From Candidatus Parcubacteria bacterium (GTDB lineage: Bacteria > Patescibacteriota > Minisyncoccia > Minisyncoccales > JAGLUP01): a stretch of DNA of 64,000 nt. The position numbers and the translations under genes were made by a program. This document shows positions 1 through 64,000 of the stretch, one piece after another. The notes under the pieces were generated by a model. The model was not told the DNA's origin and ran no database searches. It saw nothing but the letters and a program-made list of their open reading frames with translations. Every line of letters starts with the position of its first letter. Position 1 is the stretch's first letter. Location: positions 15,906 through 79,905 of the forward strand of contig JAGLUP010000002.1 of assembly GCA_023134715.1 (NCBI GenBank). Direction: 5' to 3'.

Positions 1-46
1 GATATTTAATAAAAATTAGAAATTAGAAATTAGAAATTAATAAACT

Positions 47-613
47 ATGACTGAAGAAAAAAAAGACGAAAAAGTTAAAGAAACGAAAGAAGAAGCTCCA
101 AAAATAGAGGAAAAGCCGAAAGAGGAAGCTCCAAAAACAGAAGAAAAACCTCAGGAAAAACCTGAAGAACCTAAAAAGGAAGTAAAAGAGGAAAAACCTA
201 AAGAGGAAGAAAAAAAAGACATAGAAGTGCCGAAGAAGTTTAAAAAATTAGTGGAAGAGATTGAGCAGATGTCTGTTTTGGATTTAGCTGAATTAGTAAA
301 AATCTTAGAGGAAAAGTTTGGTGTTTCAGCTGCCGCTCCGGTAGCGGTTGCCGCGGGTCCTGCCGCAGGCGCTGATGCGGGCGAAGCAGAAAAAAGCGTG
401 TTCACTGTTGTTTTAACAGCAATAGGGGACAAGAAAATTGAAGTAATTAAAACAGTTCGGGATATTACTGAAAAAGGATTAAAAGAAGCGAAGGATTTAG
501 TTGACGCGGCCGCGTCCGAGCCACAGACAGTTAAAGAAAACGTGAAGAAAGAAGAAGCAGAAGAAATGAAAAAGAAATTTGTGGAAGCCGGCGCTAATGT
601 GGAGTTGAAGTAG
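47..613 (+). CDS. rplL: 50S ribosomal protein L7/L12 with a ~60-aa Lys/Glu/Pro-rich N-terminal extension
   Basis: The C-terminal half ([24 protein letters not shown]...[12 protein letters not shown]) is the canonical L7/L12 CTD. An Ala/Gly hinge precedes it, and a terminator follows. Confidence 0.9.
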
Positions 614-633
614 GGGATTGATATATTAAAATT

Positions 634-661
634 AAAAAGCGCAGCTTATGCTGCGCTTTTT
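634..661 (+). terminator. Intrinsic terminator after rplL
   Basis: Hairpin GCGCAGC-ttat-GCTGCGC, flanked by an A-run and a T-run. Confidence 0.7.
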
Positions 662-749
662 ATGTTCCTTTTAATACGGACAAATAACGTACATTTTAAC
701 GGACTTCAGGTTTTAAAATCACGCAATAATCGCGCAAAAAACCACGCAA

Positions 750-1814
750 TCAAGTATTTAATACATAAAAACTGGCTGGTCCTTTTTCTTCTTTTCTAAG
801 TAATTTTAGTTTTACTAAATCTTGCAAATATAGCTGGGCTGTTCTTTTTGCCACACTTAAAATATCAACTACATCATTACTGTCAATTCTGCCCATTGTC
901 ATCATAAAATCAACGATCTTAATCTGATTTTTATCCAGATACACCTGTCCACCGATTTTGCCTTTCATCTTAACGTCCAAGCTTAAAGGTATAACAGTAT
1001 TCTTAATACTTTCCATTTCAGTTTTAAATCCTTTGATAAAATATTCCAGCCAAATAGTTAAATCGCCCTGCGCCCGTTCTTTATAATTTTTACCTAAATG
1101 AATTGCTTTATAATATGCCGGTCTGTTCTGATTATAATAACTTTCTAAGGCAAAAAATTTACGGAAATCATATCCTCTTTGGTAAAGAATTAAAGTAGCT
1201 AAAAGGCGAGCAGTTCTGCCATTGCCGTCGGCAAAAGGATGAATAGCGGCAATTTCTGAATGAGCAATAGCGGCTGTGATTATGGGACAAATATTCTTTT
1301 TCCCAGCTTGATTAAGCCATTTGACTAAATTTCCGGTTAATTTCGGCAATTGGTTAGCTCCTGGTCCAGTATAAGAAACCTTGATAATTTTGCTGCCGCG
1401 GCGGACGACTACATAAACTTTATCTTTCCTAAAATGACCACATTGAGCTTGAGCAATAGTATTTTTAGCGACTAAGCCATGAATTTCTAAAATTGTTTTG
1501 GCAGTAATTTTTCGTTTTTTCTCCACGAATTTAGAAATATAATATAGCGCGTCGCGATAATTTTTGACTTCAAAAATATCCCGCTGAGGAGCATCAACTT
1601 TTTTACCAGCCAAAACTTTTTCCACTTCATAGCGATTCAAAATATTTCCTTCAATACTGGTAGAAGAATGAATCATTCGCGCTAACGCCTGCCGTCTTAA
1701 TTTTAATTCCTGCTTAGGGAGGATTGGCGTATGCAAAACTAATGACTTAATTTCAGCAACTTTCATTAAATCATTAAGAATTTGATGAGTAATTGTGTAT
1801 TTTGGCTCAAACAT
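750..1814 (-). CDS. Fic/DOC family protein with C-terminal winged-helix-like region
   Basis: Fic active-site motif HPFADGNGRTARL is present. Length is 354 aa. Confidence 0.9.
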   Translation of the reverse strand: MFEPKYTITHQILNDLMKVAEIKSLVLHTPILPKQELKLRRQALARMIHSSTSIEGNILNRYEVEKVLAGKKVDAPQRDIFEVKNYRDALYYISKFVEKKRKITAKTILEIHGLVAKNTIAQAQCGHFRKDKVYVVVRRGSKIIKVSYTGPGANQLPKLTGNLVKWLNQAGKKNICPIITAAIAHSEIAAIHPFADGNGRTARLLATLILYQRGYDFRKFFALESYYNQNRPAYYKAIHLGKNYKERAQGDLTIWLEYFIKGFKTEMESIKNTVIPLSLDVKMKGKIGGQVYLDKNQIKIVDFMMTMGRIDSNDVVDILSVAKRTAQLYLQDLVKLKLLRKEEKGPASFYVLNT

Positions 1815-1823
1815 ATATTCTTT

Positions 1824-1930
1824 ATTATATCATATAATCTTTTAATTGCGAAATAGATTTTTCGGAATAATATAAAATAATAAACATAACAAACTAGGTC
1901 GATCGGCCTAGTTTGTTACGTTTCTAAATT
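1824..1930. repeat. 107-bp block B, copy 1 (repeated at 3033-3139)
   Basis: Near-identical to 3033-3139. It contains the palindrome AACAAACTAGG..CCTAGTTTGTT and, read on the minus strand, a TTCGCA-17-TATAAT promoter-like site just upstream of Fic. Confidence 0.8.
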
Positions 1931-2039
1931 CTATTGATATTTTTAACACTAAAAATATGATTAGAAATGGACTGGACTACCATTTTAACCCGTATTAAAA
2001 TGGTAGTTAACGATTAATAAATATGAAGCTATTATAGTA

Positions 2040-2110
2040 GAAGCCGGCGCTAATGTGGAGTTGAAGTAGGGGATTGATATGTTAAAATTAAAAAGCGCAG
2101 CATAAGCTGC
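2040..2110. repeat. Duplicate of the rplL 3' end plus terminator (copy of 584-661)
   Basis: GAAGCCGGCGCTAATGTGGAGTTGAAGTAGGGGATTGATAT..AAAAAGCGCAGC recurs here. The terminator loop is reverse-complemented (ataa versus ttat). Confidence 0.85.
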
Positions 2111-2150
2111 GTTTTTTAATTTTTCTCTTTTTAAGAATTTTTATTTTCAA

Positions 2151-2501
2151 CTATTTTTTTTCTTTATAAATCCATTTGCCTTTTTTCTTAGCAAGAGACA
2201 TAATAGCAGAATGTTTCTCAATTTCAGTAAATTCTTTAGGAGTATAACCAATGACATCCATAGCGATTTCATAGGTAACATCATCTCTCATCCGTGAAAG
2301 CCATTGAAGCCGATTTCTAAATTCCTTTTTTGAAAAATCAGGAGAGACAACGACCAAATCTACATCACTATGTTTGGTGGGTTTTCCCCATGCAAAAGAA
2401 CCAAACAAAAGCACCCCCTTAACTCTGATTTTTCCTTTGAGATTTTCAATATAGTGATTGATTATTTTTTCAGGAAATTTTATTTTTGTTTTCTGAGCCA
2501 T
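2151..2501 (-). CDS. Nucleotidyltransferase-domain protein (MNT-type partner of HEPN)
   Basis: GSFAWGKPTKHSDVDLVVV is an NTase G-S..D-x-D motif. The gene overlaps the upstream HEPN gene by 22 nt. Confidence 0.85.
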   Translation of the reverse strand: MAQKTKIKFPEKIINHYIENLKGKIRVKGVLLFGSFAWGKPTKHSDVDLVVVSPDFSKKEFRNRLQWLSRMRDDVTYEIAMDVIGYTPKEFTEIEKHSAIMSLAKKKGKWIYKEKK

Positions 2502-2875
2502 AAGAAAAAAACTTTAGTTTTTTGTAAATAAGTTATGGTAAAATCCTTATCAGGTTGAGGAAGAGATTTATAAATTATATCAGGATACCGTGATCTTAAA
2601 TAAAATTCATTAAGATCTTCCAAAAACTGCTTTTGCTGTTCTGATAAAGATATTTCAGACATTTTAGCTAACCTTGGCAAATCGTGAATTTTTAATAATT
2701 CCTTTCCTTTCTTAATTATTAACATTTTTAACATTTTCTCAATACTTTGATGGCAATGCCAAAGAATTAATAAATATGTCCAATTAGTAGGCCTTGGACT
2801 TTGAAATAATCTTTGAGCAGCATCTAAATCTGCTTGAGCGTAAAGTATCCATTTTTTGAGAATCTCATTCATCAT
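2480..2875 (-). CDS. HEPN-domain protein (NTase/HEPN toxin-antitoxin-like pair)
   Basis: Helical 131-aa protein with an LRSRYPD motif. It is translationally coupled to the NTase gene. Confidence 0.75.
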   Translation of the reverse strand: MMNEILKKWILYAQADLDAAQRLFQSPRPTNWTYLLILWHCHQSIEKMLKMLIIKKGKELLKIHDLPRLAKMSEISLSEQQKQFLEDLNEFYLRSRYPDIIYKSLPQPDKDFTITYLQKTKVFFLWLRKQK

Positions 2876-3032
2876 TTATATTATACTAAATTTAATTTTT
2901 TTGTCAAAAATTATATTTAATCATGAAATTATTTAAAGCAGTTTGGGATATCACGACAGAATCACGACAGAAATCGCGACATTAGTTAAAATAAGCTGCT
3001 AACATTGATATTATTCTACGCTCTCATTATCC

Positions 3033-3139
3033 ATTATATCATATAATCTTTTAATTGCGAAATAGATTTTTCGGAATAATATAAAATAATAAACGTAACA
3101 AATCAGGTCGATCGGCCTAGTTTGTTACGTTTCTAAATT
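3033..3139. repeat. 107-bp block B, copy 2
   Basis: Near-identical to 1824-1930. The hairpin CCATTTTAA-tacggg-TTAAAATGG follows; its loop is the reverse complement of the copy at ~1981-2003. Confidence 0.8.
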
Positions 3140-3202
3140 ACATGACTACCATTTTAATACGGGTTAAAATGGGGGAGATAGGACATTGGGAACGTAAGAG
3201 GG

Positions 3203-3230
3203 TTGACATTTCTGTTAGGCGTGTTATAAT
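3203..3230 (+). promoter_or_regulatory. Sigma70-like promoter with no annotated gene downstream
   Basis: TTGACA (3203-3208), 16-nt spacer, TATAAT (3225-3230). Confidence 0.5.
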
Positions 3231-3297
3231 GTAATAAATTAAGGAGTATAGCTATATGCTATGCTTTTTAATTTTCTACCCCGCCTCTGCGGGGACA

Positions 3298-3412
3298 AAA
3301 GGGAAACTATGTCTGGGCGCCGAGTTGGCGATGTTTGACTAATGACTTCGGTCATTTGGTTAAACATTATTTCCTCCCCAATTTTGGCGTTCGGACATAG
3401 TTTCCCTTTTTG
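3298..3412 (+). ncRNA. Candidate structured RNA of unknown class (long irregular hairpin)
   Basis: A 16-bp closing stem pairs AAAGGGAAACTATGTC (3298-3313) with GACATAGTTTCCCTTT (3394-3409). Internal helices are CGCC/GGCG, TTGG/CCAA and ATGTTT/AAACAT. The apical hairpin is AATGAC-UUCG-GTCATT (3341-3356), and a T-rich tail follows the closing stem. Confidence 0.35.
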
Positions 3413-3610
3413 TTTAATTTGTTATCCGATATACTTGACAAGACATTATGCTTGACATAATATGAAAAAAGAGTATAGTATATATTGTAAAGCTTATGAC
3501 ATTAACTATGACATTAAAAGTTTTAGAAATTTCAATAGAAATAAGACGAGAAAAGGCCTTTTAAATTGGGCTTTTTCTTTTGAAAAAATTTTAAATTATA
3601 GTTGTAAATT

Positions 3611-3865
3611 ATGTATTATGTGTATTTCCTAAAGAATGCTGACAGTAAAGTATATGTAGGCTATACCAATAACCTAAGAAGAAGAATAGGAGAACATAAT
3701 CGTGGCAGGGGAGGTAAATACACAAAATATAAAGGCCCATTTAAATTAGTTTATTATGAAGCGTATGAGTCAGAAAAAGATGCAAAAAAGAGAGAGGATA
3801 ATTTAAAATTACATAAAAATGCTTATACTCAATTAAAAAAAAGAATATCAGAAAGTTTAACATAA
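3611..3865 (+). CDS. GIY-YIG nuclease-domain protein
   Basis: N-terminus YYVYFLKN..KVYVGYTNNLRRRIGEHN matches the GIY-YIG signature. Confidence 0.85.
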   Translation: MYYVYFLKNADSKVYVGYTNNLRRRIGEHNRGRGGKYTKYKGPFKLVYYEAYESEKDAKKREDNLKLHKNAYTQLKKRISESLT

Positions 3866-3992
3866 AATCCCCCACCTATTCATAGGTGGGGGAAAAGGTC
3901 GAACCCCAACAACTAATTAAGATTTGAAATTAGTGTTGAGGGAAACTTTGGGAGGAAAAAATAATTATTAATAATTTAAAAAATATAAAAAT

Positions 3993-4811
3993 ATGAACAA
4001 AAATATATTAATTAGTTTAGCAATTATCGGCTTAGTAGCCGCAGTTGCGGTTACCGGAACCATCGCATATTTCAGCGACACCGAAACCAGCCCTAACAAC
4101 AAAATAACTGCCGGCGCTTTGGATTTAACTGTTAATGGTTATAATAACCCTGCGTTCGCGGTTGTTACTATTGACGATATGAAACCTTCACAGACATGGT
4201 ACAGCGGACCCATTACTCTTACAGTACATAATAATCCAGGCGATTTATACAAGCACATAGTAAAAAAAGATATGTGTTGTGTAACGGTTGATGTAACAGA
4301 ACCTGAATGTACTGATCAAAAGGGAACATGGACAGAAGGCGCAACTCCAGGTACAGGAGAATGTACAAGTATGCCTTACGGAGATAATGATTATTTGCCA
4401 GAGGTTACTTGGTTTGACTTAGAAGTTTGGGTTGACGACAATGGAGATGGTGTTATAGATGAAGATGAATGGGATGTGATTATTGCTGACGGCACAGTAA
4501 CAGTTGACGAAATTGCTTCTTACTGGATTTATTTAGGAAGATACGGTAAAGACTTAACAGATAATGAAATTACCATTCGCCAGAGCTTCCACATGGACAA
4601 AGACGCTGGCAATGAATATCAAAGTGACAGTTGCACATTCAGTGAGGAATTTATGGTATTACAGACAAACGCGCCGCACCCAGACGATGTTGTGAATGTT
4701 TATGAAACAGGCACAACTCTTTGCACCGATGGCATAGATAATGATTTTGATGGTTTTATTGATTGTGTATGCGGTAATGAGGATCCAGGATGTGGATGTG
4801 TATGTCCATAA
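3993..4811 (+). CDS. Secreted TasA/camelysin-like protein with SipW-type signal peptide and Cys/Asp-rich C-terminus
   Basis: N-terminus MNKNILISLAIIGLVAAVAVTGTIAYFSDTETS..NKITAGALDL. The C-terminus carries CTDGIDNDFDGFIDC. Confidence 0.75.
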   Translation: MNKNILISLAIIGLVAAVAVTGTIAYFSDTETSPNNKITAGALDLTVNGYNNPAFAVVTIDDMKPSQTWYSGPITLTVHNNPGDLYKHIVKKDMCCVTVDVTEPECTDQKGTWTEGATPGTGECTSMPYGDNDYLPEVTWFDLEVWVDDNGDGVIDEDEWDVIIADGTVTVDEIASYWIYLGRYGKDLTDNEITIRQSFHMDKDAGNEYQSDSCTFSEEFMVLQTNAPHPDDVVNVYETGTTLCTDGIDNDFDGFIDCVCGNEDPGCGCVCP

Positions 4812-4945
4812 AGATAGAGAAATTGACTGTTTTTTATCCCGCTCTTTTTGAAAGAGCGGGAATGTAAAGGAGTTAAAATAAATAAAGCTTAAAGGAGGAG
4901 AAAAGGTCGATGGATTTAAAAATATAATAATAACTTATAGAACTT

Positions 4946-5569
4946 ATGAGTAAAAATATAATAATTAGTTTAGCGATTATTGGCGCAGTCGCGGCTATTG
5001 CAGTTACTGGAACCATTGCTTACTTTTTTGATACCGAAACAAGCAGCGGTAATACTTTTACTGCCGGCACGATTGATTTGACACTCAATGAAACTGCCGG
5101 AGCCCCGATTAACTTAACCAATATGGCACCCGGCGATACGGCATCGGGAAGCATGGTCGTGACAAACGTTGGCAGTTTGGTTGGCTGGCTGGGAGCGCGA
5201 TCTTCTTATGTGGAAGAAAGCCCTATAGGAGATACAGGAGCTGCTATTCCTAATATGAATGCTGATGAAATGGCCAAGATGTTATTAATAACCGCGTTTA
5301 CAGCTGATGGATTTGATATGTTAGCTGCGGGTAAAATTCCGGATGTTGACGCTGATGGCAGAACAACAGTATATGACATAGTAAATGATACAAGCGCGAT
5401 AGCTCCTCCTCATGCAGGCGGTTTGTGGTATTCTTATGATGCAGATATGACATCAGGGGAGAGCCATACATACTCTCTAACTGTCCAGTTTGACCCAATT
5501 GCCGGAAACGACTACCAAGGCGATGGAATAGTATGGACTTTTGAATTCTTGCTTGACCAGCAATTATAG
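4946..5569 (+). CDS. Secreted TasA/camelysin-like protein (SipW-type signal peptide)
   Basis: Paralogous N-terminus ..GTIAYFFDTETSSGNTFTAGTIDL. Confidence 0.75.
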   Translation: MSKNIIISLAIIGAVAAIAVTGTIAYFFDTETSSGNTFTAGTIDLTLNETAGAPINLTNMAPGDTASGSMVVTNVGSLVGWLGARSSYVEESPIGDTGAAIPNMNADEMAKMLLITAFTADGFDMLAAGKIPDVDADGRTTVYDIVNDTSAIAPPHAGGLWYSYDADMTSGESHTYSLTVQFDPIAGNDYQGDGIVWTFEFLLDQQL

Positions 5570-5665
5570 TAATCAGGCGGATTTATGTAACAGTTTAAAA
5601 TTTTTTTGATTGTCTCAATTCATTCCTTATGGCATTGGGGCAATCTGTAAAGATTTTAAAAAATT

Positions 5666-6910
5666 ATGGATAAGAAAATTATAATTAGTTCAGCAATAAT
5701 TGGCTTAGTTGCCGCAGCTGCGGTTAGCGGAACTGTCGCTTATTTCAATGACACTGAAACCAGTGAAGACAATGCTTTTACTGCCGGGACTTTGAATTTG
5801 GAAGTGGGCGGTAATGACCCTACTGATTGGCATTTTGAAGCGCTTAATATTAAACCTGGAGATACTGGCTCAGAAGAAGTATTATTGCAAAACACCGGCA
5901 GTTTAGACGGCTATTTACATATTACTTTTGCTAATTTAGTTAATGATGAGATGGGTTGCACCGAACCAGAGGGTCAGCCAGAGGGGTCAGATACTACTTG
6001 CGATAACCCAGGGGAAGGCGATGGAGAATTGGCGGAAAATTTAGATTTGCTGATTTATCTTGATGAAGATTCAAGTGATAATTTTGTTTTGGGAACTGAC
6101 ACTTTAGTTTATCAAGGGAAAGCAAGAGGAATTTTACAAGGCGATGAATTTAATTATTTTTTAGCAAGCAGCAGTTTAAAAGATTTTCGGGTTGAATGGG
6201 AGCTTCCTACTTTAACAGGCAACGAAGCCCAGAGCGACAAAGCCGGCTTTGATATTGTTTTTGAATTAACACAAACGCAAAAAGATATAGTAGGCAACTG
6301 GCATTTTAATGAAGGAGAGGGGCTTACTGCTTATGATTCCTCTGGCAGAGGAAATGACGGAACTTTAAGCAGTGATGATTTCTGGGCAGACGGACAATAT
6401 AATCCAGCGCTGGGATTTGACGGAAATGATAATAATGTTGTTATACCTGACTCAGACAGCTTAAAACCAACTTTCGTAACATTGGAAGCATGGGTTAAGA
6501 GTAATGGTTCGCCTGGAAATCATAGATATATTGCCGGAAAATGTTATGGCGGCGGATGGGGTTCTTATCATCTTTATACCGGAAACACAGGAGGACTTAA
6601 ATTTTACATAGGATATGACGGAAGTTATGTTGCTTCCCCAAACGTAAGCGCGGCAAATATATGGGATGACAACTGGCATCATATTACTGGAACTTATGAC
6701 GGCTCTACGGTAAAACTTTATGTGGACGGCGCTGAAATTCCTGGAGGAACAGGAACCACAGAGGATATTGCTTATAACACAGAGGATTTTTACATCGGCA
6801 GTTATGGAACAATCGGATATTACTTTAGCGGTTTGATTGACGAGGTTAAGGTTTATTCAAGAGCTTTAAGCGGTAGCGAAATTTCAGACCATTATAATGC
6901 AGGGCTATAA
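5666..6910 (+). CDS. TasA/camelysin-like N-terminal domain fused to a LamG/concanavalin-A-like domain
   Basis: SipW-type signal (GTVAYFNDTETS..FTAGTLNL). The C-terminal half has LamG-like motifs (GNWHFNEG..GNDGTL, TLEAWVK, WHHITGTYDGSTVKLYVDG, GLIDEVKVYSRAL). Confidence 0.75.
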   Translation: MDKKIIISSAIIGLVAAAAVSGTVAYFNDTETSEDNAFTAGTLNLEVGGNDPTDWHFEALNIKPGDTGSEEVLLQNTGSLDGYLHITFANLVNDEMGCTEPEGQPEGSDTTCDNPGEGDGELAENLDLLIYLDEDSSDNFVLGTDTLVYQGKARGILQGDEFNYFLASSSLKDFRVEWELPTLTGNEAQSDKAGFDIVFELTQTQKDIVGNWHFNEGEGLTAYDSSGRGNDGTLSSDDFWADGQYNPALGFDGNDNNVVIPDSDSLKPTFVTLEAWVKSNGSPGNHRYIAGKCYGGGWGSYHLYTGNTGGLKFYIGYDGSYVASPNVSAANIWDDNWHHITGTYDGSTVKLYVDGAEIPGGTGTTEDIAYNTEDFYIGSYGTIGYYFSGLIDEVKVYSRALSGSEISDHYNAGL

Positions 6911-7433
6911 TATGAAAATATTTAAAATAATTTATTACATTTTTATTGGATTGATTGCGTTGGTTGCGGTTTTGCTGATTGTTTCAACTTTTGAAATCCC
7001 TGGAAATTTCAAGGCAATGACAGTTCTTTCCGGCTCAATGGAGCCAGCGATTAAAATGGGAAGCGTGGTAGTGGTGAAACCAGCAGGTGATTATAAAATT
7101 AATGATGTTATTACTTTTGGAGAGATGACAAAGACAAAGACGCCGACTACTCACAGAATAGTTGATATGAGGGTAACAGAAGGCGTGCCTTCATATATTA
7201 CCAAAGGCGACGCTAATAACGCGCCTGATACAAGAGAAGTTTTAAAAAAAGAAATAATTGGAAAAGTTTTATTTTCTGTGCCGTACGCGGGATACGCGGT
7301 TGACGCGGCGCGAAAACCAATAGGATTTGCGTTATTGATAATTATTCCCGCCTTGCTTATAATTTTTGATGAAGTTAGAAAAATTTACGCGGAAATTAAG
7401 AAGAAAAAACAAATTACAAATCATGAGAAATAG
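6897..7433 (+). CDS. Signal peptidase I, SipW/archaeal type
   Basis: N-terminal TM helix followed by the LSGSMEP catalytic-Ser motif, with a C-terminal TM helix. An alternative start at ATG 6912 avoids overlap with the upstream gene. Confidence 0.85.
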   Translation: MQGYNMKIFKIIYYIFIGLIALVAVLLIVSTFEIPGNFKAMTVLSGSMEPAIKMGSVVVVKPAGDYKINDVITFGEMTKTKTPTTHRIVDMRVTEGVPSYITKGDANNAPDTREVLKKEIIGKVLFSVPYAGYAVDAARKPIGFALLIIIPALLIIFDEVRKIYAEIKKKKQITNHEK

Positions 7434-9489
7434 TTTTATTAAAATTGTATGTTCGTTGTTGATTATCGGGCTTAACTGGGCTGGGATTTCGGCTGTGGGG
7501 CAGACATTGGCTTATTTCAATGATATTGAAGATTCTCCAAACAATATTTACAGCGCCGCTGTTTTAGATTTTTCTCTTGACTCTGCGTTAGATTTTGAGC
7601 CGGAAGTAATTCCTAATACTCAAAACTCTCTTAGAACTATTACTGTTCAAAATGACGGCAGTTTAGCAGATTTTGAATATAGTGTCAGAGTAGAAAACGC
7701 TACCGGCACTTTATGTAATGATTTAATGCTTGAAGATGGTTTAAGCGGCGTTGCTCAATCCTTAGATAGTTTTATTTCAACGACTACTACTTTTTTAAGT
7801 AAACAAAACTGGACTTTTACAGCAACACTTCCAAATGACGACCCGGCTTTAGAAAATCAATCTTGCGATTTCACTTTTGTTTTTGAAGGAAAAAATGGAT
7901 TTTCAGACATTGAAAAAATTGAAAATACAATAATCAGTGGTCAATGGGGCGCTCATTTGGTAATAAATAAAGTTTATTATAATCCAGACGCTGCTCATCA
8001 AGGGCCGTCCGGCGAAGAAAAATTTGAATGGATAGAGCTTTATAATTCCGGTACTCAACCTGTTAATTTACAGGATTGGGATATTTGTGACAATGATGAC
8101 TGCATGAATATTAATCCTAATGTAGATATTCCAGCTTTAGGATACGCTTTAATTTCTCACGCTAACAGCACCTGGAAGTATTGGGAGATTGATATAGATG
8201 GAGTAATAACAATTCATCAATTAGGAGGAACGCCTATTGCAATGGATAACACTGCTGATATGCTTATTTTAAAGAATGACAATAACATAATTATTGACCA
8301 GATGAATTGGGGAGCTCCTACTTCTACTTGGCCAAATTATAATTCAGGAGTGGGAATTTGGCATCCTGGAGTGCCTGACGCACCAGAAGGATATATGTTG
8401 GGCAGGGTGCCGAATGGTCATGATACTGACACGGTTGGTGATTGGCAGGGTTTAGGTCTGCCGAGCGTAACCGGAATAAACGTAAATCCGCTGCAAGCCG
8501 AACATTACGGTTGCTGCGGCAACGGTAATGAGGGTGTTTCTCAAGGTGACTGTCTTACCAGCTGGTACCACGCGCCGGGAGTGTATTACAGCCAGCAATT
8601 AACCATTGGCTGGACAGCGACAACTCCTAATGCTTCCGGTGATGGCGGACTTTCAATTGATATTGCTTATATTACTGATAATGACTGCAGTGGAGATATT
8701 TCAGGCGGAGACATTTCCTATGCTGTCGCAAGCGGCATAGCCAATAGCGGAAGCTATGTTTGGACTGGCTGGATTAGTGGTTGGGATGGCACTTTATGGC
8801 AAGATGAAAATAATGATGTTGTTCCGTATTTTTACGGATTCACCTGGATTAAAATAACCGTTACCGGCTCTGAAAATTTTATGCTTAGGGATTCCGAGGT
8901 GAGCATTCCAATGTTTGAACCCCTGCCTCCGGGAATTAGTTTTGAAGACCTTTACTCAATACCCGGAAGCTCTTGCAATAGCTGTAGTTTAGGCGGCGCG
9001 GATGATAGTATAATAACAGGCGGCGATAGTGGCGCGGGCGAGGAAGCGACAACAACAGAAGCTGAAACTGCTGACGCAACTATCGATGAGGCGACGACAA
9101 CAGAGGAAGTGGCGACAACCACGGAACCCGCCGAAAGTCCTGCGGACATTCAGGCGGGCGAGGAAGTGGCAACGACAACAGAAACCGTAAGCACAACTAC
9201 TGACGCAACTAGCGATGAAGCGACTACCACAGAGGAAGTGGCTACAACCACTGAACCCGCCCAAAGCGAAGGCATTCAGGCGGGCGAGGAAGCAACAACG
9301 ACAGAAGAGGTGGTGGCGACAACAACAGATGATGTCATCGAGGAAGCTGCCGAGGAACCTGAGCCAATAATTGAAGTGATTGAACCCGCCGAAAGTCCTG
9401 CGGACATTCAGGCGGGCGGGGAGCCAGCGACTACGCCAGAGGATATTCCTGTTGACGATACTGAAACAGGTGATGGTGAGACAGAATAA
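7423..9489 (+). CDS. Large secreted protein: SipW-type signal, TasA-like region, lamin-tail domain, Thr/Glu-rich C-terminal repeats
   Basis: QTLAYFNDIEDSPNNIYSAAVLDF; LTD-like LVINKVYYNPD...EWIELYNSG..VNLQDWDI; tandem ATTTEEVATTTEPAESPADIQAGEE repeats. The start is moved to ATG 7423 (the track gives 7366). Confidence 0.75.
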   Translation: MRNSFIKIVCSLLIIGLNWAGISAVGQTLAYFNDIEDSPNNIYSAAVLDFSLDSALDFEPEVIPNTQNSLRTITVQNDGSLADFEYSVRVENATGTLCNDLMLEDGLSGVAQSLDSFISTTTTFLSKQNWTFTATLPNDDPALENQSCDFTFVFEGKNGFSDIEKIENTIISGQWGAHLVINKVYYNPDAAHQGPSGEEKFEWIELYNSGTQPVNLQDWDICDNDDCMNINPNVDIPALGYALISHANSTWKYWEIDIDGVITIHQLGGTPIAMDNTADMLILKNDNNIIIDQMNWGAPTSTWPNYNSGVGIWHPGVPDAPEGYMLGRVPNGHDTDTVGDWQGLGLPSVTGINVNPLQAEHYGCCGNGNEGVSQGDCLTSWYHAPGVYYSQQLTIGWTATTPNASGDGGLSIDIAYITDNDCSGDISGGDISYAVASGIANSGSYVWTGWISGWDGTLWQDENNDVVPYFYGFTWIKITVTGSENFMLRDSEVSIPMFEPLPPGISFEDLYSIPGSSCNSCSLGGADDSIITGGDSGAGEEATTTEAETADATIDEATTTEEVATTTEPAESPADIQAGEEVATTTETVSTTTDATSDEATTTEEVATTTEPAQSEGIQAGEEATTTEEVVATTTDDVIEEAAEEPEPIIEVIEPAESPADIQAGGEPATTPEDIPVDDTETGDGETE

Positions 9490-9495
9490 AATATT

Positions 9496-11031
9496 ATGAA
9501 TAAGACATTTAAAACAATTTTAATAACTTCTATCGCTGTTTTTAGCGCTGGTTTATTAGTCAGTCCTGCTTGTGCTACAACAGGTATTTTAGAAATTAAC
9601 TTTCAGAAAGATCCTTTATTTGGAGAAACTAATTTCATGCCAGGAGATACTATTACGAAATGGGTAGAAGTTATAAATAACACCGGGGGAACTAAATCAA
9701 TCGCGACAGAAGCAATAAACTGGCCTAATTTTCCTGATTATGGCGCTATTCCAAACAATGATTTATCTCGCGCTTTGCTAATAGCCATTAGCGAACAAGG
9801 AGGTTCTGATTTATATGGAGGCACAACAGGAGAAAAAACTTTATTTCAGTTTTATCAAAATGGTGAAACTTATCTCTCCGATGTAGCCAACAGCACTACT
9901 ACATATTATGATTTTCAAATCAGCTTTCCATCTGAAAAAGGAAACGATTGGCAAAGCAAAACAACCGGCTTTGATATTATAGTCGGTTCTCAAGGAGAAT
10001 ATACGCCAACTTACGCTTGCAATGATGGAATTGATAATGACGGAGATGGTGAAATTGATTACCCAGACGACCCTGGTTGCGATTCTCCCACAGATGACGA
10101 CGAAGTAGATTCTGCTCCTCCTACTCCACCTGGGGGAGGCGGAGGCGGGGGATTGCCGCCTGGATTAACGATTCGGTATGAAGATACTACTTGCATTGGT
10201 CCATGTGACGCTATTATTCATTGGCTAACCAGTTATAATGCTACAAGCAGGGTAGTTTATGGAACTGAATCAGGAACATTTGATTTAAATCATCCGAATT
10301 ACGGTTACCCATCTACTACATTAGAAACAGATAACATTCCCCCTATAAACGAAAATGGAACTACAAGCCACACAGTAATACTTACTGGTCTTGCAACAAG
10401 CACTACTTATTATTTCCGATGTGTTTCTCACGCTTCACCGGCAACAGTTGGGTTTGAGCATAGCTTTACTACTTTAGCTTTAGGAGAAGGCGACCCTTGT
10501 TGCGGGGAACTTCCAACACCTCCAGCGCCCCCAACACCACCAACACCACCGATTCCGCCATCGCCTCCAATAGCGGAAGCTCCACCTATAATAGAAGGAA
10601 CTCCTGCTTTGCCTGGCGAGGCTCCAGCAGAACTAACTGATGAGGAAAAAATTGAAGAAATTGAAGAAAAAATAAAAGAATTAGAAGCCGCCATAACTCA
10701 AGTTGAAGAAGAGTCAGAATCTAATTTAGATAAATTTTTAGCGGCAATTGGCGGTCTCTTTGACATAGAAAACAGTTGTCTTATCTTAACTATTTTAGCA
10801 ATCATATTAACTGTTTTGTTTATTTTATCAAGAAAGAAAAAGAGGGAGGAGGAAAAGAAATATATGGACTTAATTGTTGTTTTGCTTGTCTTGATTATTT
10901 TAGCGCTCTTATTTAAATGCCTATATTTAATTATTCCTATACTTCTCTTAATCGGCGTTCTTATTTACGAAATACTAAAAAAAAAGAAAAAGAAAAAAGG
11001 TGAATTCATTGTTGAAGAAAATAGATTTTAA
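9496..11031 (+). CDS. Surface protein with signal peptide, CNDGIDNDGDGEIDYPDDPGC motif, Pro-rich linker and C-terminal TM helices
   Basis: N-terminal hydrophobic signal. It shares a Cys/Asp motif with 3993-4811. PPTPP repeats are followed by two C-terminal hydrophobic segments and a poly-Lys tail. Confidence 0.6.
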   Translation: MNKTFKTILITSIAVFSAGLLVSPACATTGILEINFQKDPLFGETNFMPGDTITKWVEVINNTGGTKSIATEAINWPNFPDYGAIPNNDLSRALLIAISEQGGSDLYGGTTGEKTLFQFYQNGETYLSDVANSTTTYYDFQISFPSEKGNDWQSKTTGFDIIVGSQGEYTPTYACNDGIDNDGDGEIDYPDDPGCDSPTDDDEVDSAPPTPPGGGGGGGLPPGLTIRYEDTTCIGPCDAIIHWLTSYNATSRVVYGTESGTFDLNHPNYGYPSTTLETDNIPPINENGTTSHTVILTGLATSTTYYFRCVSHASPATVGFEHSFTTLALGEGDPCCGELPTPPAPPTPPTPPIPPSPPIAEAPPIIEGTPALPGEAPAELTDEEKIEEIEEKIKELEAAITQVEEESESNLDKFLAAIGGLFDIENSCLILTILAIILTVLFILSRKKKREEEKKYMDLIVVLLVLIILALLFKCLYLIIPILLLIGVLIYEILKKKKKKKGEFIVEENRF

Positions 11032-11051
11032 ATTTGTAAAATTTCAAAAAT

Positions 11052-11078
11052 AAAAACTCCGCCAAGGCGGAGTTTTTT
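11052..11078. terminator. Bidirectional intrinsic terminator
   Basis: AAAAACTCCGCC-aa-GGCGGAGTTTTTT lies between convergent genes. Confidence 0.7.
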
Positions 11079-11093
11079 AATCTCTAAAAATCT

Positions 11094-11450
11094 TTATTTT
11101 AGATTATTTTTTTCTTTATAAATCCACTTGCCTTTTTTTTTGGCAAGAGACATGATAGCAGAATGTTTTTCAATTTCAGTAAATTCTTTAGGGGTATAGC
11201 CAATAATATCCATGGCAATTTTATAAGTAATATCATCCCGAATATCAGTAAGCAAGTCCAATCTTTGGTCAAAATTTCTTTTATTAAAGTCAGGAGAAAT
11301 AACAACTAAATCTACATCACTATGCTTAGTAGGTTTCCCCCAAGCAAAAGAACCAAATAAAAGCACTCCCTTTATTTTAATTTTTTCTTCAAGGTTTTGG
11401 ATGTAGTGATTAACTATTTTCTTGGGAAATTTTATTGTTTTTGCAACCAT
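11094..11450 (-). CDS. Nucleotidyltransferase-domain protein, second copy
   Basis: Paralogue of 2151-2501 (GSFAWGKPTKHSDVDLVVI). Its flanking non-coding sequence is also duplicated. Confidence 0.85.
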   Translation of the reverse strand: MVAKTIKFPKKIVNHYIQNLEEKIKIKGVLLFGSFAWGKPTKHSDVDLVVISPDFNKRNFDQRLDLLTDIRDDITYKIAMDIIGYTPKEFTEIEKHSAIMSLAKKKGKWIYKEKNNLK

Positions 11451-11584
11451 AAAAAAAGTTTTTTAGTTTTTTCCAAATAAATTTTGGTAAAATTTTTGTC
11501 AGGATTAGATAAGGGCTCATAAATTAAATCTGGATAGCGCGATTTAAGATAATATTTATTAAGTTTTTTGAGAATGTCATTCAT
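11432..11584 (-). pseudogene. Internally deleted HEPN gene remnant (50 codons)
   Basis: Translates MNDILKKLNKYYLKSRYPDLIYEPLSNPDKNFTKIYLEKTKKLFLWLQKQ. This is the N-terminus and C-terminus of the 131-aa HEPN at 2480-2875 with the middle missing. It keeps the same overlap with the NTase start. Confidence 0.6.
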
Positions 11585-11643
11585 TATTTATATTATACTA
11601 AATTTAATTCTTTTGTCAAAAATTATTTAATTATAAAACTATT

Positions 11644-13425
11644 CTAAAGTTGGATTTGGTAAACGGTTGAGCCGTTTAAGAGATAAATTGTTTTACTGTC
11701 TTCAGATATAGAAAAATCCTTTAAATCGTCAAATTTATCGCTCTGATACTGCTTAATTATTTCTCCGGTTTTACTAAGAATAATAAGACGGTTCTTAGAT
11801 GGTTCAAGGATATAAAGCTCGGGAGAGCGAGAATCAGTAAAAATCTTAGACGGTTTTTCTAATTTAGGATAAAAATCAAGAGTCAGGGTTTCTTTATAAG
11901 AGCCAATATAATATCTATCAATTTGATTATCTTTGGTTAAAATCCAAATACTTCCGTCTATAGTCATGCTTTTAGCTTGAGTGGTTTTTTCAGAAGATTT
12001 TAACCAAATTTGGGAAGCTCCCCATTGAGAATTTCCCAAATAAGGATATCTTATAATCTCGCCGGATTGCTTGTCTAAAAAATATAAGCTAGAACGAAAA
12101 GAGCAAGCCAAATCCATCTTAAAATCATTAGGCGGTTCTTTTCCCGCTGGACAGGAGGGTTTCTCTTGTTTTGGAAAATCGCCTGAATAAAGCTCGGGCT
12201 GGTCAATGTTTTTTATTTTATTTAAATCTTCAAGCTGTTTTTCAATAGAATCCTTTAGGCCTAAAATTTCATCTTTTTGGGAACTTTTTTGTTCTGTTAA
12301 AGGTATAATTTCTTGCAGCGCCTCTTGAAATAAAAGATTTGCCTCTTTTTCATTTTTGATGATTAAAAAGCTTTCTGCCTGAAGAGTTTTTTCTTTTACA
12401 CTTTCTATTTTATTTTGGAAATCTTTTATTTTTTCTTCTTGCTCTTTTTTGAATAAAGTAAATCCTAAGGCAAGAACAATAATTAAGCCAAAAACTAAAA
12501 TTAAATTTCTATTAATCTTTTTTTTATTTTTTGAAAAAGATAAAGTTAATTTTTCTTTAATCGGGGGAAAGGTGGGAAACTTTAAATTAGGAGTTTTGAC
12601 TTCAGGAGTTTTAAAAACAGGGATTTTAAAACCAGGTATTTTAATTTTTGGAAATTTAATTTTTTGACTAAGCTTAGAAATAAAAGCAAAATTAAAATTT
12701 AAGCGGGACTCTTTGTCTTTTTCAAAGGTTATCGCTTCTTTTAATAAAGTTTTTGAAGTTAGATTGATTAAAACGCAAATGCCGGAGATTTCTTTAAAGA
12801 TTTTTTCTTTATTTTTCAGGATTTTTTTTACAGGCTCTGTCGATTCAGCTATTTCTTCTGTTATTTTCTCCAATTCAAAGGCCTCGGAAACTTGAGCAGA
12901 TAAAATTAGAATTTTATCATTCTGAATCGCTTTGCCGCTTACAATATTTCCAAAAACCTTCAAAGGATAGGGTTCAATCTCCTGAGAGTCCAGATTTTTG
13001 CCAATATTAAAAATCTGGCCGGACCTTAATAAAAAAATTTTAGATTTTCCAATTTTAGCAAAATTAAGCTCTGAATTCGCGCTTAAAGATTTGGGGCTGA
13101 TAGCAAGAATGGTAAATTGAATATTTCCCAACCAGCTTACATCTCCTTTTTTTGTCTGTTGAGACAAAAACTCATTTGCTTTTTTCAGGGCTTGTTTTAA
13201 CGATTGCTCTGGAGAACGCTGCAGAGAATAATAATATTCTTTTTTAATAAGAGAAGCCAAATCATTTAAAAATCGGGAGTGCTGGGGCAGGGCATTGCCA
13301 AGCTCGCCCACAATAAACAAGTTTCCCAGCCGTTTTTCCGCTTCGTTTTCCGGTTCATAAATAAAGCTGTCAAAAAGGATTTCTTCTTTTGCCTTAGGAT
13401 TAAAATGTAGGTCAAAAATATTCAT
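11644..13425 (-). CDS. Hypothetical membrane-anchored protein (single central TM, coiled coil)
   Basis: 593-aa ORF with the TM helix LILVFGLIIVLALGFTLF. No motif recognised. Confidence 0.55.
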   Translation of the reverse strand: MNIFDLHFNPKAKEEILFDSFIYEPENEAEKRLGNLFIVGELGNALPQHSRFLNDLASLIKKEYYYSLQRSPEQSLKQALKKANEFLSQQTKKGDVSWLGNIQFTILAISPKSLSANSELNFAKIGKSKIFLLRSGQIFNIGKNLDSQEIEPYPLKVFGNIVSGKAIQNDKILILSAQVSEAFELEKITEEIAESTEPVKKILKNKEKIFKEISGICVLINLTSKTLLKEAITFEKDKESRLNFNFAFISKLSQKIKFPKIKIPGFKIPVFKTPEVKTPNLKFPTFPPIKEKLTLSFSKNKKKINRNLILVFGLIIVLALGFTLFKKEQEEKIKDFQNKIESVKEKTLQAESFLIIKNEKEANLLFQEALQEIIPLTEQKSSQKDEILGLKDSIEKQLEDLNKIKNIDQPELYSGDFPKQEKPSCPAGKEPPNDFKMDLACSFRSSLYFLDKQSGEIIRYPYLGNSQWGASQIWLKSSEKTTQAKSMTIDGSIWILTKDNQIDRYYIGSYKETLTLDFYPKLEKPSKIFTDSRSPELYILEPSKNRLIILSKTGEIIKQYQSDKFDDLKDFSISEDSKTIYLLNGSTVYQIQL

Positions 13426-13469
13426 TACTTTATTATACTATAATATCCTTATTATCCACAAGTGGACTA

Positions 13470-13525
13470 TTGACAGGCAGGGATGGTCAGGTTATTCTAA
13501 AATAATCACTTACCGAGCGGTAAGT
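13470..13525 (+). promoter_or_regulatory. Promoter plus perfect palindromic operator upstream of the TetR gene
   Basis: TTGACA (13470-13475), 17 nt, TATTCT. The palindrome ACTTACCG-ag-CGGTAAGT (13508-13525) ends 5 nt before the ATG. Confidence 0.5.
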
Positions 13526-13530
13526 AAATA

Positions 13531-14124
13531 ATGAAAATGAATATTGCTGCTGATTCTAAAAAACGAATATTTGAAACCGCGTCGGAGCTTTTTTCCGAGT
13601 TTGGTTTTCTGGGAATTTCGATGGGAAGCATTGCTAAACATTTGAATATTACCAAAGCCGCTCTTTACTATCATTTTAAAAGTAAAAAAGAATTATACCT
13701 GAAAGTGCTGGAAAATTCTTATGAAAATTTATTTAAAACTATAAATAGGGGAGTGGAACAAGCAGAGACCTCGGAACAAAAGCTTTCTCTGTTAATTCAA
13801 AACTATCTTTGTTTTGGTTTAAAAGAAAAAAATCTCATTAAATCATGTTTTTTGAAAAGCCCTGACCTTGACTTTGAGATTATAGATTATACTGCCAACT
13901 TGAGAAAAAAAATTAATACTCAATTTCAGGCCTCTCTGAAAGAAATATTTAAAGAAAAAAAATGGAAGGGGAATGTAGATTTAAAATTTACTACTTTATT
14001 TCTTTTAGGAACAATGGACGGATTGATACTGGAAGCAGGCTTGTTCAATAAAAAATTGAATATAAAAAAGAAAAGCTCTCAAATTTTAAAAATTATCAGT
14101 CCTAATTTTGAAAAGGTCGAATAA
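13531..14124 (+). CDS. TetR/AcrR family transcriptional regulator
   Basis: N-terminal HTH FSEFGFLGISMGSIAKHLNITKAALYYHFKSKKELY. Confidence 0.85.
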   Translation: MKMNIAADSKKRIFETASELFSEFGFLGISMGSIAKHLNITKAALYYHFKSKKELYLKVLENSYENLFKTINRGVEQAETSEQKLSLLIQNYLCFGLKEKNLIKSCFLKSPDLDFEIIDYTANLRKKINTQFQASLKEIFKEKKWKGNVDLKFTTLFLLGTMDGLILEAGLFNKKLNIKKKSSQILKIISPNFEKVE

Positions 14125-14159
14125 TAAATAATAATAAATTCACCCAGTGAAACAAAACT

Positions 14160-14255
14160 ATGTCTTTAACAGATCCAATTGTTTTAGTAGCTATTGTGGT
14201 AGTTGTTGGCGGCGTTCTTTATTACCTCAAAACAACCAATAAACTTCCATTTTAA
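14160..14255 (+). CDS. Possible 31-aa hydrophobic peptide
   Basis: MSLTDPIVLVAIVVVVGGVLYYLKTTNKLPF, followed directly by a strong terminator. Not in the ORF track because of its length. Confidence 0.35.
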   Translation: MSLTDPIVLVAIVVVVGGVLYYLKTTNKLPF

Positions 14256-14267
14256 TTAAAAAATCAA

Positions 14268-14312
14268 CCCCCCTCTTTTGCGCAAGCGCGAAAAGAGGGG
14301 GGTTTCTTGTTT
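14268..14312 (+). terminator. Intrinsic terminator
   Basis: CCCCCCTCTTTTGCGC-aa-GCGCGAAAAGAGGGGGG followed by a T-rich run. Confidence 0.75.
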
Positions 14313-14465
14313 TAATTTTAAAAATATAATATAATAAGCATATACACCCCGTAGGAAATATGAATAGTTTAATAGATTTTTTAACTTTTGTAATTGTTCT
14401 TGTTGTCGCCTGGTGGTATTTAACTAAGTTTGTCCACACAGGAGTAGCGGGAATAGGATTTTAAT

Positions 14466-14819
14466 ATGGCATACAAATCAATTTTTGGCTGGATTTTATT
14501 ATTTGCCGGGCTTTTTGTAATTGGCTGGGGTCTTTATTCTTCTTATAATATCTTTACCGTTAAAACACCTGTTCCGGAAATTTTTTCTTTACCTGCTGAG
14601 AACAACGAGAAAATCAATAATTCTTCTGGAAATTTAACCCCTGAAGAACAAATGCAGGAAGCGATGGATGAACAAATGGAAAAACAATTAGGAAAAATGC
14701 TTCCCAAGGATACCTTGCCTAAACTTTTAAATCTTGTCGCTTGGTCAATTTTTGCGGGAATTTTAATTTTTGCCGGAGGTCAAATATCAGGCACAGGTAT
14801 TAAACTAATAAAATTATAA
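14466..14819 (+). CDS. Small membrane protein (two TM helices)
   Basis: Hydrophobic N- and C-terminal segments. First gene of a tightly spaced operon. Confidence 0.6.
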   Translation: MAYKSIFGWILLFAGLFVIGWGLYSSYNIFTVKTPVPEIFSLPAENNEKINNSSGNLTPEEQMQEAMDEQMEKQLGKMLPKDTLPKLLNLVAWSIFAGILIFAGGQISGTGIKLIKL

Positions 14820-14822
14820 ATT

Positions 14823-15206
14823 ATGGAACAAAGCATAGTGTTTCAATTTATTGTTTGGTATTTTTTTGAAACGCCAAAAGAGATACTAAAGACATGGCGA
14901 AATTTTCTTTTGTTTAATTTTAATTATTTTTCCATTCCCTTGCTTCTAAAAACTCTTTTTTCTCATTGGCGAAAATATAAATATTCTTATGGCAGGGGAT
15001 TTGACATCCATAGATATTTTGATACTTTTAGCTTTAATATTATTTCGCGGGGAATAGGCGCGGTTGTCAGAATTTTTGTAATTATTGCCGGGATTGTTTG
15101 TGAAATTTTAGTTTTGATTCTCGGAGCAATTATATTCATCGGGTGGTTAATGCTGCCTGTTTTTTTAATTCTGGGATTTTATTACGGCCTTAAAATCTTA
15201 TTATAA
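14823..15206 (+). CDS. Membrane protein
   Basis: 127-aa ORF starting 3 nt after the previous stop, with a hydrophobic C-terminal half. Confidence 0.6.
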   Translation: MEQSIVFQFIVWYFFETPKEILKTWRNFLLFNFNYFSIPLLLKTLFSHWRKYKYSYGRGFDIHRYFDTFSFNIISRGIGAVVRIFVIIAGIVCEILVLILGAIIFIGWLMLPVFLILGFYYGLKILL

Positions 15207-15215
15207 ATAAATTTT

Positions 15216-16361
15216 ATGTTTATTAAATTATTCAATTGGTTGATAAAAAGAACGCCTTATTGTTTTGCTATCGGTTTTCTTTCAAAAATTTGGGGTATTT
15301 TAGCTGCCTTTTTTGGACTTTTCTTTGTTATTGTTCAGCTTGAGTATGAATCTTTTGAAATATTAAAATTATTTATTTACAGTTTTACAATATTAGTAAT
15401 AATTGTTAGTTTGTTTTGTTTTTTAAGATATGGTCTTCTCAGAAAATTTTTAGGAAAAAAATATGAAAAAAAAGAATTTAGAATTCTTAATGATAATATT
15501 TTAAAGGGTCATTTTCGTCCTAATATCTCTGCCGCAACTCTTCTTGAATCGCTTGAGTCACTTAAAAAAATAAATCTATGGATTGGAACATTATTTATAC
15601 AAGTGAGCGTTATAACAATAAGCGGCCTTATTTTAATAGATAGGTTAGCTAACGAAGAATTTAAAAATGTCCTTGTTATTCTTATCGGGGGATGTATTAG
15701 TATGACAATAGGTTTTATATGCATACTTATTCTTTCTGAATTACTTAGTTCTCCTGTTAGAAAAGAGTGTAAAATGCTTTTAGCCGCTAAAGGCAAATAT
15801 TTTGAAAATTCTTATTTTTTAACCTTAAGAACTAAATCGAAATTCTTTATTGTCGTAATGGGATTAGCTTTAGCTATAGTTTTATCTCTTTCTTCTTCTC
15901 TTAATCCAACTCTTATAATATTTTCTATTTCTGCCCTAATCATTGCTGGCTTATTAAGCGAATTAATATTTAAATCTATTTATAATTCCTTAATGGAAAT
16001 TGAAGAATCGACAAAAAAATTAATTAAAAGAAAAAAAGTTTCATTTTGCACAGGCAGTTTAGACAAAGAAATCATAGATTTATCTGAAAATCTTAATTTG
16101 ACTGCTAATGAGATTTATATTACCAGACAAGCCCTTGAAGAAGAAAAGACGTCTTTGGAAATTAAGGTTAACGCCAGAACAAGGGAATTGAAAGAACTTA
16201 CTCAAAGCTTGGACCAGAAAGTAAAACAAAGAACAAAAGAGCTTCAGGACAGAGTAGATGAACTGGAAAGGTTTCACAAGCTAACTGTTGGCAGGGAAGT
16301 GAAGATGATAGAATTAAAAAAAGAAATCAAAGAATTAAAAAAAATTCACCCAGTGAAATAA
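15216..16361 (+). CDS. Polytopic membrane protein with C-terminal signalling-type coiled coil
   Basis: Multiple TM helices. The C-terminus RTRELKELTQSLDQKVKQRTKELQDRVDELERFHKLTVGREVKMIELKKEI resembles linker helices of sensor kinases. No kinase domain is present. Confidence 0.55.
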   Translation: MFIKLFNWLIKRTPYCFAIGFLSKIWGILAAFFGLFFVIVQLEYESFEILKLFIYSFTILVIIVSLFCFLRYGLLRKFLGKKYEKKEFRILNDNILKGHFRPNISAATLLESLESLKKINLWIGTLFIQVSVITISGLILIDRLANEEFKNVLVILIGGCISMTIGFICILILSELLSSPVRKECKMLLAAKGKYFENSYFLTLRTKSKFFIVVMGLALAIVLSLSSSLNPTLIIFSISALIIAGLLSELIFKSIYNSLMEIEESTKKLIKRKKVSFCTGSLDKEIIDLSENLNLTANEIYITRQALEEEKTSLEIKVNARTRELKELTQSLDQKVKQRTKELQDRVDELERFHKLTVGREVKMIELKKEIKELKKIHPVK

Positions 16362-16363
16362 AT

Positions 16364-18850
16364 ATGATAAATTTTAATCCAAAACAAGCGGCTATTTTTC
16401 AAGCAATTAAGCTGGGAAAATATTTTAAATTGGTAAAATCTTTAAAAAAGATTTTTGTCTTTGTTTTTATTATTTGTTTTGTTTTATTCGCGTATGGTTT
16501 TTCATTTGAGGTCTTTGACAAAAATCTCCAGTCATTTCTTTTGGGGCTTTCTATTGTTTCTTTAAGTTTTATTATATGTTTTCAGATATTAGAATGGTTC
16601 TTTAATTTAAAATTAAAAAATCCCCCAATAGAAGAAACTAATCTTGCCTCTTTCTTAAACTATGACGCGGCTGAAGCGGTTTATATGGCAATGGGTTTTA
16701 GCAAAAAAAGAAAATTGCCTCAAATTTCATCAGAAGCAATGCTTTATTTTTGTTTAAAAGGCAAAGACCCTAAAATAAACTTTATCTTTACCAGAGCAGG
16801 TTTGAACTTAAAACAAATCAGAGAAGAATTAAAAAATTATTTAAACAACCTTAAAAAAGAAAAATATCAGGAACGTTTTTCTGAAAACTTTTTAAAGGTG
16901 AAAAAGAAAATTGGAATAGGGGATATTTTAATCAGTCAAAGCCAAATTAGCCCGATTTTTAAAAAGCATCTTATTGAAACCGGGCTTAAGACCGAAGATA
17001 TTGAAAATTTGGTCTGGTGGGCTGAATCATTGGAAGAGCGAATTAAAGAAAGGAAGAAATTCTGGGAATATAATAATTTAATAAAACTTGGTTCAATCGG
17101 TTCTGATTGGGCGGCTGGCTACACTTTATCATTAGATGAATTTTCAATTGACTGGACCGAGGCGATAAAAAAACATGGTTTTAGAAAAATTATCGGACAT
17201 AAAGCAGAAATTAAACAAATAGAAAGAATTTTATCTACTTCTGAAATTAATAATGTTCTTTTGGTGGGTAAACCGGGTTCAGGAAGAAAAACGCTTATCC
17301 AAGCATTGGTAATAAATAGTTTTTTAGGAACAAGTTTGCCCGCTCTTAATCATAAAAGAATAGTAGAGCTTGACCTTGCTTCTCTTATTACGGAAACCGG
17401 TTCAATTGATGAAATGGAAAAAATCCTGGAAAAAATATTTGAAGAATCTGTTTCTGCCGGCAATGTTGTTTTAATAATTAACAATTTTGATAATTTTATA
17501 GGGCAGGATGCCCGCCCGGGAGCAATGGATATTTCCGGAGTTTTGGAACGATATCTTCATCTTCCTAATTTTCAAATTATTGCCATTACTTCTTTTGTCG
17601 GACTTCACCGTTTTATTGAACCAAATCCTTCTATTTTAAATCTATTTGAAAAAGTAGAGCTATCAGAACTTTCTGAACAAAAAGTAATCAGAATTTTAGA
17701 AGAACGAGTTTTATCTTTAGAACAAAAATATAAAAAATTCGTTACTTATCCGGCTTTAAGAGATATAGTTTCTTTAAGCGCGCGCTATATCCCTGACATT
17801 CCTTTCCCTCAAAAAGCGATTGAACTCCTGAATGAAGCAATGATTTATGCCAGTCGTTTTCCAAAAAAACCAATTGTTACGCCGCAATATGTGAATAAAG
17901 TTATTTCTGAAAAAACCCAAATTCCCATAGGAAAAGTAGAAATTAAAGAAAAAGAAACTTTACTTAATTTAGAAAATTTAATTCATCAAAGAATTATTAA
18001 TCAAGAAGAAGCGGTTAAAGAAGTTTCTTCCGCTTTGAGAAGAGCGCGAGCTGATATCAGAATTAAAAAGGGCCCAATGGGCAGTTTCTTGTTTTTGGGG
18101 CCGACAGGGGTAGGTAAAACCGAGACCTCAAAAGCAATAGCTGAAATTTATTTTAAAAGCGAAAAGCGAATGATTCGGCTTGATATGTCTGAATTTCAAA
18201 ATATTGAAGATATTCATCGGCTTCTCGGCAATTCAACTGAAGAAGGGCTTTTAACTATGCCTGTTCGCGAAGATCCTTTTTCTTTAGTTCTATTAGATGA
18301 AATTGAAAAAGCTCATCGCAATATTTTAAACTTATTCCTGCAAGTTACTGATGAAGGGCATATTACCGATGGATTAGGCAGGAAAATTAATTTTTCCAAT
18401 ACTATTATTATCGCAACCTCTAACGCCGGAGCAGATATTATCTGGGAAGATATTCGGTTGGATAAAGAATTAGATATTATTAAAGAAGACCTTTTATCTC
18501 ATCTTTTTAAAGAAAAAATTTTCAGGCCGGAGTTTATTAATCGTTTTGACGCCACAGTTATTTTCAAACCGCTAACTAAAGAAAATTTAAAGGATATTGC
18601 TGAACTTCTTTTGGAAAAACTAAGAAAAAATTTAGCTAAAAAAGACATTGAGTTTATAGCGACAGAGCCATTGGCAAGTAAAATTGCTGAATTGGGATAC
18701 AAGCCGTCTTTTGGCGCCAGGCCTATGAGAAGAGTTATTCAGGATAAAATTGAAGATGAGTTGGCTGAAGCGATTTTATCAGGAAAATTAAAAAGAGGAC
18801 ATAGAGTACAGGTGAACCCTCAAAATTTCTCTTTGAGTATTGATAAATAA
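16364..18850 (+). CDS. Clp/Hsp100-family double AAA+ ATPase with N-terminal TM helices
   Basis: D2 has Walker A GPTGVGKTE, and ARPMRRVIQDKIEDELAEAIL is the Clp C-terminal signature. D1 Walker A reads GKPGSGRKT, which is non-canonical. Two N-terminal hydrophobic helices replace the usual Clp N-domain. Confidence 0.85.
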   Translation: MINFNPKQAAIFQAIKLGKYFKLVKSLKKIFVFVFIICFVLFAYGFSFEVFDKNLQSFLLGLSIVSLSFIICFQILEWFFNLKLKNPPIEETNLASFLNYDAAEAVYMAMGFSKKRKLPQISSEAMLYFCLKGKDPKINFIFTRAGLNLKQIREELKNYLNNLKKEKYQERFSENFLKVKKKIGIGDILISQSQISPIFKKHLIETGLKTEDIENLVWWAESLEERIKERKKFWEYNNLIKLGSIGSDWAAGYTLSLDEFSIDWTEAIKKHGFRKIIGHKAEIKQIERILSTSEINNVLLVGKPGSGRKTLIQALVINSFLGTSLPALNHKRIVELDLASLITETGSIDEMEKILEKIFEESVSAGNVVLIINNFDNFIGQDARPGAMDISGVLERYLHLPNFQIIAITSFVGLHRFIEPNPSILNLFEKVELSELSEQKVIRILEERVLSLEQKYKKFVTYPALRDIVSLSARYIPDIPFPQKAIELLNEAMIYASRFPKKPIVTPQYVNKVISEKTQIPIGKVEIKEKETLLNLENLIHQRIINQEEAVKEVSSALRRARADIRIKKGPMGSFLFLGPTGVGKTETSKAIAEIYFKSEKRMIRLDMSEFQNIEDIHRLLGNSTEEGLLTMPVREDPFSLVLLDEIEKAHRNILNLFLQVTDEGHITDGLGRKINFSNTIIIATSNAGADIIWEDIRLDKELDIIKEDLLSHLFKEKIFRPEFINRFDATVIFKPLTKENLKDIAELLLEKLRKNLAKKDIEFIATEPLASKIAELGYKPSFGARPMRRVIQDKIEDELAEAILSGKLKRGHRVQVNPQNFSLSIDK

Positions 18851-18884
18851 TCATAATTAATTTAAAATAAAATTAATATATAAA

Positions 18885-20285
18885 ATGAATAAAGCATCTA
18901 ATTTAATGCAGGAGATAGTAAGTTTATGCAAAAGAAGGGGATTTATTTTTCCTTCTTCAGAAATTTACAACGGATTCAGAAGTTGCTATGACTTTGGATC
19001 TTTAGGTGTGGAATTAAAAAACAACATTAAGCAGGCCTGGTGGAAGAATATTGTCCAAAACAGACAAGATGTGGTCGGATTAGACGCTTCTATTTTAATG
19101 TCTCCAAAGGTCTGGGAGGCGTCAGGACATCTTACTGCTGGATTTGCCGATGAACTGGTAGAATGCAAAAGCTGTCATAAACGATTTAAATTAGACGAGC
19201 TTAAAGAGAATAAATGCCCGGAATGCAAAGGAGAACTAACTAAACCGCGAAAGTTTAATTTAATGATGAAAACATTTGTAGGGCCGGTAGAAGATAAAGC
19301 CGCGACCACTTATCTTCGCGCTGAAACCTGCCAGGGAATTTATATCAACTTCTTGAATGTTTTAAATTCAATGCGAATGAAAATTCCTTTCGGCATTGCC
19401 CAAATCGGCAAATCTTTTCGGAATGAGATTACACCAGGAAATTTTATCTTTCGGTTAAGAGAATTTGAGCAAATGGAAATGCAATGGTTTTGTCATCCTC
19501 CGGCTTCCAAAACCACGCGAAACAGACGCGAAACTAAACGCGAAACAGACGCGAAAAATTGGGAACCGGATGACTGGTTCAATTATTGGAAAGAAGAACG
19601 AATGAAATGGTATTTAGATTTCGGGATTAAAAAAGAAAATTTAAGAGCCGTGGAAATTCCAGAAAAAGACAGAGCTCATTACGCTAAAAGACAAATAGAT
19701 ATTGAATATAAGTTTCCTTTCGGGTGGAAAGAAGTTGAAGGAATTCATGATAGGGGGGACTGGGACTTATCTAACCATTCAAAATATAGCAAAAAAGATT
19801 TAAGTTATTTTAATGAAGCAGATAAAGAAAAATATATTCCTCATATTATTGAAACATCAGTTGGAGTAGACAGATCTCTTTTCGCTTTTTTGTGCGAAGC
19901 GTATGAAGAAGTTAAAGGCGGACGAACTAAAACCACCAAAGCGGTAAAAGAATCAGAAATGGTTTTGCGGTTAGATAAAAGATTAACCCCGATTAAAGCG
20001 AGTATTTTTCCCTTAGTGAAAAACAAGCCAGAAATTGTTAAAAAAGCAAAACAGATTTTTGATTTATTAAAACCTAATTTTATGTGCCAATACGATGAAG
20101 CCGGTTCAATCGGCCGCCGCTATCGCCGCGCAGATGAAATTGGAGTTCCTTTTGCAATTACTATTGATTTTGACACCTTAAAGCAGGACGATGTAACTAT
20201 TCGCGACCGCGACACAATGAAGCAGGAAAGAATAAAGATTGAAAACTTAGTTGAGACCCTAAAACAAAAATTAAACAGTGAATAA
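18885..20285 (+). CDS. glyQS: Glycine--tRNA ligase (dimeric class II type)
   Basis: Full-length match to the GlyRS layout (RRGFIFPSSEIY, FRNEITP, EFEQMEMQWF, ETSVGVDR, GRRYRRADEIGVP). Confidence 0.9.
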   Translation: MNKASNLMQEIVSLCKRRGFIFPSSEIYNGFRSCYDFGSLGVELKNNIKQAWWKNIVQNRQDVVGLDASILMSPKVWEASGHLTAGFADELVECKSCHKRFKLDELKENKCPECKGELTKPRKFNLMMKTFVGPVEDKAATTYLRAETCQGIYINFLNVLNSMRMKIPFGIAQIGKSFRNEITPGNFIFRLREFEQMEMQWFCHPPASKTTRNRRETKRETDAKNWEPDDWFNYWKEERMKWYLDFGIKKENLRAVEIPEKDRAHYAKRQIDIEYKFPFGWKEVEGIHDRGDWDLSNHSKYSKKDLSYFNEADKEKYIPHIIETSVGVDRSLFAFLCEAYEEVKGGRTKTTKAVKESEMVLRLDKRLTPIKASIFPLVKNKPEIVKKAKQIFDLLKPNFMCQYDEAGSIGRRYRRADEIGVPFAITIDFDTLKQDDVTIRDRDTMKQERIKIENLVETLKQKLNSE

Positions 20286-20352
20286 GTGGGGGTTGACATA
20301 ACTATTAGATAAGCTAAAATATAATTAGATAAAAAATATTTACCTAAAAAAT

Positions 20353-20691
20353 ATGAATGAAGAATTAATAAAAGACATAGAGAAACTTTTAGATAGTCAG
20401 ACTAAAAAAAATGAAGAGCTTTTAAATGAGCAGACCAAAACAATCGATGAAAGATTGAAAAAAAATGAAGAGCTTTTAAATGAGCAGACCATAGTAATTC
20501 TTTCGGCTGTGGATGAAAAATTAAAGAAAAGCGAAGAAAGAATTAATAAAAAGATTGAAGAATTAATCACAACGATTGATGGATTTGTAAAACGTCTTTC
20601 TGATACAGACCAGGAATTTACTTTTATGAAAGAAGATGTAAATAGAATTAAACAAGTTCTCAAAGAAAAACTCGGCGTAGATTTAACTTAA
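20353..20691 (+). CDS. Hypothetical coiled-coil protein with internal duplication
   Basis: KKNEELLNEQT is repeated 19 aa apart. No motif recognised. Confidence 0.5.
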   Translation: MNEELIKDIEKLLDSQTKKNEELLNEQTKTIDERLKKNEELLNEQTIVILSAVDEKLKKSEERINKKIEELITTIDGFVKRLSDTDQEFTFMKEDVNRIKQVLKEKLGVDLT

Positions 20692-20720
20692 TCCCGCGCA
20701 ATAGTAATCAATAATTTAAT

Positions 20721-20746
20721 CTCCCGACTTGTCGGGGGTTTTTTAT
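20721..20746 (+). terminator. Intrinsic terminator
   Basis: CCCGAC-tt-GTCGGG followed by GGTTTTTTATTTTTT. Confidence 0.7.
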
Positions 20747-20791
20747 TTTTTGAATTATGTGATATTATTATAAGCAATTATAAGCAAACTT

Positions 20792-22525
20792 ATGGAAATT
20801 TTAGAGGATATAAAAATTATTTGGGAATATCTCAGAAAGTATAAAAAAGAGGTTAAGAAAACCGCTGTTTTAGCTGTGGTTCTTTCAGTAATAACCGCTT
20901 TTATACCATATATTTACGGCCGCTTAGTGGATATAGTTTCTACCGAACCATCTCCTGATTTTCTTATTTTATCTTTATTGGGAATTTGGATTTTGATGAG
21001 TTTATGTTCAGCTATTTTTAAAAAAATCGTTTGCACAAGGGGTAATTTTATTTCTGCCGATATTCTTGCTGATTTTATATACGAAAAAGCAAGCCACATT
21101 ATAAATCTTCCCTCGGATTTTCACCGGGAAAAAAGAAGCGGCGAACTTCTTTCAAAAATTAACAGAGCGAGCGAGCTTTTGCGACTGATTATTAGCGATG
21201 TTGTCTTTTGGATTCTTCCTCAATTTCTAACTGTTTTTATGGGAATTTTAATTTTATTTTTCATAGATCCACGGCTGTCTTTGGGGGTTTTGCTTGTTTT
21301 CTTTTTTTCAATAACGATTACTCTTTATAAAACACCTCCTGTTTTAAAAGCAGAGAAAACATTAAATAAAAACTTTAATAAAAGTTTAGGAATTTTAAAT
21401 GATTCTTTTTTAAATATTCAGACAATAAAATCCTGCGCAGCAGAAAATTTTCAAAAAAAGAAAATTAAAAACATTTACCAAAAAGAGCTAACTTCAGATT
21501 TTAAAAAAATTTTTGGTCTTTGGGATGAAACTATTTTATTTCAAGAAATTATTTTTTCTCTAGGCTTTGTTGTAATTTTTGGATATGCTATTTATCTTTT
21601 AAAAATTGGAGAGATTTCAACAGGAAAGTTAATAATGTTTCTGGGTTATTTCAATCTTACTCAAGCCCCGCTAAGATCTCTTCTTTGGCTGTGGCTTTCC
21701 TTTCAAAAAGGACTGACTACAATTAAAGAAGCAAGAAAGCTTTTAAAAATAAAACCTGAAAATTATAATGCAAAAGGCAAAACTTTGGAAAAAGTTGATG
21801 GAAAAGTTGAATTTAAAAATATAGGTTTTAGATATCCGGGCAAGACATTGGTTTTAGATAATATAAGCTTTGAAGTTTTGCCGGGCGAAAAAATTGCTAT
21901 TGTCGGCGGAAGCGGCGAAGGAAAAACAACCATGGTGGATTTGCTTTCTCTTTATTTTATTCCGGCGAAAGGAAAAATTTTAATTGACGGCATAGATATT
22001 AAAAAATTTAATCTTCAATTTTTAAGAAATATGATTGCCTATGTTCCTCAGGAAATAATGCTTTTTAACGATACAATTAAAAATAATATCTTATACGGAA
22101 AACCAAAGGCAGAAGATAAGGAAATTATACAGGCGGCAAAAGCCGCTAACATTCATAATTTTATTAAATCCCTGCCCAAAAAATATGATACTTTAGTCGG
22201 AGAGCGGGGGATTAAGCTTTCCACCGGACAAAAACAGCGATTAGCCATTGCCCGGGCTTTAATCCGCGACCCTAAAATTTTAATTTTAGACGAAGCAACT
22301 TCTTCTTTAGACACTGAATCAGAAAAACTTATTCAGGAGGCATTAGAACGATTGATAAAAAACAAAACAACTTTTATAGTCGCGCATCGCTTAAGCACAG
22401 TGAAAGAAGCGGATAAAATTTTAGTATTGGAAAAGGGAAAAATTATTGAGCAGGGGACTCACAATCAATTAATCAAGAAAAAAGGCGCTTATTTCAAATT
22501 TTACTCCCTCCAGTTTAAAAAATAA
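20792..22525 (+). CDS. ABC exporter, fused permease/ATPase (MsbA-like)
   Basis: N-terminal six-TM domain. Walker A GGSGEGKTT, signature LSTGQKQR, Walker B ILILDEATS. Confidence 0.9.
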   Translation: MEILEDIKIIWEYLRKYKKEVKKTAVLAVVLSVITAFIPYIYGRLVDIVSTEPSPDFLILSLLGIWILMSLCSAIFKKIVCTRGNFISADILADFIYEKASHIINLPSDFHREKRSGELLSKINRASELLRLIISDVVFWILPQFLTVFMGILILFFIDPRLSLGVLLVFFFSITITLYKTPPVLKAEKTLNKNFNKSLGILNDSFLNIQTIKSCAAENFQKKKIKNIYQKELTSDFKKIFGLWDETILFQEIIFSLGFVVIFGYAIYLLKIGEISTGKLIMFLGYFNLTQAPLRSLLWLWLSFQKGLTTIKEARKLLKIKPENYNAKGKTLEKVDGKVEFKNIGFRYPGKTLVLDNISFEVLPGEKIAIVGGSGEGKTTMVDLLSLYFIPAKGKILIDGIDIKKFNLQFLRNMIAYVPQEIMLFNDTIKNNILYGKPKAEDKEIIQAAKAANIHNFIKSLPKKYDTLVGERGIKLSTGQKQRLAIARALIRDPKILILDEATSSLDTESEKLIQEALERLIKNKTTFIVAHRLSTVKEADKILVLEKGKIIEQGTHNQLIKKKGAYFKFYSLQFKK

Positions 22526-22530
22526 AAACA

Positions 22531-23097
22531 ATGAAAGAAATAGAGATATTAGTTCAAGTTTTAGAAAAAATAGATACAGCGAAGAAAAAATTAAACGATT
22601 CGCTCAAATATATTGGCGATAAAGATATTATAGATTTTTATTTCTATAATCCTTTAAAGTATAAAATAGATCCAAGCGATGAGCATCCTCTTAAAGAGAT
22701 AATCAGAGTTAGAAAAGCGAACAATAAGTCCTTTATCACATATAAAAAGAACAAGTTTGATGAAAAAGGAAATTGGCTTTACTCTGACGAAGAAGAAGTT
22801 GAAGTAAGTAATTCTCAATCAGCAATTAAAATAATAAAAAAATTAGGATTTAAAGCCCTAATAGAAGTGAAAAACACTAAATCAGTATTTGTAAATGATA
22901 AATATGAAGTTGTTTTAGAAAAAGTAAAAGATTTAGGTTATTTCCTGGAAGTTGAAATCAGAAATCCAACTAAGGATATAAATGTTGAAAGCGCTAAAAA
23001 CGGCATTCGGCAATTTATAAAAGATTTAAACATTAAGGTCGGGAAAGAATTAAACATTGGCAAGCCTGAGCTAATGTTAAAGAAAAAATTAATTTGA
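22531..23097 (+). CDS. CYTH-like domain protein (triphosphate tunnel metalloenzyme / class IV adenylate cyclase family)
   Basis: N-terminal EIEIL (ExExK-like) and C-terminal GYFLEVEI. Size is typical for the family. Confidence 0.5.
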   Translation: MKEIEILVQVLEKIDTAKKKLNDSLKYIGDKDIIDFYFYNPLKYKIDPSDEHPLKEIIRVRKANNKSFITYKKNKFDEKGNWLYSDEEEVEVSNSQSAIKIIKKLGFKALIEVKNTKSVFVNDKYEVVLEKVKDLGYFLEVEIRNPTKDINVESAKNGIRQFIKDLNIKVGKELNIGKPELMLKKKLI

Positions 23098-23157
23098 TTG
23101 ACAATTTGAGAAAAGTTTGAAAAAATAGGCTAACAAGGAAAATTATTAGAATTCTAA
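23098..23157 (+). promoter_or_regulatory. Promoter-like block upstream of trpS (short copy of the 24398/25835 repeat)
   Basis: TTGACAATTTGAGAAAAGTTTGAAAAAATAGG..ATTATTAGAATTCTA aligns with the first ~60 nt of the two longer copies. Confidence 0.4.
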
Positions 23158-23167
23158 AAAAATAAAT

Positions 23168-24196
23168 ATGAATTTAAAACAAAAAATTCTTACGGGAATG
23201 CGTCCAACGGGTCTCTTGCATTTAGGACATTATGTTGGAGCTTTAGAAAATTGGATTAAACTACAAGACGACTATGAATGTTATTTTCTTATTTCCGACT
23301 ATCAAGCACTCGGTGATCATGTAAATGAGATAGAAAAAATTAGAAAATCAGTAATTGATATGGTTCTAGATTGGATGTCGGTAGGACTTGATCCAAAAAA
23401 ATCAGTATTTATTGTGCAAAGTTATGTTCCAGAACATGCTGAATTGGCTTTATTATTAAGTATGATTATTCCTATTGCATATATTGAACGAAATCCAACA
23501 TTAAAAACAGAAATGAATCAATTAAGCAAAAAAGATATTTCACTAGGATTTTTTAATTACCCAGCAAGCCAAGTGGCAGATATCCTACTTCCAAAAGCTC
23601 ATCTTGTTCCTGTCGGCGAAGACCAAATTCCACACATTGAACTTACGCGACAAATAGCAAGAAAATTTAATAAATTATACAAAGACATTTTTCCTATACC
23701 AGAGCCTCTTGTTGGACGTATTTCTAGATTAGTTGGCACTGATGGAAAAGCTAAAATGAGTAAAAGTTTGGGAAACTGTATTTATCTATCTGATTCAAAG
23801 GAAACCGTTGAAAAAAAAGTAATGAAAATGTATACAGACCCAAAACGAATTCATGCCACGAGTCCAGGACATGTAAAAAATAATCCCGTTTTCATTTATC
23901 TTGATGCGTTTCATAAAGATATAAAACAACTTGAAGAGCTTAAAATAAAATATAAAAAAGGAACAATTGGCGATGTAGAAGTAAAAAAAATCCTTATAAA
24001 AACATTAAATGATTTTCTTGACCCAATTCGCAAACGAAGAATTTATTATAATGCTCACCCAGAAAAAGTTAAAGAAGCTATTGTCCAAGGAACATTACGA
24101 GCGAAAGATATAGCAAGAGAGACAATGAAAGAAGTAAGAAAAGCTATGAAAATTACTAATTACGAAGATGTTGTTATAAGAGCAACCAACCTGTAG
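23168..24196 (+). CDS. trpS: Tryptophan--tRNA ligase
   Basis: HIGH-type motif TGLLHLGHYVG and a KMSKS motif. Length is 342 aa. Confidence 0.9.
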   Translation: MNLKQKILTGMRPTGLLHLGHYVGALENWIKLQDDYECYFLISDYQALGDHVNEIEKIRKSVIDMVLDWMSVGLDPKKSVFIVQSYVPEHAELALLLSMIIPIAYIERNPTLKTEMNQLSKKDISLGFFNYPASQVADILLPKAHLVPVGEDQIPHIELTRQIARKFNKLYKDIFPIPEPLVGRISRLVGTDGKAKMSKSLGNCIYLSDSKETVEKKVMKMYTDPKRIHATSPGHVKNNPVFIYLDAFHKDIKQLEELKIKYKKGTIGDVEVKKILIKTLNDFLDPIRKRRIYYNAHPEKVKEAIVQGTLRAKDIARETMKEVRKAMKITNYEDVVIRATNL

Positions 24197-24397
24197 CATA
24201 AACCCTGTCTCGGCAGGCAACGGAATTAGAAAGGAATCGCAATCCAAGTAAAATTCCGGGTGGGATTTTGTTCATTATAAATTTGATAATTTATATAAGC
24301 GACCCAGCAAGTCCTAAAACTGCTCTTTTTTGTTTGAAAAAATTTGCATTCGTTCCTGTAGCTAAGCTACAGGAAAAGCTACAGGAAAATATATTTG

Positions 24398-24558
24398 TTG
24401 ACAATTTGGGGAAAGTTTGGGAAAATAGGGGAATGAGGAAGATTATTAGAATTCTAACTAAAATGGAGGAAAATTTTAATTTAAAGCTTTAACAGAAAAG
24501 CCCAACATTTGATGTTGGGCTTTTAATTAAAGGACGGTTCGTTTGTTTAAGAACTATT
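24398..24558 (+). repeat. ~160-bp promoter-leader-terminator unit, copy b (upstream of the GGR gene)
   Basis: Near-identical to 25835-25997. It contains TTGACA, a conserved ~75-nt segment and the terminator AAAAGCCCAAC-atttgat-GTTGGGCTTTT. Confidence 0.8.
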
Positions 24559-24604
24559 TTTGTAGTAAAATCAGAATAAAAAATTAGTTAAAGCAAAACA
24601 AACT

Positions 24605-25795
24605 ATGAGAGATGTTATTATTGTAGGGGCGGGTCCGGCTGGAACCTCAACTGCTACTTTTTTGGGAAAAAAGGGGTATGATGTTTTACTTTTGGAAAAA
24701 GAAAAATTTCCTCGGGATAAAATTTGCGGTGATGGCATAGGACCTACTTCATTGAAGTATTTAAAAGAAATGGGGATTTACGATGAATTATTTAAAGAAT
24801 TTCAGATTATCAATTCTGCGCTTCTTTCTTCACCATCTGGAAATGAAGTTAATGTAAAAATACCAGGTAGTAAGGCGTTAATAATCCCTCGTAAAAAATT
24901 AGATTATATTTTAGTTAAACATTCGGTCAAATCTGGAGTAGAATTAATTGAAAAATTTGAAGTTAAAGAGCCCCTAGTAGAAAATGATAAAATTATTGGA
25001 ATAAAAGGAATATATAGAAATAAAGAAGAGATTATTAAATCTAAAATTGTTGTTGCGGCTGATGGAACCCACTCAATTATTGGTAAAAGATTAACTGAAA
25101 AAGGACGAAAGTCAAAAAACAGATATTCAGCTATTGCTATAAGGACTTATTTTGATAATGTTGAAGATCTAAAAGATTGCGCAGAAATACATTATGAAAA
25201 ATCTATTCTTCCAGGTTACGGCTGGATATTTCCAATAAATGAAACTTCAGCCAATGTAGGGATAGCAATGAATTATAAACGTTATAAAAAACAAAATAAA
25301 ACAATAATCCAATTATTTTATGATTTCATTAATAACAATGAATACGCTAAAAGAAAATTAAAAAATGCAAAAATGAGACAGCCCTTAAGTGGATGGATGC
25401 TTTCCTATGATGCTCACTTAAATAAAAAATATCATTCTGGAGTTCTTTTTGTTGGAGATGCCGCTTCTCTTGTTGATCCCTTATCTGGGGAAGGAATAGC
25501 TAATGCTTTATTGAGCGGCAAATTAGCTGCTCAAGCCATAGATTCAACTCTAAAAACGAATGATTTTTCTTGTCTTGAAAACTACCCTAAGCAATGGAAT
25601 AAATCAATGAACCCAAACCTTAATGCGGGTTTATTATTAGAATATATAATGTCTTATCCTTTTATAATCAACCGTTTTATTAAAAAAGCTACCCGAGATG
25701 AAGGATTGGCCCAAATCTTAGCCAGTTGTATTGCCGGCACTTTTCCTAAAACAAAAATGTTCTCGTTTAATGCAATAAGAAGAATAATATTTTAA
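24605..25795 (+). CDS. Geranylgeranyl reductase family FAD-dependent oxidoreductase
   Basis: VIIVGAGPAGTSTA dinucleotide fold, RDKICGDGI and GDAASLVDPLSGEGI motifs. Confidence 0.85.
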   Translation: MRDVIIVGAGPAGTSTATFLGKKGYDVLLLEKEKFPRDKICGDGIGPTSLKYLKEMGIYDELFKEFQIINSALLSSPSGNEVNVKIPGSKALIIPRKKLDYILVKHSVKSGVELIEKFEVKEPLVENDKIIGIKGIYRNKEEIIKSKIVVAADGTHSIIGKRLTEKGRKSKNRYSAIAIRTYFDNVEDLKDCAEIHYEKSILPGYGWIFPINETSANVGIAMNYKRYKKQNKTIIQLFYDFINNNEYAKRKLKNAKMRQPLSGWMLSYDAHLNKKYHSGVLFVGDAASLVDPLSGEGIANALLSGKLAAQAIDSTLKTNDFSCLENYPKQWNKSMNPNLNAGLLLEYIMSYPFIINRFIKKATRDEGLAQILASCIAGTFPKTKMFSFNAIRRIIF

Positions 25796-25834
25796 AAAAA
25801 ATTAAATATTCATCATTCACTATAAAGAATTTCA

Positions 25835-25997
25835 TTGACAATAGAGCAAAAGTTTGGGAAAATAGGGGAATGAGGAAGATTATTAGAATTCTAACTAAAA
25901 TGGAGGAAAATTTTAATTTAAAGCTTTAAACAGAAAAGCCCAACATTTGATGTTGGGCTTTTAATTAAAGGACGGTCCGTTTGTTTAAGAACTATTT
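25835..25997 (+). repeat. ~160-bp promoter-leader-terminator unit, copy c (upstream of the terpene-synthase-like gene)
   Basis: Near-identical to 24398-24558. Confidence 0.8.
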
Positions 25998-26044
25998 GGG
26001 GAAAAAGAGCTTAAAATAAAAAGAGACCGTCCTAATAAGTCGCC

Positions 26045-26983
26045 ATGGCAAATTCATCTTATCAGAAGGATAAATCTCTGTCAATTGGGGAAAACTCTAT
26101 TAGATATTTGTATAAAGAGTTTGATAAAGAATATTTAAATTATTACAAAAAACAAGTGGTGGAGTTTCAAAAAAAATATCCTGATATCACCAATAAAAAT
26201 AGGCGAACAGGAAAATCTTTAAAAAACATTTGTTTTTTTATTTGGCATTACACTGATGGAGAAAAAGGCAAGGTGTTTGACTTGCTTTTTGATACTTCAG
26301 TACTACTTTCGGCTCAAGACGATTTTTTAGATAATCCTCAAATTGATTATCAAAATAAAGAGAAATTTCACTCTGTTTGTAAGGATTTGCTTAACGGCAA
26401 AAATTGTAATTTAACTAAGATTGATACGGCACAACTTCAAGAGCTGATATCGCTTTGGAAAACAATAATTAAAAAAATTAAGAATTCTTCATCTCGGGGA
26501 GTTTATCTTTATTGGAAAAAAACTGCTGAACAAATGAATGAAGCAATGAAAAAAGAAGTTTATCTATCAAAGAACCAAAGAGTTGCTTTCGATGATTATA
26601 TAAAAAAAGCGGTATACAGCATAGGAGCTATTTTTATTTGGACTACTTATCTCATAATAAAAAAAGCGCCTATCAGCACTTTGGAAAAATTAAAACCTAT
26701 TTTTTTGAGAGGAGCTATAATAGCTCGATTTAGTAATGATATATGTAGTTATAGAAAAAATAAAAATAAAATTAATGCAGTAAATATAATTATGAATAAA
26801 AAAAATTCTGAAAAATACATTTTAGGCCTAATTAGAAAAGAAAAACAAAAATTAAATAAAGATTTGGAGGGATTACAAATAGAGAAATGGATTAAACAAG
26901 CAATACAGCGCTCTACTGATTTTTTAATTGAATTTTACAAAAACTCAGATTTTACAAAAACTTTTTCTAAAAAAGAAAATTAA
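26045..26983 (+). CDS. Class I terpene-synthase-like protein (tentative)
   Basis: Helical 312-aa protein with an Asp-rich motif AQDDFLD (DDxxD) and a downstream NDICSYRKN resembling the NSE/DTE metal-binding motif. Confidence 0.4.
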   Translation: MANSSYQKDKSLSIGENSIRYLYKEFDKEYLNYYKKQVVEFQKKYPDITNKNRRTGKSLKNICFFIWHYTDGEKGKVFDLLFDTSVLLSAQDDFLDNPQIDYQNKEKFHSVCKDLLNGKNCNLTKIDTAQLQELISLWKTIIKKIKNSSSRGVYLYWKKTAEQMNEAMKKEVYLSKNQRVAFDDYIKKAVYSIGAIFIWTTYLIIKKAPISTLEKLKPIFLRGAIIARFSNDICSYRKNKNKINAVNIIMNKKNSEKYILGLIRKEKQKLNKDLEGLQIEKWIKQAIQRSTDFLIEFYKNSDFTKTFSKKEN

Positions 26984-27127
26984 ATTAAACTTAAGAAATT
27001 TTTCCCTCACATTTTTTAGCGTGAGATTTTTATTTTCCTTTATTTTTGAGTTTAGTTGTAGCAAGCCCCGTATTAAGTATTGAAAAAATCGCTGGTGCGA
27101 GGTAAAATTATATAAAGGATTGAAATT

Positions 27128-28696
27128 ATGGATTTGGCCTTGATTCACAAGATAATTGTTATGTTAATTGACGCTATTGGATTATGGCTGGCTTTTTGGG
27201 TTTTATCTGCTAATCGGAAATCGAAAGTTAATCAGATGTTCTTTCTGATGACAATTTTTATTCTTTTATGGATAACCCTTTGTTATTTTAGCGGAACACT
27301 AATACATAATTTAGAACTATCTTTATTCTTGGGTAGATTAGCGTATGGCACAACTATTCTTTTTTTTATCCCATTTTATTTTTTCTCTCTTAGTTTTGTG
27401 GAAAAAAAGGAAAGATTTTTACTTCTAAAAATACTTATTCCAATTAGCAGTTTAATACTTTTTTTATTTTCTGTTTTTACAGATTTTATGGCTGTGTATA
27501 TGACACCTACAAAATTTGGTGTTGTGCCCATATTAGGGCAAGGAAAATTTATTTATTTTGGATTTGTATTGTTTGTAACCTTATTAGTTATAATCCGACT
27601 TTTTAAAAAATACTTTAAATCATTAAGGAAAGAAAAACTTAAGGTTCAATATTTTTTAGTTGGTCTTTTTATTTTTATAGTGGCAAACCTTATTTTTAAT
27701 GTCATTTTACCTTTTGGGCAAAAAATTCCTCAATATTATTATATTGGCAACTATTCAGTTGTTTTTTTGCTTGGGTTTACGGCTTATGCGATTGTAAAGC
27801 AAGAATTATTTGAAATAAAGGTTGTTTTAACTTCACTTCTTGTGGGATTGATTGCTATTTTACTTTTGATAAATACTTTGGTTTCTCAAACAACTTTTGA
27901 ATATGCATGGAAAGGAGCCATTTTTGTTTTATTCTTGGTTTTTGGCCAAATGCTTATTAAAAACATAACAGGAGAAGTAAAAAGAAGAGAAGAAGTAGAA
28001 AAAATATCTAATGCAAAATCAGAGTTTATTTCTATTGCTTCGCATCAGTTAAGAGCGCCTCTAACTGCTGTAAAAGGATATATTTCAATGCTGGTTGAGG
28101 GAACTTATGGAAACTTACCCAGAAAAGCTCTTATGCCTATGAAAAACGTTTATACGTCAAATGAAAGGTTGCTAAATCTTGTTGAAAATCTTTTAAATGT
28201 CTCTCGAATTGAATCAGGCAGGATAGAGATGAATTATAAAGAAACCTCTTTGGAAGATTTAATTTCTTCTGTTATTAAAGAAATGAAAATTAACGCGCGA
28301 GAAAAAAAGATTTATTTAAAATTTGAAAAATCGAAAAAACCTTTGCCTAAAATTAATATTGACCCGCAGAAAATAAGGCAAGTTGTTTTGAATTTGATTG
28401 ACAATGCTATCCACTACACAAAAAAAGGAGGAATAATAATAAAAATTAAGATACAAGATAGTAAATACCAGATACAAATAATAGATACAGGGGAGGGGAT
28501 GACTAAGGAGGAATTGGGAAAGGTTTTTCAAAGCTTTTCCCGCGGCACGGCAGGCAACCGATTCTGGACTGAAGGAGCAGGTTTGGGCTTATACATTGCT
28601 CGCAAGTTCGTGGAAATGCACAAGGGCAAAATCTGGGCAGAGTCAAAGGGCAGGTCCAAAGGCAGCCAGTTTTATGTGGAGCTGCCAGCGAAATAA
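27128..28696 (+). CDS. Sensor histidine kinase with polytopic N-terminal membrane domain
   Basis: HisKA H-box SIASHQLRAPLT. HATPase motifs are NLIDNAIHYT, DTGEGM and GAGLGLYIA. Confidence 0.9.
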   Translation: MDLALIHKIIVMLIDAIGLWLAFWVLSANRKSKVNQMFFLMTIFILLWITLCYFSGTLIHNLELSLFLGRLAYGTTILFFIPFYFFSLSFVEKKERFLLLKILIPISSLILFLFSVFTDFMAVYMTPTKFGVVPILGQGKFIYFGFVLFVTLLVIIRLFKKYFKSLRKEKLKVQYFLVGLFIFIVANLIFNVILPFGQKIPQYYYIGNYSVVFLLGFTAYAIVKQELFEIKVVLTSLLVGLIAILLLINTLVSQTTFEYAWKGAIFVLFLVFGQMLIKNITGEVKRREEVEKISNAKSEFISIASHQLRAPLTAVKGYISMLVEGTYGNLPRKALMPMKNVYTSNERLLNLVENLLNVSRIESGRIEMNYKETSLEDLISSVIKEMKINAREKKIYLKFEKSKKPLPKINIDPQKIRQVVLNLIDNAIHYTKKGGIIIKIKIQDSKYQIQIIDTGEGMTKEELGKVFQSFSRGTAGNRFWTEGAGLGLYIARKFVEMHKGKIWAESKGRSKGSQFYVELPAK

Positions 28697-28758
28697 TTTA
28701 AAATTTATGATACCGAGCTAATGAAAATATTTCAAAAGTCACAAAAATTATCTATAAT

Positions 28759-30426
28759 ATGTTAAAAAAACAATCAGTTAAGAAAAAAATATTTATTGGA
28801 GCTGCTTGGCCTTACGCCAACGGTTCACTTCACTTAGGGCACGTGGCAGGACTAATTGGTGGAGATATTATAGCGCGTTATTACCGCCTTTGCGCAAATG
28901 ATGTGTTATTTGTGTCTGGAACTGATTGCCATGGTACGCCAATTGTAATTGAAGCGGAGAAAAAGGGAATCCATCCCTCCAAGATTGCTGAAAAATATCA
29001 TAAAGAATTTATAAAAACCCTTGTTAGTGGCCTAAACTTTTCCTATGATTGTTATACAAAAACAACGACTGAAAAACATAAAGAGGTTGTTCAAAATATT
29101 TTCCTTAAATTATATAAAAAAGGTTATATTTACACTAAAACAGAAGAGCTGCCTTTCTGTCCTAAATGCAAGCGCTTTTTGCCAGATCGCTATATTGAAG
29201 GAGAATGTCCTAAATGCCATTATAAAAAAGCAAGAGGAGACCAGTGCGATGAATGTGGAAATTTAATGAACACAAAAGAACTTTTAAGAGCGCGTTGTAA
29301 AAATTGCAATAATACTCCGGAATGGAAATCGTCTGAACATTTTTTTCTTAAACTTTCATCTTTTCAAAATAAGCTTAAAAAACGAGTGGCTAAAAGTAGG
29401 GGATGGCGGTCAAACGCTACAAAATTTACTTTAAATTTATTAAAGGAAGGCCTACCAGACAGAGCAATTACTCGTGATACAGAATGGGGTGTTCCAATTC
29501 CATTAAAGGGATATACTAACAAACGAATATATGTTTGGTTTGAAGCGGTATGCGGATACTTATCAGCTAGTAAAGAATGGTCAGAAAAACAAAATAAAAA
29601 AAATAAATGGGAATCATTTTGGCTAAAAGATAATTCTATTCATTATTATGTTCATGGGAAAGACAATATTCCATTTCATACTATAATTTGGCCTTCGATG
29701 CTTATGGCTTTTGGTGACTTACACTTACCTGATAAAATTATTTCTTCAGAATATCTTACGCTAGAGAAAAAACAGTTTTCAAAGAGTCGTAATTGGGCAG
29801 TTTGGCTGCCAGACTTTTTAAAAGACTTTGATTCTGAAATGCTTAGATATTATCTAATAATCAATGGCCCTGAAAATTCAGATACTGACTTTTCTTGGAA
29901 AGAATTTCAAACCAAAATAAACAATGAACTCGTCGCCAACTTTGGCAATCTTGCGCATAGAACATTTTCCCTGATTAAGAAAAATTTTCCTAATGGCATT
30001 GAGTTTCCAAAAAAATTAGACAATAAAAGCAAACAACTGTTAAAGCAAGCAGAAAAAAGCTTCACTCTTATTGGCGAAGCAATCCAGGAAGCGCGCTTTA
30101 GGCAGGGATTAAAAATAGCCATGGATCTTTCAGATCAGGCCAATCAATATTTAAGCGATGCCGCTCCATGGGAAAGTGTCAAAAATAATCACTCTCAGGC
30201 AGCAAAAGATTTAGCAGTAACAGCTCACATAATTCGCTGTTTGGCTATTTTGCTAAATCCATTTATTCCCCTAACAATCAAAAGAATTAAACAAATCACA
30301 AAAAACGATCCAGAAAAAATTTGGCAGTATCCAACACCTGGATTTGTCCAAATTGCAGACCTAAAGCCTTTATATAAAAAAATAGATGATTCTGAAATAA
30401 AGAATCAAATTGAACGATTAGGTTAA
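28759..30426 (+). CDS. metG: Methionine--tRNA ligase
   Basis: AWPYANGSLHLGH (HIGH), Zn-knuckle CPKC..CDEC and KFSKSRN (KMSKS). Confidence 0.9.
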   Translation: MLKKQSVKKKIFIGAAWPYANGSLHLGHVAGLIGGDIIARYYRLCANDVLFVSGTDCHGTPIVIEAEKKGIHPSKIAEKYHKEFIKTLVSGLNFSYDCYTKTTTEKHKEVVQNIFLKLYKKGYIYTKTEELPFCPKCKRFLPDRYIEGECPKCHYKKARGDQCDECGNLMNTKELLRARCKNCNNTPEWKSSEHFFLKLSSFQNKLKKRVAKSRGWRSNATKFTLNLLKEGLPDRAITRDTEWGVPIPLKGYTNKRIYVWFEAVCGYLSASKEWSEKQNKKNKWESFWLKDNSIHYYVHGKDNIPFHTIIWPSMLMAFGDLHLPDKIISSEYLTLEKKQFSKSRNWAVWLPDFLKDFDSEMLRYYLIINGPENSDTDFSWKEFQTKINNELVANFGNLAHRTFSLIKKNFPNGIEFPKKLDNKSKQLLKQAEKSFTLIGEAIQEARFRQGLKIAMDLSDQANQYLSDAAPWESVKNNHSQAAKDLAVTAHIIRCLAILLNPFIPLTIKRIKQITKNDPEKIWQYPTPGFVQIADLKPLYKKIDDSEIKNQIERLG

Positions 30427-30582
30427 AAGAAAAGCCGAATATTTATAATTCAAGATAATCAAGAAAAATTAGTTAAAATTTTTCAGAATTTTTCCCGGGA
30501 CAGAGTAAATAATAATTTTTAAATAAAAAATTTGACCTTGTGTCCTATAACATCACACAAAAACAAGATGTAAGCCAATAAA

Positions 30583-30626
30583 CCCAAAAGTAGTCAGTTT
30601 TATGTGGAATTGCCGGTGGAATAATT
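30583..30626 (+). repeat. Remnant 1 of the histidine-kinase 3' end
   Basis: CCCAAAAGTAGTCAGTTTTATGTGGAATTGCCGGTGGAATAATT aligns with 28655-28698 of the kinase (..SQFYVELP..stop). Confidence 0.7.
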
Positions 30627-30628
30627 CC

Positions 30629-30657
30629 TTAACTAATTAAGAATATTGTTGTATAAT
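30629..30657 (+). promoter_or_regulatory. Promoter of the SepRS-SepCysS operon (near-leaderless)
   Basis: TTAACT, 17 nt, TATAAT. The ATG lies only 9 nt after the -10 element. Confidence 0.45.
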
Positions 30658-30666
30658 AAAAATACT

Positions 30667-32205
30667 ATGGATAATGATAAAATAAAAAATAAAGGGTTGT
30701 GGGATATTAAAAAATTAAAAGAGAAAAAGGAAAAAGATTTTGAAAAAACATGGCTTGAAACAGCCAAGCTTTTACCGAGAAATACCCATCTTAAATTAAA
30801 AAACAAAGGAACGCCGAATTTAGTCGCAGAGATGATAGAAAAATCAAGAAAAATTCTTTTAAATGCTGGCTTTAGAGAAGTGATAAATAAAACTATTTTA
30901 CCTGAAGATGATATTTATAAACAATATGGCCCGGAGAGTCCTTTAATTTTAGATAGAACCTATTATCTCGCGACCCCATCTAAGCCAGATATAGGATTAA
31001 GCAAAAAGAGAATTGAGGAAATAAGCAAAATAATAGGAAGTTTTACTTCGGAAAAATTGCAAAACATATTGCGCGACTATAAAAAGGGAATAATAGAGGG
31101 AGACGATTTAATTGAAGAAATAGTTAATAAACTTAAGATAAAGCCAGAACAGGCTACGGCAATAATTGAAAAGGTTTTTCCAGAATTTAAAAAAAATAGA
31201 CCGGTTTGTTCTAATCTAACATTAAGGGGGCATATGACAGCTACTTGGTATCATACTCTTGCCGCCCTTCAAGACAAAGAGGAATTTCCAATAGCGTTAT
31301 TTTCTGTCGGGCCTCGCTATAGAAACGAACAAAGAGAGGATTTCAGCCATCTTTGCGTCCATAATTCCGCTTCTATGGTAATTATGGATCCTGAAATAAG
31401 CATTGAAGCAGGCAGAAAAATTACAAAAGAAATTTTAAAAGAATACGGCTTTAAGGACGCAAAATTTGAGAAAAAAAAGGCAACTGCAAAATATTACGCG
31501 CCGGAACAAGAAGAAGAAGTATTTGTGAAAAAATTCGGAAAGTGGATTGAAATAGCAAATATAGGAATGTATTCTCCAATCTCTTTGGCAAATTTTAAAA
31601 TTCGCTATCCTGTGTTTAATGCTGGCTTTGGCATAGAAAGATTAGCTATGGTGTTAGAAAATATCAAAGATATAAGAAAACTTGTTTATCCTCAATTTTA
31701 TGAAAAAGAATATACTGATGAAGAAATAGCTGAATCCATCAGTTATATAAAAGAGCCCTCTACTTTAAAGTGTAAAAAAATAGCCGAGTCAATAGAAAAA
31801 ACAGCAAGGAAAGAAAAAGATGAAGCATCTCCTTGCGAAATTGAAGCATATAAAGATAATTCAATTAAAGTGGAAATTATAGAAAAGGAAGAAAATAAAA
31901 AATTAATTGGTCCCGCCGGACTAAATTATATTTGCGTAAAAGATGAAAATATATATCCAGATATTTCTCAATCTGGAATTCCGACAGGGAAATCTTATAT
32001 TTCAGGCATAGCTAACGCGATTGCATACGAGATTGAAAAAGGAAATATCCCGTTTGCGCTTAAAGTTAAAACAGTAAAGGGGCTTTCTGATATTAATATG
32101 AAAATTCCAAAACATATTAGAGATTATTTAGAGGGAAAAGGAAAAAAAATCGGTTTAAGCGGATATGCGTTTGTGGAAATCCAAGTTAAAAAAAATAAAA
32201 AATGA
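30667..32205 (+). CDS. sepS: O-phosphoseryl-tRNA(Cys) ligase (SepRS)
   Basis: Collinear with archaeal SepRS as I recall it: DFEKTWLET, DIYKQYGPE, LDRTYYLA, PDIGLS, YKKGIIEGDDL, VFPEFK, LTLRGHMT, HNSAS, KYYAPEQEEEV, GFGIERLAMV, VYPQFYE. The start is set to ATG 30667 (the track gives TTG 30646). Confidence 0.85.
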   Translation: MDNDKIKNKGLWDIKKLKEKKEKDFEKTWLETAKLLPRNTHLKLKNKGTPNLVAEMIEKSRKILLNAGFREVINKTILPEDDIYKQYGPESPLILDRTYYLATPSKPDIGLSKKRIEEISKIIGSFTSEKLQNILRDYKKGIIEGDDLIEEIVNKLKIKPEQATAIIEKVFPEFKKNRPVCSNLTLRGHMTATWYHTLAALQDKEEFPIALFSVGPRYRNEQREDFSHLCVHNSASMVIMDPEISIEAGRKITKEILKEYGFKDAKFEKKKATAKYYAPEQEEEVFVKKFGKWIEIANIGMYSPISLANFKIRYPVFNAGFGIERLAMVLENIKDIRKLVYPQFYEKEYTDEEIAESISYIKEPSTLKCKKIAESIEKTARKEKDEASPCEIEAYKDNSIKVEIIEKEENKKLIGPAGLNYICVKDENIYPDISQSGIPTGKSYISGIANAIAYEIEKGNIPFALKVKTVKGLSDINMKIPKHIRDYLEGKGKKIGLSGYAFVEIQVKKNKK

Positions 32206-33302
32206 TATACAAAAGACAAAACAAAAATAAAATAAATATTAATCCTATTCAAGCCGGGGGAATCTTAACACAAGACGCAAAGAAAACGCTTATTGAGTGG
32301 GGAGATGGTTATTCAGTATGTGATATTTGGTATAGCGGAAAAATTGATAAAATAGAAAATCCGCAAATCAGAAAATTTATTGATGAAGCTCTGCCAAAAT
32401 TTCTCGGAAGCGACATTGTAAGAATAATAGGAGGGGCAAGAGAAGGAATATGCGCTATTATGCGCGCTGTGACAAAGCCAGGAGATACTATTTTAATAGA
32501 CGAAAATAAACATTACACAACCGTGCTTGCCGCTGAAAAAAACGACTTAAAGGTTATTGAAGTTCCAAACTCTGGACACCCTCAATATAAAATTGATGTT
32601 AAAGATTATGAAAAATTAATAAAAAAACATAAGCCAGCTTTAATTTTATTAACTTATCCAGACGGAAATTATGGAAATATGCCAGACGCAAAAAAACTTG
32701 GAGAAATCGTTTCAAAATATAATATTCCTTATTTATTAAACGCCGCTTATTCCGCGGGAAGGTTGCCTGTTAGCTTAAGCGCTATTAACGCAGATTTTAT
32801 AGTCACATCCGGACATAAAAGCATGGCTTCTTCCGAGCCCATTGGAATATTGGGTTTTAGAAAAAAATGGAAAGATATTTTATTTAAAAAATCTTCTTTT
32901 TATCCTGATAAAGAAATTGAATTTTTAGGCCATTATCAGAAAGGCGCGCCGATGATGACTTTAATGGCTTCTTTTCCTTATGTTGTAAAACGAGTAAAGA
33001 ATTGGGAAGAACAAGTGGAAAAAGCAAGATGGTTTTCAGCTGAAATGGAAAACCTTGGTTTTAAGCAATTGGGTGAAAAACCGCATAACCATGACTTGCT
33101 TTTTTTTGAAAGCCCTCAGCTTTATAAAATCTCGCAAAAACACAAAGATGGAAGATTTTTTCTTTATAAAGAACTAAAAAAGAATGGAATTTATGGAATA
33201 AAGCCAGGACTAACTAAATATTTTAAACTTTCAACATTTGCCGCGTCAAAACAAGACCTGCAAAAGATATTAAAAACTTTTGAAGAAATATTAAGAAAAT
33301 AA
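32202..33302 (+). CDS. pscS: Sep-tRNA:Cys-tRNA synthase (SepCysS), PLP-dependent
   Basis: ININPIQAGGILT, EWGDGYSVCD and SGHKSM (PLP lysine). Its ATGA overlaps the SepRS stop. Confidence 0.85.
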   Translation: MIYKRQNKNKININPIQAGGILTQDAKKTLIEWGDGYSVCDIWYSGKIDKIENPQIRKFIDEALPKFLGSDIVRIIGGAREGICAIMRAVTKPGDTILIDENKHYTTVLAAEKNDLKVIEVPNSGHPQYKIDVKDYEKLIKKHKPALILLTYPDGNYGNMPDAKKLGEIVSKYNIPYLLNAAYSAGRLPVSLSAINADFIVTSGHKSMASSEPIGILGFRKKWKDILFKKSSFYPDKEIEFLGHYQKGAPMMTLMASFPYVVKRVKNWEEQVEKARWFSAEMENLGFKQLGEKPHNHDLLFFESPQLYKISQKHKDGRFFLYKELKKNGIYGIKPGLTKYFKLSTFAASKQDLQKILKTFEEILRK

Positions 33303-33330
33303 ATTATAAAAATTATGCATCGCAATAATC

Positions 33331-33349
33331 CAGTTTTATGTTGAACTGC
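33331..33349 (+). repeat. Remnant 2 of the histidine-kinase 3' end (short)
   Basis: CAGTTTTATGTTGAACTGC matches the core of the other copies. Confidence 0.5.
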
Positions 33350-33375
33350 AGATTAAGTAGAATTCATTTACAATT

Positions 33376-34263
33376 GTGAAAGCAATAAAATTATATAAAA
33401 AATTAGAAAAAGATTTTATCAAGCCTTCTTTGAGTGATGATTGGGCGAGATATATGGATTTAATATCTGATTTTCTTTCAGAAAATTTTAAAAAACGTTC
33501 AATGGGATTAGTGTGCGACAATACTCAAGATATTAATAAAATTTATACTGCTGTATTTCCTTCAGATGAAATTATGCAATTAATTTTGGATAAAAATGAA
33601 ACCGATATTATGCTTTTTGTCCATCACCCCTCAATTTGGGTTTTAGGTAAAAAGTTCAAAGTTTCTCAGAAAACAAATAGGGCTATAGTTTTTCGAGAAA
33701 TGAATAGAAATTTATTACAACAGTTTTAAAAAAGAAGAATATCTATTTATAATTTACATGTTCCTTTAGATGATTACGGAGAATATTCAACAAGCGTAAC
33801 TCTATCAAAGGCCTTAAAAACGAAACCAGAAAAACCATTTGCTCCTTATTTTGGTGGATTGTGTGGCGTAGTTGCAAAAACCGACATAAAGACAGTAAAA
33901 AATTTAAAAAAAAGAATAGAAAAAGTTGTTAACCACAATGTTAGATTGTATTCTTATGGAACAAACGAAATAAAAAACAAAAAATTTGCAATAATCGCCG
34001 GAGGAGGTAATTCACCAGAGGAAATTTCCAATATCGCGGAGCTTGGAATAAATACCTTTATTACCGGCGTAACTAAATTAGACAAAAATTATTTACCTTC
34101 AGTTAAGGCACACAGTTTATTAAAAAAATTTAGAATAAATCTCATTGGAGCAACACATTACTCAACGGAAAAATTTGCCTGCATTGCTATATGTAAATAT
34201 TTTGAGAGATTAGGGTTGCCATCTGAATTTATAGAGGATAAACCTTTATTAGCAGATATGTAA
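33376..34263 (+). pseudogene. NIF3-family (dinuclear metal centre) gene interrupted by one in-frame TAA at 33727-33729
   Basis: ORFs 33376-33729 and 33859-34263 are in the same frame. Reading through gives ..HHPSIW..EMNRNLLQQF*KRRISIYNLHVPLDDYG.., which is collinear with the E. coli YbgI region HHGYFW..GMKRNRLKTLLANDINLYGWHLPLD. The C-terminus has GGGNS..GINTFITG..GATHYSTE. Confidence 0.7.
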
Positions 34264-34286
34264 GGGTTCTAATAATACACAAGGGT

Positions 34287-34357
34287 AAAATCTTGGCAGA
34301 AAGCGCTGGCAGGTCCAAAGGTAGTCAGTTTTATGTTGAACTGCCGGTGAAATAATT
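34287..34357 (+). repeat. Remnant 3 of the histidine-kinase 3' end (~70 bp)
   Basis: TAAAATCTTGGCAGAAAGCGCTGGCAGGTCCAAAGGTAGTCAGTTTTATGTTGAACTGCCGGTGAAATAA aligns with 28627-28696. Confidence 0.8.
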
Positions 34358-34415
34358 TTTCTTGACTTTTTATTTTTATTATTCTAAAATTAAATTAGAA
34401 TTAAAGCTAAAAAAT

Positions 34416-34622
34416 ATGACTATAAAACTATCTCCAAAAATTAAAAAAACAGTAAGAGAATTTGGTTATTTGGATGAGGAAAAATTTATCCGAGAAGCTA
34501 TAGAAAAAAGATTAATGGAATTAAAAAAATTCCGCTTTTTTGCTATTTCTGAAGAGATAAGAAAAGGTTTAGAAAAGAAAGGAATAAAGCCAGAAGATGT
34601 CTTAAGGGAAATCAAATCTTAA
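34416..34622 (+). CDS. Small antitoxin-like protein (ribbon-helix-helix-like, tentative)
   Basis: 68 aa. It lies 3 nt upstream of a PIN gene and is preceded by a promoter, TTGACT-17-TAAAAT (34363-34391). Confidence 0.5.
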   Translation: MTIKLSPKIKKTVREFGYLDEEKFIREAIEKRLMELKKFRFFAISEEIRKGLEKKGIKPEDVLREIKS

Positions 34623-34625
34623 TCA

Positions 34626-35027
34626 ATGAAGATTAGAATTGTAATTGATGCCAACATTATAATTTCAGCTCTTCTTGGCGGAAAGCCAAGATTTATTTTA
34701 TTTGACACTAAATTCGAGTTTATTACTTCTGACTTTACCCTAAGAGAGGTAGAAAAATATATTCCTTTAATTTCTCGTAAATCTGGCGTTTTGGAGGAAG
34801 AAATCAAAAGGGGAATGTTCTTTTTACCTTTAAAAGTTGTATCTCATGATTATTATAAAGATTATATAAAGCAAGCAGAAGAATTAATTAAAGAAATTGA
34901 TAAAGACGATATTGATATTTTGGCTCTTTACTTAAAAGAAAAAACATTTCTATGGAGCCAAGATAAAGATTTTGAAAAAGTGAAGTTTAAGATAAACCTG
35001 CTCAAAACAGAAGACCTTGTTTTATAA
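34626..35027 (+). CDS. PIN-domain toxin (VapC-like)
   Basis: N-terminus MKIRIVIDANIIISALLGG has the typical PIN acidic first strand, and DKDF occurs later. Confidence 0.8.
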   Translation: MKIRIVIDANIIISALLGGKPRFILFDTKFEFITSDFTLREVEKYIPLISRKSGVLEEEIKRGMFFLPLKVVSHDYYKDYIKQAEELIKEIDKDDIDILALYLKEKTFLWSQDKDFEKVKFKINLLKTEDLVL

Positions 35028-35035
35028 TTCTATTT

Positions 35036-35096
35036 TTATTGCCCGCAAGTGCAACGGCAAAATCCGGTTTTATGTTGAGCTACCAGTGAAATAATT
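35036..35096 (+). repeat. Remnant 4 of the histidine-kinase 3' region (with internal deletions)
   Basis: ATTGCCCGCAAGT..GGCAAAATC..GGTTTTATGTTGAGCTACCAGTGAAATAA aligns in pieces with kinase 28588-28696. Confidence 0.6.
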
Positions 35097-35173
35097 TAAA
35101 AATAATTAAAAATTCGAAGAATATATGTGAAATAGGGGATTGAGCCCCTGTTTTTTTGTTTTTTAGAGGGGGT

Positions 35174-35262
35174 GTGGATAAATTGGGGAAAAATCAAGGG
35201 TTGACGAATGTTTAGGAGTGGGATAAAATATAGATGAAGTGGAAAACTGTGGATAAATATGT
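35174..35262 (+). promoter_or_regulatory. dcw-cluster promoter with repeated MraZ-box-like GTGG(G/A) motifs
   Basis: TTGACG (35201-35206), 17 nt, TAAAAT (35224-35229). GTGGATAAA, GTGGGATAAAA, GTGGAAAAC and GTGGATAAA repeats surround and follow it. Confidence 0.55.
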
Positions 35263-35293
35263 TAATAACTCATCCATATTGTGAATAACTAAT

Positions 35294-35725
35294 ATGTTCA
35301 TAGGCGAATACAAACATACTATTGATGTTAAAAAACGGCTTTCTATTCCGGCTAAATTCCGAAGAGAGCTGGGAAAAGGCGCGGTAATTACCCGCGGCAT
35401 TGATAACTGTCTGGTTATTTATCCTTTAAAAGAATGGAAAGTTATGTCTGATAAATTAGGCAAGCTCCCATCAAGCCAGGTTGAAGCCCGTGGGTTTGCC
35501 AGAATTATGTTAGCCGGAGCCGCGGCAGTCCAGTTTGACAGCTTAGGCAGAATTCTTATTCCTGAATATTTAAAAAAATACGCTTTATTAGCAAAAAATG
35601 TTGTTATTACCGGGCTTTATAATCGATTAGAAATTTGGGACAGTAAAAAATGGGATTCTTATAAAAAGAAAATGGAAAAAGACGTAGGGGATATTGCTGG
35701 CAAATTGGGAGAGCTTGGCATATAA
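35294..35725 (+). CDS. mraZ: Transcriptional regulator MraZ
   Basis: MFIGEYKHTIDVKKRLSIPAKFR, with a duplicated SpoVT/AbrB-like fold. Confidence 0.9.
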   Translation: MFIGEYKHTIDVKKRLSIPAKFRRELGKGAVITRGIDNCLVIYPLKEWKVMSDKLGKLPSSQVEARGFARIMLAGAAAVQFDSLGRILIPEYLKKYALLAKNVVITGLYNRLEIWDSKKWDSYKKKMEKDVGDIAGKLGELGI

Positions 35726-35728
35726 ATT

Positions 35729-36601
35729 ATGAAATATCACATTCCAGTTCTTCAAAAAGAGGTCTTGGAATATCTTAATCCAAAGCCAAATGAAAATTTT
35801 ATTGATTGTACAATTGGAGAAGCAGGGCATACTTTTGCAATTTTAGAAAAAAATAAACCAAACGGCAAAGTATTGGGAATAGAGATAGACCCTGAGGTTT
35901 ATAAAAAATCACGGGCGACAGATAGGTTAATATTGGTCAATGATTCGTATGTAGATTTAAAAAAAATTGTTGGGCAATATAATTTCAAAAATGTTTCTGG
36001 AATCCTGATTGATCTTGGTTTCTCATCCTGGCATATTGAAAAATCAAAGAAAGGATTTTCTTTTCAAAAAGACGAAGCGCTTGATATGCGATTTAGCCCG
36101 GATTCAAATTTAACCGCAAAAGAAATTCTCAATAGATATTCAGAAAAAGAAATTGAAAAAATCTTAAAAAAATACAGCCAGGAAAAATTTGGCAAAAGAA
36201 TTGCCAAAAAAATTATTGAAGCAAGGAGAATGAAGCCGATAAATACCACATTTGAATTAGTTGAAATAATTAAAAGCTCTGTTCCTTTGTGGTATCAGCG
36301 CCAAAAAAGAAACCCTGCGACTAAAACATTTCAAGCATTGAGAATCGCGGTAAATGACGAACTTAATAACTTAAGGAAAATTTTACCGCAAACATTAAAA
36401 ATTTTAAAACCTGGGGGTAAAATAGTAATAATTGGTTTCCATTCTTTGGAAGACAGAATTGTTAAAAACTTTTTCAAAGAAACCAAAAAAGAGAAATTGG
36501 TTAAAATTTTAACTGAAAACCCAATTAAACCAGGCAGGGAAGAAATTAAAATAAATCCTCGTTCAAGGTCAGCGAAATTAAGAGCCGCGATAAAAATATG
36601 A
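35729..36601 (+). CDS. rsmH: 16S rRNA (cytosine1402-N4)-methyltransferase
   Basis: HIPVL..EVLEYL, DCTIGEAGH, GILIDLGFSS and FHSLEDRIVK. Confidence 0.9.
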   Translation: MKYHIPVLQKEVLEYLNPKPNENFIDCTIGEAGHTFAILEKNKPNGKVLGIEIDPEVYKKSRATDRLILVNDSYVDLKKIVGQYNFKNVSGILIDLGFSSWHIEKSKKGFSFQKDEALDMRFSPDSNLTAKEILNRYSEKEIEKILKKYSQEKFGKRIAKKIIEARRMKPINTTFELVEIIKSSVPLWYQRQKRNPATKTFQALRIAVNDELNNLRKILPQTLKILKPGGKIVIIGFHSLEDRIVKNFFKETKKEKLVKILTENPIKPGREEIKINPRSRSAKLRAAIKI

Positions 36602-36912
36602 CAATTTCTAACAAGGTAAAGAAAAATATTTTTAATCTTAAAATCGGTTTGTTTTCATTATCTATTTTAGTGGGCGCTCTTTTAATGTTGTATGTTTTCC
36701 AAATTAATGAAATAACAAAAATATCTTATTTGACAAAAACTTACGAAAAACAAATAAATGAAATTTCTCAAGAAAACAAGGATTTAGAAATTAATCACTC
36801 TCAACTTAGCACTTTAGAAAATATTGAAATTTTAGTTCAAAATTCTAATTTTGAAAAAGTAAAACAGATAAAATACATTCAGATTTTAGACAGCACTGTT
36901 GCGGCAAAATAA
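36598..36912 (+). CDS. ftsL: FtsL-like cell-division protein
   Basis: Single TM plus coiled coil. The position between rsmH and ftsI supports the call, as does the ATGA overlap. Confidence 0.6.
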   Translation: MTISNKVKKNIFNLKIGLFSLSILVGALLMLYVFQINEITKISYLTKTYEKQINEISQENKDLEINHSQLSTLENIEILVQNSNFEKVKQIKYIQILDSTVAAK

Positions 36913-36952
36913 TTTTTTAACAACGGAAAATACTTAATTTCCTACGGGGTAA

Positions 36953-38614
36953 ATGAAAAATTGGAGAATTAATCTTATTTTGGCTTTTATATTATTATTT
37001 GGAGCGGTTATTATTGGCCGCTTGTTTTATATCCAAATAGTAGACCACAACTACTACCTTGCTTTAGCCAAAGGACAGCATAAATTCTTAGAAGAAATTA
37101 GCGGCCGAAGAGGCGAAGTTTTTTTTCAAAATAAAACAGAAACATTAGCAATCAATAAAAATCAAGAACTAATTTTCATTTCCCCTAAAGAAATTGAAAA
37201 TCAAGAAGAAACAGCTGATAAGTTGGCTGAAATTCTTGGCTTAGAAAAAGATGTCATTTTAGAAAAAACTAAAAAAGATACTTTTTATGAATTGATAAAA
37301 AATAAGTTAAGCCCGGAAGAAATAGAGGATTTAAAAAAAATAAATTTAACAGGAGTTCATCTGCGACAAGTTCCAGGAAGATATTACACTCAAGGACTTT
37401 TGGCCGCGCATATAATAGGATTTTTGGGCGGAGACAAACAAGGTCAATACGGTATAGAGGGATACCATAATGACTTGCTAAAAGGAGAACAGGGTTTGCG
37501 AGAAAAAGAAAAAAGTCCATGGGGCTTTTCTTTTTTTCAAGAAAATTCTGCTCCAGCGCTAAAAGGAACAGACATTGTCTTGACTATTGATTATAATATC
37601 CAATTTAAAGCGGAAAAATTATTAAAACAAGCTAAAGAAAATTTAGATATTGAATCAGGAACAATTATAGTCATAGAGCCAGATACAGGAAAAATTCTTA
37701 CTATGGCTAATTTCCCGAGCTTTAATCCTAATGAATATTCAAAAATTGAAGATTTTGAAATTTTTCAAAATTCTGCCATTCAAAAACTTTATGAACCAGG
37801 CTCTGTTATGAAACCATTTACTATGGCAGCTGCTTTAAATGAAGGAAAAATAACTCCTGAGACAACTTATATTGATGAAGGAAAATTAACAATTAAAGAC
37901 CGAACTATTTATAATTATAACTTAAGTGTCTGGGGCGAAATGACAATGACAAATGTTTTGGAAAAATCAATCAATACTGGCGCGGTTTTTGCTGAAAGCC
38001 AAGTTGGGCATAATATTTTCTTAGATTATTTGGAAAAATTCGGCTTTTTTAATTCAACTGATATTGATTTACAAGGAGAGAGTTATTCGCAAAATAAAGA
38101 ATTGAAAAAGGGCTATGAAATAAATTTTGCTACTGCTTCTTATGGCCAAGGGATTGAAATGACGCCAATTCAGTTAGCCCGGGCTTTTTCCAGTATTGCC
38201 AACGGAGGAAAAATAATTAAACCTTATATAGTAGAAAATGAAAATCAGCCGCAGATTCTTAATAGGCCAATCTCTAAAAAAACCTCTTCTCAATTAACAG
38301 CTATGCTGGTAAGCGTAACAGAAAACGGTTTTGCTAAAAAAGCCAGGGTTCCCGGCTATTATATTGCCGGCAAAACCGGCACGGCCCAGGTTTCTTGGAG
38401 CGCCTTAGATGTTGACAAAGAGGGATATTCCGACAAAACAATCCAAAGTTTTATTGGATTTGCTCCTGCTTTTGACCCTCAATTTTTAATCTTGGTAAAA
38501 CTGGACAATCCCAAAACAAGAACAGCTGAATATTCAGCTATGCCTTGTTTTCAAAAATTAGCAAAATATATTATTGATTACTGGCAAATCCCCCCAGACC
38601 TTGAAAACTATTGA
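36953..38614 (+). CDS. ftsI: Penicillin-binding protein 2/3 class transpeptidase
   Basis: N-terminal TM helix; SxxK (GSVMKP), SxN (KSINTG) and KTG (GKTGTAQ) motifs. Confidence 0.85.
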   Translation: MKNWRINLILAFILLFGAVIIGRLFYIQIVDHNYYLALAKGQHKFLEEISGRRGEVFFQNKTETLAINKNQELIFISPKEIENQEETADKLAEILGLEKDVILEKTKKDTFYELIKNKLSPEEIEDLKKINLTGVHLRQVPGRYYTQGLLAAHIIGFLGGDKQGQYGIEGYHNDLLKGEQGLREKEKSPWGFSFFQENSAPALKGTDIVLTIDYNIQFKAEKLLKQAKENLDIESGTIIVIEPDTGKILTMANFPSFNPNEYSKIEDFEIFQNSAIQKLYEPGSVMKPFTMAAALNEGKITPETTYIDEGKLTIKDRTIYNYNLSVWGEMTMTNVLEKSINTGAVFAESQVGHNIFLDYLEKFGFFNSTDIDLQGESYSQNKELKKGYEINFATASYGQGIEMTPIQLARAFSSIANGGKIIKPYIVENENQPQILNRPISKKTSSQLTAMLVSVTENGFAKKARVPGYYIAGKTGTAQVSWSALDVDKEGYSDKTIQSFIGFAPAFDPQFLILVKLDNPKTRTAEYSAMPCFQKLAKYIIDYWQIPPDLENY

Positions 38615-38716
38615 CATTTTTGGACATTATGGTATAATTAAAAATGTTAGGAGAGAGAAACTGATTTTAGTATATTGACGAAAAACAGACCTCTCCTTTG
38701 AATGTCTGTTTTTCTT
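38611..38716 (+). promoter_or_regulatory. Promoter plus ~75-nt terminated leader/sRNA, copy 1
   Basis: TTGACA-16-TATAAT with TG extension. Next come GGAGAGAGAAACTGATTTTAGTATATTGACG and the terminator AAACAGAC-ctctcctttgaat-GTCTGTTTTT. Confidence 0.55.
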
Positions 38717-38723
38717 TATTGAT

Positions 38724-38790
38724 AGTTCTTTAAATAACAAAAAACCCTCCTTCGTTAAAAACTATGGAGGGCAAAGAAAGAAAGAGAAAA
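38724..38790 (+). repeat. Cassette 5' module (AGTTCTTTAAATAA, CCCTCC..GGAGGG hairpin, purine tract), copy C1
   Basis: Shared with 45940-46015 and 46643-46719. Confidence 0.75.
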
Positions 38791-38892
38791 AACAGAGAAG
38801 CCATCTCCGTTAAATATTCTCCTGCTGATTGAGGTTCTAAGTTTTGGACCTTAGTCAGCAGGAGGATAATTTATCCCTGCGAGGTGAAAAAG

Positions 38893-39336
38893 ATGAAAGA
38901 AAAAATGAAAACAATGATAGTGGCTATTTTAATAATAGTTACTATAGGAATTGTAGGAGCGGATGTATGGGACGCCTATTATAGCCATGTTGTCTATATT
39001 GAAGAGATAGAAGTCCACATAGCGGAAAACATAAACGTAGAGCTATTAAGTGGCGCAGATTCTGCTTTCGTATATCCTGGCAACATTTTATGCAGAACTT
39101 ACAAAATAACAAACAAAAAAGGGGTAGAACAAAAAATGATGGTTAATTTCGGAATATCAGAAGTGCCATATAGTTTATATACAGTAATTGAAGGAACAAC
39201 TGGACCTAATGAATTCTATGTTCCTCCAGGAGAAAAAATAGTGCAAGCATGCTGGAAACCTTTGGCTAATGCTCCTAGCGGGGATTATACTATGAATATA
39301 GTATTTTCCAGAATGAAGCACACCTTTCGCGGCTAA
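38893..39336 (+). CDS. Small membrane-anchored protein, cassette 1
   Basis: GAGGTGA SD 5 nt upstream of ATG 38893. The product has an N-terminal TM helix and a beta-rich body. Confidence 0.65.
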   Translation: MKEKMKTMIVAILIIVTIGIVGADVWDAYYSHVVYIEEIEVHIAENINVELLSGADSAFVYPGNILCRTYKITNKKGVEQKMMVNFGISEVPYSLYTVIEGTTGPNEFYVPPGEKIVQACWKPLANAPSGDYTMNIVFSRMKHTFRG

Positions 39337-39338
39337 AT

Positions 39339-39404
39339 AGTTTTTTTTCTTTCTTTTTTTCTTTTTTCGAGCTCATAAAACAAGGATTGTGGGTTGGAAA
39401 AAAG
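39339..39404 (+). repeat. Cassette 3' module (polypyrimidine tract plus conserved hairpin), copy a
   Basis: TTTTTTCTTTCTTTTTTT, then CTTTTTTCGAGCTCA-loop-TGGGTTGGAAAAAAG. Confidence 0.8.
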
Positions 39405-39461
39405 TGAATAAAAAATAAACAGCTCTTTTAATTAAATAAAATAAAAAAAGAGGGAAAGAAA

Positions 39462-39632
39462 ATGATTGCAATTGGTAAAACAAATTTAATAGGAGATATA
39501 CCTGGAAATCTTTCTAGGGTAATTTTAGGAAAAGATTTCTGCATGGAAAACGGTGCATTGTTAAAAATAAAAGAGGAGAGAAAGGAAACGTTGAAACGAA
39601 TTAAAAGAAATGTGGAACGTCAACGACCTTAA
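39462..39632 (+). CDS. 56-aa protein, cassette 1b
   Basis: MIAIGKTNLIGDIPGNLSRVILGKDFCMENGALLKIKEERKETLKRIKRNVERQRP. It is absent from the ORF track, and its stop is directly followed by a 3' module copy. Confidence 0.4.
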   Translation: MIAIGKTNLIGDIPGNLSRVILGKDFCMENGALLKIKEERKETLKRIKRNVERQRP

Positions 39633-39689
39633 CTCTTCTCTTTCTTCTTTTTTCGAGCTCATAAAACGGGTTTGTGGGTTGGAAAAAAG
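39633..39689 (+). repeat. Cassette 3' module, copy b
   Basis: CTCTTCTCTTTCTTC, then CTTTTTTCGAGCTCA-taaaacgggttt-GTGGGTTGGAAAAAAG. Confidence 0.8.
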
Positions 39690-39710
39690 TAGATAGAAGT
39701 AAACGAAAAA

Positions 39711-39739
39711 CTACACCGGACGGGTCGGTGTGGTTTTTT
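39711..39739 (+). terminator. Intrinsic terminator
   Basis: ACACCG-gacgggt-CGGTGT followed by GGTTTTTT. Confidence 0.65.
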
Positions 39740-39789
39740 GATTTTGTGATGGTTTTGTGTTAAATTTAATAATGAACTAATAAACACAA

Positions 39790-39861
39790 GGCCCTATCGT
39801 CTAACGGTCAGGACGCTAGATTCTCAATCTAGTAATAGGGGTTCGATTCCCCTTAGGGCTA
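39790..39861 (+). tRNA. tRNA-Glu (anticodon CUC)
   Basis: Cloverleaf: acceptor GGCCCTA/TAGGGCT, anticodon stem CTAGA/TCTAG with loop TTCTCAA, T-arm AGGGG-TTCGATT-CCCCT. Confidence 0.85.
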
Positions 39862-39907
39862 CATAAGAATAAATAAGTTCTTTTAAAATTTAAAAGAGGT
39901 GATAAAA

Positions 39908-40288
39908 ATGAAAACAACAGACGAGATTGGGGCAAAAAAGATAGAAGCAACGCACTTAATTAAGGTAGAACTAAAATTTGATAAAAATAAATGGACAGAA
40001 AAAAGTTTAAAAGAATTTGTAGATAAAAAAATGGAAGGGATAAATCCTCTATGTTTTCCTGATTTAGATTTATTTAGAGTTAAAGATGATACACTGAATG
40101 TCTGCCTATTTATTAGTTTTTTAGCCGGAGTAAAAACAACTGGAAAATTAGCCAAAGAATGGCTTGAGGGACATATAAAAGAACAAGGAATAAAAATAGA
40201 GAAAATAGAAGTAAAGGCAATGATGGATTTTATATCAAAAATACAAGGATTAAATTTCGAGTATAAATCTCGGAATTTTTTTTATTAA
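39908..40288 (+). CDS. Hypothetical protein
   Basis: AAAAGAGGTGATAAAA SD before ATG 39908 (the track gives GTG 39899). No motif recognised. Confidence 0.55.
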   Translation: MKTTDEIGAKKIEATHLIKVELKFDKNKWTEKSLKEFVDKKMEGINPLCFPDLDLFRVKDDTLNVCLFISFLAGVKTTGKLAKEWLEGHIKEQGIKIEKIEVKAMMDFISKIQGLNFEYKSRNFFY

Positions 40289-40347
40289 ATTTTTGGTTTT
40301 TGCAAAAAATAGAGAATAAGGTAGAATAAACCCAGTAGTAAAATAAT

Positions 40348-42954
40348 ATGGAAAAAGAAATTTCTTATCATGGTTTTTCTTCAGAAGAAATAATAAGACA
40401 ACTGGAAACAAATTCTGAGCAGGGTTTATCTGAAGAAGAAGTAAAATCGCGCCATAGGCAATATGGCAAAAATGCGCTTCCTAAAGAAAAACCTTTGTCT
40501 CAACTGAAAATACTTTTAGAACAAGTTCGCAGTCCTTTGATTTATATCTTAATTATTGCTGGACTTATTACTTTATCATTAAAAGATTATACTGACACTA
40601 TTGTTATTTTCGGCGCTGTCTTTTTAAACACAATCTTTGGTTATGTTCAGGAAAAAAAGGCCTCAGAGGCCCTAAGAAAGCTAAAGCAGATTTTAAAGAT
40701 TAAAATAATTGTTTTTCGGAGCGGAAAAGAAAAAATAATTTTTCAAGAAGAATTAGTACCCGGAGATATTATACTTTTAAGACCGGGCGACAAGGTTCCA
40801 GCTGACGCAAGATTAATTAATGAGCGCAATTTGAAAATAAACGAGGCGGCTCTTACCGGAGAATGGTGGACGGCTGAAAAAACCAGCAAACCGCTTCCAG
40901 AGAAAACAGCTTTAGCTGACAGAGACAATATGGTTTATATGGGTACGGTAGTAGAACAGGGACACGGAAAAGCCGTGGTTACTACTACCGGACTGCAAAC
41001 CGAGATTGGGAAAGTTGCTCAAATGCTTAGGGACGTAAAAGAGGAAAAAACTCCTTATCAAAAAAAATTAATTCGCTTTAGCAAGAAAATTGGGATTATT
41101 ATTGTTTTAATCTGTATGGGAATTTTTATTGAGGGAATGCTTACAGGCGGCGAATTTATAGAAATGTTCACTATCGCTATTGCTGTAGCCGTGTCTGTCA
41201 TTCCAGAAGGGCTTCCAATGGCAATGACAGTAATTTTGTCTTTAGGGATGACAAGAATCTTAAAAAAGAAAGGATTGGTAAGAAAATTAGCTTCGGCTGA
41301 AACGCTCGGCTCAACTTCAATAATTCTCACTGATAAAACAGGGACTTTAACCGAGGCAAAAATGAAAGTAGCCGGAATTTTTAATGCCGCAAAACAAATT
41401 GAAATCAAAGACGAATCTTATATCTTGGCTATAAAAATCGCTACATTGTGCAGTGAAGCGTTTATTGAAAATCCTGAAGAATCTTTGGAAAAATGGGTTG
41501 TCCAAGGGAGACCCACAGATAAAGCATTGCTTCTGGCAGGAATTCAAGCCGGACTTTCTAAAAATAAGCTTGAAAAGGAAGAGCCAAAAATTGACGAAAT
41601 TAGCTTTAGCCCTGTTTATAAATACTCGGCAGTCCTACATAAATTTTCTAAAAACAAAAATATATTGTATGTCTTGGGCGCTCCAGAAATAATTTTAGAA
41701 AAATCAAAATTATCTAAATCACAGCGAGAAAAGTTAATTAAAAAAGAAGAAAGCTTAAGTAATAAAGGATTAAGGGTTTTAGCTGTCGCTTATAAAAAAT
41801 GCGCGGCTGAAAACGAAATCAAGCCCGAAGATGTTGATAAATTAATTTTTGTTGGATTTATTGGACTGCATGATCCAATTAGAAAAGGCGCGAAAAAAGC
41901 GATTAAGGTTTGTCGTCAAGCCGGACTGAAAACAATCATTATTACCGGCGACCATAAATTAACCGCAAAATCAGTAGCTAAAGAATTAGGTATTTTTGTA
42001 AAAGAAAAAAATATTTTGGAAGGAAATGAGTTGAAAGATTTAAGTGACGATGAATTAGAAAATAAGATAAAAGACATTAAAATATACGCCAGAGTAGAGC
42101 CAAAACAAAAATTAAGAATTGTTAAGGCGTGGCAAAATAAGGGAGAAGTGGTGGCAATGACTGGAGACGGTATAAACGACGCTCCAGCGCTAAAACAAGC
42201 TGATATAGGAGTAGCTTTGGGAACAGGTACCGAGGTGGCAAAAGAAGCGTCTGATTTGGTTCTTTTAACTAATGATTTTGCTATTATCGTATCCGCAATT
42301 GAAGAGGGCAGAATAATTATTGATAATATCAGAAAAGTAATCACTTATTTGTTTTCTGGCGGTTTTACTGAAATAATTTTAATTGGAATCTCTCTTTTTT
42401 TCGGCTGGCCTCTGCCAATTTTAGCCGGCCAAATTTTATGGATAAATATTATTGAAGACGGACCGCTCGGCATCTGTCTGGCTTTTGAAAAAAAAGAAAA
42501 AGATGTAATGAAGCAAAAACTTCAAGGCCATGATATTCCTCTTTTGACTAAAGAAATGAAAAATCTAATTTTCATTATTGGATTTCTTAATTTCTTGCTT
42601 CTCTTAGCGCTGTTTTTTTGGCTTTTGAAATATTCAGGTTATGAAATTTCTCATATTAGATCAGTTATTTTTGCCGGCTTAACCATAGATTCAATTTTCT
42701 ATGTTTTTTCCTGTAAAAGCTTGAGACGCAATTTATGGCATATTAATCCTTTATCTAATAAATTCCTGATTGGCGCATGGCTATTTGGCATTATAATGCT
42801 GTTAACAGCGCTTTATCTTCCTCCTTTACAAACGCTTCTTAAAACAGTCCCTCTAAATCTTCTTGACTGGACATTACTCTTAGGATTGGGCATCTTAAAT
42901 ATAATTTTAATTGAAGCCGTAAAATGGCGCTTCATTACCAAAATAAAAAAATGA
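40348..42954 (+). CDS. P-type cation-transporting ATPase (type IIA, Ca2+-like)
   Basis: DKTGTLT phosphorylation motif, TGDGINDAPAL and PEGLP. Confidence 0.9.
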   Translation: MEKEISYHGFSSEEIIRQLETNSEQGLSEEEVKSRHRQYGKNALPKEKPLSQLKILLEQVRSPLIYILIIAGLITLSLKDYTDTIVIFGAVFLNTIFGYVQEKKASEALRKLKQILKIKIIVFRSGKEKIIFQEELVPGDIILLRPGDKVPADARLINERNLKINEAALTGEWWTAEKTSKPLPEKTALADRDNMVYMGTVVEQGHGKAVVTTTGLQTEIGKVAQMLRDVKEEKTPYQKKLIRFSKKIGIIIVLICMGIFIEGMLTGGEFIEMFTIAIAVAVSVIPEGLPMAMTVILSLGMTRILKKKGLVRKLASAETLGSTSIILTDKTGTLTEAKMKVAGIFNAAKQIEIKDESYILAIKIATLCSEAFIENPEESLEKWVVQGRPTDKALLLAGIQAGLSKNKLEKEEPKIDEISFSPVYKYSAVLHKFSKNKNILYVLGAPEIILEKSKLSKSQREKLIKKEESLSNKGLRVLAVAYKKCAAENEIKPEDVDKLIFVGFIGLHDPIRKGAKKAIKVCRQAGLKTIIITGDHKLTAKSVAKELGIFVKEKNILEGNELKDLSDDELENKIKDIKIYARVEPKQKLRIVKAWQNKGEVVAMTGDGINDAPALKQADIGVALGTGTEVAKEASDLVLLTNDFAIIVSAIEEGRIIIDNIRKVITYLFSGGFTEIILIGISLFFGWPLPILAGQILWINIIEDGPLGICLAFEKKEKDVMKQKLQGHDIPLLTKEMKNLIFIIGFLNFLLLLALFFWLLKYSGYEISHIRSVIFAGLTIDSIFYVFSCKSLRRNLWHINPLSNKFLIGAWLFGIIMLLTALYLPPLQTLLKTVPLNLLDWTLLLGLGILNIILIEAVKWRFITKIKK

Positions 42955-43415
42955 TTCCTGAATTAAAAATTTTCTTAATCGCTATGACTCCATTCGGAGA
43001 ACTAAGAGCGGCGATTCCAATTGCTCTTGAGATTTATAAGCTTCCAATTTGGTCAGCTTATTTTTGGTCGGTTTTAGGAAATTTAGTGCCTGTAATTTTA
43101 ATTTTAAAAGGATTAAAAATAACTTCAGAATACCTTTCTCACAGGATTTATTTTTTTAATAGATTTTTCGCCTGGCTTTTTGAAAGAACCAGAAATAATC
43201 ATGCTCAAAAAGTTAAAAAATGGAAAGAATGGGTATTGATAGCTTTAGTAGCTATTCCATTGCCTTTTACCGGAGCGTGGACTGGAAGTTTAGTTGCTTT
43301 TGTTTTTGGATTTCCTTTTAGAAAAGCGTTTCCTTTAATTGTTCTTGGCGTAATGATTGCTGGAATTATTGTAACTTTTACGACTTTGCTGATAACTAAA
43401 GGATTAACCCCTTGA
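42951..43415 (+). CDS. Small multidrug-export-like membrane protein (COG2426-type)
   Basis: MIPELKIFLIAMTPFGELRAAIPIAL. Its ATGA overlaps the ATPase stop. The product has four hydrophobic helices. Confidence 0.6.
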   Translation: MIPELKIFLIAMTPFGELRAAIPIALEIYKLPIWSAYFWSVLGNLVPVILILKGLKITSEYLSHRIYFFNRFFAWLFERTRNNHAQKVKKWKEWVLIALVAIPLPFTGAWTGSLVAFVFGFPFRKAFPLIVLGVMIAGIIVTFTTLLITKGLTP

Positions 43416-43518
43416 CATTTTTTCGCTTTATGATATAATTATAATTGTTAAGGAGAGAGAAACTGATTTTAGTATATTGACGAAAAACAGACCTCTCCCT
43501 TAGATGTCTGTTTTTCTT
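43412..43518 (+). promoter_or_regulatory. Promoter plus ~75-nt terminated leader/sRNA, copy 2
   Basis: TTGACA-16-TATAAT. The transcribed part is nearly identical to copy 1. Confidence 0.55.
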
Positions 43519-43668
43519 TATTGATAGTTCTTTAAGTAAAAAAAAGAAAGAGAAATGAAATCTTCAGGGCAGTAAATTGATAATTAATAATTAATTATTA
43601 GCTTAATGCTCTGAAGAAATTTGATAATGTCAGGTTTTCTGGTGATGGCAGATATATTGAGGTAAAAA

Positions 43669-44004
43669 ATGGATACAAAATGGAAAATATTATGGATAAT
43701 AGTGGTCTTGGGATTGCTTGCGATATACCCTGTTGCGCTTCATACAAGCGGGACCAGTAAGGAAATAACAGTGAAAGAAAAATGGGTGAAATACCACAGA
43801 GAAGATGCTAAATATTTATTCTCCGATGAAGAGAATAATGTATATAGTATTGAAGATTCTATTTGGCTTATAAAATTTGATGCGTCAGATAGATATGCAA
43901 AGATAACAGAAGGAAAGAGATATCTTATCAAAACATATGGCTGGAGAATTCGGATATTATCATCCTATTCAAATGCTATGGGAATTACTGAAATATCTAA
44001 CTAA
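43669..44004 (+). CDS. Small membrane-anchored protein, cassette 2
   Basis: GAGGTAAAAA before the ATG. The product has an N-terminal TM helix and is followed by a 3' module. Confidence 0.65.
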   Translation: MDTKWKILWIIVVLGLLAIYPVALHTSGTSKEITVKEKWVKYHREDAKYLFSDEENNVYSIEDSIWLIKFDASDRYAKITEGKRYLIKTYGWRIRILSSYSNAMGITEISN

Positions 44005-44007
44005 TAA

Positions 44008-44069
44008 TTTTTTCTTTCTTTTTTTCTTTTTTCGAGCTCATAAAACAATGTTTGTGGGTTGGAAAAAAG
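44008..44069 (+). repeat. Cassette 3' module, copy c
   Basis: Polypyrimidine tract plus CTTTTTTCGAGCTCA-taaaacaatgttt-GTGGGTTGGAAAAAAG. Confidence 0.8.
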
Positions 44070-44115
44070 AAAAATTAAATTGACTTTTTAGGATGAAAAT
44101 GTTAATTTGATAGTA

Positions 44116-45105
44116 ATGTCAGATATTGTTTTAATTTTAACAATTTTTTTAATTATTGCCGGAGGAATAGGATTTTTATTTTTTTTCTTTAAAAAAGAAA
44201 TTGAGAAACTTGGAGAGAAAAAAGATGATGATTCTTTGACAAAAATAATAGAAAAACAAATCACTCAAAGCACTAAGGTTATTGAAAATGTTACTGAAAA
44301 ATTAACCAAATTAGAAAATACGAATAAACAGGTAGTCGGTTTTGCGCAGCAGCTGCAGTCATTGGAAAATATTTTAAAAAATCCAAAGCAGAGAGGAATT
44401 TTAGGGGAGTATTACCTGGAAGAATTATTGAAAAATGTTTTCAGTCCTAATCAATACCAGATGCAATATGCGTTTAAAGACGGACAAATAGTTGACGCGG
44501 CAATTTTTATTAAAGATAAAATTCTTCCGATTGATTCAAAGTTTTCTTTAGAAAATTATAATAAAATTGTTGAAGAAAAAGACGCTTTCAGGCGAGAACA
44601 GCTGGAAAAAATATTTAAACAAGATTTAAAAAATAGAATAGACGAAACAGCTAAATATGTTAGACCAGAAGAGGGGACTCTTGATTTCGCGTTTATGTTT
44701 ATACCGGCCGAGGCGATTTATTATGATTTGTTAGTCAATAAAGTCGGAGCGGTTAAAAGCAATACACGGGACCTTGTTAATTACGCAGTAAGAGAAAAGC
44801 ATGTTCATATTGTTTCGCCAACATCTTTTTACGCTTATCTGCAAACAATTTTACAGGGATTGCGGGCTATGCAAATTGAAGAGTCAGCAAAAGAAATTCG
44901 CAAAGGAGTTGAAATGCTCGGACGGCATATAGTAAGTTATGAAGAATATATGCAAAAGCTGGGAAATAATCTCGGCACGACTGTAAACGCTTACAATAAA
45001 AGTTATAAAGAATTGAGTAAAATAGACAAAGATATAGCTAAAATTACTCAAGGTAAAAAAACAATTAAACCATTAGAATTAGAAAAACCAGAACAAAACT
45101 TATGA
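44116..45105 (+). CDS. rmuC: DNA recombination protein RmuC
   Basis: N-terminal TM helix and coiled coil. The nuclease-like core is DFAFMFIPAEAIYYDL. The start is set to ATG 44116. Confidence 0.8.
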   Translation: MSDIVLILTIFLIIAGGIGFLFFFFKKEIEKLGEKKDDDSLTKIIEKQITQSTKVIENVTEKLTKLENTNKQVVGFAQQLQSLENILKNPKQRGILGEYYLEELLKNVFSPNQYQMQYAFKDGQIVDAAIFIKDKILPIDSKFSLENYNKIVEEKDAFRREQLEKIFKQDLKNRIDETAKYVRPEEGTLDFAFMFIPAEAIYYDLLVNKVGAVKSNTRDLVNYAVREKHVHIVSPTSFYAYLQTILQGLRAMQIEESAKEIRKGVEMLGRHIVSYEEYMQKLGNNLGTTVNAYNKSYKELSKIDKDIAKITQGKKTIKPLELEKPEQNL

Positions 45106-45422
45106 GTTTAGCAGTAATTAGAACCGGCGGGAAGCAGTATTTGGTTTCCACGGGACAAAAACTAAAAATTGAGAAATTAGATATAGATGAGGGGAAAGAA
45201 GTAGAGTTTCCAGAGGTTTTGTTGTTGGAGAAAAATAAAAAACTGGAGATTGGAACTCCTTTTGTTAAGGGCGCAAAAGTTCTTGGAAAAATTTTAAAAC
45301 AGGCCAGAGCTAAAAAAGTAATCATTTTCAAATATAAAGCCAAAAAACGCTACAAGAAAAAAACAGGACACAGGCAATCCTTTACTGAAGTGGAGATAAC
45401 TAAGATAGAAAAAGAAAAGTAA
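45102..45422 (+). CDS. rplU: 50S ribosomal protein L21
   Basis: AVIRTGGKQYLVSTGQKLKIEKL..GHRQSFTEVEI. Confidence 0.9.
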   Translation: MSLAVIRTGGKQYLVSTGQKLKIEKLDIDEGKEVEFPEVLLLEKNKKLEIGTPFVKGAKVLGKILKQARAKKVIIFKYKAKKRYKKKTGHRQSFTEVEITKIEKEK

Positions 45423-45426
45423 AAAA

Positions 45427-45465
45427 AGGTTCAAATTCCGACGATCGCGCTAATTTGAACCTTTT
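45427..45465 (+). terminator. Intrinsic terminator after rplU
   Basis: AGGTTCAAATT..AATTTGAACCT followed by TTTT. Confidence 0.7.
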
Positions 45466-45511
45466 GAAAACTAAAATTATTGCAGACATTGCAAATATTT
45501 TCAAAAAACGC

Positions 45512-45617
45512 TTGACATTTTTTCATTATGTGGTATAATTAAAACATAAATGGAGAGAGAAATTTGTCATTAAATAACAAACGACTCTTCCATTTTTGGA
45601 GAGTCGTTTGTTATTTC
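45512..45617 (+). promoter_or_regulatory. Promoter plus terminated leader/sRNA, copy 3 (divergent)
   Basis: TTGACA-16-TATAAT, then GGAGAGAGAAATTTG and the hairpin AACAAACGACTCTTCC-attttt-GGAGAGTCGTTTGTT. Confidence 0.5.
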
Positions 45618-45655
45618 AGCTCTTTAGTTTCCAGCTCTTTTTTTAAAAAAAGAAA

Positions 45656-45793
45656 ATGAAAAAACCAACCACGGAAATAGAAGGAAATAAAAAACCAACC
45701 ACAACGACAGAAGCTATGGCAGAAACTATGATAGTTATTGCAGGAACTCCTGTACCCGCTAGTCAGGCAAAACAATATAGAGCAATATTCTAA
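45656..45793 (+). CDS. Possible 45-aa peptide
   Basis: MKKPTTEIEGNKKPTTTTEAMAETMIVIAGTPVPASQAKQYRAIF. The SD is weak, and a terminator follows. Confidence 0.25.
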   Translation: MKKPTTEIEGNKKPTTTTEAMAETMIVIAGTPVPASQAKQYRAIF

Positions 45794-45807
45794 ATTTTCT
45801 TTTTTAA

Positions 45808-45846
45808 GAGACGGTAAAACCAAATTTATTTGTGTTTTACCGTCTC
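45808..45846 (+). terminator. Intrinsic terminator-like hairpin
   Basis: GAGACGGTAAAAC..GTTTTACCGTCTC. Confidence 0.55.
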
Positions 45847-45939
45847 AACCTTATTTTCAATAGCAACGAGAGAATTCTTTTTAAACAAAATGCACACGTC
45901 AGGTCTGTGTAAATTTGAAAAGAGCTCTCTCCTTGTTAG

Positions 45940-46015
45940 AAATAAAAAAAACAGTTCTTTAAATAAAAAAACCCTCCTTCGTTAAAACTATGGAGGGCAA
46001 AGAAAGAAAGAGAAA
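45940..46015 (+). repeat. Cassette 5' module, copy C3
   Basis: AAATAAAAAAAACAGTTCTTTAAATAAAAAAACCCTCCTTCGTTAAAACTATGGAGGGCAAAGAAAGAAAGAGAAA. Confidence 0.8.
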
Positions 46016-46132
46016 TGAAATCTTCAGGGCAGTGAATTGATAATTAAACAATTAATTGTCAGTTTAATGCTCTGAAGAAATCTGATAATGTCAGATTTTC
46101 TGGTGACGGCAGATATATATTGAGGTGAAAGA

Positions 46133-46552
46133 ATGGATATTGGTCTTATTAGCAGTATGGCAATACTTTTTCTACTTGGAATGGTAGGATTGGCAAATGC
46201 GACACTTGCAGAAGAAAAAAATAGACGAGCTGTGTCCGCTGGAATTGGAATGATTGCGTGGCTTGCCCTTGGTGCCACAGCTACGACTCAAGTAATGGAT
46301 GCAGGTTCTCCAGCAGGGATTGATGAGCTAAAGATCGGTGGAGAATATCATGTCAATTATGTAGAGTATTCTTGCGCATCGATTGACTTGCTCCTTCAGG
46401 CAGTAGAAGAGGATGAAGAGAAGACAGAACCAATACATGTAAGGATAGAAAGATCAAGGAGACAAGACTACTTGAATCAACATGATATGGTTATTGTGAC
46501 GAACGAGAAAAATCTAAAAATTACCCGTCGTCATGATAACGCAATGGGCTAA
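46133..46552 (+). CDS. Small membrane protein, cassette 3
   Basis: GAGGTGAAAGA before the ATG. The product has two N-terminal hydrophobic helices and is followed by a 3' module. Confidence 0.65.
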   Translation: MDIGLISSMAILFLLGMVGLANATLAEEKNRRAVSAGIGMIAWLALGATATTQVMDAGSPAGIDELKIGGEYHVNYVEYSCASIDLLLQAVEEDEEKTEPIHVRIERSRRQDYLNQHDMVIVTNEKNLKITRRHDNAMG

Positions 46553-46554
46553 AT

Positions 46555-46635
46555 TTTTTCTTTCTTTTTTTCTTTTTTCGAGCTCAGAAAAATGTACAAG
46601 ACCCGACCTCGTACATTTTGTGGGTTGGAAAAAAG
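46555..46635 (+). repeat. Cassette 3' module, copy d (loop carries an extra nested hairpin)
   Basis: CTTTTTTCGAGCTCA..AAAATGTACAAG-acccgacc-TCGTACATTTT..GTGGGTTGGAAAAAAG. Confidence 0.8.
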
Positions 46636-46642
46636 CAAACAA

Positions 46643-46719
46643 AAATAAAAAAAACAGTTCTTTAAATAAAAAAACCCTCCTTCGTTAAAACTATGGAGGG
46701 CAAAGAAAGAAAGAGAAAA
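46643..46719 (+). repeat. Cassette 5' module, copy C4
   Basis: Identical core to 45940-46015. Confidence 0.8.
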
Positions 46720-46806
46720 CAACAGAGAAGCCATCCCGGGGGACACCCCGGTGGATATGAATCTTACTCTTCCGGCAAAGATTGGAAGAAAAAAGAGGTG
46801 AAAAAC

Positions 46807-46977
46807 ATGGATAGAAAAAATATATTGATTGTTATGATATTCCTGATAGTGGGGAGTTTAACGACAATCATTGCGTCGCTAATAAGCACAGGCACAGTGA
46901 ATAAAGAACTATTGGAAATTATATTTAATGTAGACGCGCTCATTCTCGTCTATGTTGGAATATTAAGCATTCATTAG
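46807..46977 (+). CDS. 56-aa two-TM protein, cassette 4
   Basis: GAGGTGAAAAAC before ATG 46807. The track start at 46693 lies inside the conserved 5' module and was not used. Confidence 0.5.
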   Translation: MDRKNILIVMIFLIVGSLTTIIASLISTGTVNKELLEIIFNVDALILVYVGILSIH

Positions 46978-47034
46978 TTTCTCTTTCTTTTTTTCTTTTT
47001 TCGAGTCCATAAATATTTGTGGGTTGGAAAAAAG
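46978..47034 (+). repeat. Cassette 3' module, copy e
   Basis: TTTCTCTTTCTTTTTTT, then CTTTTTTCGAGTCCA-taaatattt-GTGGGTTGGAAAAAAG. Confidence 0.8.
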
Positions 47035-47102
47035 AGGTTAGAGATGCTCTCGTCCTGCATCTTTGCTCTCTCCTAGACGTAGGATGGGAGCTTCTCTGAC
47101 CT
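47035..47102 (+). other. Long imperfect hairpin whose loop displays GCTCTCTCC
   Basis: AGGTTAGAGATGCTC pairs with GAGCTTCTCTGACCT, and GTCCTGCATCT pairs with AGACGTAGGAT. The loop is TTGCTCTCTCC. Confidence 0.4.
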
Positions 47103-47106
47103 TTTT

Positions 47107-47136
47107 AAAACAGCCCCGCTAAGCGGGGCTGTTTTT
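47107..47136. terminator. Bidirectional intrinsic terminator (ends recR on the minus strand)
   Basis: AAAACAGCCCCGC-taa-GCGGGGCTGTTTTT. Confidence 0.75.
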
Positions 47137-47150
47137 CATTCTCTTGTTTT

Positions 47151-47774
47151 TCATTCTCTTCTTTGGAGAGCGCTTTTAAGGGTTTCCTTATCAGCATATT
47201 CTAATTCCGCGCCAGTCGGCAAACCGCGGGCGAGGTGAGTAATTTTCCTGCCTAACGGCTTTAAAGCGCGCTCTAAATAAAGTATTGTCGCTTCACCTTC
47301 TGTGGTCGGATTTAAAGCTAAAATTATTTCTTTGAAATTAGCTTTTTTTATTCTCTGAATCAACTCCTTTATTCTTAATTTTTCAATATCTTGCTTTTTA
47401 AGGGTTGAAACCGTGCCTCCTAAAACAAAATAAAAACCTTTATAAGTTTTTGTTTTTTCAATTGAGATTAAATCAGTTTCTTTTTCTACTATGCAAAGCA
47501 GGGTCTTATCTCTTCTCGGGTCTAAACAAATCTCACAAAATTTCTGGTCTCCCTCATAAGAATTAAAGCAAAACGTACAAATTTTTATCGCTTTTTTTAA
47601 TTCTAAAATTGAATTAGTTAAATTCTCAACTTTCTCTACGGGAAGATGGATTAAATAAAAAACAAAGCGAGCTGCTGTGCGCGGTCCAATCGTGGGAAAT
47701 TTACTAAATTCATCAATAAGTTTCTGCTTTTTCATATTTTTCAATAGTTCGGAAACAAGCTCTTTGTTCGTCAA
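47151..47774 (-). CDS. recR: Recombination protein RecR
   Basis: FPTIGPRTAARF HhH motif, Cys4 Zn finger CTFC..CEIC and a Toprim region. The alternative start at 47735 fits the usual N-terminal length better. Confidence 0.85.
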   Translation of the reverse strand: MTNKELVSELLKNMKKQKLIDEFSKFPTIGPRTAARFVFYLIHLPVEKVENLTNSILELKKAIKICTFCFNSYEGDQKFCEICLDPRRDKTLLCIVEKETDLISIEKTKTYKGFYFVLGGTVSTLKKQDIEKLRIKELIQRIKKANFKEIILALNPTTEGEATILYLERALKPLGRKITHLARGLPTGAELEYADKETLKSALQRRE

Positions 47775-49089
47775 AATATAATTTTATCATTCCTATGGGT
47801 CCATTCCTATGCTTGGCAATAAGAATTTCAGCAACGTTTTTCTCGGCATCGTCTTTATATCTATCCGGCCGATGAATAAATAAAACCACATCCGCGTCCT
47901 GTTCCAATGCGCCGGATTCGCGAAGATCAGACAAGCGAGGAATTGGAGGAGTGCGCTGTTCCACTGCCCGAGAAAGCTGGGAAAGAGCTAAAACAGGTAT
48001 ATTAAGCTCGCGAGCCAGACCCTTCAAAGACCTTGAGATTTCAGTCATCTGCTGGACTGTGCTTAAATGCGGACTCCGAGATTCCATCAATTGCAAGTAA
48101 TCAACAACAATCATGCCCAGCCCATGGCTGGCTTGAAGCCGCCTTGCCATTGCCCTCATTTGTAAAATACCAGAAGTAGCCGCATCATCAATAAAAATCG
48201 GCACTTCAGATAAAACACCGATTGCCTGGTTGATTCTGCTAAAATCATTATTTTCTCCTTCGCTGGAGAGACGGCCAGTTCTTAATCGCCATAAATCAAT
48301 ATTAGCGTGAGAAGCAATCAATCTGTCCACTATTTGGTCTTTTGCCATCTCTAAGCTAAAAATTCCTACCGGCAATTTTTCCTTAGTGGCAATATGGCGG
48401 GCAATATCAAGAGATAAAGAGGATTTTCCAAAACTTGGCCTTGAAGCAAGAATTATAAGGTCTGACTTTTGTAATCCGGCTAAAACATTATCAAGGTCTT
48501 TAAATCCAGTTGAAAGCCCTCTTAAATTCTGTCCGTGCTTTGAAAGCTCATCTATTCTTTCAAAGGCCTCTTCTAATGTGCTTTTTATCGGCACAAAGGC
48601 CTGGCTAAGAGATTTTTGAGCTATGCTGAAAACTTTTTTTTCCGCTTCGTCTAAAAGCAAATCAACATCTTCTGTTTCTTTATAGCCCATAGAGCCAATA
48701 TCCTGGCCGACTTCAATTAAACTCCGCAAAATTCTCTTTCTTTGAACAATCTTAGCGTAATTTGAAACATTAGAAGCAGTGGGAACAGAGTTTATTAAAT
48801 CAGTTAAATAGCTTCTTCCCCCGATTTGTTCTAATTGATTTTTTTCTCTAAGTATATTAGTAACCGATACCAAATCAATTGGCTCACTTTTTTCAAAAAG
48901 CTCAAGTATTGTCTGAAAAATTTTCTGATGAATGTTTTTATAAAAATCGCGAACAGTTAAAAAATCAGCTACTTTAATAATAGCGTCTTTGTCTAACATC
49001 AAAGACCCCAGCAAACATTGTTCTGCTTCAATATTCTGAGGCGGCAATCTATCAGGCAATTCAAGATTTTTTGGAGAATTATCGTTCAT
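47713..49089 (-). CDS. dnaB: Replicative DNA helicase DnaB
   Basis: PPQNIEAEQCLLGSLM N-terminus, Walker A SRPSFGKSS and Walker B IVVDYLQL. Confidence 0.9.
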   Translation of the reverse strand: MNDNSPKNLELPDRLPPQNIEAEQCLLGSLMLDKDAIIKVADFLTVRDFYKNIHQKIFQTILELFEKSEPIDLVSVTNILREKNQLEQIGGRSYLTDLINSVPTASNVSNYAKIVQRKRILRSLIEVGQDIGSMGYKETEDVDLLLDEAEKKVFSIAQKSLSQAFVPIKSTLEEAFERIDELSKHGQNLRGLSTGFKDLDNVLAGLQKSDLIILASRPSFGKSSLSLDIARHIATKEKLPVGIFSLEMAKDQIVDRLIASHANIDLWRLRTGRLSSEGENNDFSRINQAIGVLSEVPIFIDDAATSGILQMRAMARRLQASHGLGMIVVDYLQLMESRSPHLSTVQQMTEISRSLKGLARELNIPVLALSQLSRAVEQRTPPIPRLSDLRESGALEQDADVVLFIHRPDRYKDDAEKNVAEILIAKHRNGPIGMIKLYFDEQRACFRTIEKYEKAETY

Positions 49090-49223
49090 ATCTTTATCTT
49101 TCAGTATATCTAATCTTTAAAAAATTTCAACCCTTTACAAAAACTTAAAATCAAGTATGCTTAAATTAGTTCAATGAGAAGAGAATGCTCTTTAAGAACT
49201 GAAAATTAAAAGAGGTGATAAAA

Positions 49224-50495
49224 ATGATAGCTGAAGCTATAATGACTAAAAAATCTATAAATGAAAAACCTGCATGTCCGGACTGCGGAAGTAGGCAAAC
49301 AATAACTGACTATAAACATGGTGAAATAATTTGTAAGTGTGGTTTGGTTTTAAATGATACATTATTTAATTTCGGACCCGAGACAAGAGCATACGACCAG
49401 GAAAAAATGGATAAAGTAGCGAGAACTGGCAGTCCTTTAAAATTTGCCAAACAAAATTTAGGATTGACGACAGAAATAGATCATTATGATAGAGATATTT
49501 TGGGAAGATCAATTCCAACTGAAAGAAAAGCTCAACTCTATCGTCTAAGGAAATGGCAAAGAAGAGCAAGAATGGGAACATCTGTTGACAGAAATCTTTC
49601 TATAGCATTGCCAGAGCTTGATAGAATGTGCGGACATTTAAACATTCCCAATAATATCAAGGAAGAATGCGCTCAGCTTTATAGAAAATGCGTAAAAGAA
49701 AGAATAGTCAGAGGAAGATCAATAGAAAGCGTAGTCGCGGCAGTAATATATTTAATATCAAGACAGCGTAAGCTTCCAAAAATCCTTGATGAGTTGGAAA
49801 GTGTGTCTGGCGTCAAGAAAAAAGATATTGGAAGGAGTTATAGAATAATTTGCAGAAGAATGAAGATAAGAATGCCAGTGACTACGGCGGCAGATTATAT
49901 ATCGAGATTAGCAAGCAAAGCAGGGGTCTCGGGAGAAACACAAGCAAAGGCGATAGAAATACTTGAGAAAGCAAGAAAAGACGGAACGATAAGCGGAAGA
50001 GTGCCTATAAGCATGGCGGCGGCAGGAATATATTTAGCCGCAGAAATGACGGGAGACGAGAATGCCAAACAAATTAAAGGAATTTCAGGTGTTTCTGAGA
50101 TGGGAATAAAAAATAGATATAACGAACTAAAAAGATTTATTGACAGAGACAATGGAATAGAAGTATTGCTTGAAGAAGAGATAGAAACATTAGATGATAT
50201 GCTGGGGAAGGTAGAAAAGAAAAAGATTCTGCTAAAATTTGCCGATGAGTTAGAGTTGTCAGACGAAACAAAAAAAGAAGCAGTTGAGATTCTGGAAAAA
50301 GTTATGGAAAATGGCTTTAAGCTGGATCCAAGAAAAAATATCAATGGATACATAGAAGCGGCAATTTATCTTAGCGCCATGGACAATGAAAAAATTTCTC
50401 TATGGAAGATAGAAAAGGTTACCAAAACTTCAAGCACAATAATCTGGGATAGGAAAGAAAAAATAAAAAAAGCGTTAATAGGAATAGAGCAATAA
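49224..50495 (+). CDS. Archaeal-type transcription factor B (TFB/TFIIB)-like protein, paralogue 1
   Basis: Zn ribbon CPDCGS..CKCG, GPETRAYD, YRLRKWQRR, two cyclin-fold repeats (RGRSIESVVAAVIYL, IGRSYR, AIEILEKA, AAAGIYLAA, IKNRYNEL) and a ~100-aa C-terminal extension. SD AAAAGAGGTGATAAAA precedes ATG 49224. Confidence 0.85.
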   Translation: MIAEAIMTKKSINEKPACPDCGSRQTITDYKHGEIICKCGLVLNDTLFNFGPETRAYDQEKMDKVARTGSPLKFAKQNLGLTTEIDHYDRDILGRSIPTERKAQLYRLRKWQRRARMGTSVDRNLSIALPELDRMCGHLNIPNNIKEECAQLYRKCVKERIVRGRSIESVVAAVIYLISRQRKLPKILDELESVSGVKKKDIGRSYRIICRRMKIRMPVTTAADYISRLASKAGVSGETQAKAIEILEKARKDGTISGRVPISMAAAGIYLAAEMTGDENAKQIKGISGVSEMGIKNRYNELKRFIDRDNGIEVLLEEEIETLDDMLGKVEKKKILLKFADELELSDETKKEAVEILEKVMENGFKLDPRKNINGYIEAAIYLSAMDNEKISLWKIEKVTKTSSTIIWDRKEKIKKALIGIEQ

Positions 50496-50575
50496 ATTGC
50501 TCTTTTTTTTTGATTTTAAATCACTCTATCTAAAATTTACCTTGCCAAACAAATGAGTCTGTGATAGTATTATTA

Positions 50576-50610
50576 CAGTAATTTGACAATTATATAATTA
50601 ATAATTACTG
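50576..50610. promoter_or_regulatory. Nested palindrome upstream of the second TFB-like gene
   Basis: CAGTAATT-tgac-AATTATATAATT-aat-AATTACTG. The inner 12-mer is a perfect palindrome. Confidence 0.35.
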
Positions 50611-50639
50611 ATGAATGAAAAATAAAAGAGGTGATAATA

Positions 50640-51896
50640 ATGAATAAATGTAAAGGTTGCGGAGGTTCAGAAAAAATCACAGACTATAAACATGGTGAAA
50701 TACTTTGCAAAAAGTGTGGTTTGGTTTTGAATGATGCGCTATTTGATACTGGACCCGAATGGAGAGCATTTGACAAAGAACAATCAGATAAACGAGCGAG
50801 AACAGGCGGCCCTTTAAAATTTGCCAAACTAAATTTAGGTTTAACAACAGAGATAGACAAATACGACAGAGACATTTTAGGAAAACCGGTTCCCACTATA
50901 AGAAAAGCAAAACTCTACAGATTGAGATACTGGCAAAGAAGGTCAAGAATGGGAACATCTGTTGACAGGAATCTTTCTATAGCATTGCCTGAATTAGATA
51001 GGATGTGCGCGTATCTCAACATTCCCAACAATATTAAGGAGGAATGCGCCCAGCTTTACAGAAAATGCGTAAACAAGAAAATAATCAAGGGAAGGTCAAT
51101 AGAAAGCGTAATTGCCGCAACAATATATCTGATTTCCCGAAATCATAAAATGCCAAAAACTCTTGAAGAGCTTGAAAATGTGGCAGGTGTAAAGAAGAGG
51201 GATATTGGAAAGAGTTATAGAACAATCTGCAGAAGATTGGGCATAAAAATGCCAGTGATTACAGCCGTGGATTATGTGCCAAGATTAGCAAGTGAAGCAG
51301 GAATTTCCGGGGAAACAACAGCCATAGCAATGAAAATGCTTGAAGACACAAGAGAATCTGGAGCGATAGCAGGCAAGGTGCCTATAAGCATGGCAGCTGC
51401 AGGCGTATATTTAGCCGCAAGAATAACAGGAGATAAAAAGTGTCAAAAGATTAAAAGTATTGCAGGTATTTCTGAATCTGCGATAAAAAGCAGATACGTC
51501 GAGCTTGAAAAAATTATTAATGGAGAAGTATTGCTTGAAGATATTGACACGGGGATTACAGAAAAAAGAAAACCTGAAGAAGAGCCGACATTAGATGATA
51601 TGTTATGGAAGATAGAAAAGAAAAAGATTCTGCTAAAATTTGCCGATGAGCTAAGATTATCAGACAAAACAAAAAAAGAAGCAGTTGAGATTCTGGGAAA
51701 AGTTATGGAAAATGACTTTAAGCTGGATCCAAGGGAAAATATCAATGGATATTTAGGAGCGGCAATTTATCTGGCAGACAAAAACAATGATAGAAAATGC
51801 AAGCAAAAGGGAATTGCGCTCATTGTCGGCGTATCAGTTCCGACAATTTCATACAAAGGAAAAATAATAGAGGGGAAACTCTCTTCTTTTTTTTGA
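50640..51896 (+). CDS. Archaeal-type transcription factor B (TFB/TFIIB)-like protein, paralogue 2
   Basis: CKGCGG..CKKCG, GPEWRAFD, YRLRYWQRR, KGRSIESVIAATIYL, IGKSYR. The C-terminal extension is nearly identical to that of paralogue 1. Confidence 0.85.
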   Translation: MNKCKGCGGSEKITDYKHGEILCKKCGLVLNDALFDTGPEWRAFDKEQSDKRARTGGPLKFAKLNLGLTTEIDKYDRDILGKPVPTIRKAKLYRLRYWQRRSRMGTSVDRNLSIALPELDRMCAYLNIPNNIKEECAQLYRKCVNKKIIKGRSIESVIAATIYLISRNHKMPKTLEELENVAGVKKRDIGKSYRTICRRLGIKMPVITAVDYVPRLASEAGISGETTAIAMKMLEDTRESGAIAGKVPISMAAAGVYLAARITGDKKCQKIKSIAGISESAIKSRYVELEKIINGEVLLEDIDTGITEKRKPEEEPTLDDMLWKIEKKKILLKFADELRLSDKTKKEAVEILGKVMENDFKLDPRENINGYLGAAIYLADKNNDRKCKQKGIALIVGVSVPTISYKGKIIEGKLSSFF

Positions 51897-51949
51897 TTTT
51901 TGGAAAATATATGATATTATAAAATTATAATAAGCTTAAAAATAATTTT

Positions 51950-52549
51950 ATGAATATAAAAAAACAGGATATAATTGCGGCTTTTATAATCGGCGAAGCA
52001 GACGCTTTGCTTATGATTCTAATTGCTAAAAATATTGGCTGGGACTTTGATTTAATTAAATTCACGCCAATTATTTTGCCAGTTTTAGCTGTTTTAGGAA
52101 TTATTTTCGCTAATTACTTAGGAAAAAAGATTTTAGCTATTTTCCAAGCAGCTAAATTTGCTTTAACCGGAACATTGAATACTTTTATTGATTTAGGCGT
52201 GTTAAACCTTTTAATGTTAGTTTTTGGTGTAAGCTCTGGAATGCTTTATTCGGTGTTTAAAGGAATGTCTTTTATCGCAGCCACAATTAATAGCTATCTT
52301 TGGAATAAATTCTGGACCTTTGAAAAGAAAGAAACAGCAGTTTCCACAAAAGAATCTTCCCAATTTTTTGCTGTTGCCGGCATAGGCCTTATAATAAATG
52401 TTGCTGTTGCTTCTTTTGTGGTAAATATTATAGGCCCTCAATTTGGAATCTTCCCAGAACTCTGGGCAAACATTGGCGGAGTTATTGCTACGCTTACTGC
52501 TATGTTCTGGAATTTTGTTGGCTATAAATTCATTGTGTTTAAAAAATAA
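51950..52549 (+). CDS. GtrA-family membrane protein
   Basis: FALTGTLNTFIDLGVLNLL, NSYLWNKFWTF and C-terminal FWNFVGYKFIVFKK. Confidence 0.75.
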   Translation: MNIKKQDIIAAFIIGEADALLMILIAKNIGWDFDLIKFTPIILPVLAVLGIIFANYLGKKILAIFQAAKFALTGTLNTFIDLGVLNLLMLVFGVSSGMLYSVFKGMSFIAATINSYLWNKFWTFEKKETAVSTKESSQFFAVAGIGLIINVAVASFVVNIIGPQFGIFPELWANIGGVIATLTAMFWNFVGYKFIVFKK

Positions 52550-52551
52550 TT

Positions 52552-53670
52552 ATGTCATTAGCTTTATATAGAAAATACAGGCCAAAAACCTTTGCCGAAA
52601 TTATCGGGCAGGAGCATATTGTTAAAACTTTAACTAACGCGCTCTCTTCAGAAATGATTTCCCACGCTTATTTATTTACAGGCCCTCGCGGCTGCGGCAA
52701 AACCACAATAGCTCGTTTATTGGCTAAAGCGGCAAATTGTGAAACCCGAAAACCAAATGAATTTGAGCCCTGCAATAAATGCTCTTCCTGTATTGAAATT
52801 AATGAAAGCAGGTCAATTGACTTAATTGAAATTGACGCGGCTTCTCACAGGGGAATTGACGATATAAGAGAAATAAGACAGGGGATTAAGTTTGCTCCCA
52901 CAAAATCAAAATACAAAATTTTTATTATTGACGAATGCCATCAGTTAAGCAAAGACGCGGCAAACGCTTTACTGAAAACATTGGAAGAGCCGCCAGCTCA
53001 CGCTATTTTTATTTTAGCCACAACAGAAATTCAAAAAATGATTGCGACAATTCTTTCCAGATGCCAGCGATTTGATTTCTGGAACCTGACCATGCCGCAA
53101 ATCATCCAACGATTAGAATTTCTTTCTGAAAAAGAAAAAATAAAAATTGAAAAGCCGGCTTTAGAGCTTATTGCTTTGCAGGCAAGGGGATCTATCAGAG
53201 ACGCTGAAAGCTTGCTTGACCAGGTTATTAGTTTTTCCAGCGCTTTAGACCAGAAAGCGGAAATAAAAACACAAGAAATTAAAGATTTATTGGGAATTGT
53301 TGATTTAAGTTCAGTTTCGCAATTCGTTGATTTTCTTGTTGAAAAAAACATTTCTAAAACAATCAACTATTTGCAGGAAATTCTGGAAAAAGGCAAAGAC
53401 CCGCAGGAATTTACTAAAACCTTGATTAGTTATTTAAGGCAGGGACTGCTTTTAAAAATCAGCCCTGATATGCAAAATCATCTAAGTATTGGCTTAACAA
53501 AAGAAGAACTACAAAAACTTCAAAATCAAGCAAATGGTTTTTCAGAGCAGGAATTGCAAAAACTTTTACAACTTTTTTTAAAAGCGGAAAACCAAATAAA
53601 ATATTCTTCAATCCCTCAACTGCCAATAGAATTGGCAATCGTTGAGGCGATTGGCTTGGAGAAAGAATAG
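52552..53670 (+). CDS. dnaX: DNA polymerase III subunit gamma/tau (short form)
   Basis: ALYRKYRPKTFAEIIGQEH, GPRGCGKTT, Zn module CNKCSSC, IIDECHQL and SRCQRF. Confidence 0.9.
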   Translation: MSLALYRKYRPKTFAEIIGQEHIVKTLTNALSSEMISHAYLFTGPRGCGKTTIARLLAKAANCETRKPNEFEPCNKCSSCIEINESRSIDLIEIDAASHRGIDDIREIRQGIKFAPTKSKYKIFIIDECHQLSKDAANALLKTLEEPPAHAIFILATTEIQKMIATILSRCQRFDFWNLTMPQIIQRLEFLSEKEKIKIEKPALELIALQARGSIRDAESLLDQVISFSSALDQKAEIKTQEIKDLLGIVDLSSVSQFVDFLVEKNISKTINYLQEILEKGKDPQEFTKTLISYLRQGLLLKISPDMQNHLSIGLTKEELQKLQNQANGFSEQELQKLLQLFLKAENQIKYSSIPQLPIELAIVEAIGLEKE

Positions 53671-53726
53671 TGTTGTGTTTTTGAACCACGATGATATAAT
53701 AAAGACAAGATAAAGCGTGGTTCATT

Positions 53727-54410
53727 ATGGCTAAACTCAAAGAAAAAGAAAAAGCGATAAAACTTAGAAAAAAAGGGCGTTCCTATTCTGAAATTTTAAA
53801 ACAAATTCCGGTAGCTAAATCTACCTTATCTTTATGGCTAAGAAGTGTTGGATTGGCTCAACCTCAAAAGCAAAGACTTACTGAAAAAAGAAAACGGGCA
53901 TTAGAAAGAGGAGTGAAAGTAATCCGAGAAAAAAGGATCCTGTTGGTAAAAAAAATTAAGGAAAACGCTAAACAAGAAGTCAATAAAATTACTAAAAGAG
54001 AGTTATGGCTTATTGGGATTGCTTTATATTGGGCAGAGGGCGCTAAACAAAAAGAAACTAATGTTTCAGAAGGGGTATCTTTCGGTAATTCTGACCCAAA
54101 AATGATAACACTTTTCCTCAATTGGATTTATACGACTTGCGATCTCAGCCCTAATAATCTTAGTATAAGATTATATATTCACAAAACAGCCAATGCTGAA
54201 AAAGCAATAAAATTTTGGTCATCTGCTACCAAGATACCAATTTATAAATTTAAAAAAACTGTTTTTAAAAAGCATAAACCGAGAACGAATCGACGAATTA
54301 ATAAAAATTATCAAGGTTTAGTAAAAATCACTATTAAGAAAAGCACAAATTTTAATAGAAAAATAACAGGCTGGATTGAAGGAATTTGTGAAAATTGCGA
54401 GATCGTCTAA
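53727..54410 (+). CDS. HTH-containing protein with possible LAGLIDADG-like endonuclease core (tentative)
   Basis: N-terminal HTH-like RKKGRSYSEILKQIPVAKSTLSLWLR; LWLIGIALYWAEGAK resembles a LAGLIDADG block. The last 15 nt overlap tRNA-Gln. Confidence 0.35.
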   Translation: MAKLKEKEKAIKLRKKGRSYSEILKQIPVAKSTLSLWLRSVGLAQPQKQRLTEKRKRALERGVKVIREKRILLVKKIKENAKQEVNKITKRELWLIGIALYWAEGAKQKETNVSEGVSFGNSDPKMITLFLNWIYTTCDLSPNNLSIRLYIHKTANAEKAIKFWSSATKIPIYKFKKTVFKKHKPRTNRRINKNYQGLVKITIKKSTNFNRKITGWIEGICENCEIV

Positions 54411-54466
54411 TGGTAGGACACCACCCTTTGAAGGTGGTTATCTAGGTTCGAGTCCTAGTCTCGCAG
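54396..54466 (+). tRNA. tRNA-Gln (anticodon UUG)
   Basis: Acceptor TGCGAGA/TCTCGCA (U1-A72), anticodon stem CCACC/GGTGG with loop CTTTGAA, T-arm CTAGG-TTCGAGT-CCTAG. Confidence 0.85.
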
Positions 54467-55957
54467 CATTAAAGGATAATTCAATTTTTTAGGCCTGTCC
54501 TCGCCCTTTTGCTTTTTTCCGGCCCGGGCTTGATTATTGAATTTTAAGAGTATTTTCCATGCTTTGAGGGGAGTGAACAATATCTCCCGCTCTCGCAAAA
54601 GAGGGTTCGAGCCAATCTTTTTTAGGAAATTTTTCTTTTCTGAAAAATTTCCTCGCAAAGCAATAATTTGGGCTTGTTTTGCCTCTAAAATGAATTTTTT
54701 GGCGGGTTTGAGCCAATGATTATCCTTTTGCTCAAAATTAGTTAATTTCTGTTCATTCTCAATTTTCTGATTGAGAATTTTTTCTTTTTTAGCGAGGTAT
54801 TCATCTTTAGAAATTATACCTTCAAGATGAGCGTCTAAAAGTTTGTCTAATCTATTCTGACAATTCTCAATTTCATTTTTTAAATTTTGAGCAAAAGAGA
54901 ATTTGGCTTGGGCATTTTCTTTTTCATCTGTATCAAGATTTTCAATCATTTCATCCGCCCAAGCCGAATTTAAAGAAACTTTTTGAATGATGTTTGAAAT
55001 CTGCTCGGCCAAAAGTTCCTCGCGGATATATTTTTGAGAACAGGGGACACGCTTTTTTGTGCATCGGTAGTAGTTATGTCCTTTCTGCGTCTCAGAAGTA
55101 ATAGAACAGCCGCATTCAGCGCATTTTAGCAATCCGCGAAAAGCGTATTCCTTTTGGCCTCGTTTGGTCTTGCGGGCTTTGGTTTTCATCACTTCTTGGC
55201 ATTTGTCAAAAAGTTTCTTTGAAATCATTGGCTTATGGCTTCCTTGATAAAGCTCGTTATTGAAGATAAACGCGCCATAATAAAATGGCCTAGATAAAAT
55301 AGCTTGAATATTACTGACGCTTAATATTTTGTTGTTTCGGCTCAACAAGCCCAAATCAGTTATTTTATTTCTTAAATCTTTCAGAGAATAATTTTCTGTT
55401 GAATAAAGTTCAAAAAGTTTTTTGACGAGGTGAAATCTTTTAGGGTCTTTAACTATTTTATGATTGACCTTATCGTTTATGTAACCAGTAGGGGCAACGC
55501 CGGGTAATTCGCCTCGTCTTACTTTTTGACGCAAACCTCTTTTTACATTCTCTGAAAGATTGTCAATATAGTATTTTGATTGCCCAAAAGCAATGTTCAG
55601 CATAAACTTGCCCTGCGGAGTAGGATTAAACCAGAAAGTAGGGAATTTTAGCTTTTTAATTTTTTCAGTATCAACCAAATAGATTATTCGTCCGCCGTCT
55701 ATTGAATTTCTCGCTAATCTGTCAGGGTGCCAAGCTAAAATTCCCGACGCTTTATTTTGTTCAATAAGCGAGAGCATTTCATTAAAAACAGGCCTGCCAG
55801 GATCTTTGGCTGTTTTGCATTCAATGAATGTCTGGATAATATCTAAACGCTCTCGCTTTGCAAATTCTTTCAGTTCCGTTATTTGGGCTTCAATGGAAAG
55901 AATTTGCCTGTCAGGTTCATCTGTTGATTTTCTCGCGTAGAGAAAGAATTTGTTCAT
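54455..55957 (-). CDS. Large serine recombinase/integrase
   Basis: N-terminal resolvase domain YARKSTDEPDRQILSIEAQ, recombinase domain, Zn ribbon CAECGC..YYRC and a coiled coil. The last codons run into the tRNA-Gln 3' end. Confidence 0.9.
   Translation of the reverse strand: MNKFFLYARKSTDEPDRQILSIEAQITELKEFAKRERLDIIQTFIECKTAKDPGRPVFNEMLSLIEQNKASGILAWHPDRLARNSIDGGRIIYLVDTEKIKKLKFPTFWFNPTPQGKFMLNIAFGQSKYYIDNLSENVKRGLRQKVRRGELPGVAPTGYINDKVNHKIVKDPKRFHLVKKLFELYSTENYSLKDLRNKITDLGLLSRNNKILSVSNIQAILSRPFYYGAFIFNNELYQGSHKPMISKKLFDKCQEVMKTKARKTKRGQKEYAFRGLLKCAECGCSITSETQKGHNYYRCTKKRVPCSQKYIREELLAEQISNIIQKVSLNSAWADEMIENLDTDEKENAQAKFSFAQNLKNEIENCQNRLDKLLDAHLEGIISKDEYLAKKEKILNQKIENEQKLTNFEQKDNHWLKPAKKFILEAKQAQIIALRGNFSEKKNFLKKIGSNPLLREREILFTPLKAWKILLKFNNQARAGKKQKGEDRPKKLNYPLMLRD
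54464..54623. repeat. Inverted repeat arm (P' arm); reverse complement of 56011-56178
   Basis: ~160 bp, one 9-nt indel and a few mismatches. It encodes the recombinase C-terminus on the minus strand. Confidence 0.85.
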
Positions 55958-56010
55958 AATTGCTTTTGGGCGAATTAATTTATTGCTTTGCGTTTCTGCC
56001 CAAAGGGCAG

Positions 56011-56416
56011 AAAAAAGATTGGCTCAAACCCTCTTTTGCGAGAGTGGGGGATATTGTTCACCTTTTCTTTCCCCTCAAAGCATGGAAAATACTCTTAAAA
56101 TTCAATAATCAAGCCCGGGCCGGAAAAAAGCAAAAGGGCGAGGACAGGCCTAAAAAATTGAATTATCCTTTAATGCTGGGATTTTTGAATGAAATCCGAA
56201 CTTTTTTTCGCGAAAATCCGGACGCGGATTTTTGAATCCCGACCCAACGTTTCCGCCCGCCTCCGCTTCGCTCCGGCGGGAAACAAAACAGAAAAATTTT
56301 CCACATTTCATTTTCTCGCCAGCAATTTTTTAATTTTTAATTTAATGAAAAGAAAATTTTTTCTGTTTTGTGTTTCTACCCCAAACCCTGCTTCGCAGGG
56401 CAGGCGGGCAAAAATT
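56011..56416. repeat. Internal inverted copy of the complete attP-like region (rc of P' arm, GCTG core, X arm)
   Basis: 56011-56178 is the reverse complement of 54464-54623. 56175-56416 is the reverse complement of 63718-63960, with only scattered mismatches. Confidence 0.85.
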
Positions 56417-56485
56417 CCTTCCTCCAAATATCTTTTCTTTTTGCCCGCCCGCTTTTTTGATATGGGGAAAAAATAAGTCCTATAT

Positions 56486-56538
56486 GCTAACTATAGTATG
56501 TAGCAATAAAAATATCAAGTGGGTATACTATAGTTAGC
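56486..56538 (+). promoter_or_regulatory. C-box-like operator upstream of the controller gene
   Basis: Perfect inverted repeat GCTAACTATAGTAT (56486-56499) / ATACTATAGTTAGC (56525-56538), ending 2 nt before the ATG. Confidence 0.5.
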
Positions 56539-56540
56539 TT

Positions 56541-56759
56541 ATGAAAAAGAAGATTTTACTAAAATTCGGCGAAAAAGTTAGAGATGAAAGAATAAGACAA
56601 AATCTTTCACAGGAGAAGCTTGCTGAAAAAGCAGGTGTTCATCGTACTTATATTGGCATGATTGAAAGAGCTGAAAAAAATATAACATTAGAAAATATAG
56701 AAAAAGTCGCAAAGGCTCTTGGTTTAAAATTGTCAGATTTTTTTAGTGACTTTCAATAA
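56541..56759 (+). CDS. XRE-family HTH controller (C) protein of the R-M system
   Basis: 72 aa, LSQEKLAEKAGVHRTYIGMIERAEKNITLENIEKVAKAL. It sits immediately upstream of the endonuclease gene. Confidence 0.8.
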   Translation: MKKKILLKFGEKVRDERIRQNLSQEKLAEKAGVHRTYIGMIERAEKNITLENIEKVAKALGLKLSDFFSDFQ

Positions 56760-56763
56760 AATT

Positions 56764-57594
56764 ATGCCAAACCAGTTCAATAAATTTTTAATAGAATTCT
56801 CCAAAAGCTTTAAAGAAAAGGATCCTGTAATCCATAGCGTTATGGCTAATATTTTTTCTATGAGAATTATCGGGAATAAAACACATGGCGACCTTGCTGA
56901 AATTGCCTTAACAGAATATATCAACGAATTCGTTGGTGATTATTCAGCAAAGCATACAGGAAAAGAAACATTTCGAGCAAAGGTGAATGAAGAAGATATA
57001 AGAGTGACAAATAAAAACACAAACGAGGAAATGCCGATAAGCATAAAGACTTATGGATTTGGTCCTCTACAATTGTCTACAAATAAGGACACTTCTATGT
57101 TTAGATATTTAACAGAGATTGTTGGAAAAAAACAAGTCATTGATTCCAATAAAATTCGCAAGATACTTAGCAATCCATGCTTTATTGATTTTAATGATGT
57201 CAATGTTCTGCCTTTAATTTACAATGAAACAGAAATGACTTTCAAGGTGATCATATTTGATGTCAAAAAAGCGTATAAATCGGTTAGAAAAATAAAATTT
57301 TTCCCACCTAGAAAATTTGGGGAGAATAGGGAAACACATCCTATTTATAAATTCTTTGATAAAGATGACAACTATATTTTTGAAGTAAGATATGGTGATA
57401 CGAAAGCTAATGCGTTGCAACGGGGAATGTGGACTCACACTGAAAATGCCAGACCATTTTTCAAAAAGATTCTGAAAGGTTCATATCAAATTAACGAACC
57501 TTTACTTAAATTAATTTCAAAGACACTTGTTTGTCGGAAGAATAAACATGAAAAGATTCTAGAAAAATTTTTTCCTGCACATGGTATAGAATAG
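56764..57594 (+). CDS. Putative type II restriction endonuclease
   Basis: The call rests on position between the C protein and the methyltransferase, plus a PD-(D/E)xK-like EEDIRV..PISIKTYG. Specificity is unknown. The start is set to ATG 56764. Confidence 0.55.
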   Translation: MPNQFNKFLIEFSKSFKEKDPVIHSVMANIFSMRIIGNKTHGDLAEIALTEYINEFVGDYSAKHTGKETFRAKVNEEDIRVTNKNTNEEMPISIKTYGFGPLQLSTNKDTSMFRYLTEIVGKKQVIDSNKIRKILSNPCFIDFNDVNVLPLIYNETEMTFKVIIFDVKKAYKSVRKIKFFPPRKFGENRETHPIYKFFDKDDNYIFEVRYGDTKANALQRGMWTHTENARPFFKKILKGSYQINEPLLKLISKTLVCRKNKHEKILEKFFPAHGIE

Positions 57595-57647
57595 ATGTAA
57601 AATATTTGTTATAATACCATTAGATTACTAATCTAGTGGTATTTTTT

Positions 57648-58838
57648 ATGGAAACACAGGGAATAAAATATACTGGCTCTAAAAGGAAAATACTTCCTAT
57701 TCTATTAGAATTGGTGCGGCCGTTAAATATCCGAACTGTCTTAGATGGTTTTTCCGGGACTACAAGGGTGGCACAAGCATTTAAGAAAAGTGGGCATACC
57801 GTTTATACTAATGATGTAGCTGTGTGGTCTAAAATATTTGGAGAGTGTTATTTGCTAAATAAAAAACCAGCGAGTTATTATCAACCAATAGTAGACCATT
57901 TGAATAAAATTCCCGGGAAGTATGGTTGGTTTTCAGAATCTTATGGCGGAAGGCCAAATAGTGGTAGTGCCGTTGAAAAAGATGGCAAAAAGAGAATGTG
58001 GCAGTTACATAACACTAAAAAATTGGATGCAATCAGAGACGAAATAGACAATATCGCAAAAAATAAAATAGAGCGTTCAGTTTTATTAACCAGTCTTATT
58101 CTAGCGATGGATAAAGTGGATAGTTCAGTTGGTCATCAGGTTTCGTATCTAAGGAGGTGGGCTCCAAGGGCTTACAATACAATGAAGATGGAAGTTCCTC
58201 GTTTGATTATAGATAATAACAAGCATAAAGTTTATCAAAAAGATATTTTTGATTTAGTGGGGGATATTGAAGTTGATTTGGCTTATTATGATCCTCCTTA
58301 TGGCTCCTCTAATGAGCTTATGCCTCCTTCAAGAGTGCGTTATGCTTCTTATTATCATATTTGGCAAAGTATATGTCTAAATGATAAGCCAAAGTTAGTA
58401 GGCGTAGCCAATAGGCGTGAGGATGTAGGAGACACAGTGTCGGGTTCCATTTTTGAGGAATACAAGAAAAATTTAGACGGACAATATATTGTTATAGAGG
58501 CAATAAAAAAGTTAATAGAAAATACTAATGCGAAGTATATTGTTTTATCATATAACAATAATGGACGGGCTACTTTTGGAGCTATCTTAGATGTTCTGAA
58601 AAAACTAAGAATGAAATGCTCAATATTGGAAATGGATTATAAAAAAAATGTAATGGCGACTATGGCTTGGACTAATGAGTGGCTCAATAATACAAATGGC
58701 AAGGATAGTAGAAACAAGGAATATTTGTTTTTGATTCAGAAAGCAAAAACAAATATAATAAATTCTAATTTTGAAATAAAAAAAATTAATACATTAGAAT
58801 TAGCGGCTGTTCATCAACGAGAGTTGGGTTTTAAGTAA
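57648..58838 (+). CDS. DNA methyltransferase, Dam-like N6-adenine class (DPPY)
   Basis: KYTGSKRKILPILLE, VLDGFSGTTRVA (motif I) and AYYDPPYG (motif IV). The start is set to ATG 57648. Confidence 0.8.
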   Translation: METQGIKYTGSKRKILPILLELVRPLNIRTVLDGFSGTTRVAQAFKKSGHTVYTNDVAVWSKIFGECYLLNKKPASYYQPIVDHLNKIPGKYGWFSESYGGRPNSGSAVEKDGKKRMWQLHNTKKLDAIRDEIDNIAKNKIERSVLLTSLILAMDKVDSSVGHQVSYLRRWAPRAYNTMKMEVPRLIIDNNKHKVYQKDIFDLVGDIEVDLAYYDPPYGSSNELMPPSRVRYASYYHIWQSICLNDKPKLVGVANRREDVGDTVSGSIFEEYKKNLDGQYIVIEAIKKLIENTNAKYIVLSYNNNGRATFGAILDVLKKLRMKCSILEMDYKKNVMATMAWTNEWLNNTNGKDSRNKEYLFLIQKAKTNIINSNFEIKKINTLELAAVHQRELGFK

Positions 58839-59029
58839 GGAATTTATTTAATAAATTTTTTATATAAAATAGAATGAAAAGTTTTTAGGACTTGAGAACA
58901 TAACATAGGAAAAGGAATAGATGAGATTATGAGAAAGATAAGATGATTATGAAAATAAAAAAATTAACAATTAGCAATTTTCGGGCATAAAAAATCTTTT
59001 GGATTTTCGGGCATAAAATCGTATAAAAA

Positions 59030-60592
59030 ATGACACAAGATGATTTTGTTTTTAATGAATACAAGCCACTAAGAAATCATCTAAGCAAATTGTCGCTTGA
59101 TGATTCTTTTTTCGTCATCTGGTCATATATTCAACATTTACAATTCAATAATCTAATATCTAAAGAAATAGAAGTGATTTTAGAGTTTTTGAATAACGAT
59201 TACATGCAGAAAATAAGAATGTGTTCTGAGTGGGAATTAGAAACTCTAGCAAGAGAAATAATCATTAATGGACGAGAAAGCTCTTTCAACGATCAAACTC
59301 TTAAAAAATATGGCTATTTTGCTGGCGCTGTTAATAAACTAAAAAATTTAGAAAATAATATTGGTGGCGCCTATATAAACAAAGACAATATTCTTGTTGA
59401 ATTATTTCGAATATCACATCGTCAATTTCCTTGGCAAACAAGACCAAATAGTGAATTTTTAACTCGCTATTACAAAATTTTTAATACCCCAAAATTAGAT
59501 GAAATTTTACAAAAATCCCTTGGATTAACAGCAAAAAATTTGTATCTCGTAGGAATGATATTTATAGGTGCCTATTTAAAACATCCTGCTGTTAATTTAC
59601 CAATTAAGATAGAGGTTAGGGGAATAAATCAGGAAAATATTGAAAAGTTTTTGAAAGTATTCTCTATCTCAATCAGTGAACTAAAAGAAAAGATAAAAAA
59701 TGAACAAGAATTTAATAATAAATTTGTTTATTCTTTTTCGTCGTTAAGAGCTTTCCCGATTATTAAAATGATTTATTTCGGTCAAGAACGTTTAGTTTGT
59801 CCATTGCCAACTTTGTTATTTTGGCGTATAGCCAGTGGTGTCTATTATGAAATTTGTAATGAAAAAAATTTTGATAACTATTTCGGCATATCTTTCCAAA
59901 ATTATGCTGGTGAAGTTATCGAGAAAGCTACGGCAACTAATGAAAAAATTAATTTTCAGGCAGAAGAACAATACTTTGTCGGAAAAGATAGAAAAGACAG
60001 TGTTGATTGGATTATTTACAATAATGACTCTGCTTTATTCGTAGAATGCAAAACCAAAAGATTAAGATTGCCGGCAAAGCTTAAGCTTAATGATGGCTCT
60101 TATGTTAATGAGGAATTAGAAAAAATGGCAAGTTTTGTTTTGCAAATCTACAAAACAATAAAAGATTATAAGGACAACAAATATCCTTCATTCAAATTTG
60201 ATAAAAATAAAAAGGTATTTCCTTTAGTATTAACCCTTGAGCAATGGTATTTATTTGGTAATCGATTTTTTAATGAATTAGACAAAATATTGATTGAAAA
60301 ACTAAAACAAGAAAAGATTGACCCTTTATATTTAGAACAAATGCCTTATTCAATTTGTTCAGTTGATGAGTTTGAAAATATGATCCAAATAATACAAAAA
60401 ACGGGGATTTCAGATTTTATGCAGAAAAAGGTTTTCGACGATGATAAAAAGAAATGGGCATTTCAACCTTTTATGAGTAGCATATTTGCAGAATATTATA
60501 AAAATACTAAATTCTTATTTAAGGAAGACTATCAAAATATTTTTAATTCCATTTTAAAAAATAATTCTGAACCCACCCACCACCCTTATTAA
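59030..60592 (+). CDS. Hypothetical 520-aa protein with PD-(D/E)xK-like motif
   Basis: SVDWIIYNNDSALFVECKTKR fits D..ExK of the restriction-endonuclease fold. Nothing else was recognised. Confidence 0.5.
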   Translation: MTQDDFVFNEYKPLRNHLSKLSLDDSFFVIWSYIQHLQFNNLISKEIEVILEFLNNDYMQKIRMCSEWELETLAREIIINGRESSFNDQTLKKYGYFAGAVNKLKNLENNIGGAYINKDNILVELFRISHRQFPWQTRPNSEFLTRYYKIFNTPKLDEILQKSLGLTAKNLYLVGMIFIGAYLKHPAVNLPIKIEVRGINQENIEKFLKVFSISISELKEKIKNEQEFNNKFVYSFSSLRAFPIIKMIYFGQERLVCPLPTLLFWRIASGVYYEICNEKNFDNYFGISFQNYAGEVIEKATATNEKINFQAEEQYFVGKDRKDSVDWIIYNNDSALFVECKTKRLRLPAKLKLNDGSYVNEELEKMASFVLQIYKTIKDYKDNKYPSFKFDKNKKVFPLVLTLEQWYLFGNRFFNELDKILIEKLKQEKIDPLYLEQMPYSICSVDEFENMIQIIQKTGISDFMQKKVFDDDKKKWAFQPFMSSIFAEYYKNTKFLFKEDYQNIFNSILKNNSEPTHHPY

Positions 60593-60685
60593 TTTTAAAA
60601 TCCCGCTGAAAAAATCAGCTGGAAAATTATCAAAGTTTGGAAACATGATTTGAAAAATTATAAACTAAACAAATTGAAATAAATT

Positions 60686-61510
60686 ATGACTAAAAACGAG
60701 AAAGATTATTCAAAAGAAGGAAGCGCTCCGAAAATAATACGGGGTGCTTTACAAGTTGTTGGTGGTACGGTTCCTTTTGCGGGCGGTTTATTTTCGGCGG
60801 CAGCGGGAGCGTGGTCGGAAAATGAACAAGAGCGAGTAAATAAGTTTTTTCGACACTGGATAAAAATGCTTGAGGACGAAATTCGCGAAAAAGAAAGAAC
60901 TATTCTTGAAATAATGGCTCGGCTTGATGTTCACGACGAGGAAATTGCGAAAAGATTAGAAAGTAAAGAATATCAATCACTTTTGAAAAAAACATTTCGA
61001 GAATGGTCTGGCGCAGAGAGCGAGGAAAAAAGAATGTATATCAGAAATATCCTTGCGAATGCCGCCGCCTCAAATATAACAAGTGATGATGTTGTGAGAT
61101 TGTTTATTGATTGGCTCAAAAATTATTCGGAAATGCATTTTCATGTTATCGCAGCCGTTTATAATTCAAACGGAATAAGCAGAGGTGCGATATGGAAAAA
61201 AATCGATAAAGAGCCGGTGCGTGAAGATTCGCCAGAGGCCGGACTTTATAGATTACTTATTCGTGATTTAAATATTGGCGGGATTATTCGTCAACATAGA
61301 GAAAAAGATGCTCACGGAAATTTTTACGGCAAAACTCCGCAAAGAAGAACTACATCGCGGCGCACTGGCCCAAAAAAAATGGAGTCGGCGTTTGATGAAG
61401 AAAATTTGTATGAACTTTCAGAACTTGGTCAGCAATTTGTCCACTATGCAATGACTGATTTACCACTTAAAATTGAATATAATCCTCAGGAAGAGGCAGG
61501 TCAGGAATAA
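60686..61510 (+). CDS. Hypothetical 274-aa protein
   Basis: Long ORF, visibly more GC-rich than its neighbours, with a Gly/Ala-rich N-terminal segment. No motif recognised. Confidence 0.5.
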   Translation: MTKNEKDYSKEGSAPKIIRGALQVVGGTVPFAGGLFSAAAGAWSENEQERVNKFFRHWIKMLEDEIREKERTILEIMARLDVHDEEIAKRLESKEYQSLLKKTFREWSGAESEEKRMYIRNILANAAASNITSDDVVRLFIDWLKNYSEMHFHVIAAVYNSNGISRGAIWKKIDKEPVREDSPEAGLYRLLIRDLNIGGIIRQHREKDAHGNFYGKTPQRRTTSRRTGPKKMESAFDEENLYELSELGQQFVHYAMTDLPLKIEYNPQEEAGQE

Positions 61511-61636
61511 GCCCACCGAAAAAAAATCAAGTGAAGCACGAAAGCGGGACTAGCGTTTCTGCTTTCCTGCGATAGCCCCAGTAGCAAAGCGAAGCTTGCT
61601 ATAGGGCGAGCAGGAAAGCGGAAACGCTTTCGCGGA

Positions 61637-61692
61637 CGGGCAAAAATTGGGACGGATTTTTGTCCGCCTGTTTTTTTGACGAGTCGAAAAAA
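61637..61692. repeat. W repeat (inverted partner at 63673-63728)
   Basis: GGGCAAAAATTGGGACGGATTTTTGTCCGCCTGTTTTTTTGACGAGTCGAAAAA. Confidence 0.8.
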
Positions 61693-61731
61693 AATTTGAA
61701 AATTATGATTTTTGTGTTATCATTATAAGCA

Positions 61732-62769
61732 ATGAATATCCAAAAAGGATTTATCCAAATTCCAATTTTAATTCTTATTGTTGTCGGAATAATAGTTATA
61801 GGCGGAGCTATCTATTTTGGTATAAATCAATATCAAAACTATCAAGCTCAAAATCTTGAAAAAGAAAAACAAGCTCAAGATTTAATTTTGGCACAACAAA
61901 AAGCAATAGAGAAAACTATTCAAGAAATTGAAGAATTAAGGACAGAAAGTCAAGAAAAAAAACAAGAAGAAGATTCAGAAATGGATAAGATGAAAGAGGA
62001 AATGGAAAGTTTGAAAGAACAACAAGCAGAAACCGCTAAAAAACAAGAAGAGATTCCTCAAAAAGAAGAAGAAACAAAGCAAGATGAATCTATAATTACC
62101 GCTTCCGAAATAAACCCTTATTTAACGGGGGTGGGAGAAATATATTGTGCTGGAAGTAGTCCAGCGAGAGGAAGTGTATCTCTCTGGCATTTTAGTAATG
62201 AATTGGGATATACCGTATTAACGAATAAACATGTTATTACTACAAATAATTGTGATTTAGTTGTTTCTGATACTGCTGAGGATACAGAACATAGCGGTGT
62301 TTATAATTTAGGGATAGAAATATATAATTGGAACAATAAAACAGATGTTGCTGTTTTAAAGATAGAATCTTTGGGGCTTGATATTTCTGTACCTATTTCA
62401 AGTTTAAATTATAAAATATCATCCTTGTCAAAATGTTCTTCAATAATGGCTATTGGTTCTCCTGTTATGGTGGTAGGATTTCCAGCTTTTGCAGAAGCTG
62501 AAAATGAGTATGGTTTGCAAACATTCTTGACAATGACAAATGGAATAATAAGCGCACAAGATATATCAGTAAAATGGGGAGAAGGGAAATTACCTTATTC
62601 CAATTATTTTGTTTCAGCGAAAATTGACAGCGGAAATTCTGGCGGCATTGCTTTTTCTAAGGATGAAAATGGATTATGTGTATTGGGCGTTCCAACATGG
62701 CTTAGTATAGGTCATTATGAAACACAAGGAATAATACAAAATATCCATAATGTAATGTACCAGCAATAA
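61732..62769 (+). CDS. Membrane-anchored trypsin-like serine protease with coiled-coil linker
   Basis: N-terminal TM helix and a Glu/Lys/Gln-rich coil. The catalytic triad context is TNKHV (His), TDVAVLKI (Asp) and DSGNSGG (Ser). Confidence 0.7.
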   Translation: MNIQKGFIQIPILILIVVGIIVIGGAIYFGINQYQNYQAQNLEKEKQAQDLILAQQKAIEKTIQEIEELRTESQEKKQEEDSEMDKMKEEMESLKEQQAETAKKQEEIPQKEEETKQDESIITASEINPYLTGVGEIYCAGSSPARGSVSLWHFSNELGYTVLTNKHVITTNNCDLVVSDTAEDTEHSGVYNLGIEIYNWNNKTDVAVLKIESLGLDISVPISSLNYKISSLSKCSSIMAIGSPVMVVGFPAFAEAENEYGLQTFLTMTNGIISAQDISVKWGEGKLPYSNYFVSAKIDSGNSGGIAFSKDENGLCVLGVPTWLSIGHYETQGIIQNIHNVMYQQ

Positions 62770-62934
62770 AAATTTATAAAAGAAAGAAAGAAATAAATTT
62801 CAGAAGCAATAATTGGATTTTTATTTTTGAAATTTTAATTACTTTCAAGTAGAAAAAGTAATAAAAGTAGGATTAGGATTAGGTCTATTGAAAAAGTTCG
62901 TCGTTGATTGATTTTTTTGATTTAAACCAAAGAT

Positions 62935-63672
62935 ATGGAAACAATTGATAAACAAAATTTAATGACAGGGGCAGGAAAAAACCTTGAGAATAAAATCATT
63001 AGATCATTTAAAAAACATAATCTTCAATGTATAAAACTGGACAAAGTGAAAAGTGGAAAAAGACCAGACTGCTATGTTTATACGAATAATGATAGTAAGC
63101 AAGGATTTATTTGTGAAATAAAATCTATTATTAGCGGAGGAAGCATAGAGAATGGCAAGTATTTACTTAGCACAAAAGATCCTGAATTTAGGAAATCCAT
63201 TCGCCTTAATCCTAAGCTTCGTGATCACGATAAAGTTGAAAATGTATTGAAAAGGAAATTAAAGGACGTATTAAATTATGCAATTCAACAATATAATAGT
63301 CTTATTGTAGATGAATCGAAATATAAGCAGCATCCTTTCGTCGTGGTAATTTGTGAAGATTTTTTTGCTGAGATTCTTCATTCGTGTAACTTCGGTGAGA
63401 TCTTTAAGAACGGAAAAGAAATTAGCGCTATAATAAAGCTCGTAAAAAATTATGAAAAAGAACAAATTAACAAAAGACACCTAAAAGAACTCAATGATTA
63501 TTATCATTATCATTGGAAAGATAGAAATTACGAAAAACCAGGAAAAAAGTGGAATGAAGATTATGGGGGAATTCCTGACACAGTACGATTTAAGATTTGG
63601 CTAAATGATAACGCAAGGATAAAATTTAAGGCCAATAAATTTTTCAGAAATCCAATCATAATTCATTCTTGA
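62935..63672 (+). CDS. Hypothetical 245-aa protein with PD-(D/E)xK-like motif
   Basis: KRPDCYVYTNNDSKQGFICEIKS fits PD..ExK. Confidence 0.5.
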   Translation: METIDKQNLMTGAGKNLENKIIRSFKKHNLQCIKLDKVKSGKRPDCYVYTNNDSKQGFICEIKSIISGGSIENGKYLLSTKDPEFRKSIRLNPKLRDHDKVENVLKRKLKDVLNYAIQQYNSLIVDESKYKQHPFVVVICEDFFAEILHSCNFGEIFKNGKEISAIIKLVKNYEKEQINKRHLKELNDYYHYHWKDRNYEKPGKKWNEDYGGIPDTVRFKIWLNDNARIKFKANKFFRNPIIIHS

Positions 63673-63728
63673 ATTTTTCGACTCGTCAAAAAAAACAGGC
63701 GGACAAAAATCCGTCCCAATTTTTGCCC
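63673..63728. repeat. W' repeat (reverse complement of 61637-61692)
   Basis: Begins immediately after the stop codon of 62935-63672 and runs into the X' arm. Confidence 0.8.
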
Positions 63729-63960
63729 GCCTGCCCTGCGAAGCAGGGTTTGGTGTAGGAATACAAAACAGAAAAAATTTTCTTTTCATTAAATTAAAAA
63801 TTAAAAAATTGCTGGCGAGAAAATAAAATAAGGAAAATTTTTCTGTTTTGTTTCCCGCCGTAGCGGAGCGGAGGCGGGCGGAAACGTTGGGTCGGGATTC
63901 AAAAATCCGCGTCCGGATTTTCGCGAAAAAAAGTTCGGATTTCATTCAAAAATCCCAGCC
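63718..63960. repeat. X' arm: right-end inverted repeat of the element (reverse complement of 56175-56416)
   Basis: ~240 bp aligned by eye with only scattered mismatches. It ends at CAGC 63957-63960. Confidence 0.85.
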
Positions 63961-64000
63961 ACATAGGATAACTTAAAAAAAATCGCAAAACAAATAATTT

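Follow-up and report, generated by a model that had tools for sequence, protein, structure and literature searches.

The window, which here means the whole 64,000-nt (64-kb) stretch analysed, carries an intact sensor histidine kinase gene (HK, 27128..28696, plus strand, 522 aa; Pfam HisKA_7TM, HisKA and HATPase_c), followed on the same strand by four gene cassettes in the order TerpS, HK, metG, SepRS-SepCysS, NIF3, RHH-PIN, mraZ, and 12.7 kb of the locus is identical base for base in the Logan assembly of run SRR13892601. Pfam matched the gene content given in the preliminary description of this DNA. Cassette 1 is metG (MetRS, 555 aa; 28759..30426), preceded by a promoter-like TTCAAA-16-TATAAT at 28731-28758. 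Cassette 2 (30667..33302) comprises a gene for a SepRS-like class-II aminoacyl-tRNA synthetase (30667-32205) and one for a SepCysS-like SepSecS-family protein (32202-33302), lies behind a TTAACT-17-TATAAT site (30629-30657), and has 89.6% nucleotide identity to positions 2531-5211 of locus L095. Cassette 3 is a NIF3-family gene (33376..34263) with one in-frame TAA (33727-33729); its relatives (74-83% identical) are intact at 295 aa, and the window copy is a probable pseudogene. Cassette 4 (34362..35027) pairs an RHH antitoxin-like gene (34416-34622) with a PIN_2 toxin-like gene (34626-35027) downstream of TTGACT-17-TAAAAT (34362-34390), and is 86.8% identical to positions 13171-13867 of locus L162. 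The right flank (35129..35725, plus strand), syntenic with L162, holds an intrinsic-terminator-like hairpin (35129-35154), a promoter-like site (35201-35229) and mraZ (35294-35725), then rsmH, ftsL and ftsI by Pfam. A separate promoter-leader-terminator unit is repeated upstream of three neighbouring genes.

The last ~220 nt of HK (about 28476-28696) recur between these cassettes. Allowing up to 3 mismatches, the kinase-end core CAGTTTTATGTNGANCTGCC was found five times in the 64-kb window, always on the plus strand (starts at 28667, 30595, 33331, 34326 and 35065), against a chance expectation of 0.03 from shuffles, none of 100 of which gave five; a repeat search and MAFFT recovered the same family. 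This confirms the earlier claim of four further, co-oriented kinase 3' ends downstream. The four relics (c1 to c4) are co-oriented with the kinase and found only downstream of it, and every copy is closed by an in-frame stop at the kinase-stop position, ending at 28696 (HK), 30624 (c1), 33360 (c2, TAG), 34355 (c3) and 35094 (c4). The 5' extent of the relics varies, while the right edge is the homologous stop in all of them. The terminal 30-42 nt are present in every relic, even where the rest has decayed (c1) or been deleted (c2, c4), and in older relics the last 30-40 nt are better kept than the remainder. Overall, the evidence supports c1 to c4 as genuine kinase 3' ends.

The relics differ in length and state of decay, and their extents had to be revised. 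Relic c1 spans about 185 nt (30440..30624) rather than the ~44 nt first described; it is strongly decayed 5' of 30583, yet reads IIQDNQEKLVKIFQNFSRD where HK has IIDTGEGMTKEELGKVFQSFSRG, and its last 42 nt are nearly intact (PKSSQFYVELPVE, then the stop). Identity jumps abruptly there, from about 50% to 93%, which together with the retained last 30-40 nt of old relics hints at functional constraint or at site-restricted crossovers. Those 42 nt match the end of the GAF-type kinase of L095 at 39 positions, more closely than c1 matches the resident kinase end (81%, blastn), and this better match can also be read as the decay of a second kinase gene. Relic c2 covers about 45 nt (33316..33360; AIIQFYVELQIK and a TAG stop), not 19. 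The best-preserved copy, c3, is 84 nt long (34272..34355; IIHKGKILAESAGRSKGSQFYVELPVK and stop) where ~70 had been estimated, and aligns without gaps to the HK end at 88% over the last 51 nt and 79% over 84 nt, with 10 of 18 differences at third codon positions. Relic c4 has 57 nt (35038..35094) that stand for about 105 nt of HK minus two internal deletions, as previously noted, and reads IARK, GKI and RFYVELPVK before its stop. A less-deleted counterpart of c4 lies 3' of the PIN gene in L162 (13848-13915 plus 14108-14139). Relics c2 and c4 have in common a 2-nt deletion and an in-frame 33-nt deletion (joining GKI to QFYVEL); they share derived deletions and are therefore copies of one relic, not of two genes. 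This demands an extra event, the insertion of NIF3-c3-RHH-PIN into a pre-existing relic. A strict form of the proposed order, with the newest insert next to the kinase, does not agree with these shared deletions or with c1 being the most decayed copy. Consensus promoter hexamers immediately follow the HK end, c1, c2 and c3, and c1 to c3 end 2-6 nt 5' of a -35-like hexamer; c4 is followed first by the terminator-like site and then by the mraZ promoter-like site. The kinase reading frame was said to be restored, and the ORF is indeed intact.

We compared the region downstream of the kinase across relatives, which had been proposed as a check. The closest syntenic relative of the window, L162, has equal flanks and other genes between them, in the order TerpS, HK, methyltransferase-S66 peptidase, RHH-PIN, a 798-aa class-I aminoacyl-tRNA synthetase, mraZ. 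Nucleotide identity between the two is 78.6% for TerpS, 79.1% for HK and 75.9% for mraZ-ftsI; between the flanks, they share only RHH-PIN and the start of the trailing relic (86.8%). The kinase-to-mraZ interval thus appears, from these same-flank comparisons, to be a hot spot of gene insertion with varying content. The closest kinase found was 77% identical, and the search for a strain-level pair of empty and occupied sites for the window returned none. L162 and L165 are 97% identical from the kinase start onward and differ in the N-terminal 200 aa of the kinase and in the upstream genes, so the kinase gene is also a junction of recombination. Scanning 165 loci by nhmmer with a profile of kinase 3' ends (E < 0.5) placed every match in CPR-type loci downstream of a kinase and co-oriented with it; such matches occurred in the window (L001), L006/L113 (three relics after two tandem kinases), L100, L088, L107 (weak) and L162/L163/L165. 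L004 gave one weak match on the minus strand, upstream of its kinase, that is no better than chance (E 0.72). As for the cargo, the blocks occur elsewhere as native neighbours of kinases. In relatives, metG commonly follows HK (after HK and GNAT in L098 and L170, and as HK-..-metG in L166 and L082) and is thus not necessarily an exotic passenger; the window metG has 81% nucleotide identity to that of L170 and 80% to that of L098 over its first 269 nt. In L095, the order is kinase, SDH_alpha ORF, SepRS, SepCysS, with the ORF filling exactly the space from the kinase stop to the SepRS promoter.

The same architecture was found at other anchors. In other contigs, members of the RHH/PIN_2 cassette family lie between fresh duplications of whatever sequence adjoins on the left, be it the fusA end, another gene end with its terminator, or an intergenic region. 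L176 reads fusA, RHH-PIN, a 174-nt fusA-end copy (97% identical, four of five differences at third codon positions), pilin-like genes, a 90-nt fusA-end copy and tuf, and all three fusA-end copies stop exactly at the stop codon. The repeats in L172/L173 are 116 nt long and consist of a gene end plus terminator plus -35, and L177/L178 contain nested 36- and 98-nt copies of intergenic sequence, as well as a 42-nt copy of the 3' end of an S74-peptidase gene. A second site of this kind, defined by repeat pairs, lies within the window itself (581..3139). There, positions 2037-2118 repeat the rplL 3' end and its terminator (581-662) at 94% identity, with a Fic gene (750-1814, minus strand) ahead of the copy, and an interleaved 107-nt pair (1824-1930 and 3033-3139, 97%) encloses an MNT-HEPN pair (2151-2875, minus strand). 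The idea of one attachment site does not survive these unrelated duplications around the RHH/PIN_2 family and the duplicated rplL end; what remains of serial cassette insertion is the hot spot with variable content, not a cassette system specific to the kinase. Compared cassettes had only their coding region in common, with no inverted repeats and no conserved termini. A Pfam scan of the interval ORFs in the window and in L006 revealed no recombinase, as first reported for this stretch, and none appears in precomputed Pfam annotations of L162, L165 and L176. Direct repeats of 40-300 nt, counted crudely, were not generally enriched in CPR relative to non-CPR loci.

The locus and its relatives present repeats of coding origin, co-oriented, with variable content between conserved flanks and the same architecture elsewhere. 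We consider serial insertion with long target duplication beside the kinase gene of this CPR/Patescibacteria (Parcubacteria-type) genome, most likely by single homologous crossover, to be the best explanation (probability about 0.6). Each event would leave new DNA flanked on both sides by the terminal 30-200 nt of the kinase gene. On the left, this copy would complete the kinase ORF; on the right, it would become a non-coding relic, still joined to the gene that had been the downstream neighbour and to that gene's promoter, and would later decay through substitutions and deletions. No dedicated recombinase, element-specific end or kinase-specific att site would be involved, and the process would not be limited to the kinase but would also work on the fusA and rplL ends. 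The likeliest chemistry is a Campbell-type insertion-duplication, in which the resident gene end or an older relic would cross over with a circularised fragment, taken up from a related strain, that carries the homologous gene end plus its own downstream genes. A single crossover would account for four observations: the left edges vary, as they would mark fragment ends; the right edges coincide with the stop codon, beyond which donor and recipient sequences would diverge; differences between copies lean to synonymous sites, as allelic differences would; and every block has been seen immediately 3' of a kinase of this sort in another genome. The donors, the sequence of insertions and the homologous single crossover itself are inferred. 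Some duplications, at 30-45 nt, are short for RecA-type recombination, and the first arrival of a cassette at a new anchor gene is left unexplained by the single-crossover proposal.

Decay of independent paralogous kinases is an unlikely alternative. One full-length kinase would have stood upstream of each block and been lost by deletions, with 3' ends surviving preferentially because deletions could not enter the next gene's promoter. The 39/42 match of c1 to the L095 GAF-type kinase, which stands ahead of orthologous SepRS-SepCysS genes, the poorer fit of the resident kinase end, the promoter-like sites directly after the HK end and c1-c3, the tandem kinase paralogues ahead of relics in L006 and L100, and the existence of multi-kinase clusters (e.g., L130) are consistent with it. 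However, four additional kinases would have to fit into 7 kb, c2 and c4 are copies of one relic, L162 has the same flanks with one kinase and other cassettes, and the fusA and rplL arrays consist of 94-97% identical copies of single-copy housekeeping genes, for which paralogue decay is implausible. The closer match of c1 to another kinase bears on the paralogous origin that the preliminary description itself had named as counter-evidence. We regard as improbable, too, site-specific tandem accretion, the reading given in that description. The last ~30 nt of the kinase gene would then be an att core for integrase-less cassettes with a matching attP, and a recombinase encoded elsewhere would act in trans; CIMEs, satellite islands and integron cassettes are analogous. 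The terminal 30-42 nt kept in all relics, inter-copy homology that ends at the stop codon, the precise position of the L095 ORF, and a large serine recombinase encoded in the genome (54455-55957) would fit. Yet that recombinase is 20 kb away and adjoins tRNA-Gln, and none lies within or beside any examined array; cassette termini are not conserved, and the same cassette family occurs at other anchors with unrelated duplications of 36-174 nt. The relics have neither an inverted-repeat core nor a stable fold or hairpin (z-scores -0.9 to +0.8). No kinase-end-like attP was found on viral contigs, where 37 of 37 core matches were inside unrelated ORFs encoding a QFYV(E/D)(L/F)P motif.

The spacing of c1-c3, 2-6 nt ahead of a -35-like hexamer, and the better-kept terminal ~30 nt also recall a selected cis-element, such as a response-regulator operator or upstream promoter element, that overlaps the kinase stop and was copied before several promoters, and the promoter-leader-terminator unit mentioned above offers a local parallel. 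We find this very improbable: a regulatory motif would need neither the codon phase nor the in-frame stop nor the longer stretches of kinase coding sequence that the relics have kept, a terminator rather than a promoter follows c4, the inserted ORF in L095 parts the SepRS promoter from the kinase end, and the duplicated sequence is unrelated at other anchors.

Several known systems resemble this arrangement in part. Integron cassette arrays and CALINs likewise consist of co-oriented units of gene(s) plus repeat, often toxin-antitoxin, in arrays without mobility genes; attC sites, however, are imperfect folding palindromes with R'' and R' boxes, whereas the relics come from coding sequence and show no stable fold, promoter-like sites belong to the cassettes themselves, and IntI and attI are absent. 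Tandem accretion at att sites in gene 3' ends is known from ICESt1/CIME at fda, e14/phage 21 at icd, tRNA-anchored islands and tycheposons, systems whose tyrosine or serine integrases act at a defined core in one particular target. Co-oriented partial gene 3' ends delimit inserts there too, and the incoming copy restores the target; our arrays differ in having no integrase, variable duplicated lengths and one cassette family at unrelated anchors. In laboratory Campbell-type insertion-duplication, circular DNA with one homologous fragment integrates in transformable bacteria, and the product is likewise an intact gene, the insert and a truncated copy of the targeting fragment, without site specificity. 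This is a laboratory procedure, and a natural role in gene gain and the circularisation of fragments are hypothetical here.

The locus had not been recognised as a known system; it fits the published phenomenon of "insertion with long target duplication" (Nobusato et al. 2000, Gene 259:99; Furuta, Abe & Kobayashi 2010, NAR 38:2428, PMC2853133). Those insertions have long, variable repeats without mobility genes, often across stop codons, and occur mainly in naturally competent species by a mechanism that is unknown (PMC2853133). Within the Patescibacteria, Saccharibacteria have been shown to be naturally competent and to carry out homologous recombination (PMC10633639). At the present locus, as in the published insertions, small blocks without transposase or integrase lie between direct repeats (>30 bp) of local target sequence that often cross a stop or start codon, the target gene is intact, and the cargo is an "addiction"-type module. 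The described cases are single events involving restriction-modification systems in Helicobacter, Haemophilus, Neisseria and others, whereas here the host is a CPR bacterium, the cargo comprises toxin-antitoxin modules and aminoacyl-tRNA synthetase genes, and successive events have built arrays on a single gene end, with four relics beside the kinase and two beside fusA.

The 3' end of the resident sensor histidine kinase gene (HK, 27128-28696, plus strand; HisKA_7TM-HisKA-HATPase_c by Pfam; NCBI protein name 'KAS79_00300 [Candidatus Parcubacteria bacterium]') recurs four times between HK and mraZ (35294-35725), in the same orientation throughout, as the preliminary description had stated. The core CAGTTTTATGTNGANCTGCC occurs five times in this AT-rich window (~32% G+C) of a Parcubacteria-type MAG, always on the plus strand, versus 0.03 occurrences expected, and alignment and translation gave four non-coding copies (relics c1 to c4, left to right), each extending to an in-frame stop codon that corresponds to the HK stop. 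The relics, all on the plus strand, are c1 (~30440-30624; ~185 nt, badly decayed upstream of 30583 and longer than originally described), c2 (33316-33360, 45 nt), c3 (34272-34355, 84 nt), and c4 (35038-35094, 57 nt). A tblastn alignment carrying c1 into the metG coding region (to 30280) was judged spurious. The right edge is common to the relics, with similarity lost within 0-3 nt of the stop, and the left edge is variable. Differences between c3 and HK lean towards third codon positions (10/18), and c2 and c4 have both the same 2-nt deletion and the same in-frame 33-nt deletion, implying that the two were copied from one already-decayed relic.

The relics separate blocks of 0.7-2.7 kb each, and Pfam upheld the contents first assigned to them: metG; SepRS-SepCysS; NIF3; and an RHH-PIN_2 (antitoxin-like and toxin-like) pair. 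Promoter-like hexamers directly follow the HK end, c1, c2, and c3, and downstream of c4 lies a terminator-like site, then the mraZ promoter-like site. The NIF3-family gene contains a single in-frame TAA (33727-33729), and homologues 74-83% identical to it are intact at 295 aa; of the more distant ones (56-61% identity), many are assigned to DPANN archaea (Nanoarchaeota, Micrarchaeota, Aenigmatarchaeota). The same 12.7 kb was recovered base for base in the Logan assembly of SRR13892601, and an Rfam search over the window returned two tRNAs only.

We surveyed 165 loci around HK relatives, using peptide queries as well as nhmmer with a profile built from kinase 3' ends. The CPR-type loci with orphan ends were the window, L006/L113, L100, L088, L107 (weak), and L162/L163/L165, and every such end lay 3' of a kinase and co-oriented with it; a weak minus-strand match upstream of the kinase in L004 was at chance level (E 0.72). 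The L006/L113 locus (a Paceibacterota MAG) has two tandem kinases, then three relics separating small blocks, the last of which is RHH+PIN, and the one relic of L100 is internally deleted as well. Content downstream of the kinase differs among relatives, the comparison the preliminary description had proposed. The syntenic relative L162/L163 (kinase 77% identical at the amino acid level) aligns with the window at 76-79% nucleotide identity over a left flank of TerpS-HK and a right flank of mraZ-rsmH-ftsL-ftsI, and between these same flanks has other cassettes, in the order methyltransferase, S66 peptidase, RHH-PIN, kinase relic (L162 13848-13915 plus 14108-14139), and a 798-aa class-I aminoacyl-tRNA synthetase (aaRS). 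The two intervals have in common just RHH-PIN together with its promoter and the beginning of the relic behind it, at 86.8% identity, which is above that of the flanks. A c3-equivalent relic between S66 peptidase and RHH in L162, seen by eye, was discarded after giving no BLASTP match.

In other relatives the kinase is followed by yet other genes: GNAT-metG in L098 and L170 (metG ~80% identical in nucleotides to that of the window), a toxin-antitoxin pair, then metG and a LeuRS-like gene in L166, and a LeuRS-like gene directly in L168. The L166 segment directly 3' of the orthologous kinase (11616-12691) encodes an 89-aa bAvd/23S_rRNA_IVP-family protein and a Gp49/HTH toxin-antitoxin pair before metG, and no kinase relic was detected in it. 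From the kinase start codon on, L165 (2061-3677) and L162 (10001-11620) are 97% identical in nucleotides over 11.6 kb, but the first ~200 aa of their kinases (7TM sensor) are unlike, as are all upstream genes (terpene synthase in L162 vs polyprenyl synthase-UbiA in L165), which points to the kinase gene as a recombination junction. The switch would reflect either recombination with a breakpoint inside this gene or a chimeric assembly. A c2-like sequence that precedes the closest NIF3 homologue (L216/L217) aligns only weakly and is suggestive at most of a relic.

In L095, the order is a GAF-type kinase (catalytic half 81% identical to HK in amino acids), an SDH_alpha-family ORF, and SepRS-SepCysS at 89.6% nucleotide identity to the window genes. 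The last 42 nt of c1 match the end of the GAF-type kinase at 39/42 positions, and c1 runs straight into a SepRS promoter common to the window and L095. The 449-aa SDH_alpha-family ORF (1058-2474; cysteine-desulfidase/serine-dehydratase-like) lies exactly between the kinase stop and this promoter, with no duplication at its site, and may have a functional tie to cysteine formation by SepRS/SepCysS. Sliding nucleotide and amino acid identities place the catalytic half of HK, throughout, nearer to this kinase than to the syntenic L162 kinase. The same profiles showed no clear breakpoint near the HK 3' end, and a mosaic HK end imported with metG was rejected.

Duplicated ends were also found at genes unrelated to kinases. 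Proteins 70-79% identical to the window PIN_2 lie mostly on short contigs, and the RHH-PIN pairs for which flanks were available are bracketed by fresh direct repeats of local origin. In L176, rpsL-rpsG-fusA is followed by RHH-PIN, a fusA-end copy of 174 nt, three pilin-like genes, a second fusA-end copy of 90 nt, and tuf. The 174-nt copy is 97% identical to the fusA 3' end, with 4/5 differences at third codon positions, and is annotated as a 42-aa 'EFG_C' ORF; similarity among the three fusA ends ceases exactly after the stop codon. This array reproduces the HK array on a small scale, at a housekeeping gene present in single copy. The repeat in L172/L173 (116 nt) comprises a gene end, terminator, and -35 element, and in L177/L178 three small blocks are set apart by nested 36- and 98-nt intergenic copies together with a 42-nt duplicate of the S74-peptidase 3' end (the left-hand gene). 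The coding region is the sole part that RHH-PIN cassettes have in common, and comparison of their ends revealed no terminal repeats or conserved ends. Within the window, the rplL 3' end with its terminator (581-662) is copied at 2037-2118 (94%, 82 nt), after a Fic/DOC gene (750-1814, minus strand), and this pair is interleaved (581-3139) with a 107-nt repeat pair (1824-1930 and 3033-3139, 97%) bracketing an MNT-HEPN pair (2151-2875, minus strand). The MNT gene region has a 76% nucleotide copy at 11046-11563 (ORF 11094-11450). All sequences are metagenome assemblies, and several of the arrangements recur in independent records. Direct repeats of 40-300 nt are many in the window, and in a crude census CPR loci were not enriched in this class (2 per 233 kb vs 9 per 1065 kb in non-CPR loci).

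The duplicated gene ends and their inserts show defining features of insertion with long target duplication, and the HK-mraZ interval is a serial case of it. Furuta et al. 2010 defined such insertions by direct repeats >30 bp, of variable length and local target sequence, inserts <20 kb, no mobile element in or beside the insert, and a related genome with an empty site holding a single copy of the repeat; hallmarks are long variable target duplications, often across a stop codon, an absence of mobility genes, addiction-type cargo, and naturally competent hosts (PMC2853133). Here, the repeats are local and variable (~185/45/84/57 nt at the HK end, 174/90 nt at the fusA end, 82 nt at the rplL end), and inserts are below 20 kb and free of mobility genes (Pfam on HK-mraZ ORFs and L006 downstream ORFs; precomputed Pfam for L162, L165, and L176), which for the HK-mraZ interval agrees with the earlier reading that recombinases are absent. 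No strain-level empty site was found for the window, the nearest kinase being 77% identical; L162 has the same flanks with other cassettes, and L095 has a kinase end beside SepRS, with metG absent and with a different sensor domain in the kinase. L168, with its kinase directly before an aaRS gene, was rejected as an empty site for L165/L162, the aaRS genes being only 34% identical. The phenomenon belongs to a described class, and what is new here is the host, the cargo, and the stacked form. Tandem accretion, as originally proposed, was broadly right and too specific in invoking one attachment site, given multiple unrelated anchors and no dedicated element.

We infer the mechanism, donors, and event order as follows. 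The simplest chemistry for an intact gene, an insert, and a truncated copy would be one homologous crossover between the resident gene end and a circularised piece of DNA: the piece would carry a homologous gene end and the donor's downstream genes, and its integration would leave all three products. Such an event would explain the variable left and common right edges of the relics, the synonymous-leaning differences of c3 and the fusA copy, and why each of the blocks occurs natively beside a kinase in some genome. The interleaved repeat pairs (at the rplL site, and HK end/c3 vs c2/c4) would be consistent with gain of an alternative 'allele' of one and the same hot spot, and NIF3-c3-RHH-PIN may have inserted into an older relic, which would fit the deletions common to c2 and c4. 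Natural competence and homologous recombination have been demonstrated in Saccharibacteria (PMC10633639), and gene exchange, translation genes included, has been reported in Patescibacteria (PMC12455944).

A trans-acting site-specific recombinase acting on a ~30-nt core would account for the persistence of the terminal 30-42 nt of the relics and for the sharp boundary within c1, but the anchors are several and unrelated, and conserved ends, recombinases, and folds are all absent. No tyrosine or serine recombinase was found by Pfam among array ORFs of the window, L006, L162, and L176. Nor was a viral attP found: all 37 core matches in viral contigs fell within unrelated ORFs encoding a QFYV(E/D)(L/F)P motif, and viral contigs yielded no PIN relatives, so that a phage or plasmid attP with the kinase end was rejected. 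ICE/CIME and tycheposon-like accretion use one target and a fixed core, whereas the duplications on either side of the RHH-PIN_2 family derive from kinase, fusA, or unrelated intergenic sequence. Decay of independent paralogous kinases, the alternative raised in the preliminary description, suits c1, whose full-length counterpart is present in L095, and also L006 and L100 with their tandem kinases, but not c2 and c4 (which come from one relic), the fusA and rplL arrays, or L162; among relatives, no full-length counterpart was found for c2-c4.

A purely regulatory motif does not explain the repeats, as retained codon phase and longer coding stretches would be left unaccounted for. Integron attC sites are imperfect palindromes folding to a hairpin, in mostly promoterless cassettes served by IntI and attI; unlike these, the relics fold as single-stranded DNA no better than shuffles (z -0.88 to +0.81), a promoter-like site precedes each block, and no integrase was found, so that an integron or CALIN was rejected. 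Diversity-generating retroelements have a reverse transcriptase nearby and mismatches confined to template-repeat adenines, whereas mismatches here are not adenine-specific (C/T, G/T, G/A, block changes) and no reverse transcriptase was found among scanned ORFs. Xer/dif (pdif) sites comprise 28 bp, with a 6-bp spacer separating the XerC and XerD arms, and alternate in orientation; the HK copies are all direct and offer only the half-site-like TTATGTTGAAC, explained by the codons FYVEL, the complementary arm being absent. The retroelement and Xer/dif readings were therefore rejected too.

Other repeats and elements occur elsewhere in the window. A unit of promoter (TTGACA), 19-codon leader ORF (MRKIIRILTKMEENFNLKL), and terminator hairpin lies upstream of a Trp/Tyr-type aaRS gene (23085-23178, partial copy), a geranylgeranyl-reductase-like gene (24386-24559), and a terpene-synthase-like gene (25828-25997), with two copies 95.7% identical, and recurs in L162 (5790-5905 and 8747-8917); it could be an attenuator-type leader or a further target duplication. 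Intergenic direct repeats are densely packed at 38600-47050 (38611-38743 with 43412-43545, 90%, each from a gene's stop codon, ftsI and Sm_multidrug_ex; 43539-43675 with 45999-46139; 45940-46015 with 46643-46718, 100%; a 60-nt family at 39343, 39636, 44008, 46554, and 46978) and may reflect further such insertions or a family of repeat elements. Adjacent paralogues (49215-50495 and 50631-51896; 76.5% nucleotide identity over 1.1 kb, 49284-51772) represent a tandem gene duplication. A large serine recombinase (54455-55957, minus strand; Resolvase, Recombinase, and Zn_ribbon_recom), the only recombinase detected in the window, abuts tRNA-Gln (54396-54467). The 163 nt of its 3' end (54461-54623) reappear in inverted orientation at 56011-56181 (93%), immediately before the recombinase start, and the region (54396-56181) could represent either an element that has integrated or a segment able to invert. 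Inverted repeats of 254 nt (56163-56416 and 63718-63971, 95%) and a 55-nt inverted pair (61637-61691 and 63674-63729) bound a 7.8-kb segment encoding a D12-class adenine methyltransferase (57636-58838).

More broadly, CPR bacteria may, with a probability of about 0.3, possess a general recombinase-free (or trans-acting) cassette accretion, in which the 3' ends of resident genes (sensor kinase, fusA, rplL) would serve as reusable docking sequences, toxin-antitoxin and even aaRS genes (metG, SepRS/SepCysS) would be stacked there and exchanged between lineages, and the last 30-40 nt of the relics would be conserved for docking re-use. If true, this would be an integron-like gene-capture system made of ordinary coding sequence. 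The CPR contigs provide several fresh, stacked examples with precise junctions, and the RHH-PIN_2 cassette family, caught at several anchors, makes hypotheses such as a single crossover of circularised DNA vs a trans-acting recombinase testable, with experiments feasible as Saccharibacteria are transformable (PMC10633639). For annotators, short ORFs with housekeeping-domain matches (e.g. the 'EFG_C' ORF in L176) are to be expected as insertion scars. The finding bears on gene gain by ultra-small, recombinase-poor genomes, between whose lineages translation genes (metG, SepRS/SepCysS) may be swapped in this way.

Follow-up and report, generated by a model that had tools for sequence, protein, structure and literature searches.

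The SepRS-SepCysS locus

The stretch of DNA analysed here, referred to as the window, is 64 kb long. In its middle part, the genes encoding SepRS (O-phosphoseryl-tRNA synthetase) as well as SepCysS (Sep-tRNA:Cys-tRNA synthase) lie between an intact histidine kinase gene (HisK) and mraZ, together with other genes and five copies (c1-c5) of a repeat. The features are as follows.

27128-28696, + strand: intact 7TM sensor histidine kinase gene, HisK (Pfam HisKA_7TM, HisKA, HATPase_c), the anchor gene
about 28650-28696, + strand: c1, the 3' end of the intact HisK, ending in SQFYVELPAK and the stop
28759-30426, + strand: metG, methionyl-tRNA synthetase (PF09334, 5.9e-151), the first cassette after HisK
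30440-30624, + strand: c2, decayed HisK 3' fragment, ending in SQFYVELPVE and TAA (30622-30624)
30629-30657, + strand: sigma-70-like promoter candidate, TTAACT-17 nt-TATAAT (consensus scan, 10/12 matches)
30667 (ATG)-32205, + strand: SepRS (512 aa) of the bacterial type, whose anticodon-binding domain is shortened
32202-33302, + strand: SepCysS, 366 aa, PLP enzyme
33328-33360, + strand: c3, short HisK 3' remnant, IQFYVELQIK and TAG (nhmmer E = 8e-11)
33376-34263, + strand: NIF3/DUF34 gene in two ORFs (33376-33729 and 33859-34263), with PF01784 on separate ORFs, the third cassette
34275-34355, + strand: c4, HisK 3' remnant, IHKGKILAESAGRSKGSQFYVELPVK and TAA (tblastn 21/25 aa, E = 6e-9)
34416-35027, + strand: antitoxin-like ORF (34416-34622) and PIN_2 toxin gene (34626-35027; PF10130, 3.9e-23)
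35050-35094, + strand: c5, HisK 3' remnant, IRFYVELPVK and TAA, between the PIN gene and mraZ

The first ORF of the pair scores 443 bits against TIGR00470 (sepS), a curated full-length equivalog model with a cut-off of 380.65, and 87.6 bits against the pheS model, under the pheS cut-off of 237. It is aligned with Methanocaldococcus jannaschii SepRS (PDB 2du7) at residues 8-507 of 512 (1.8e-107), while the best PheRS in PDB reaches 6.7e-11. The class II catalytic core (PF01409) spans residues 108-344 with the class II aaRS motifs present, and the 2du7 alignment also covers the anticodon-binding domain at the C-terminus, in which 14- and 4-residue deletions are seen relative to the M. jannaschii protein. 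A PheRS alpha-like identity for 30667-32205 is ruled out by the profile scores. The second ORF scores 501.5 bits against TIGR02539 (cut-off 365.25), and the best unrelated family after it is SufS at 41 bits; Archaeoglobus fulgidus SepCysS (PDB 2e7i) is aligned over the full length (7.5e-132). Full-length alignment is also obtained with the M. jannaschii SepRS and SepCysS structures (PDB 2du7, 3wkr, 5x6b/5x6c). The PLP lysine is K206 in SGHKSMA, aligned with the same motif of A. fulgidus (Lys209), and this column is Lys in 120/120 homologues. The two identities proposed by the sequence-only reading are thus borne out. The identical NCBI proteins, MCK4781357.1 and MCK4781358.1, are annotated as SepRS and SepCysS, respectively. 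No competing ORF of at least 60 aa is present on the strand opposite the two ORFs. The genes are direct neighbours, run on one strand and share 4 nt, and SepCysS is likewise paired with SepRS on contigs L001, L122 and L124.

The finding of SepRS and SepCysS is correct, and it is already known: the lineage was published and tested biochemically in 2017. The sequence-only reading had mentioned sporadic reports from Parcubacteria and Chloroflexi, which agrees with the literature, and the Parcubacteria case is 'Ca. Parcubacteria' bacterium DG_74_2, whose purified pair makes Cys-tRNA (Mukai et al. 2017, mBio 8:e00561-17; PMC5424206). Its proteins KPJ56532.1 (SepRS) and KPJ56533.1 (SepCysS) have the same lengths as those of the window (512 and 366 aa), are 90% and 89% identical to them in amino acids, and fall into the same 90% clusters. 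Because of the sequence divergence of about 10%, the window represents a different species. In both genomes the 7TM histidine kinase gene is followed downstream by SepRS and then SepCysS. The gene separating HisK from SepRS in DG_74_2 is of the SDH_alpha family, while the window has metG and a HisK remnant there. Downstream of the operon, DG_74_2 has radical-SAM, ATP-grasp and Asn-synthase genes, in contrast to the split NIF3 gene of the window. A search of metagenome contigs with SepCysS matched the contig of DG_74_2 and, besides it, only one relative at 61%.

Decayed HisK ends flanking the operon

The 19-mer CAGTTTTATGTGGAATTGC is seen at 30595 and, with 2 mismatches, again at 33331. It has four matches in the window against 0.02 expected. 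The operon had been described as a repeat-bounded cassette next to metG. The direct repeat is real and metG is indeed the adjoining upstream gene, but the copies are five, not two, all on the same strand and all between 28.65 and 35.11 kb.

These flanking repeats are decayed 3' ends of the upstream HisK gene, which is the one new detail here. The c2 fragment fills most of the 240-nt spacer between metG and SepRS. In a tblastn search with DG_74_2 HisK it reads KIFQNFSR..HKNKM(stop)..SQFYVELPVE, with internal stops, and its core is identical to the DG_74_2 HisK end at 39/42 nt (nhmmer E = 4e-14). c3 begins 26 nt past the SepCysS stop. c4 is 82% identical to DG_74_2 HisK over 83 nt by blastn, and c5 is 91% identical to the HisK end over 35 nt (nhmmer E = 2e-13). 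The remnants differ in length, about 185, 33, 81 and 45 nt for c2, c3, c4 and c5. In all copies the reading frame is kept, with the stop codon at an equal offset from the conserved core.

Comparison with the syntenic L127 locus shows that the segment 28711-34360 (5.65 kb), bounded by c1 and c4, is missing there. Synteny resumes at 34361, so that c4 marks the right edge of this segment. The intact HisK is syntenic with the L127 HisK. Against DG_74_2 HisK it is 80% identical in nucleotides, with a higher dS, and 78% in amino acids, while c2 and the operon are about 90-93% identical to DG_74_2. metG has no counterpart at the same position in L127 or DG_74_2. The split NIF3/DUF34 gene, in which PF01784 is matched by an N-terminal part (1.4e-4) and a C-terminal part (2.1e-8), is probably a pseudogene. 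The toxin-antitoxin cassette is common to L127, with 87% nucleotide identity to L127 13171-13867. No integrase is found between 28.7 and 35.2 kb. No HisK remnants were found in the DG_74_2 and L127 loci, and a degenerate form of the 19-mer gave only chance matches, in unrelated phyla, when searched against genome contigs.

The repeats could instead have nothing to do with insertion: they might be non-coding but functional, for example as a terminator or a site of recombination, or they might be what is left of tandem HisK paralogues that decayed in place. The five copies are co-oriented and each lies just after a gene, and the missing integrase and the unequal remnant lengths would fit as well. 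Nevertheless, this explanation is unlikely. A terminator or structured RNA is rejected, since the repeats show no stable common fold (z -0.86 to +0.73) and none was called a terminator. The similarity reaches well into the HisK coding sequence and can be followed at the protein level for about 60 codons in c2 and for 26 in c4. At the Val-Glu-Leu-Pro codons of c1, c2, c4 and c5 every difference is synonymous, a pattern that agrees better with coding ancestry than with a non-coding element. Decay of paralogues in place is conceivable, but would need three or four extra HisK genes, which L127 and DG_74_2 do not have.

The four remnants bound metG, SepRS-SepCysS, the split NIF3 gene and the toxin-antitoxin pair, and related genomes differ in this interval, which suggests successive recombination events at the end of the HisK gene. 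The operon is one of four cassettes in the variable HisK-mraZ interval, each followed by a decayed HisK 3' end. The likeliest origin of the cassettes is repeated recombination anchored in HisK, either Campbell-type or homology-facilitated illegitimate, and each event would strand the previous HisK 3' end. It can be speculated, tentatively, that the HisK-mraZ interval is a recombination hot spot of the genus in which genes are captured cassette by cassette through crossover inside HisK. If so, SepRS-SepCysS and even the essential metG may have moved between CPR genomes by HisK crossover and not on an integrase-borne element.

Active-site residues of SepCysS

Three cysteines of canonical SepCysS carry a persulfide or an Fe-S cluster. 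R80, H104 and Y105 of the window protein are presumably the equivalents of A. fulgidus Arg79, His103 and Tyr104. The segment SVCDFC of A. fulgidus is SVCDIW in the window, so that C40 (AF Cys39) is retained and W43 stands in place of Cys42. The segment LLGCTARG is FLGHYQKG, with H244 in place of Cys247. Both Cys42 and Cys247 are present in A. fulgidus SepCysS1 (PDB 2e7i/2e7j). The sequence-only reading had noticed SVCDIW, as is seen here, and counted one conserved cysteine as missing, but the replacements affect two of the three. With the first cysteine, C40, as the only one kept, the window protein is not to be filed under the canonical persulfide/Fe-S subclass. The same view was taken for the DG_74_2 SepCysS (Mukai et al. 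2017), which also contains SVCDIW and FLGHYQ.

Mukai et al. 2017 (PMC5424206) characterized the bacterial clade of clade I SepCysS by the loss of the loop AF 144-147 and by the absence of an 8-residue insertion between AF 234 and 235, and the loop deletion, like the deletions in the SepRS anticodon-binding domain, is a bacterial-type trait. The window SepCysS belongs to this clade. Relative to the A. fulgidus and M. jannaschii proteins it has a four-residue loop deletion near AF 140-147; in the HMMER alignment the gap stands opposite AF 140-143, a placement that is ambiguous by a few residues. The AF 234-235 region contains no insertion.

The Trp/His pattern could mean that SepCysS is decaying or has switched to another reaction, so that the operon no longer makes Cys-tRNA. 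Among the best 120 homologues the window protein alone shows the pattern, the DG_74_2 orthologue is the one further carrier, and the two proteins are on a long branch. However, the gene has an unbroken reading frame and still encodes the PLP lysine, and dN/dS against DG_74_2 is 0.135 for SepRS and 0.128 for SepCysS, which shows that both genes are under purifying selection at about 0.13. The 89%-identical DG_74_2 orthologue, which has the same substitutions and has lost 2 of 3 cysteines, is colourless, turns 95-99% of Sep-tRNA into Cys-tRNA when given 40 mM sodium sulfide in vitro, and is also functional in E. coli (Mukai et al. 2017; PMC5424206). Besides, a second, independent clade of 19 homologues also lacks the cysteines and is still paired with SepRS and tRNA-Cys. 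Decay or a change of reaction is therefore very improbable.

This second clade is found in other Parcubacteria (e.g., P0018 on L124). As in the window, its members have the PLP lysine and are paired with SepRS, while Tyr and Ser occupy the first two cysteine sites and Ser, Cys or Gly the third. Its locus lies between dnaB and gtrA-dnaX with tRNA-Cys attached, a genomic site different from that of the window. The second 'exception' of Mukai et al. 2017 appears to belong to this clade. No paper on cysteine-less SepCysS was found in the searched collection of literature since 2018.

Bacterial host and other relatives

The same contig carries the bacterial genes mraZ, rsmH, a PBP gene, dnaB and dnaX, and the assignment of the operon to a Parcubacteria host holds up. 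Two TFIIB homologues are also present on the contig. It is extremely improbable that the operon is archaeal DNA joined by misassembly or mis-binning, as the archaeal character of the pathway, the TFIIB homologues and the mixed nature of the DG_74_2 bin (Mukai et al. 2017) might suggest, against which stand the same gene order in two contigs assembled independently (NCBI, 224 kb; Logan, 12.7 kb), an operon GC of 0.31-0.32 like the flanks, the synteny of these flanks with another Parcubacteria genome, the remnant of a bacterial HisK gene in the spacer upstream of SepRS, and the bacterial-type SepRS of Dehalococcoidia as the closest relatives of the window SepRS.

The operons of Chloroflexi and Dehalococcoidia and that of the nearest relative, on contig k141_1260665 (L122), encode bacterial-type SepRS with 57-61% identity to the window protein. 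In L122 the order SepRS-SepCysS and the 4-nt overlap are the same as in the window. Unlike the window protein, the SepCysS of L122 and of Chloroflexi and Dehalococcoidia keeps all three cysteines. Two tRNA-Cys genes are directly upstream of the L122 operon, and CysRS-like, Suf, SDH_alpha and Aminotran_5 genes are nearby. Relatives carry tRNA-Cys directly upstream of SepRS, but in the 64-kb window no tRNA-Cys was found by ARAGORN and Rfam, only tRNA-Glu and tRNA-Gln.

In class I methanogens, SepRS, SepCysE and SepCysS form the transsulfursome. Its adapter would be expected as a SepCysE or SepCysSn gene, either fused or adjacent. The window SepCysS is without the N-terminal extension, being aligned from residue 3. 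The ORF list has no small ORF separating or flanking the two genes, and no SepCysE partner is evident at the locus. In the literature, bacterial SepRS-SepCysS operons are described as lacking the SepCysE adapter.

Proposed pathway and its significance

The locus very probably encodes tRNA-dependent cysteine formation in a bacterium of the Parcubacteria (CPR) that is a species-level sister of the DG_74_2 case. By analogy with the characterized enzymes, SepRS would charge tRNA-Cys with O-phosphoserine, the reaction performed by DG_74_2 SepRS in vitro (Mukai et al. 2017; PMC5424206). SepCysS, with PLP on Lys206, would eliminate the phosphate to give dehydroalanyl-tRNA and then add sulfur to give Cys-tRNA-Cys. 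As Trp43 and His244 stand in place of two cysteines, sulfide is most likely taken directly or via the single remaining Cys40.

In general, the pathway means that the indirect route of archaea to Cys-tRNA is also open to bacteria, and that SepCysS can be active in the absence of cysteines thought to carry sulfur. For this lineage both were already published in 2017, so that the window provides a second genome, better assembled, but nothing new on the enzymes themselves. What is added is evidence that a cysteine-poor SepCysS is under purifying selection and that cysteines were lost independently in a second, larger clade of Parcubacteria, and a record of the operon's placement in the chromosome, legible in the stranded kinase-gene ends.

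Transcription and translation signals

At 32202-32205 the ORFs share ATGA, as the sequence-only reading had it, and they are probably co-transcribed and coupled in translation via this overlap. The overlap is not conserved in DG_74_2, in which a 15-nt spacer separates the two genes. Also as noted before, TATAAT at 30652-30657 leaves 9 nt (30658-30666) before the ATG of SepRS. Transcription would probably start from TTAACT-17-TATAAT, with a leader of a few bases, and the SepRS mRNA would then be near-leaderless.

The promoter claim is unproven, and the block is a candidate by consensus match. DG_74_2 also has TTAACT-17-TATAAT upstream, with the promoter-like block kept at 31/34 nt. The distance of 9 nt is not conserved in this sister genome: there the -10 element is 38 nt before the ATG, with 29 extra bases. 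In this AT-rich DNA, promoter-like consensus matches in 6 kb number 34 against 24.3 +/- 4.9 in shuffles, barely above, and -10-like hexamers upstream of 55 genes are spread without a sharp peak.

TTG at 30646 was considered as the start of SepRS and is ruled out. The orthologue begins at ATG, the extended protein is in no database, and the 29-nt insertion upstream in DG_74_2, not a multiple of three, would break the frame. SD-like motifs of any kind precede only 5 of the 55 genes, so a short leader is not special in this genome.

Identity of the SepRS and SepCysS Genes

Two same-strand ORFs lie downstream of metG and overlap by ATGA at 32202–32205, as the sequence-only reading described.

28759–30426: metG (PF09334, 5.9e-151), upstream neighbor of SepRS
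30667–32205, + strand: SepRS (ORF 1; ORF reading, TIGR00470)
32202–33302, + strand: SepCysS (ORF 2; ORF reading, TIGR02539)

ORF 1 scores 443 bits against TIGR00470, the NCBIfam SepRS equivalog (cut-off 380.65), and only 87.6 bits against the pheS model. M. jannaschii SepRS (PDB 2du7) is aligned with ORF 1 over residues 8–507 at 1.8e-107, versus 6.7e-11 for the best PheRS-alpha match. A PheRS-alpha-like identity is thus ruled out, and the SepRS call stands. ORF 2 reaches 501.5 bits against the SepCysS model TIGR02539 (cut-off 365.25) and gives an end-to-end alignment to A. fulgidus SepCysS (PDB 2e7i, 7.5e-132). The SepCysS call stands as well, since the PLP lysine is present as K206 in the motif SGHKSMA, in a column that is Lys in 120/120 of the best database homologues. 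No ORF of 60 aa or longer was found on the opposite strand of this region. The host of the operon is bacterial. The same contig carries the genes mraZ, rsmH, FtsL-like, PBP, dnaB, dnaX, glyS, trpS, and rplU, and the GC content is 0.31–0.32 in the operon and likewise in its flanks.

The NCBI records are MCK4781357.1 (O-phosphoserine--tRNA ligase) and MCK4781358.1 (O-phospho-L-seryl-tRNA:Cys-tRNA synthase), on a 224,429-bp "Candidatus Parcubacteria bacterium" contig. Their 90% clusters also contain KPJ56532.1 and KPJ56533.1 of Parcubacteria bacterium DG_74_2, which are 90% (SepRS) and 89% (SepCysS) identical to the window proteins without gaps. KPJ56532.1 and KPJ56533.1 were a search seed, and were expressed and assayed, in Mukai et al. 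2017 (mBio; PMC5424206); the bacterial clades were extended in a 2022 follow-up (PMC8762117). The finding of SepRS–SepCysS here is therefore correct but already known. The window pair is the sister-species orthologue of the experimentally characterised DG_74_2 pair, two-cysteine loss included.

According to the 2017 study (PMC5424206), the DG_74_2 operon adjoins a typical Parcubacteria histidine kinase gene, and Parcubacteria SepRS loads phosphoserine onto tRNA-Cys. DG_74_2 SepCysS is colourless and hence without an Fe-S cluster, converts 95–99% of Sep-tRNA to Cys-tRNA at 40 mM sodium sulfide, and is functional in E. coli (PMC5424206). Bacterial SepRS lacks the m1G37-recognition helix (PMC5424206), which fits with 14- and 4-residue deletions in the anticodon-binding domain of the window SepRS when aligned with M. 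jannaschii.

Cysteine Loss in SepCysS

In the alignment, GYSVCDIWYSG of the window SepCysS corresponds to GYSVCDFCTTG of A. fulgidus. Cys39 (A. fulgidus numbering) is retained as Cys40, Cys42 is replaced by Trp43, and Cys247 is replaced by His244 (FLGHYQKG vs LLGCTARG). One cysteine had been reported missing from the segment SVCDIW; the loss of Cys42 is real, but the count was too low, as Cys247 is also gone. DG_74_2 SepCysS has the same residues at the three sites.

Among the best 120 homologues and the DG_74_2 protein, 100 keep all three cysteines, and the Cys/Trp/His pattern is seen only in the window and DG_74_2 proteins. Nineteen of the best 120 (P0015, P0018, P0022–P0025, P0027, P0029, P0030, P0032, P0034, P0036, P0039, P0040, P0044, P0049, P0059, P0068, and P0103) contain Tyr and Ser instead of Cys39 and Cys42, and Ser (14), Cys (4), or Gly (1) at Cys247. 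All 19 retain the PLP lysine. In the single locus of this group that was inspected, that of P0018, SepCysS is found together with a full-length SepRS. Only two cysteine-lacking exceptions were known to Mukai et al. 2017 (PMC5424206).

In a neighbour-joining tree, the 19 proteins form their own monophyletic clade, and the window and DG_74_2 proteins form a long branch sister to the canonical P0002 and P0006. This separation indicates that cysteines were lost at least two times. Compared with their DG_74_2 orthologues, the window SepCysS and SepRS have dN/dS values of 0.128 and 0.135, and the former value argues that the window SepCysS is not decaying.

Based on homology and the published assays on the DG_74_2 orthologue, SepRS would make Sep-tRNA-Cys. 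With neither the cysteine triad nor an Fe-S cluster, SepCysS could take its sulfur as free sulfide or via a persulfide formed at the sole remaining Cys40. Arg79, His103, and Tyr104, the phosphate-binding residues of A. fulgidus SepCysS, are all conserved in the alignment as R80, H104, and Y105.

Repeated 3' Ends of a Kinase Gene

The direct repeat reported to bound the operon is present as 19-nt copies at 30595 and 33331, and the window contains four occurrences of this 19-mer versus 0.02 expected. A profile search of the 64 kb reveals five copies (E = 3e-16 to 8e-11; next match, E = 0.67) of the 3' end of HisK, a 7TM histidine kinase gene.

27128–28696: HisK, ending in c1, the true 3' end (...SQFYVELPAK and stop)
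30440–30624: c2, non-coding remnant 3' of metG
33328–33360: c3, non-coding remnant 3' of SepCysS
33376–33729 and 33859–34263, + strand: split NIF3/DUF34 gene, with a 129-nt gap between the ORFs
34275–34355: c4, non-coding remnant 3' of the split NIF3 gene
35050–35094: c5, non-coding remnant 3' of an antitoxin/PIN pair

Each of c1–c5 ends in a stop codon that keeps the same frame and a constant distance from the conserved core; divergence begins just beyond the stop. All differences in the Val-Glu-Leu-Pro codons of c1, c2, c4, and c5 are synonymous. Together these features indicate that c1–c5 derive from coding sequences that had evolved separately rather than from a copied non-coding element. 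The c4 remnant translates as IHKGKILAESAGRSKGSQFYVELPVK followed by a stop, and c2 is a trace of ~60 codons with internal stops. The repeats are not called as terminators by terminator prediction, and no stable fold common to c1–c5 was found. The NIF3/DUF34 gene, probably a pseudogene, is its own cassette flanked by two HisK remnants.

In the syntenic Parcubacteria genome L127 (GCA_964400775.1), HisK is 77% identical and the order is terpene synthase – HisK – (methyltransferase, peptidase S66) – antitoxin – PIN – (class I aaRS) – mraZ – rsmH. Homology to the window ends at 28710 and restarts at 34361. This break indicates that the 5.65-kb segment containing metG, SepRS–SepCysS, and NIF3 is a variable insert whose borders coincide exactly with c1 and c4.

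The order in DG_74_2 is HisK – SDH_alpha – SepRS – SepCysS – radical SAM – ATP-grasp – Asn synthase; relative to this order, the window has the HisK stop (+1 nt) joined directly to the candidate SepRS promoter. c2 and the operon are 90–93% identical to DG_74_2, but identity falls to 80% for intact HisK, which also has a higher dS (0.68–1.2 versus 0.34–0.44). The simplest reading is that the kinase gene anchored repeated rounds of recombination that built the HisK–mraZ interval, with the intact HisK–metG segment as the latest arrival. Alternatively, the remnants may be tandem HisK paralogues decayed in place. No integrase was found within the interval. The HisK repeats are the sole part of this analysis without a counterpart found in the literature searched, and these stranded ends add a modest new detail on how SepRS–SepCysS reached its chromosomal position.

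Neighboring Genes in Related Loci

tRNA-Cys lies directly upstream of SepRS in L122 (contig k141_1260665) and L124 (another Parcubacteria contig), whereas no tRNA-Cys gene is found in the 64-kb window. In L122, the nearest relative outside the genus, a CysRS-like gene lies 2 kb from the operon; the two routes, CysRS and SepRS/SepCysS, could thus coexist.

An SDH_alpha-family gene is beside SepRS in DG_74_2 (1102–2451 of its contig). L122 has one as well (15155–16495), at a distance of 2.5 kb from the operon and with SufBD, SufC, and an Aminotran_5 gene as neighbors. L-cysteine desulfidase is a member of the SDH_alpha family, and the gene may supply a partner that handles sulfide for the pathway. 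tblastn finds no SDH_alpha gene in the 64-kb window.

Expression Signals

The -10 element placed 9 nt from the SepRS ATG is present as TATAAT at 30652–30657, with TTAACT 17 bases further upstream. The TTAACT-17-TATAAT block is conserved at 31/34 nt in DG_74_2, where 29 extra bases precede the ATG, so the leader there would be ~30 nt. SepRS and SepCysS are 15 nt apart in DG_74_2, unlike in the window; they overlap in L122 and L124, as in the window. Promoter-like matches number 34 per 6 kb versus 24.3 ± 4.9 in shuffles, and TATAAT directly abuts the metG ATG. Only 5/55 window genes (≥100 aa) have an SD-like motif within 20 nt of the start codon. -10-like hexamers are common and spread over 35 nt before window start codons with no peak. 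Based on these comparisons, a short or absent leader of the SepRS operon is a plausible candidate only, neither conserved nor peculiar to this operon. The scarce SD motifs and frequent -10-like hexamers point to genome-wide SD-independent, perhaps leaderless, initiation.

Other Features of the Window

Two tandem TFIIB/TFB homologues lie between dnaB and gtrA-dnaX on this bacterial contig.

49215–50495, + strand: TFIIB homologue (Pfam TFIIB, 2.6e-41)
50631–51896, + strand: TFIIB homologue (Pfam TFIIB, 4.6e-40)

Both are full, each with zinc ribbon and cyclin repeats, and are 69% identical to each other; the best PDB match is the Pyrococcus TFB core (1d3u/1ais, 5e-41). An archaeal-type transcription factor is unexpected in a Parcubacteria genome, and no literature on TFIIB in CPR was found among the top matches. 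Some relatives of Parcubacteria are reported to parasitise methanogens. In L124, the gtrA-dnaX/dnaB slot (6508–9122) holds tRNA-Cys – SepRS – SepCysS, the variant without all three cysteines (P0018), while the corresponding slot in the window (47713–53670 compared) holds the two TFIIB genes. It looks like a second variable site taking up archaeal-type genes.

The region 54396–58838 looks like a mobile element integrated at a tRNA gene.

54396–54467: tRNA-Gln(ttg), abutting the recombinase gene
54455–55957, − strand: large serine recombinase (Resolvase, Recombinase, and Zn_ribbon_recom domains)

After the recombinase come an HTH-like ORF, a second, unknown ORF, and a D12 N6-adenine DNA methyltransferase (57636–58838).

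Further genes lie upstream of HisK.

3993–4811, 4946–5569, and 5666–6910, + strand: three paralogous secreted proteins with camelysin/TasA-type N-terminal signal regions
7366–9489, + strand: lamin-tail-domain protein, downstream of the secreted paralogues
9496–11031, + strand: protein with a purple-acid-phosphatase N-domain, after the lamin-tail-domain protein
24605–25795, + strand: geranylgeranyl-reductase-like flavoprotein, just upstream of the HisK region
26045–26983, + strand: terpene synthase family 2 protein, just upstream of HisK

The terpene synthase is kept in the same position in L127. GC content rises up to 0.40–0.44 over 4–10 kb of the window.

What the first reader, a model, noticed from the sequence alone, without database searches (positions are those of the whole stretch)
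38611..47106. Family of five unrelated small-protein genes, each packaged between the same conserved 5' and 3' untranslated modules
The cassettes are at 38724-39404, ~39405-39689, 43519-44069, 45940-46635 and 46643-47034. They encode proteins of 147, 56, 111, 139 and 56 aa with no visible similarity to each other; most have N-terminal TM helices. The flanks are shared.

The 5' module is AGTTCTTTAAATAA-A-run, then a CCCTCC-N14-GGAGGG hairpin containing a uORF start (ATGGAGGGCAAAGAAAG..), then the purine tract AAAGAAAGAAAGAGAAA. One of two leader types and a GAGGTGA SD follow.

The 3' module starts right at the stop codon. It is a polypyrimidine tract (TTTCTTTCTTTTTTT, complementary to the 5' purine tract over 11-14 nt), followed by the hairpin CTTTTTTCGAGCTCA-loop-TGGGTTGGAAAAAAG. 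That hairpin uses two G-U pairs, which would be A-C mismatches on the other strand, so it reads as a sense-strand RNA structure. Copy e changes CT to TC opposite GG and keeps the pairing. Copy d tolerates a nested hairpin in the loop. The T-run precedes the hairpin rather than following it, so this is not a canonical terminator.

The cassettes are scattered between core genes (after ftsI, after the ATPase operon, after rplU) and two pairs are in tandem. Constant UTR modules around variable small ORFs suggest either a mobile or exchangeable cassette system, or a shared post-transcriptional control, stability or localisation signal. I do not recognise it as a described element.
Basis: partly seen in the sequence, partly recalled or inferred. 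Interest (0 to 1): 0.8.

Follow-up and report, generated by a model that had tools for sequence, protein, structure and literature searches.

The report
Shared mRNA chassis around swappable orphan genes
In this Parcubacteria genome and many other ultra-small (CPR) bacteria, unrelated orphan genes are each wrapped in the same conserved 5' and 3' untranslated modules, which are predicted to fold the mRNA into a closed panhandle with hairpins; closely related genomes carry different cargo at the same chromosomal sites, and I found no published description of the element.

Summary
All five 3' modules (pyrimidine tract plus hairpin) are real, lie on the + strand, and are the only such sites in 64 kb (CM hits of 46-57 bits; next best 17.5). 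The 5' modules are real too.

The same architecture occurs in about 85 metagenome contigs and a Saccharibacteria MAG, carrying about 66 different cargo ORFs, nearly all orphans.

Three structures covary:
- the 3' hairpin (10 of 15 pairs with changes on both sides, conserved G-U);
- a long leader hairpin (17 of 24 pairs);
- a cassette-specific long-range pairing between the 5' purine tract and the 3' pyrimidine tract of the same ORF (permutation p<=5e-5; present in the MFE fold of 11 of 12 full transcripts).

The pyrimidine tract starts about 5 nt after the stop codon.

Related genomes differ by whole cassettes. Homology breakpoints cluster in the conserved modules.

There is no Rfam match, no IMG/VR hit and no integron hallmark.

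Best reading: a modular mRNA-stability, processing and translation chassis whose conserved parts also act as recombination handles. It is closest to phage PeSL cassettes but is structurally distinct. The function is inferred, not shown.

The parts
38611..38638 (+). Sigma-70 promoter of unit A/B (TTGACA-16-TATAAT, with TG)
   Evidence: 12/12 consensus match, one of only three in 38.4-47.3 kb. Repeat family D5.
38646..38716 (+). Promoter-proximal leader: GGAGAGAG, then a terminator-like hairpin AAAAACAGAC..GUCUGUUUUU with a U tail
   Evidence: 95% identical copy at 43451-43545. Fold. Conserved in relatives L027 and L094.
38724..38737 (+). 5' motif AGTTCTTTAAATAA of cassette A
   Evidence: GTTCTTTNA is conserved in about 70 cassettes from other contigs.
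38745..38771 (+). CCCTCC..GGAGGG hairpin (specific to the window lineage)
   Evidence: -11.3 kcal/mol, z -2.6.
38773..38793 (+). Purine (R) tract of cassette A
   Evidence: Pairs with 39340-39360 in the MFE fold of the whole transcript (21/21 nt, P=0.98).
38818..38865 (+). Leader hairpin, type 1 (20 bp)
38893..39336 (+). Cargo ORF A, 147 aa, N-terminal TM helix, orphan
   Evidence: Only itself among 5.8 billion proteins. No Pfam family.
39340..39404 (+). 3' module A: pyrimidine (Y) tract plus hairpin CTTTTTTCGAGCTCA..TGGGTTGGAAAAAAG
   Evidence: (52.5 bits).
39420..39461 (+). Degenerate 5' module of cassette B (CAGCTCTTTTAATTAAATAA..AAAGAGGGAAAGAAA, which includes the SD)
   Evidence: families D8, D12.
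39462..39632 (+). Cargo ORF B, 56 aa
39633..39689 (+). 3' module B
   Evidence: 54.5 bits.
39704..39740 (+). Intrinsic terminator ending unit A/B
39874..40290 (+). Degenerate unit X: AAGTTCTTTTAAAA, SD, 126-aa ORF (39908-40288), terminator hairpin 40252-40278. No canonical 3' module.
   Evidence: The whole unit is absent in the syntenic relative L094.
43412..43439 (+). Sigma-70 promoter of cassette C
   Evidence: 12/12 match.
43448..43518 (+). Promoter-proximal leader with terminator-like hairpin (copy 2)
43526..43556 (+). 5' motif AGTTCTTTAAGTAA plus R tract AAAAAAAGAAAGAGAAA of cassette C (no CCCTCC hairpin)
   Evidence: 16/16 R nt paired to the Y tract in the MFE fold.
43561..43617 (+). Leader hairpin, type 2
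   Evidence: (D6, D9).
43669..44004 (+). Cargo ORF C, 111 aa, DUF1523 / phrog_301 'secreted protein'
44008..44069 (+). 3' module C
   Evidence: 53.4 bits. The whole unit, about 43410-44080, is absent in L094.
45512..45860 (+). Degenerate unit D': promoter (45512-45539), GGAGAGAG leader with a 20-bp terminator-like hairpin, CAGCTCTTT motifs, 45-aa ORF (45656-45793), Y-rich tract plus a different hairpin
   Evidence: z -6.1.
45953..46015 (+). 5' module of cassette D: motif, CCCTCC..GGAGGG hairpin, R tract
46020..46078 (+). Leader hairpin, type 2 (copy 2), followed by a small hairpin at 46079-46100
   Evidence: Differences from copy C keep the small downstream hairpin paired (U.G to U-A and U.G to C-G), read directly.
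46133..46552 (+). Cargo ORF D, 139 aa
   Evidence: Itself plus one 31%-identical relative among 1.84 billion representative proteins.
46554..46635 (+). 3' module D, with a nested hairpin in the loop
   Evidence: 46.2 bits. Similar loop insertions occur in L016, L026 and L079.
46656..46720 (+). 5' module of cassette E
46807..46977 (+). Cargo ORF E, 56 aa, TM helix
46978..47034 (+). 3' module E
   Evidence: 57.4 bits.
47107..47135 (+). Intrinsic terminator ending unit D'/D/E

Best explanation
Each unit is a self-contained expression cassette built on a conserved mRNA 'chassis' that is widespread in CPR/Patescibacteria.

**Layout.** The order is:
1. consensus sigma-70 promoter;
2. 5' UTR: GUUCUUURA motif, purine tract R, and a 20-27-bp leader hairpin with a conserved apex that in about half of the cassettes buries the Shine-Dalgarno;
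3. orphan ORF;
4. pyrimidine tract Y, starting about 5 nt after the stop codon;
5. conserved 16-bp hairpin;
6. a terminator or the next cassette.

**Proposed RNA-level action.**
- In the RNA, R pairs with the Y tract of the same cistron. Each cistron then closes into a panhandle, with the 3' hairpin and 5' motif left outside it.
- I infer that this dsRNA architecture sets the fate of the mRNA. It would act as a processing point, most simply for RNase III or a dedicated endonuclease that cuts arrays into monocistronic mRNAs with paired ends.
- It would also protect the mRNA against exonucleases.
- Because a terminating ribosome must melt the R-Y helix, the architecture would couple stability or re-initiation to translation.

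**Proposed DNA-level action.** The invariant parts (3' hairpin, 5' motif, promoter, terminator) supply short homologies. Recombination at these homologies inserts, deletes and swaps whole cassettes. R and Y therefore travel with their ORF.

**Shown.** The architecture, its spread, covariation of three structures, cassette-specific R-Y complementarity, cassette turnover, and breakpoint clustering.

**Inferred.** Transcription, processing, the nuclease involved, the link to translation, and the recombination pathway.
For: **Spread.** 92 metagenome stretches and 2 Saccharibacteria MAG contigs carry the hairpin directly after small ORFs and a Y tract. The 5' motif lies 300-1000 nt upstream on the same strand (113 on + against 46 on -).

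**3' hairpin.** 52 distinct sequences are 96% paired. 10 of 15 pairs change on both sides, and 0 of 500 shuffles reach this. G.U and U.G positions are conserved. The CM scores about 20 bits more on the sense strand.

**Leader hairpin.**
- 24 pairs, 17 with compensatory double changes, and conserved wobbles in the apex.
- 5' UTR MFE of -41 against -17 kcal/mol for control genes (p=9e-11).

**R-Y pairing.**
- Own-cassette duplex of -16.6 against -13.0 kcal/mol for other cassettes. Permutation p<=5e-5, and the result also holds without the window lineage.
- Junction-adjacent Y/R pairs are not specific (p=0.63).
- Cassette-specific extensions occur, such as GGGAAGTAAGA/TCTTACTTCCC in L062 and GGGAAAGATTTG/CAAATCTTTCCC in L053.
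- Orthologous cassettes keep the pairing through G-C to A-U and G.U changes.
- R-Y is in the MFE fold of 11 of 12 whole transcripts, at P 0.74-1.0 across 300-1000 nt.
- The Y core starts a median of 5 nt after the stop codon and ends 2 nt before the hairpin.

**Turnover.**

**Cargo.** About 60 of 66 have no Pfam family. Cargo A and D are orphans.

**Transcription signals.** Perfect promoters occur only in front of the units, and terminators only behind them.
Against: - There is no expression or end-mapping data, so every RNA-level role is inferred from covariation and thermodynamics.
- SD sequestration by the leader hairpin is seen in only about half of the cassettes. It does not differ on average from control genes (0.58 vs 0.51).
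- The G:U versus A:C bias in R-Y mismatches is modest (22 vs 10). The R/Y tracts alone therefore do not exclude a DNA inverted repeat.
- The loci were collected with an exact hairpin pattern, which inflates apparent sequence conservation.
- Many loci are near-duplicates from sister samples, so the breakpoint counts are not independent events (about 9 distinct ones).
- One of 12 folded transcripts (L053) does not form R-Y in the ensemble.
- The near-invariance of GUUCUUU and of the hairpin sequence is more than pairing requires. No binding factor was identified.
Confidence: 0.6

Rival explanations
1. An integron-like, site-specific cassette system. The conserved 3' hairpin would be a folded single-strand DNA recombination site, analogous to attC. 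A dedicated recombinase encoded elsewhere would recognise it and excise and insert cassettes. The RNA structures would then be secondary.
For: - Cassette indels have boundaries inside the hairpin (L051/L060).
- Several homology switches lie at the 5'-arm/loop boundary (L063/L009, L042/L077).
- L094 carries a half hairpin (loop plus 3' arm, 100% identical to window 46589-46633) fused directly to the ftsI stop codon.
- L047 has two copies of one hairpin flanking a hicAB pair.
- The hairpin has a conserved asymmetry and a conserved purine-purine mismatch.
- Internal cassettes lack promoters.
Against: - No tyrosine recombinase was seen among 51 window ORFs. The only recombinase is a large serine recombinase next to tRNA-Gln, 7 kb away.
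- There is no GTTRRRY core.
- Apparent switch points coincide with the ends of identical segments. This is what homologous recombination in short conserved blocks would give. They also occur before the hairpin, after it and at the 5' motif.
- This model does not explain cassette-specific R/Y covariation or the leader hairpin covariation with G-U pairs.
Confidence: 0.15
2. Selfish small repeats (REP/MITE-like) that have spread into 3' and 5' intergenic regions. The flanked ORFs would be incidental and the modules would have no role in their expression.
For: - The element is short, palindromic, multicopy and highly conserved in sequence across distant contigs.
- A 28-nt match occurs in an Oceanospirillaceae MAG without the rest of the architecture.
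- Truncated remnants exist.
Against: - All copies are co-oriented with the upstream ORF and sit 10-40 nt after its stop codon.
- 5' and 3' parts occur as ordered pairs around one ORF, with cassette-specific complementarity.
- No transposase is adjacent.
- Covariation preserves sense-strand G-U pairs.
- Modules are not found beside core genes in the window.
Confidence: 0.08
3. Ordinary strong expression signals. The units would simply share the lineage's consensus promoter, RBS context and terminator, with similarity maintained by selection for high expression. There would be no cassette exchange and no special RNA mechanism.
For: - The promoters are plain sigma-70 consensus and canonical terminators follow.
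- The RBS context AAAAGAGGTGATAAAAATG is shared with non-cassette genes such as the TFIIB-like genes.
Against: - Core genes in the same window lack all modules.
- The 3' hairpin is not terminator-shaped: the U run is 5' of the hairpin.
- Long-range R-Y covariation and 20-27-bp leader hairpins are not generic features.
- Near-identical modules occur in lineages whose core genes are only about 68-70% identical at the nucleotide level.
- Cassettes are present or absent between close relatives.
Confidence: 0.07
4. The 5' motif (CTTTAAATAA / CTTTGATAAAA) is an archaeal-style TATA/BRE promoter, read with the help of the TFIIB-like proteins encoded 2 kb away.
For: - Two TFIIB-like genes lie at 49215-51896. 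They are about 70% identical to Altiarchaeota TFB.
- A homologue sits directly upstream of a cassette in L030/L069/L081.
- The motif resembles TTTAWATA (from my own knowledge of archaeal promoters).
Against: - Spacing from the motif to the purine tract varies from 16 to 27 nt.
- A start about 25 nt downstream would remove R from the RNA in most lineages. That contradicts the R-Y covariation.
- First cassettes have a conserved sigma-70 promoter at a fixed distance upstream.
- No TBP or archaeal RNA polymerase is evident.
- Most cassette loci show no TFIIB-like gene nearby.
- The dnaB-adjacent region is a general insertion hot spot.
Confidence: 0.03

Closest known systems
PeSL (promoter-early stem-loop) cassettes of T4-type phages (PMC2839356, PMC4122927)
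   Same: - Small conserved regulatory motifs (a sigma-70-like promoter plus a stem-loop) flank unrelated ORFans.
- Close relatives differ by insertion, deletion or replacement of whole ORFan units, with crossovers inside the motifs.
- The motifs serve both expression and recombination.
   Different: - The host is a CPR bacterial chromosome, not a phage (0 IMG/VR hits).
- Internal junctions of arrays have no promoter.
- The 3' hairpin is not terminator-shaped.
- There are additional covarying RNA structures: the leader hairpin and a cassette-specific 5'-3' panhandle.
- There is no sequence similarity to PeSLs, and mini-circles were not tested.
Integron gene cassettes with attC
   Same: - Arrays of unrelated, mostly promoterless small ORFs lie behind one promoter.
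- Each ORF is followed by an imperfect palindrome that is conserved in structure.
- Cassette indels are bounded within that palindrome.
   Different: - No IntI and no GTTRRRY/RYYYAAC cores.
- The palindrome is strongly conserved in sequence.
- Cassettes also carry a conserved 5' module, and single cassettes carry their own promoter and terminator.
- Units are scattered between core genes rather than held in one platform.
icaR-type 5'UTR-3'UTR base pairing in Staphylococcus aureus (PMC3868564)
   Same: A C/U-rich 3'-UTR tract pairs with a purine-rich 5'-UTR tract of the same mRNA. In icaR this blocks translation and creates an RNase III substrate.
   Different: - icaR is one gene. Here the pairing is a family-wide feature of dozens of unrelated genes, with covarying partners.
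- The purine tract is usually 60-100 nt upstream of the real SD. It overlaps the SD only in unit B.
- The Y tract abuts the stop codon.
REP/BIME extragenic palindromes
   Same: About 35-40-nt imperfect palindromes are conserved in sequence, transcribed at the 3' ends of genes, present in many copies, and able to stabilise upstream mRNA (from my own knowledge).
   Different: - Strict co-orientation with the upstream ORF.
- Obligatory partnership with a Y tract and a 5' module.
- No RAYT gene seen.
- Restricted to accessory orphan genes.
RNase III processing stems flanking rRNAs and phage T7 early cistrons; hok mRNA fold-back inhibition
   Same: Sequences 5' and 3' of a functional unit pair over a long distance and enclose it. 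In the known cases this directs processing or keeps the mRNA inert (from my own knowledge).
   Different: The units enclosed here are protein-coding orphan genes of many kinds. No nuclease, antisense RNA or toxin family is associated.

Membership tests
Integron | Adjacent IntI tyrosine recombinase with attI | tested here: not met
   Pfam scan of 51 window ORFs of at least 110 aa shows no Phage_integrase hit. Only a large serine recombinase is present, at 54455-55957. Caveat: one list was cut at 25 of 48 families, so hits weaker than about 1e-13 would be hidden.
Integron | attC with R''/L''-L'/R' boxes and GTTRRRY / RYYYAAC cores at cassette boundaries | tested here: not met
   The junction sequence is (A)GTTCTTTRA, with pyrimidines where RRR is required. 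Hairpin arms are CGAGCCCA/TGGGTTGG.
Integron | Promoterless cassettes in one array behind a common promoter | tested here: inconclusive
   Internal cassettes (B, E, and L042 cassettes 2 and 3) lack promoters. However, many units are single cassettes with their own promoter and terminator, scattered between core genes.
PeSL regulatory cassettes | Composite sigma-70 promoter plus stem-loop terminator between ORFans | tested here: inconclusive
   Promoter and hairpin are both present and conserved, but not as one composite motif at every junction. The 3' hairpin lacks a 3' U tail.
PeSL regulatory cassettes | Located in hyperplastic regions of T4-type phage genomes | tested here: not met
   Flanks are bacterial core genes (ftsI, rmuC, rplU, recR, dnaB). 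There are 0 hits in IMG/VR.
PeSL regulatory cassettes | Indels and replacements of ORFans with crossovers inside the motifs | tested here: met
PeSL regulatory cassettes | Circular excision products (mini-circles) | not testable with these tools
   Needs inverse PCR or read-level data.
REP/BIME | Extragenic imperfect palindromes in both orientations, often clustered, with a RAYT transposase in the genome | tested here: not met
   All copies are co-oriented with the upstream ORF. No transposase family appears in the window scan.
Type I toxin-antitoxin (hok/sok-like) | One family of small hydrophobic toxins plus an antisense RNA | tested here: not met
   The 66 cargo proteins are unrelated and mostly soluble, ranging from 30 to 452 aa. 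No consensus (12/12) promoter lies on the minus strand of the region.
Any Rfam 15 family | Covariance-model match at or near the gathering score | tested here: not met
   Only tRNAs pass. E-value searches of 38500-47300 and of nine loci give only chance-level hits.
icaR-type UTR pairing | 3'-UTR motif pairs with the SD region and RNase III cleaves the duplex | tested here: inconclusive
   Pairing is supported. The 5' partner is the SD only in unit B. Cleavage is not testable here.

The most novel reading that the evidence does not exclude
A CPR-wide, dedicated cassette system for orphan genes. The conserved 3' hairpin (with the 5' motif) would be recognised by an unidentified specific factor, and would serve two roles. 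It would be the RNA processing site that releases each cistron as a self-closed panhandle mRNA. It would also be the DNA recombination site at which cassettes are captured and exchanged. This would be a functional analogue of integrons with a different chemistry and an RNA-level layer.
Probability: 0.2. Interest if true: 0.9.

Novelty: new variant of a known kind. Interest (0 to 1): 0.75.

Why it matters
CPR/Patescibacteria have tiny genomes, yet they carry a fast-turning pool of orphan genes of unknown function.

- **A handle on the accessory genes.** The modular chassis marks exactly those genes. The 3' hairpin model or the 5' motif can therefore be used to pull the accessory orphan repertoire out of metagenomes and to follow its exchange.
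- **A testable family-wide case of 5'-3' UTR pairing.** In bacteria this kind of pairing is known from single genes such as icaR. Here natural covariation across dozens of cargos points to selection on it.
- **A link between regulation and genome plasticity.** If the conserved parts also drive recombination, this extends to cellular genomes the PeSL idea that regulatory motifs double as shuffling sites.
- **A possible expression tool.** The modules may also be useful as portable expression and stability parts for organisms that are very hard to manipulate.

Tried and rejected
**Searches that found nothing relevant.**
- Rfam at gathering and at E-value thresholds, on the window and on nine loci.
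- IMG/VR scan for the hairpin: 0 hits, so there is no support for a phage origin.
- Eight literature searches (CPR plus cassettes, structured RNA, TFIIB, repeats). None found a description of the element. They did retrieve the PeSL and icaR papers used for comparison.

**Attempts to reach more of the source genome.**
- Exact-protein look-ups either returned only 1-2 kb Logan contigs or found no record. The rest of the 224-kb source contig could not be read.

**Ideas tested and dropped.**
- Pairing of the Y tract of one cassette with the R tract of the next, as an intercistronic stem. There is no specificity (p=0.63).
- The leader hairpin as a universal SD-sequestering switch. This holds for only about half of the cassettes.
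- A T7-like or archaeal-type promoter reading of GTTCTTT..TATAGGGGG. The spacing varies from 16 to 27 nt, and the idea conflicts with R-Y covariation.
- A mini-ORF reading of GTT-CTT-TGA/TAA. There is no start codon.
- Type I toxin-antitoxin. The cargo is too diverse.

**Measurements discarded or uninformative.**
- An RNAduplex measurement of Y-start position with a long R window over-extended into coding sequence. It was replaced by core matching.
- A search for a recurrent neighbouring gene that could be the trans-acting factor. Only core genes and the TFIIB-like gene recur, the latter in two lineages.

Full report
**1. What is in the window**

The 3' module is a pyrimidine tract followed by the hairpin CTTTTTTCGAGCTCA-loop-TGGGTTGGAAAAAAG. 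It occurs five times, always on the + strand and always just after a small ORF: 39343-39404, 39629-39690, 44008-44069, 46554-46635 and 46977-47034. A covariance model built later from 52 hairpins of other contigs and the window finds exactly these five sites in 64 kb. They score 46-57 bits. The same sites score about 20 bits lower on the other strand, and the next best hit is 17.5 bits. The module is therefore not generic intergenic sequence.

The 5' module has four parts: AGTTCTTTAAATAA, an A run, the CCCTCC..GGAGGG hairpin, and AAAGAAAGAAAGAGAAA. It is complete at 38724, 45953 and 46656. It lacks the small hairpin in unit C (43526) and is degenerate in unit B.

The five proteins are unrelated. 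Only C has a family (DUF1523 / phrog_301). Cargo A has no relative other than itself among 5.8 billion proteins. Cargo D has one 31%-identical relative among 1.84 billion representatives.

**2.

The only three perfect (12/12, TG-extended) sigma-70 promoters of the region lie at 38611, 43412 and 45512. Each sits in front of a unit. Each is followed by a leader that starts with GGAGAGAG and contains a terminator-like hairpin with a U tail.

Canonical terminators close the units at 39704-39740 and 47107-47135. The transcription units are therefore P-A-B-T, P-C (running on into rmuC-rplU) and P-D'-D-E-T.

Two degenerate units exist:
- X lies after tRNA-Glu (39874-40290), with AAGTTCTTTTAAAA, an SD and a 126-aa ORF.
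- D' (45512-45860) has a 45-aa ORF.

The source is a Candidatus Parcubacteria bacterium contig of 224 kb. The neighbours are bacterial core genes.

**3. The same architecture elsewhere**

An exact-pattern scan for the hairpin found two contigs of a Saccharibacteria MAG and 92 stretches in sediment and groundwater metagenomes. About 85 of these show the full context: stop codon, Y tract (for example CCTCTTCCCCCTTTTT), then the hairpin TTTTCGAGCCCATAAATATTTGTGGGTTGGAAAAA.

What follows the hairpin falls into three classes:
- a conserved terminator (ACGCAGGAACTGTCTGTAATCAGGCAGTTTTTGC), in at least 34 of 91 distinct modules;
- the next cassette's 5' module (AAGGAGTA-GTTCTTTGAYAAAA-TATAGGGGGAAGAA), in about 24;
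- another terminator.

First cassettes are preceded by a conserved consensus promoter at a fixed distance.

After the purine tract comes a very stable 20-27-bp leader hairpin. It has two main types, each with a conserved apex.

Sixty-six distinct cargo ORFs (median about 113 aa) are unrelated to each other. About 60 of them have no Pfam family. Flanks include core genes and defence islands. There are no hits in IMG/VR and no Rfam family for any module.

**4. RNA structures**

*3' hairpin.* On 52 distinct sequences, 96% of cells are paired. Ten of 15 pairs show changes on both sides, and no shuffle of 500 reaches the observed values. Two positions are kept as G.U/U.G wobbles that alternate with G-C/C-G. 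These would be A-C mismatches on the other strand, in line with the 20-bit strand difference of the model.

*Leader hairpin, type II.* It has 24 pairs, 17 of them with compensatory double changes. The lower stem is hypervariable but always paired. The apex is conserved and carries three conserved wobbles. Cassette 5' UTRs fold far more stably than those of control genes (-41 vs -17 kcal/mol, p=9e-11). The SD is buried in only about half of them.

*Long-range pairing.* The purine tract R pairs best with the pyrimidine tract Y of its own cassette.
- Own-cassette duplexes average -16.6 kcal/mol, against -13.0 for other cassettes (permutation p<=5e-5). This also holds when the A/U-rich window lineage is left out.
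- The Y tract of one cassette and the R tract of the next show no specificity (p=0.63).
- Many cassettes have private extensions of the complementarity (L062, L053, L019, L013).
- Orthologous cassettes keep the pairing through G-C to A-U and G.U substitutions.
- Folding whole transcripts of 391-1094 nt puts R-Y in the minimum-energy structure in 11 of 12 cases. Pairing probability is 0.74-1.0, and this includes all four window cassettes tested.

The Y core starts a median of 5 nt after the stop codon (interquartile range 1-11). It ends 2 nt before the hairpin. A terminating ribosome would therefore have to open the helix.

The mismatch spectrum in R-Y (G:U 22, A:C 10) favours RNA only mildly.

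**5. Cassette turnover**

L094 is a syntenic relative of the window (82-88% nt identity over ftsI, tRNA-Glu, the P-type ATPase and rmuC). It differs in four ways:
- It lacks cassette C. The empty site reads ...ATAAGTAAATTGACTTTTTAG.
- It lacks unit X.
- Between ftsI and tRNA-Glu it has a HEPN/nucleotidyltransferase pair plus a single cassette with a 30-aa ORF. The window has A+B at that position.
- It carries a half hairpin directly after the ftsI stop codon.

L060 has exactly one extra cassette compared with L051. The boundaries fall inside the 3' hairpin: the shared 5' arm is followed by different loops and 3' arms.

Across all loci, 24 of 168 ends of high-identity alignments lie within -40..+80 nt of a 3' hairpin, against about 3% expected. 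These represent about nine distinct events. The switches occur at the hairpin start, at the arm/loop boundary, in the 3' arm, just after the hairpin, or at the 5' motif.

The comEC-nrdG locus and the region next to dnaB carry different cargo in related genomes.

This pattern is what recombination in short conserved blocks would produce. It does not require a site-specific enzyme, but it does not exclude one either.

**6. Interpretation**

The evidence supports a conserved, modular mRNA chassis for accessory orphan genes in CPR bacteria. Each cistron closes into a panhandle (R-Y). A long leader hairpin sits inside it. A conserved hairpin and the GUUCUUURA motif sit outside it, in the spacer.

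My most likely mechanism is post-transcriptional, and it has three elements:
- definition and protection of mRNA ends;
- processing of arrays at double-stranded elements, with RNase III as the simplest candidate (from general knowledge of rRNA, T7 and icaR processing);
- a link to translation, because of the stop-codon/Y-tract juxtaposition.

At the DNA level the same conserved blocks act as recombination handles. This explains why R and Y, which lie inside the exchanged unit, are cassette-specific, while the hairpin and the 5' motif are nearly invariant.

None of this was tested experimentally. The strong sequence conservation of the hairpin and motif suggests a specific binding factor, which I could not identify.

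**7. Comparison with known systems**

- *PeSL cassettes of T4-type phages* are closest in logic (PMC2839356, PMC4122927). They are conserved regulatory motifs around ORFans, with indels by recombination in the motifs. The present element differs in host, in sequence, in the shape of the hairpin and in its covarying RNA structures.
- *Integrons.* It shares with them arrays of promoterless cassettes and a boundary within a palindrome. It lacks IntI and the core sites.
- *icaR.* It shares 5'-3' UTR pairing (PMC3868564), here as a family-wide, covarying feature.
- *REP elements and type I toxin-antitoxin systems* are rejected on orientation and on cargo diversity.

I class it as a new variant of a known kind (mobile regulatory cassettes). 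The chance that it is a dedicated system of its own is not negligible.

**8. Limits**

- Loci were collected with an exact pattern, which biases the sample towards the commonest hairpin.
- Many loci are near-duplicates from related samples.
- Taxonomic labels rest on two MAG names.
- The rest of the source genome could not be read.
- The literature check is limited to the open-access library.

Noticed in passing
window 49215-50495 and 50631-51896 (+): Two paralogous genes (69% identical, 426 and 421 aa) encode a TFIIB zinc ribbon plus TFIIB cyclin repeats (PF08271, PF00382, E 5e-40). They lie inside an otherwise bacterial Parcubacteria contig, between dnaB and holB-like genes. They are about 70% identical to Altiarchaeota TFB and carry an extra C-terminal segment of about 110 aa. 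A 35-38% identical homologue sits in the same synteny block, directly upstream of a cassette, in L030/L069/L081. This may be archaeon-to-CPR gene transfer. A link to the cassettes is unproven.
   Followed up: partly
window 38646-38716, 43448-43518, 45548-45617 (+): Each cassette promoter is followed within about 10 nt by a leader. It starts GGAGAGAG and ends in a terminator-like hairpin with a U tail, and the hairpin loop or stem carries CUCUCC complementary to the 5' end. This could be an attenuator or a short RNA in its own right. It is conserved in relatives L027 and L094 but absent from the G-rich lineages.
   Followed up: partly
window 54396-55957 and 57636-58838: A large serine recombinase (Resolvase + Recombinase + Zn ribbon, 500 aa, minus strand) abuts tRNA-Gln. 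A Dam-type methyltransferase and several unannotated ORFs follow. This looks like an integrated element at the tRNA.
   Followed up: no
L094 300-1120 (oriented as the window): In the syntenic relative, the ftsI stop codon is fused to a half 3' hairpin: loop with nested hairpin plus 3' arm, 100% identical to window 46589-46633. A HEPN/nucleotidyltransferase pair follows, and only then the cassette promoter.
   Followed up: partly
L047 1-830 (oriented): A hicA/hicB pair on the opposite strand occupies the cargo position of a cassette skeleton. It lies between a 5' motif and a 3' hairpin, with a near-identical copy (one base differs) of the same long-loop hairpin upstream. This could be cargo replacement, or insertion with duplication of the hairpin.
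   Followed up: no
L005 50-120, L023 5585-5625, L042 1580-1612, L082 2840-2875 and others: An optional second hairpin module, GCCCTGAACC-loop-GGTTCAGGG(T)AAAGAG, lies between the 3' hairpin and the next 5' motif or terminator. Its variants are compensatory (GCCTCGAAC/GTTCGAGG, GCCCCAGAAC/GTTCGGGGC).
   Followed up: no
L001 / L006 (Oceanospirillaceae MAG contig, 101,579 bp), L001 6995-7027 (-): A 28-nt match to both hairpin arms (CTTTTTCGAGCCCA..TGGGTTGGAAAAAG) follows a 91-aa ORF in a GC-rich gammaproteobacterial contig. The 5' module is absent. It may be transfer, a chimeric contig or chance.
   Followed up: no
many loci, e.g. L002 6227-6262; 5' motif of every cassette: AGTTCTT of the 5' motif is the exact complement of AAGAACT/AGGAACT, which lies immediately 5' of the conserved terminator hairpin and overlaps it. 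The two could extend the panhandle or compete with the terminator. Both are invariant, so no covariation test is possible. This complement is absent from the window copies.
   Followed up: no
window 46693-46977; L027 1716-1817: In unit E, the ATG inside the CCCTCC..GGAGGG hairpin is in frame with the 56-aa ORF, giving a 94-aa reading frame. In units A and D the same ATG opens reading frames of only 22 and 15 codons. In L027 the tiny cargo ORF has no stop before the Y tract. It reads through the Y tract to a TAA in the hairpin loop.
   Followed up: no
window 33376-33729 and 33859-34263: The two halves of a NIF3 (DUF34) protein are encoded by two separate ORFs 130 nt apart. This may be a split or disrupted gene.
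   Followed up: no
window 47.1-49.1 kb; L030, L038, L064, L076: Cassettes lie next to the recR-dnaB block in at least five lineages, on one side or the other. This looks like a recurrent insertion hot spot.
   Followed up: partly
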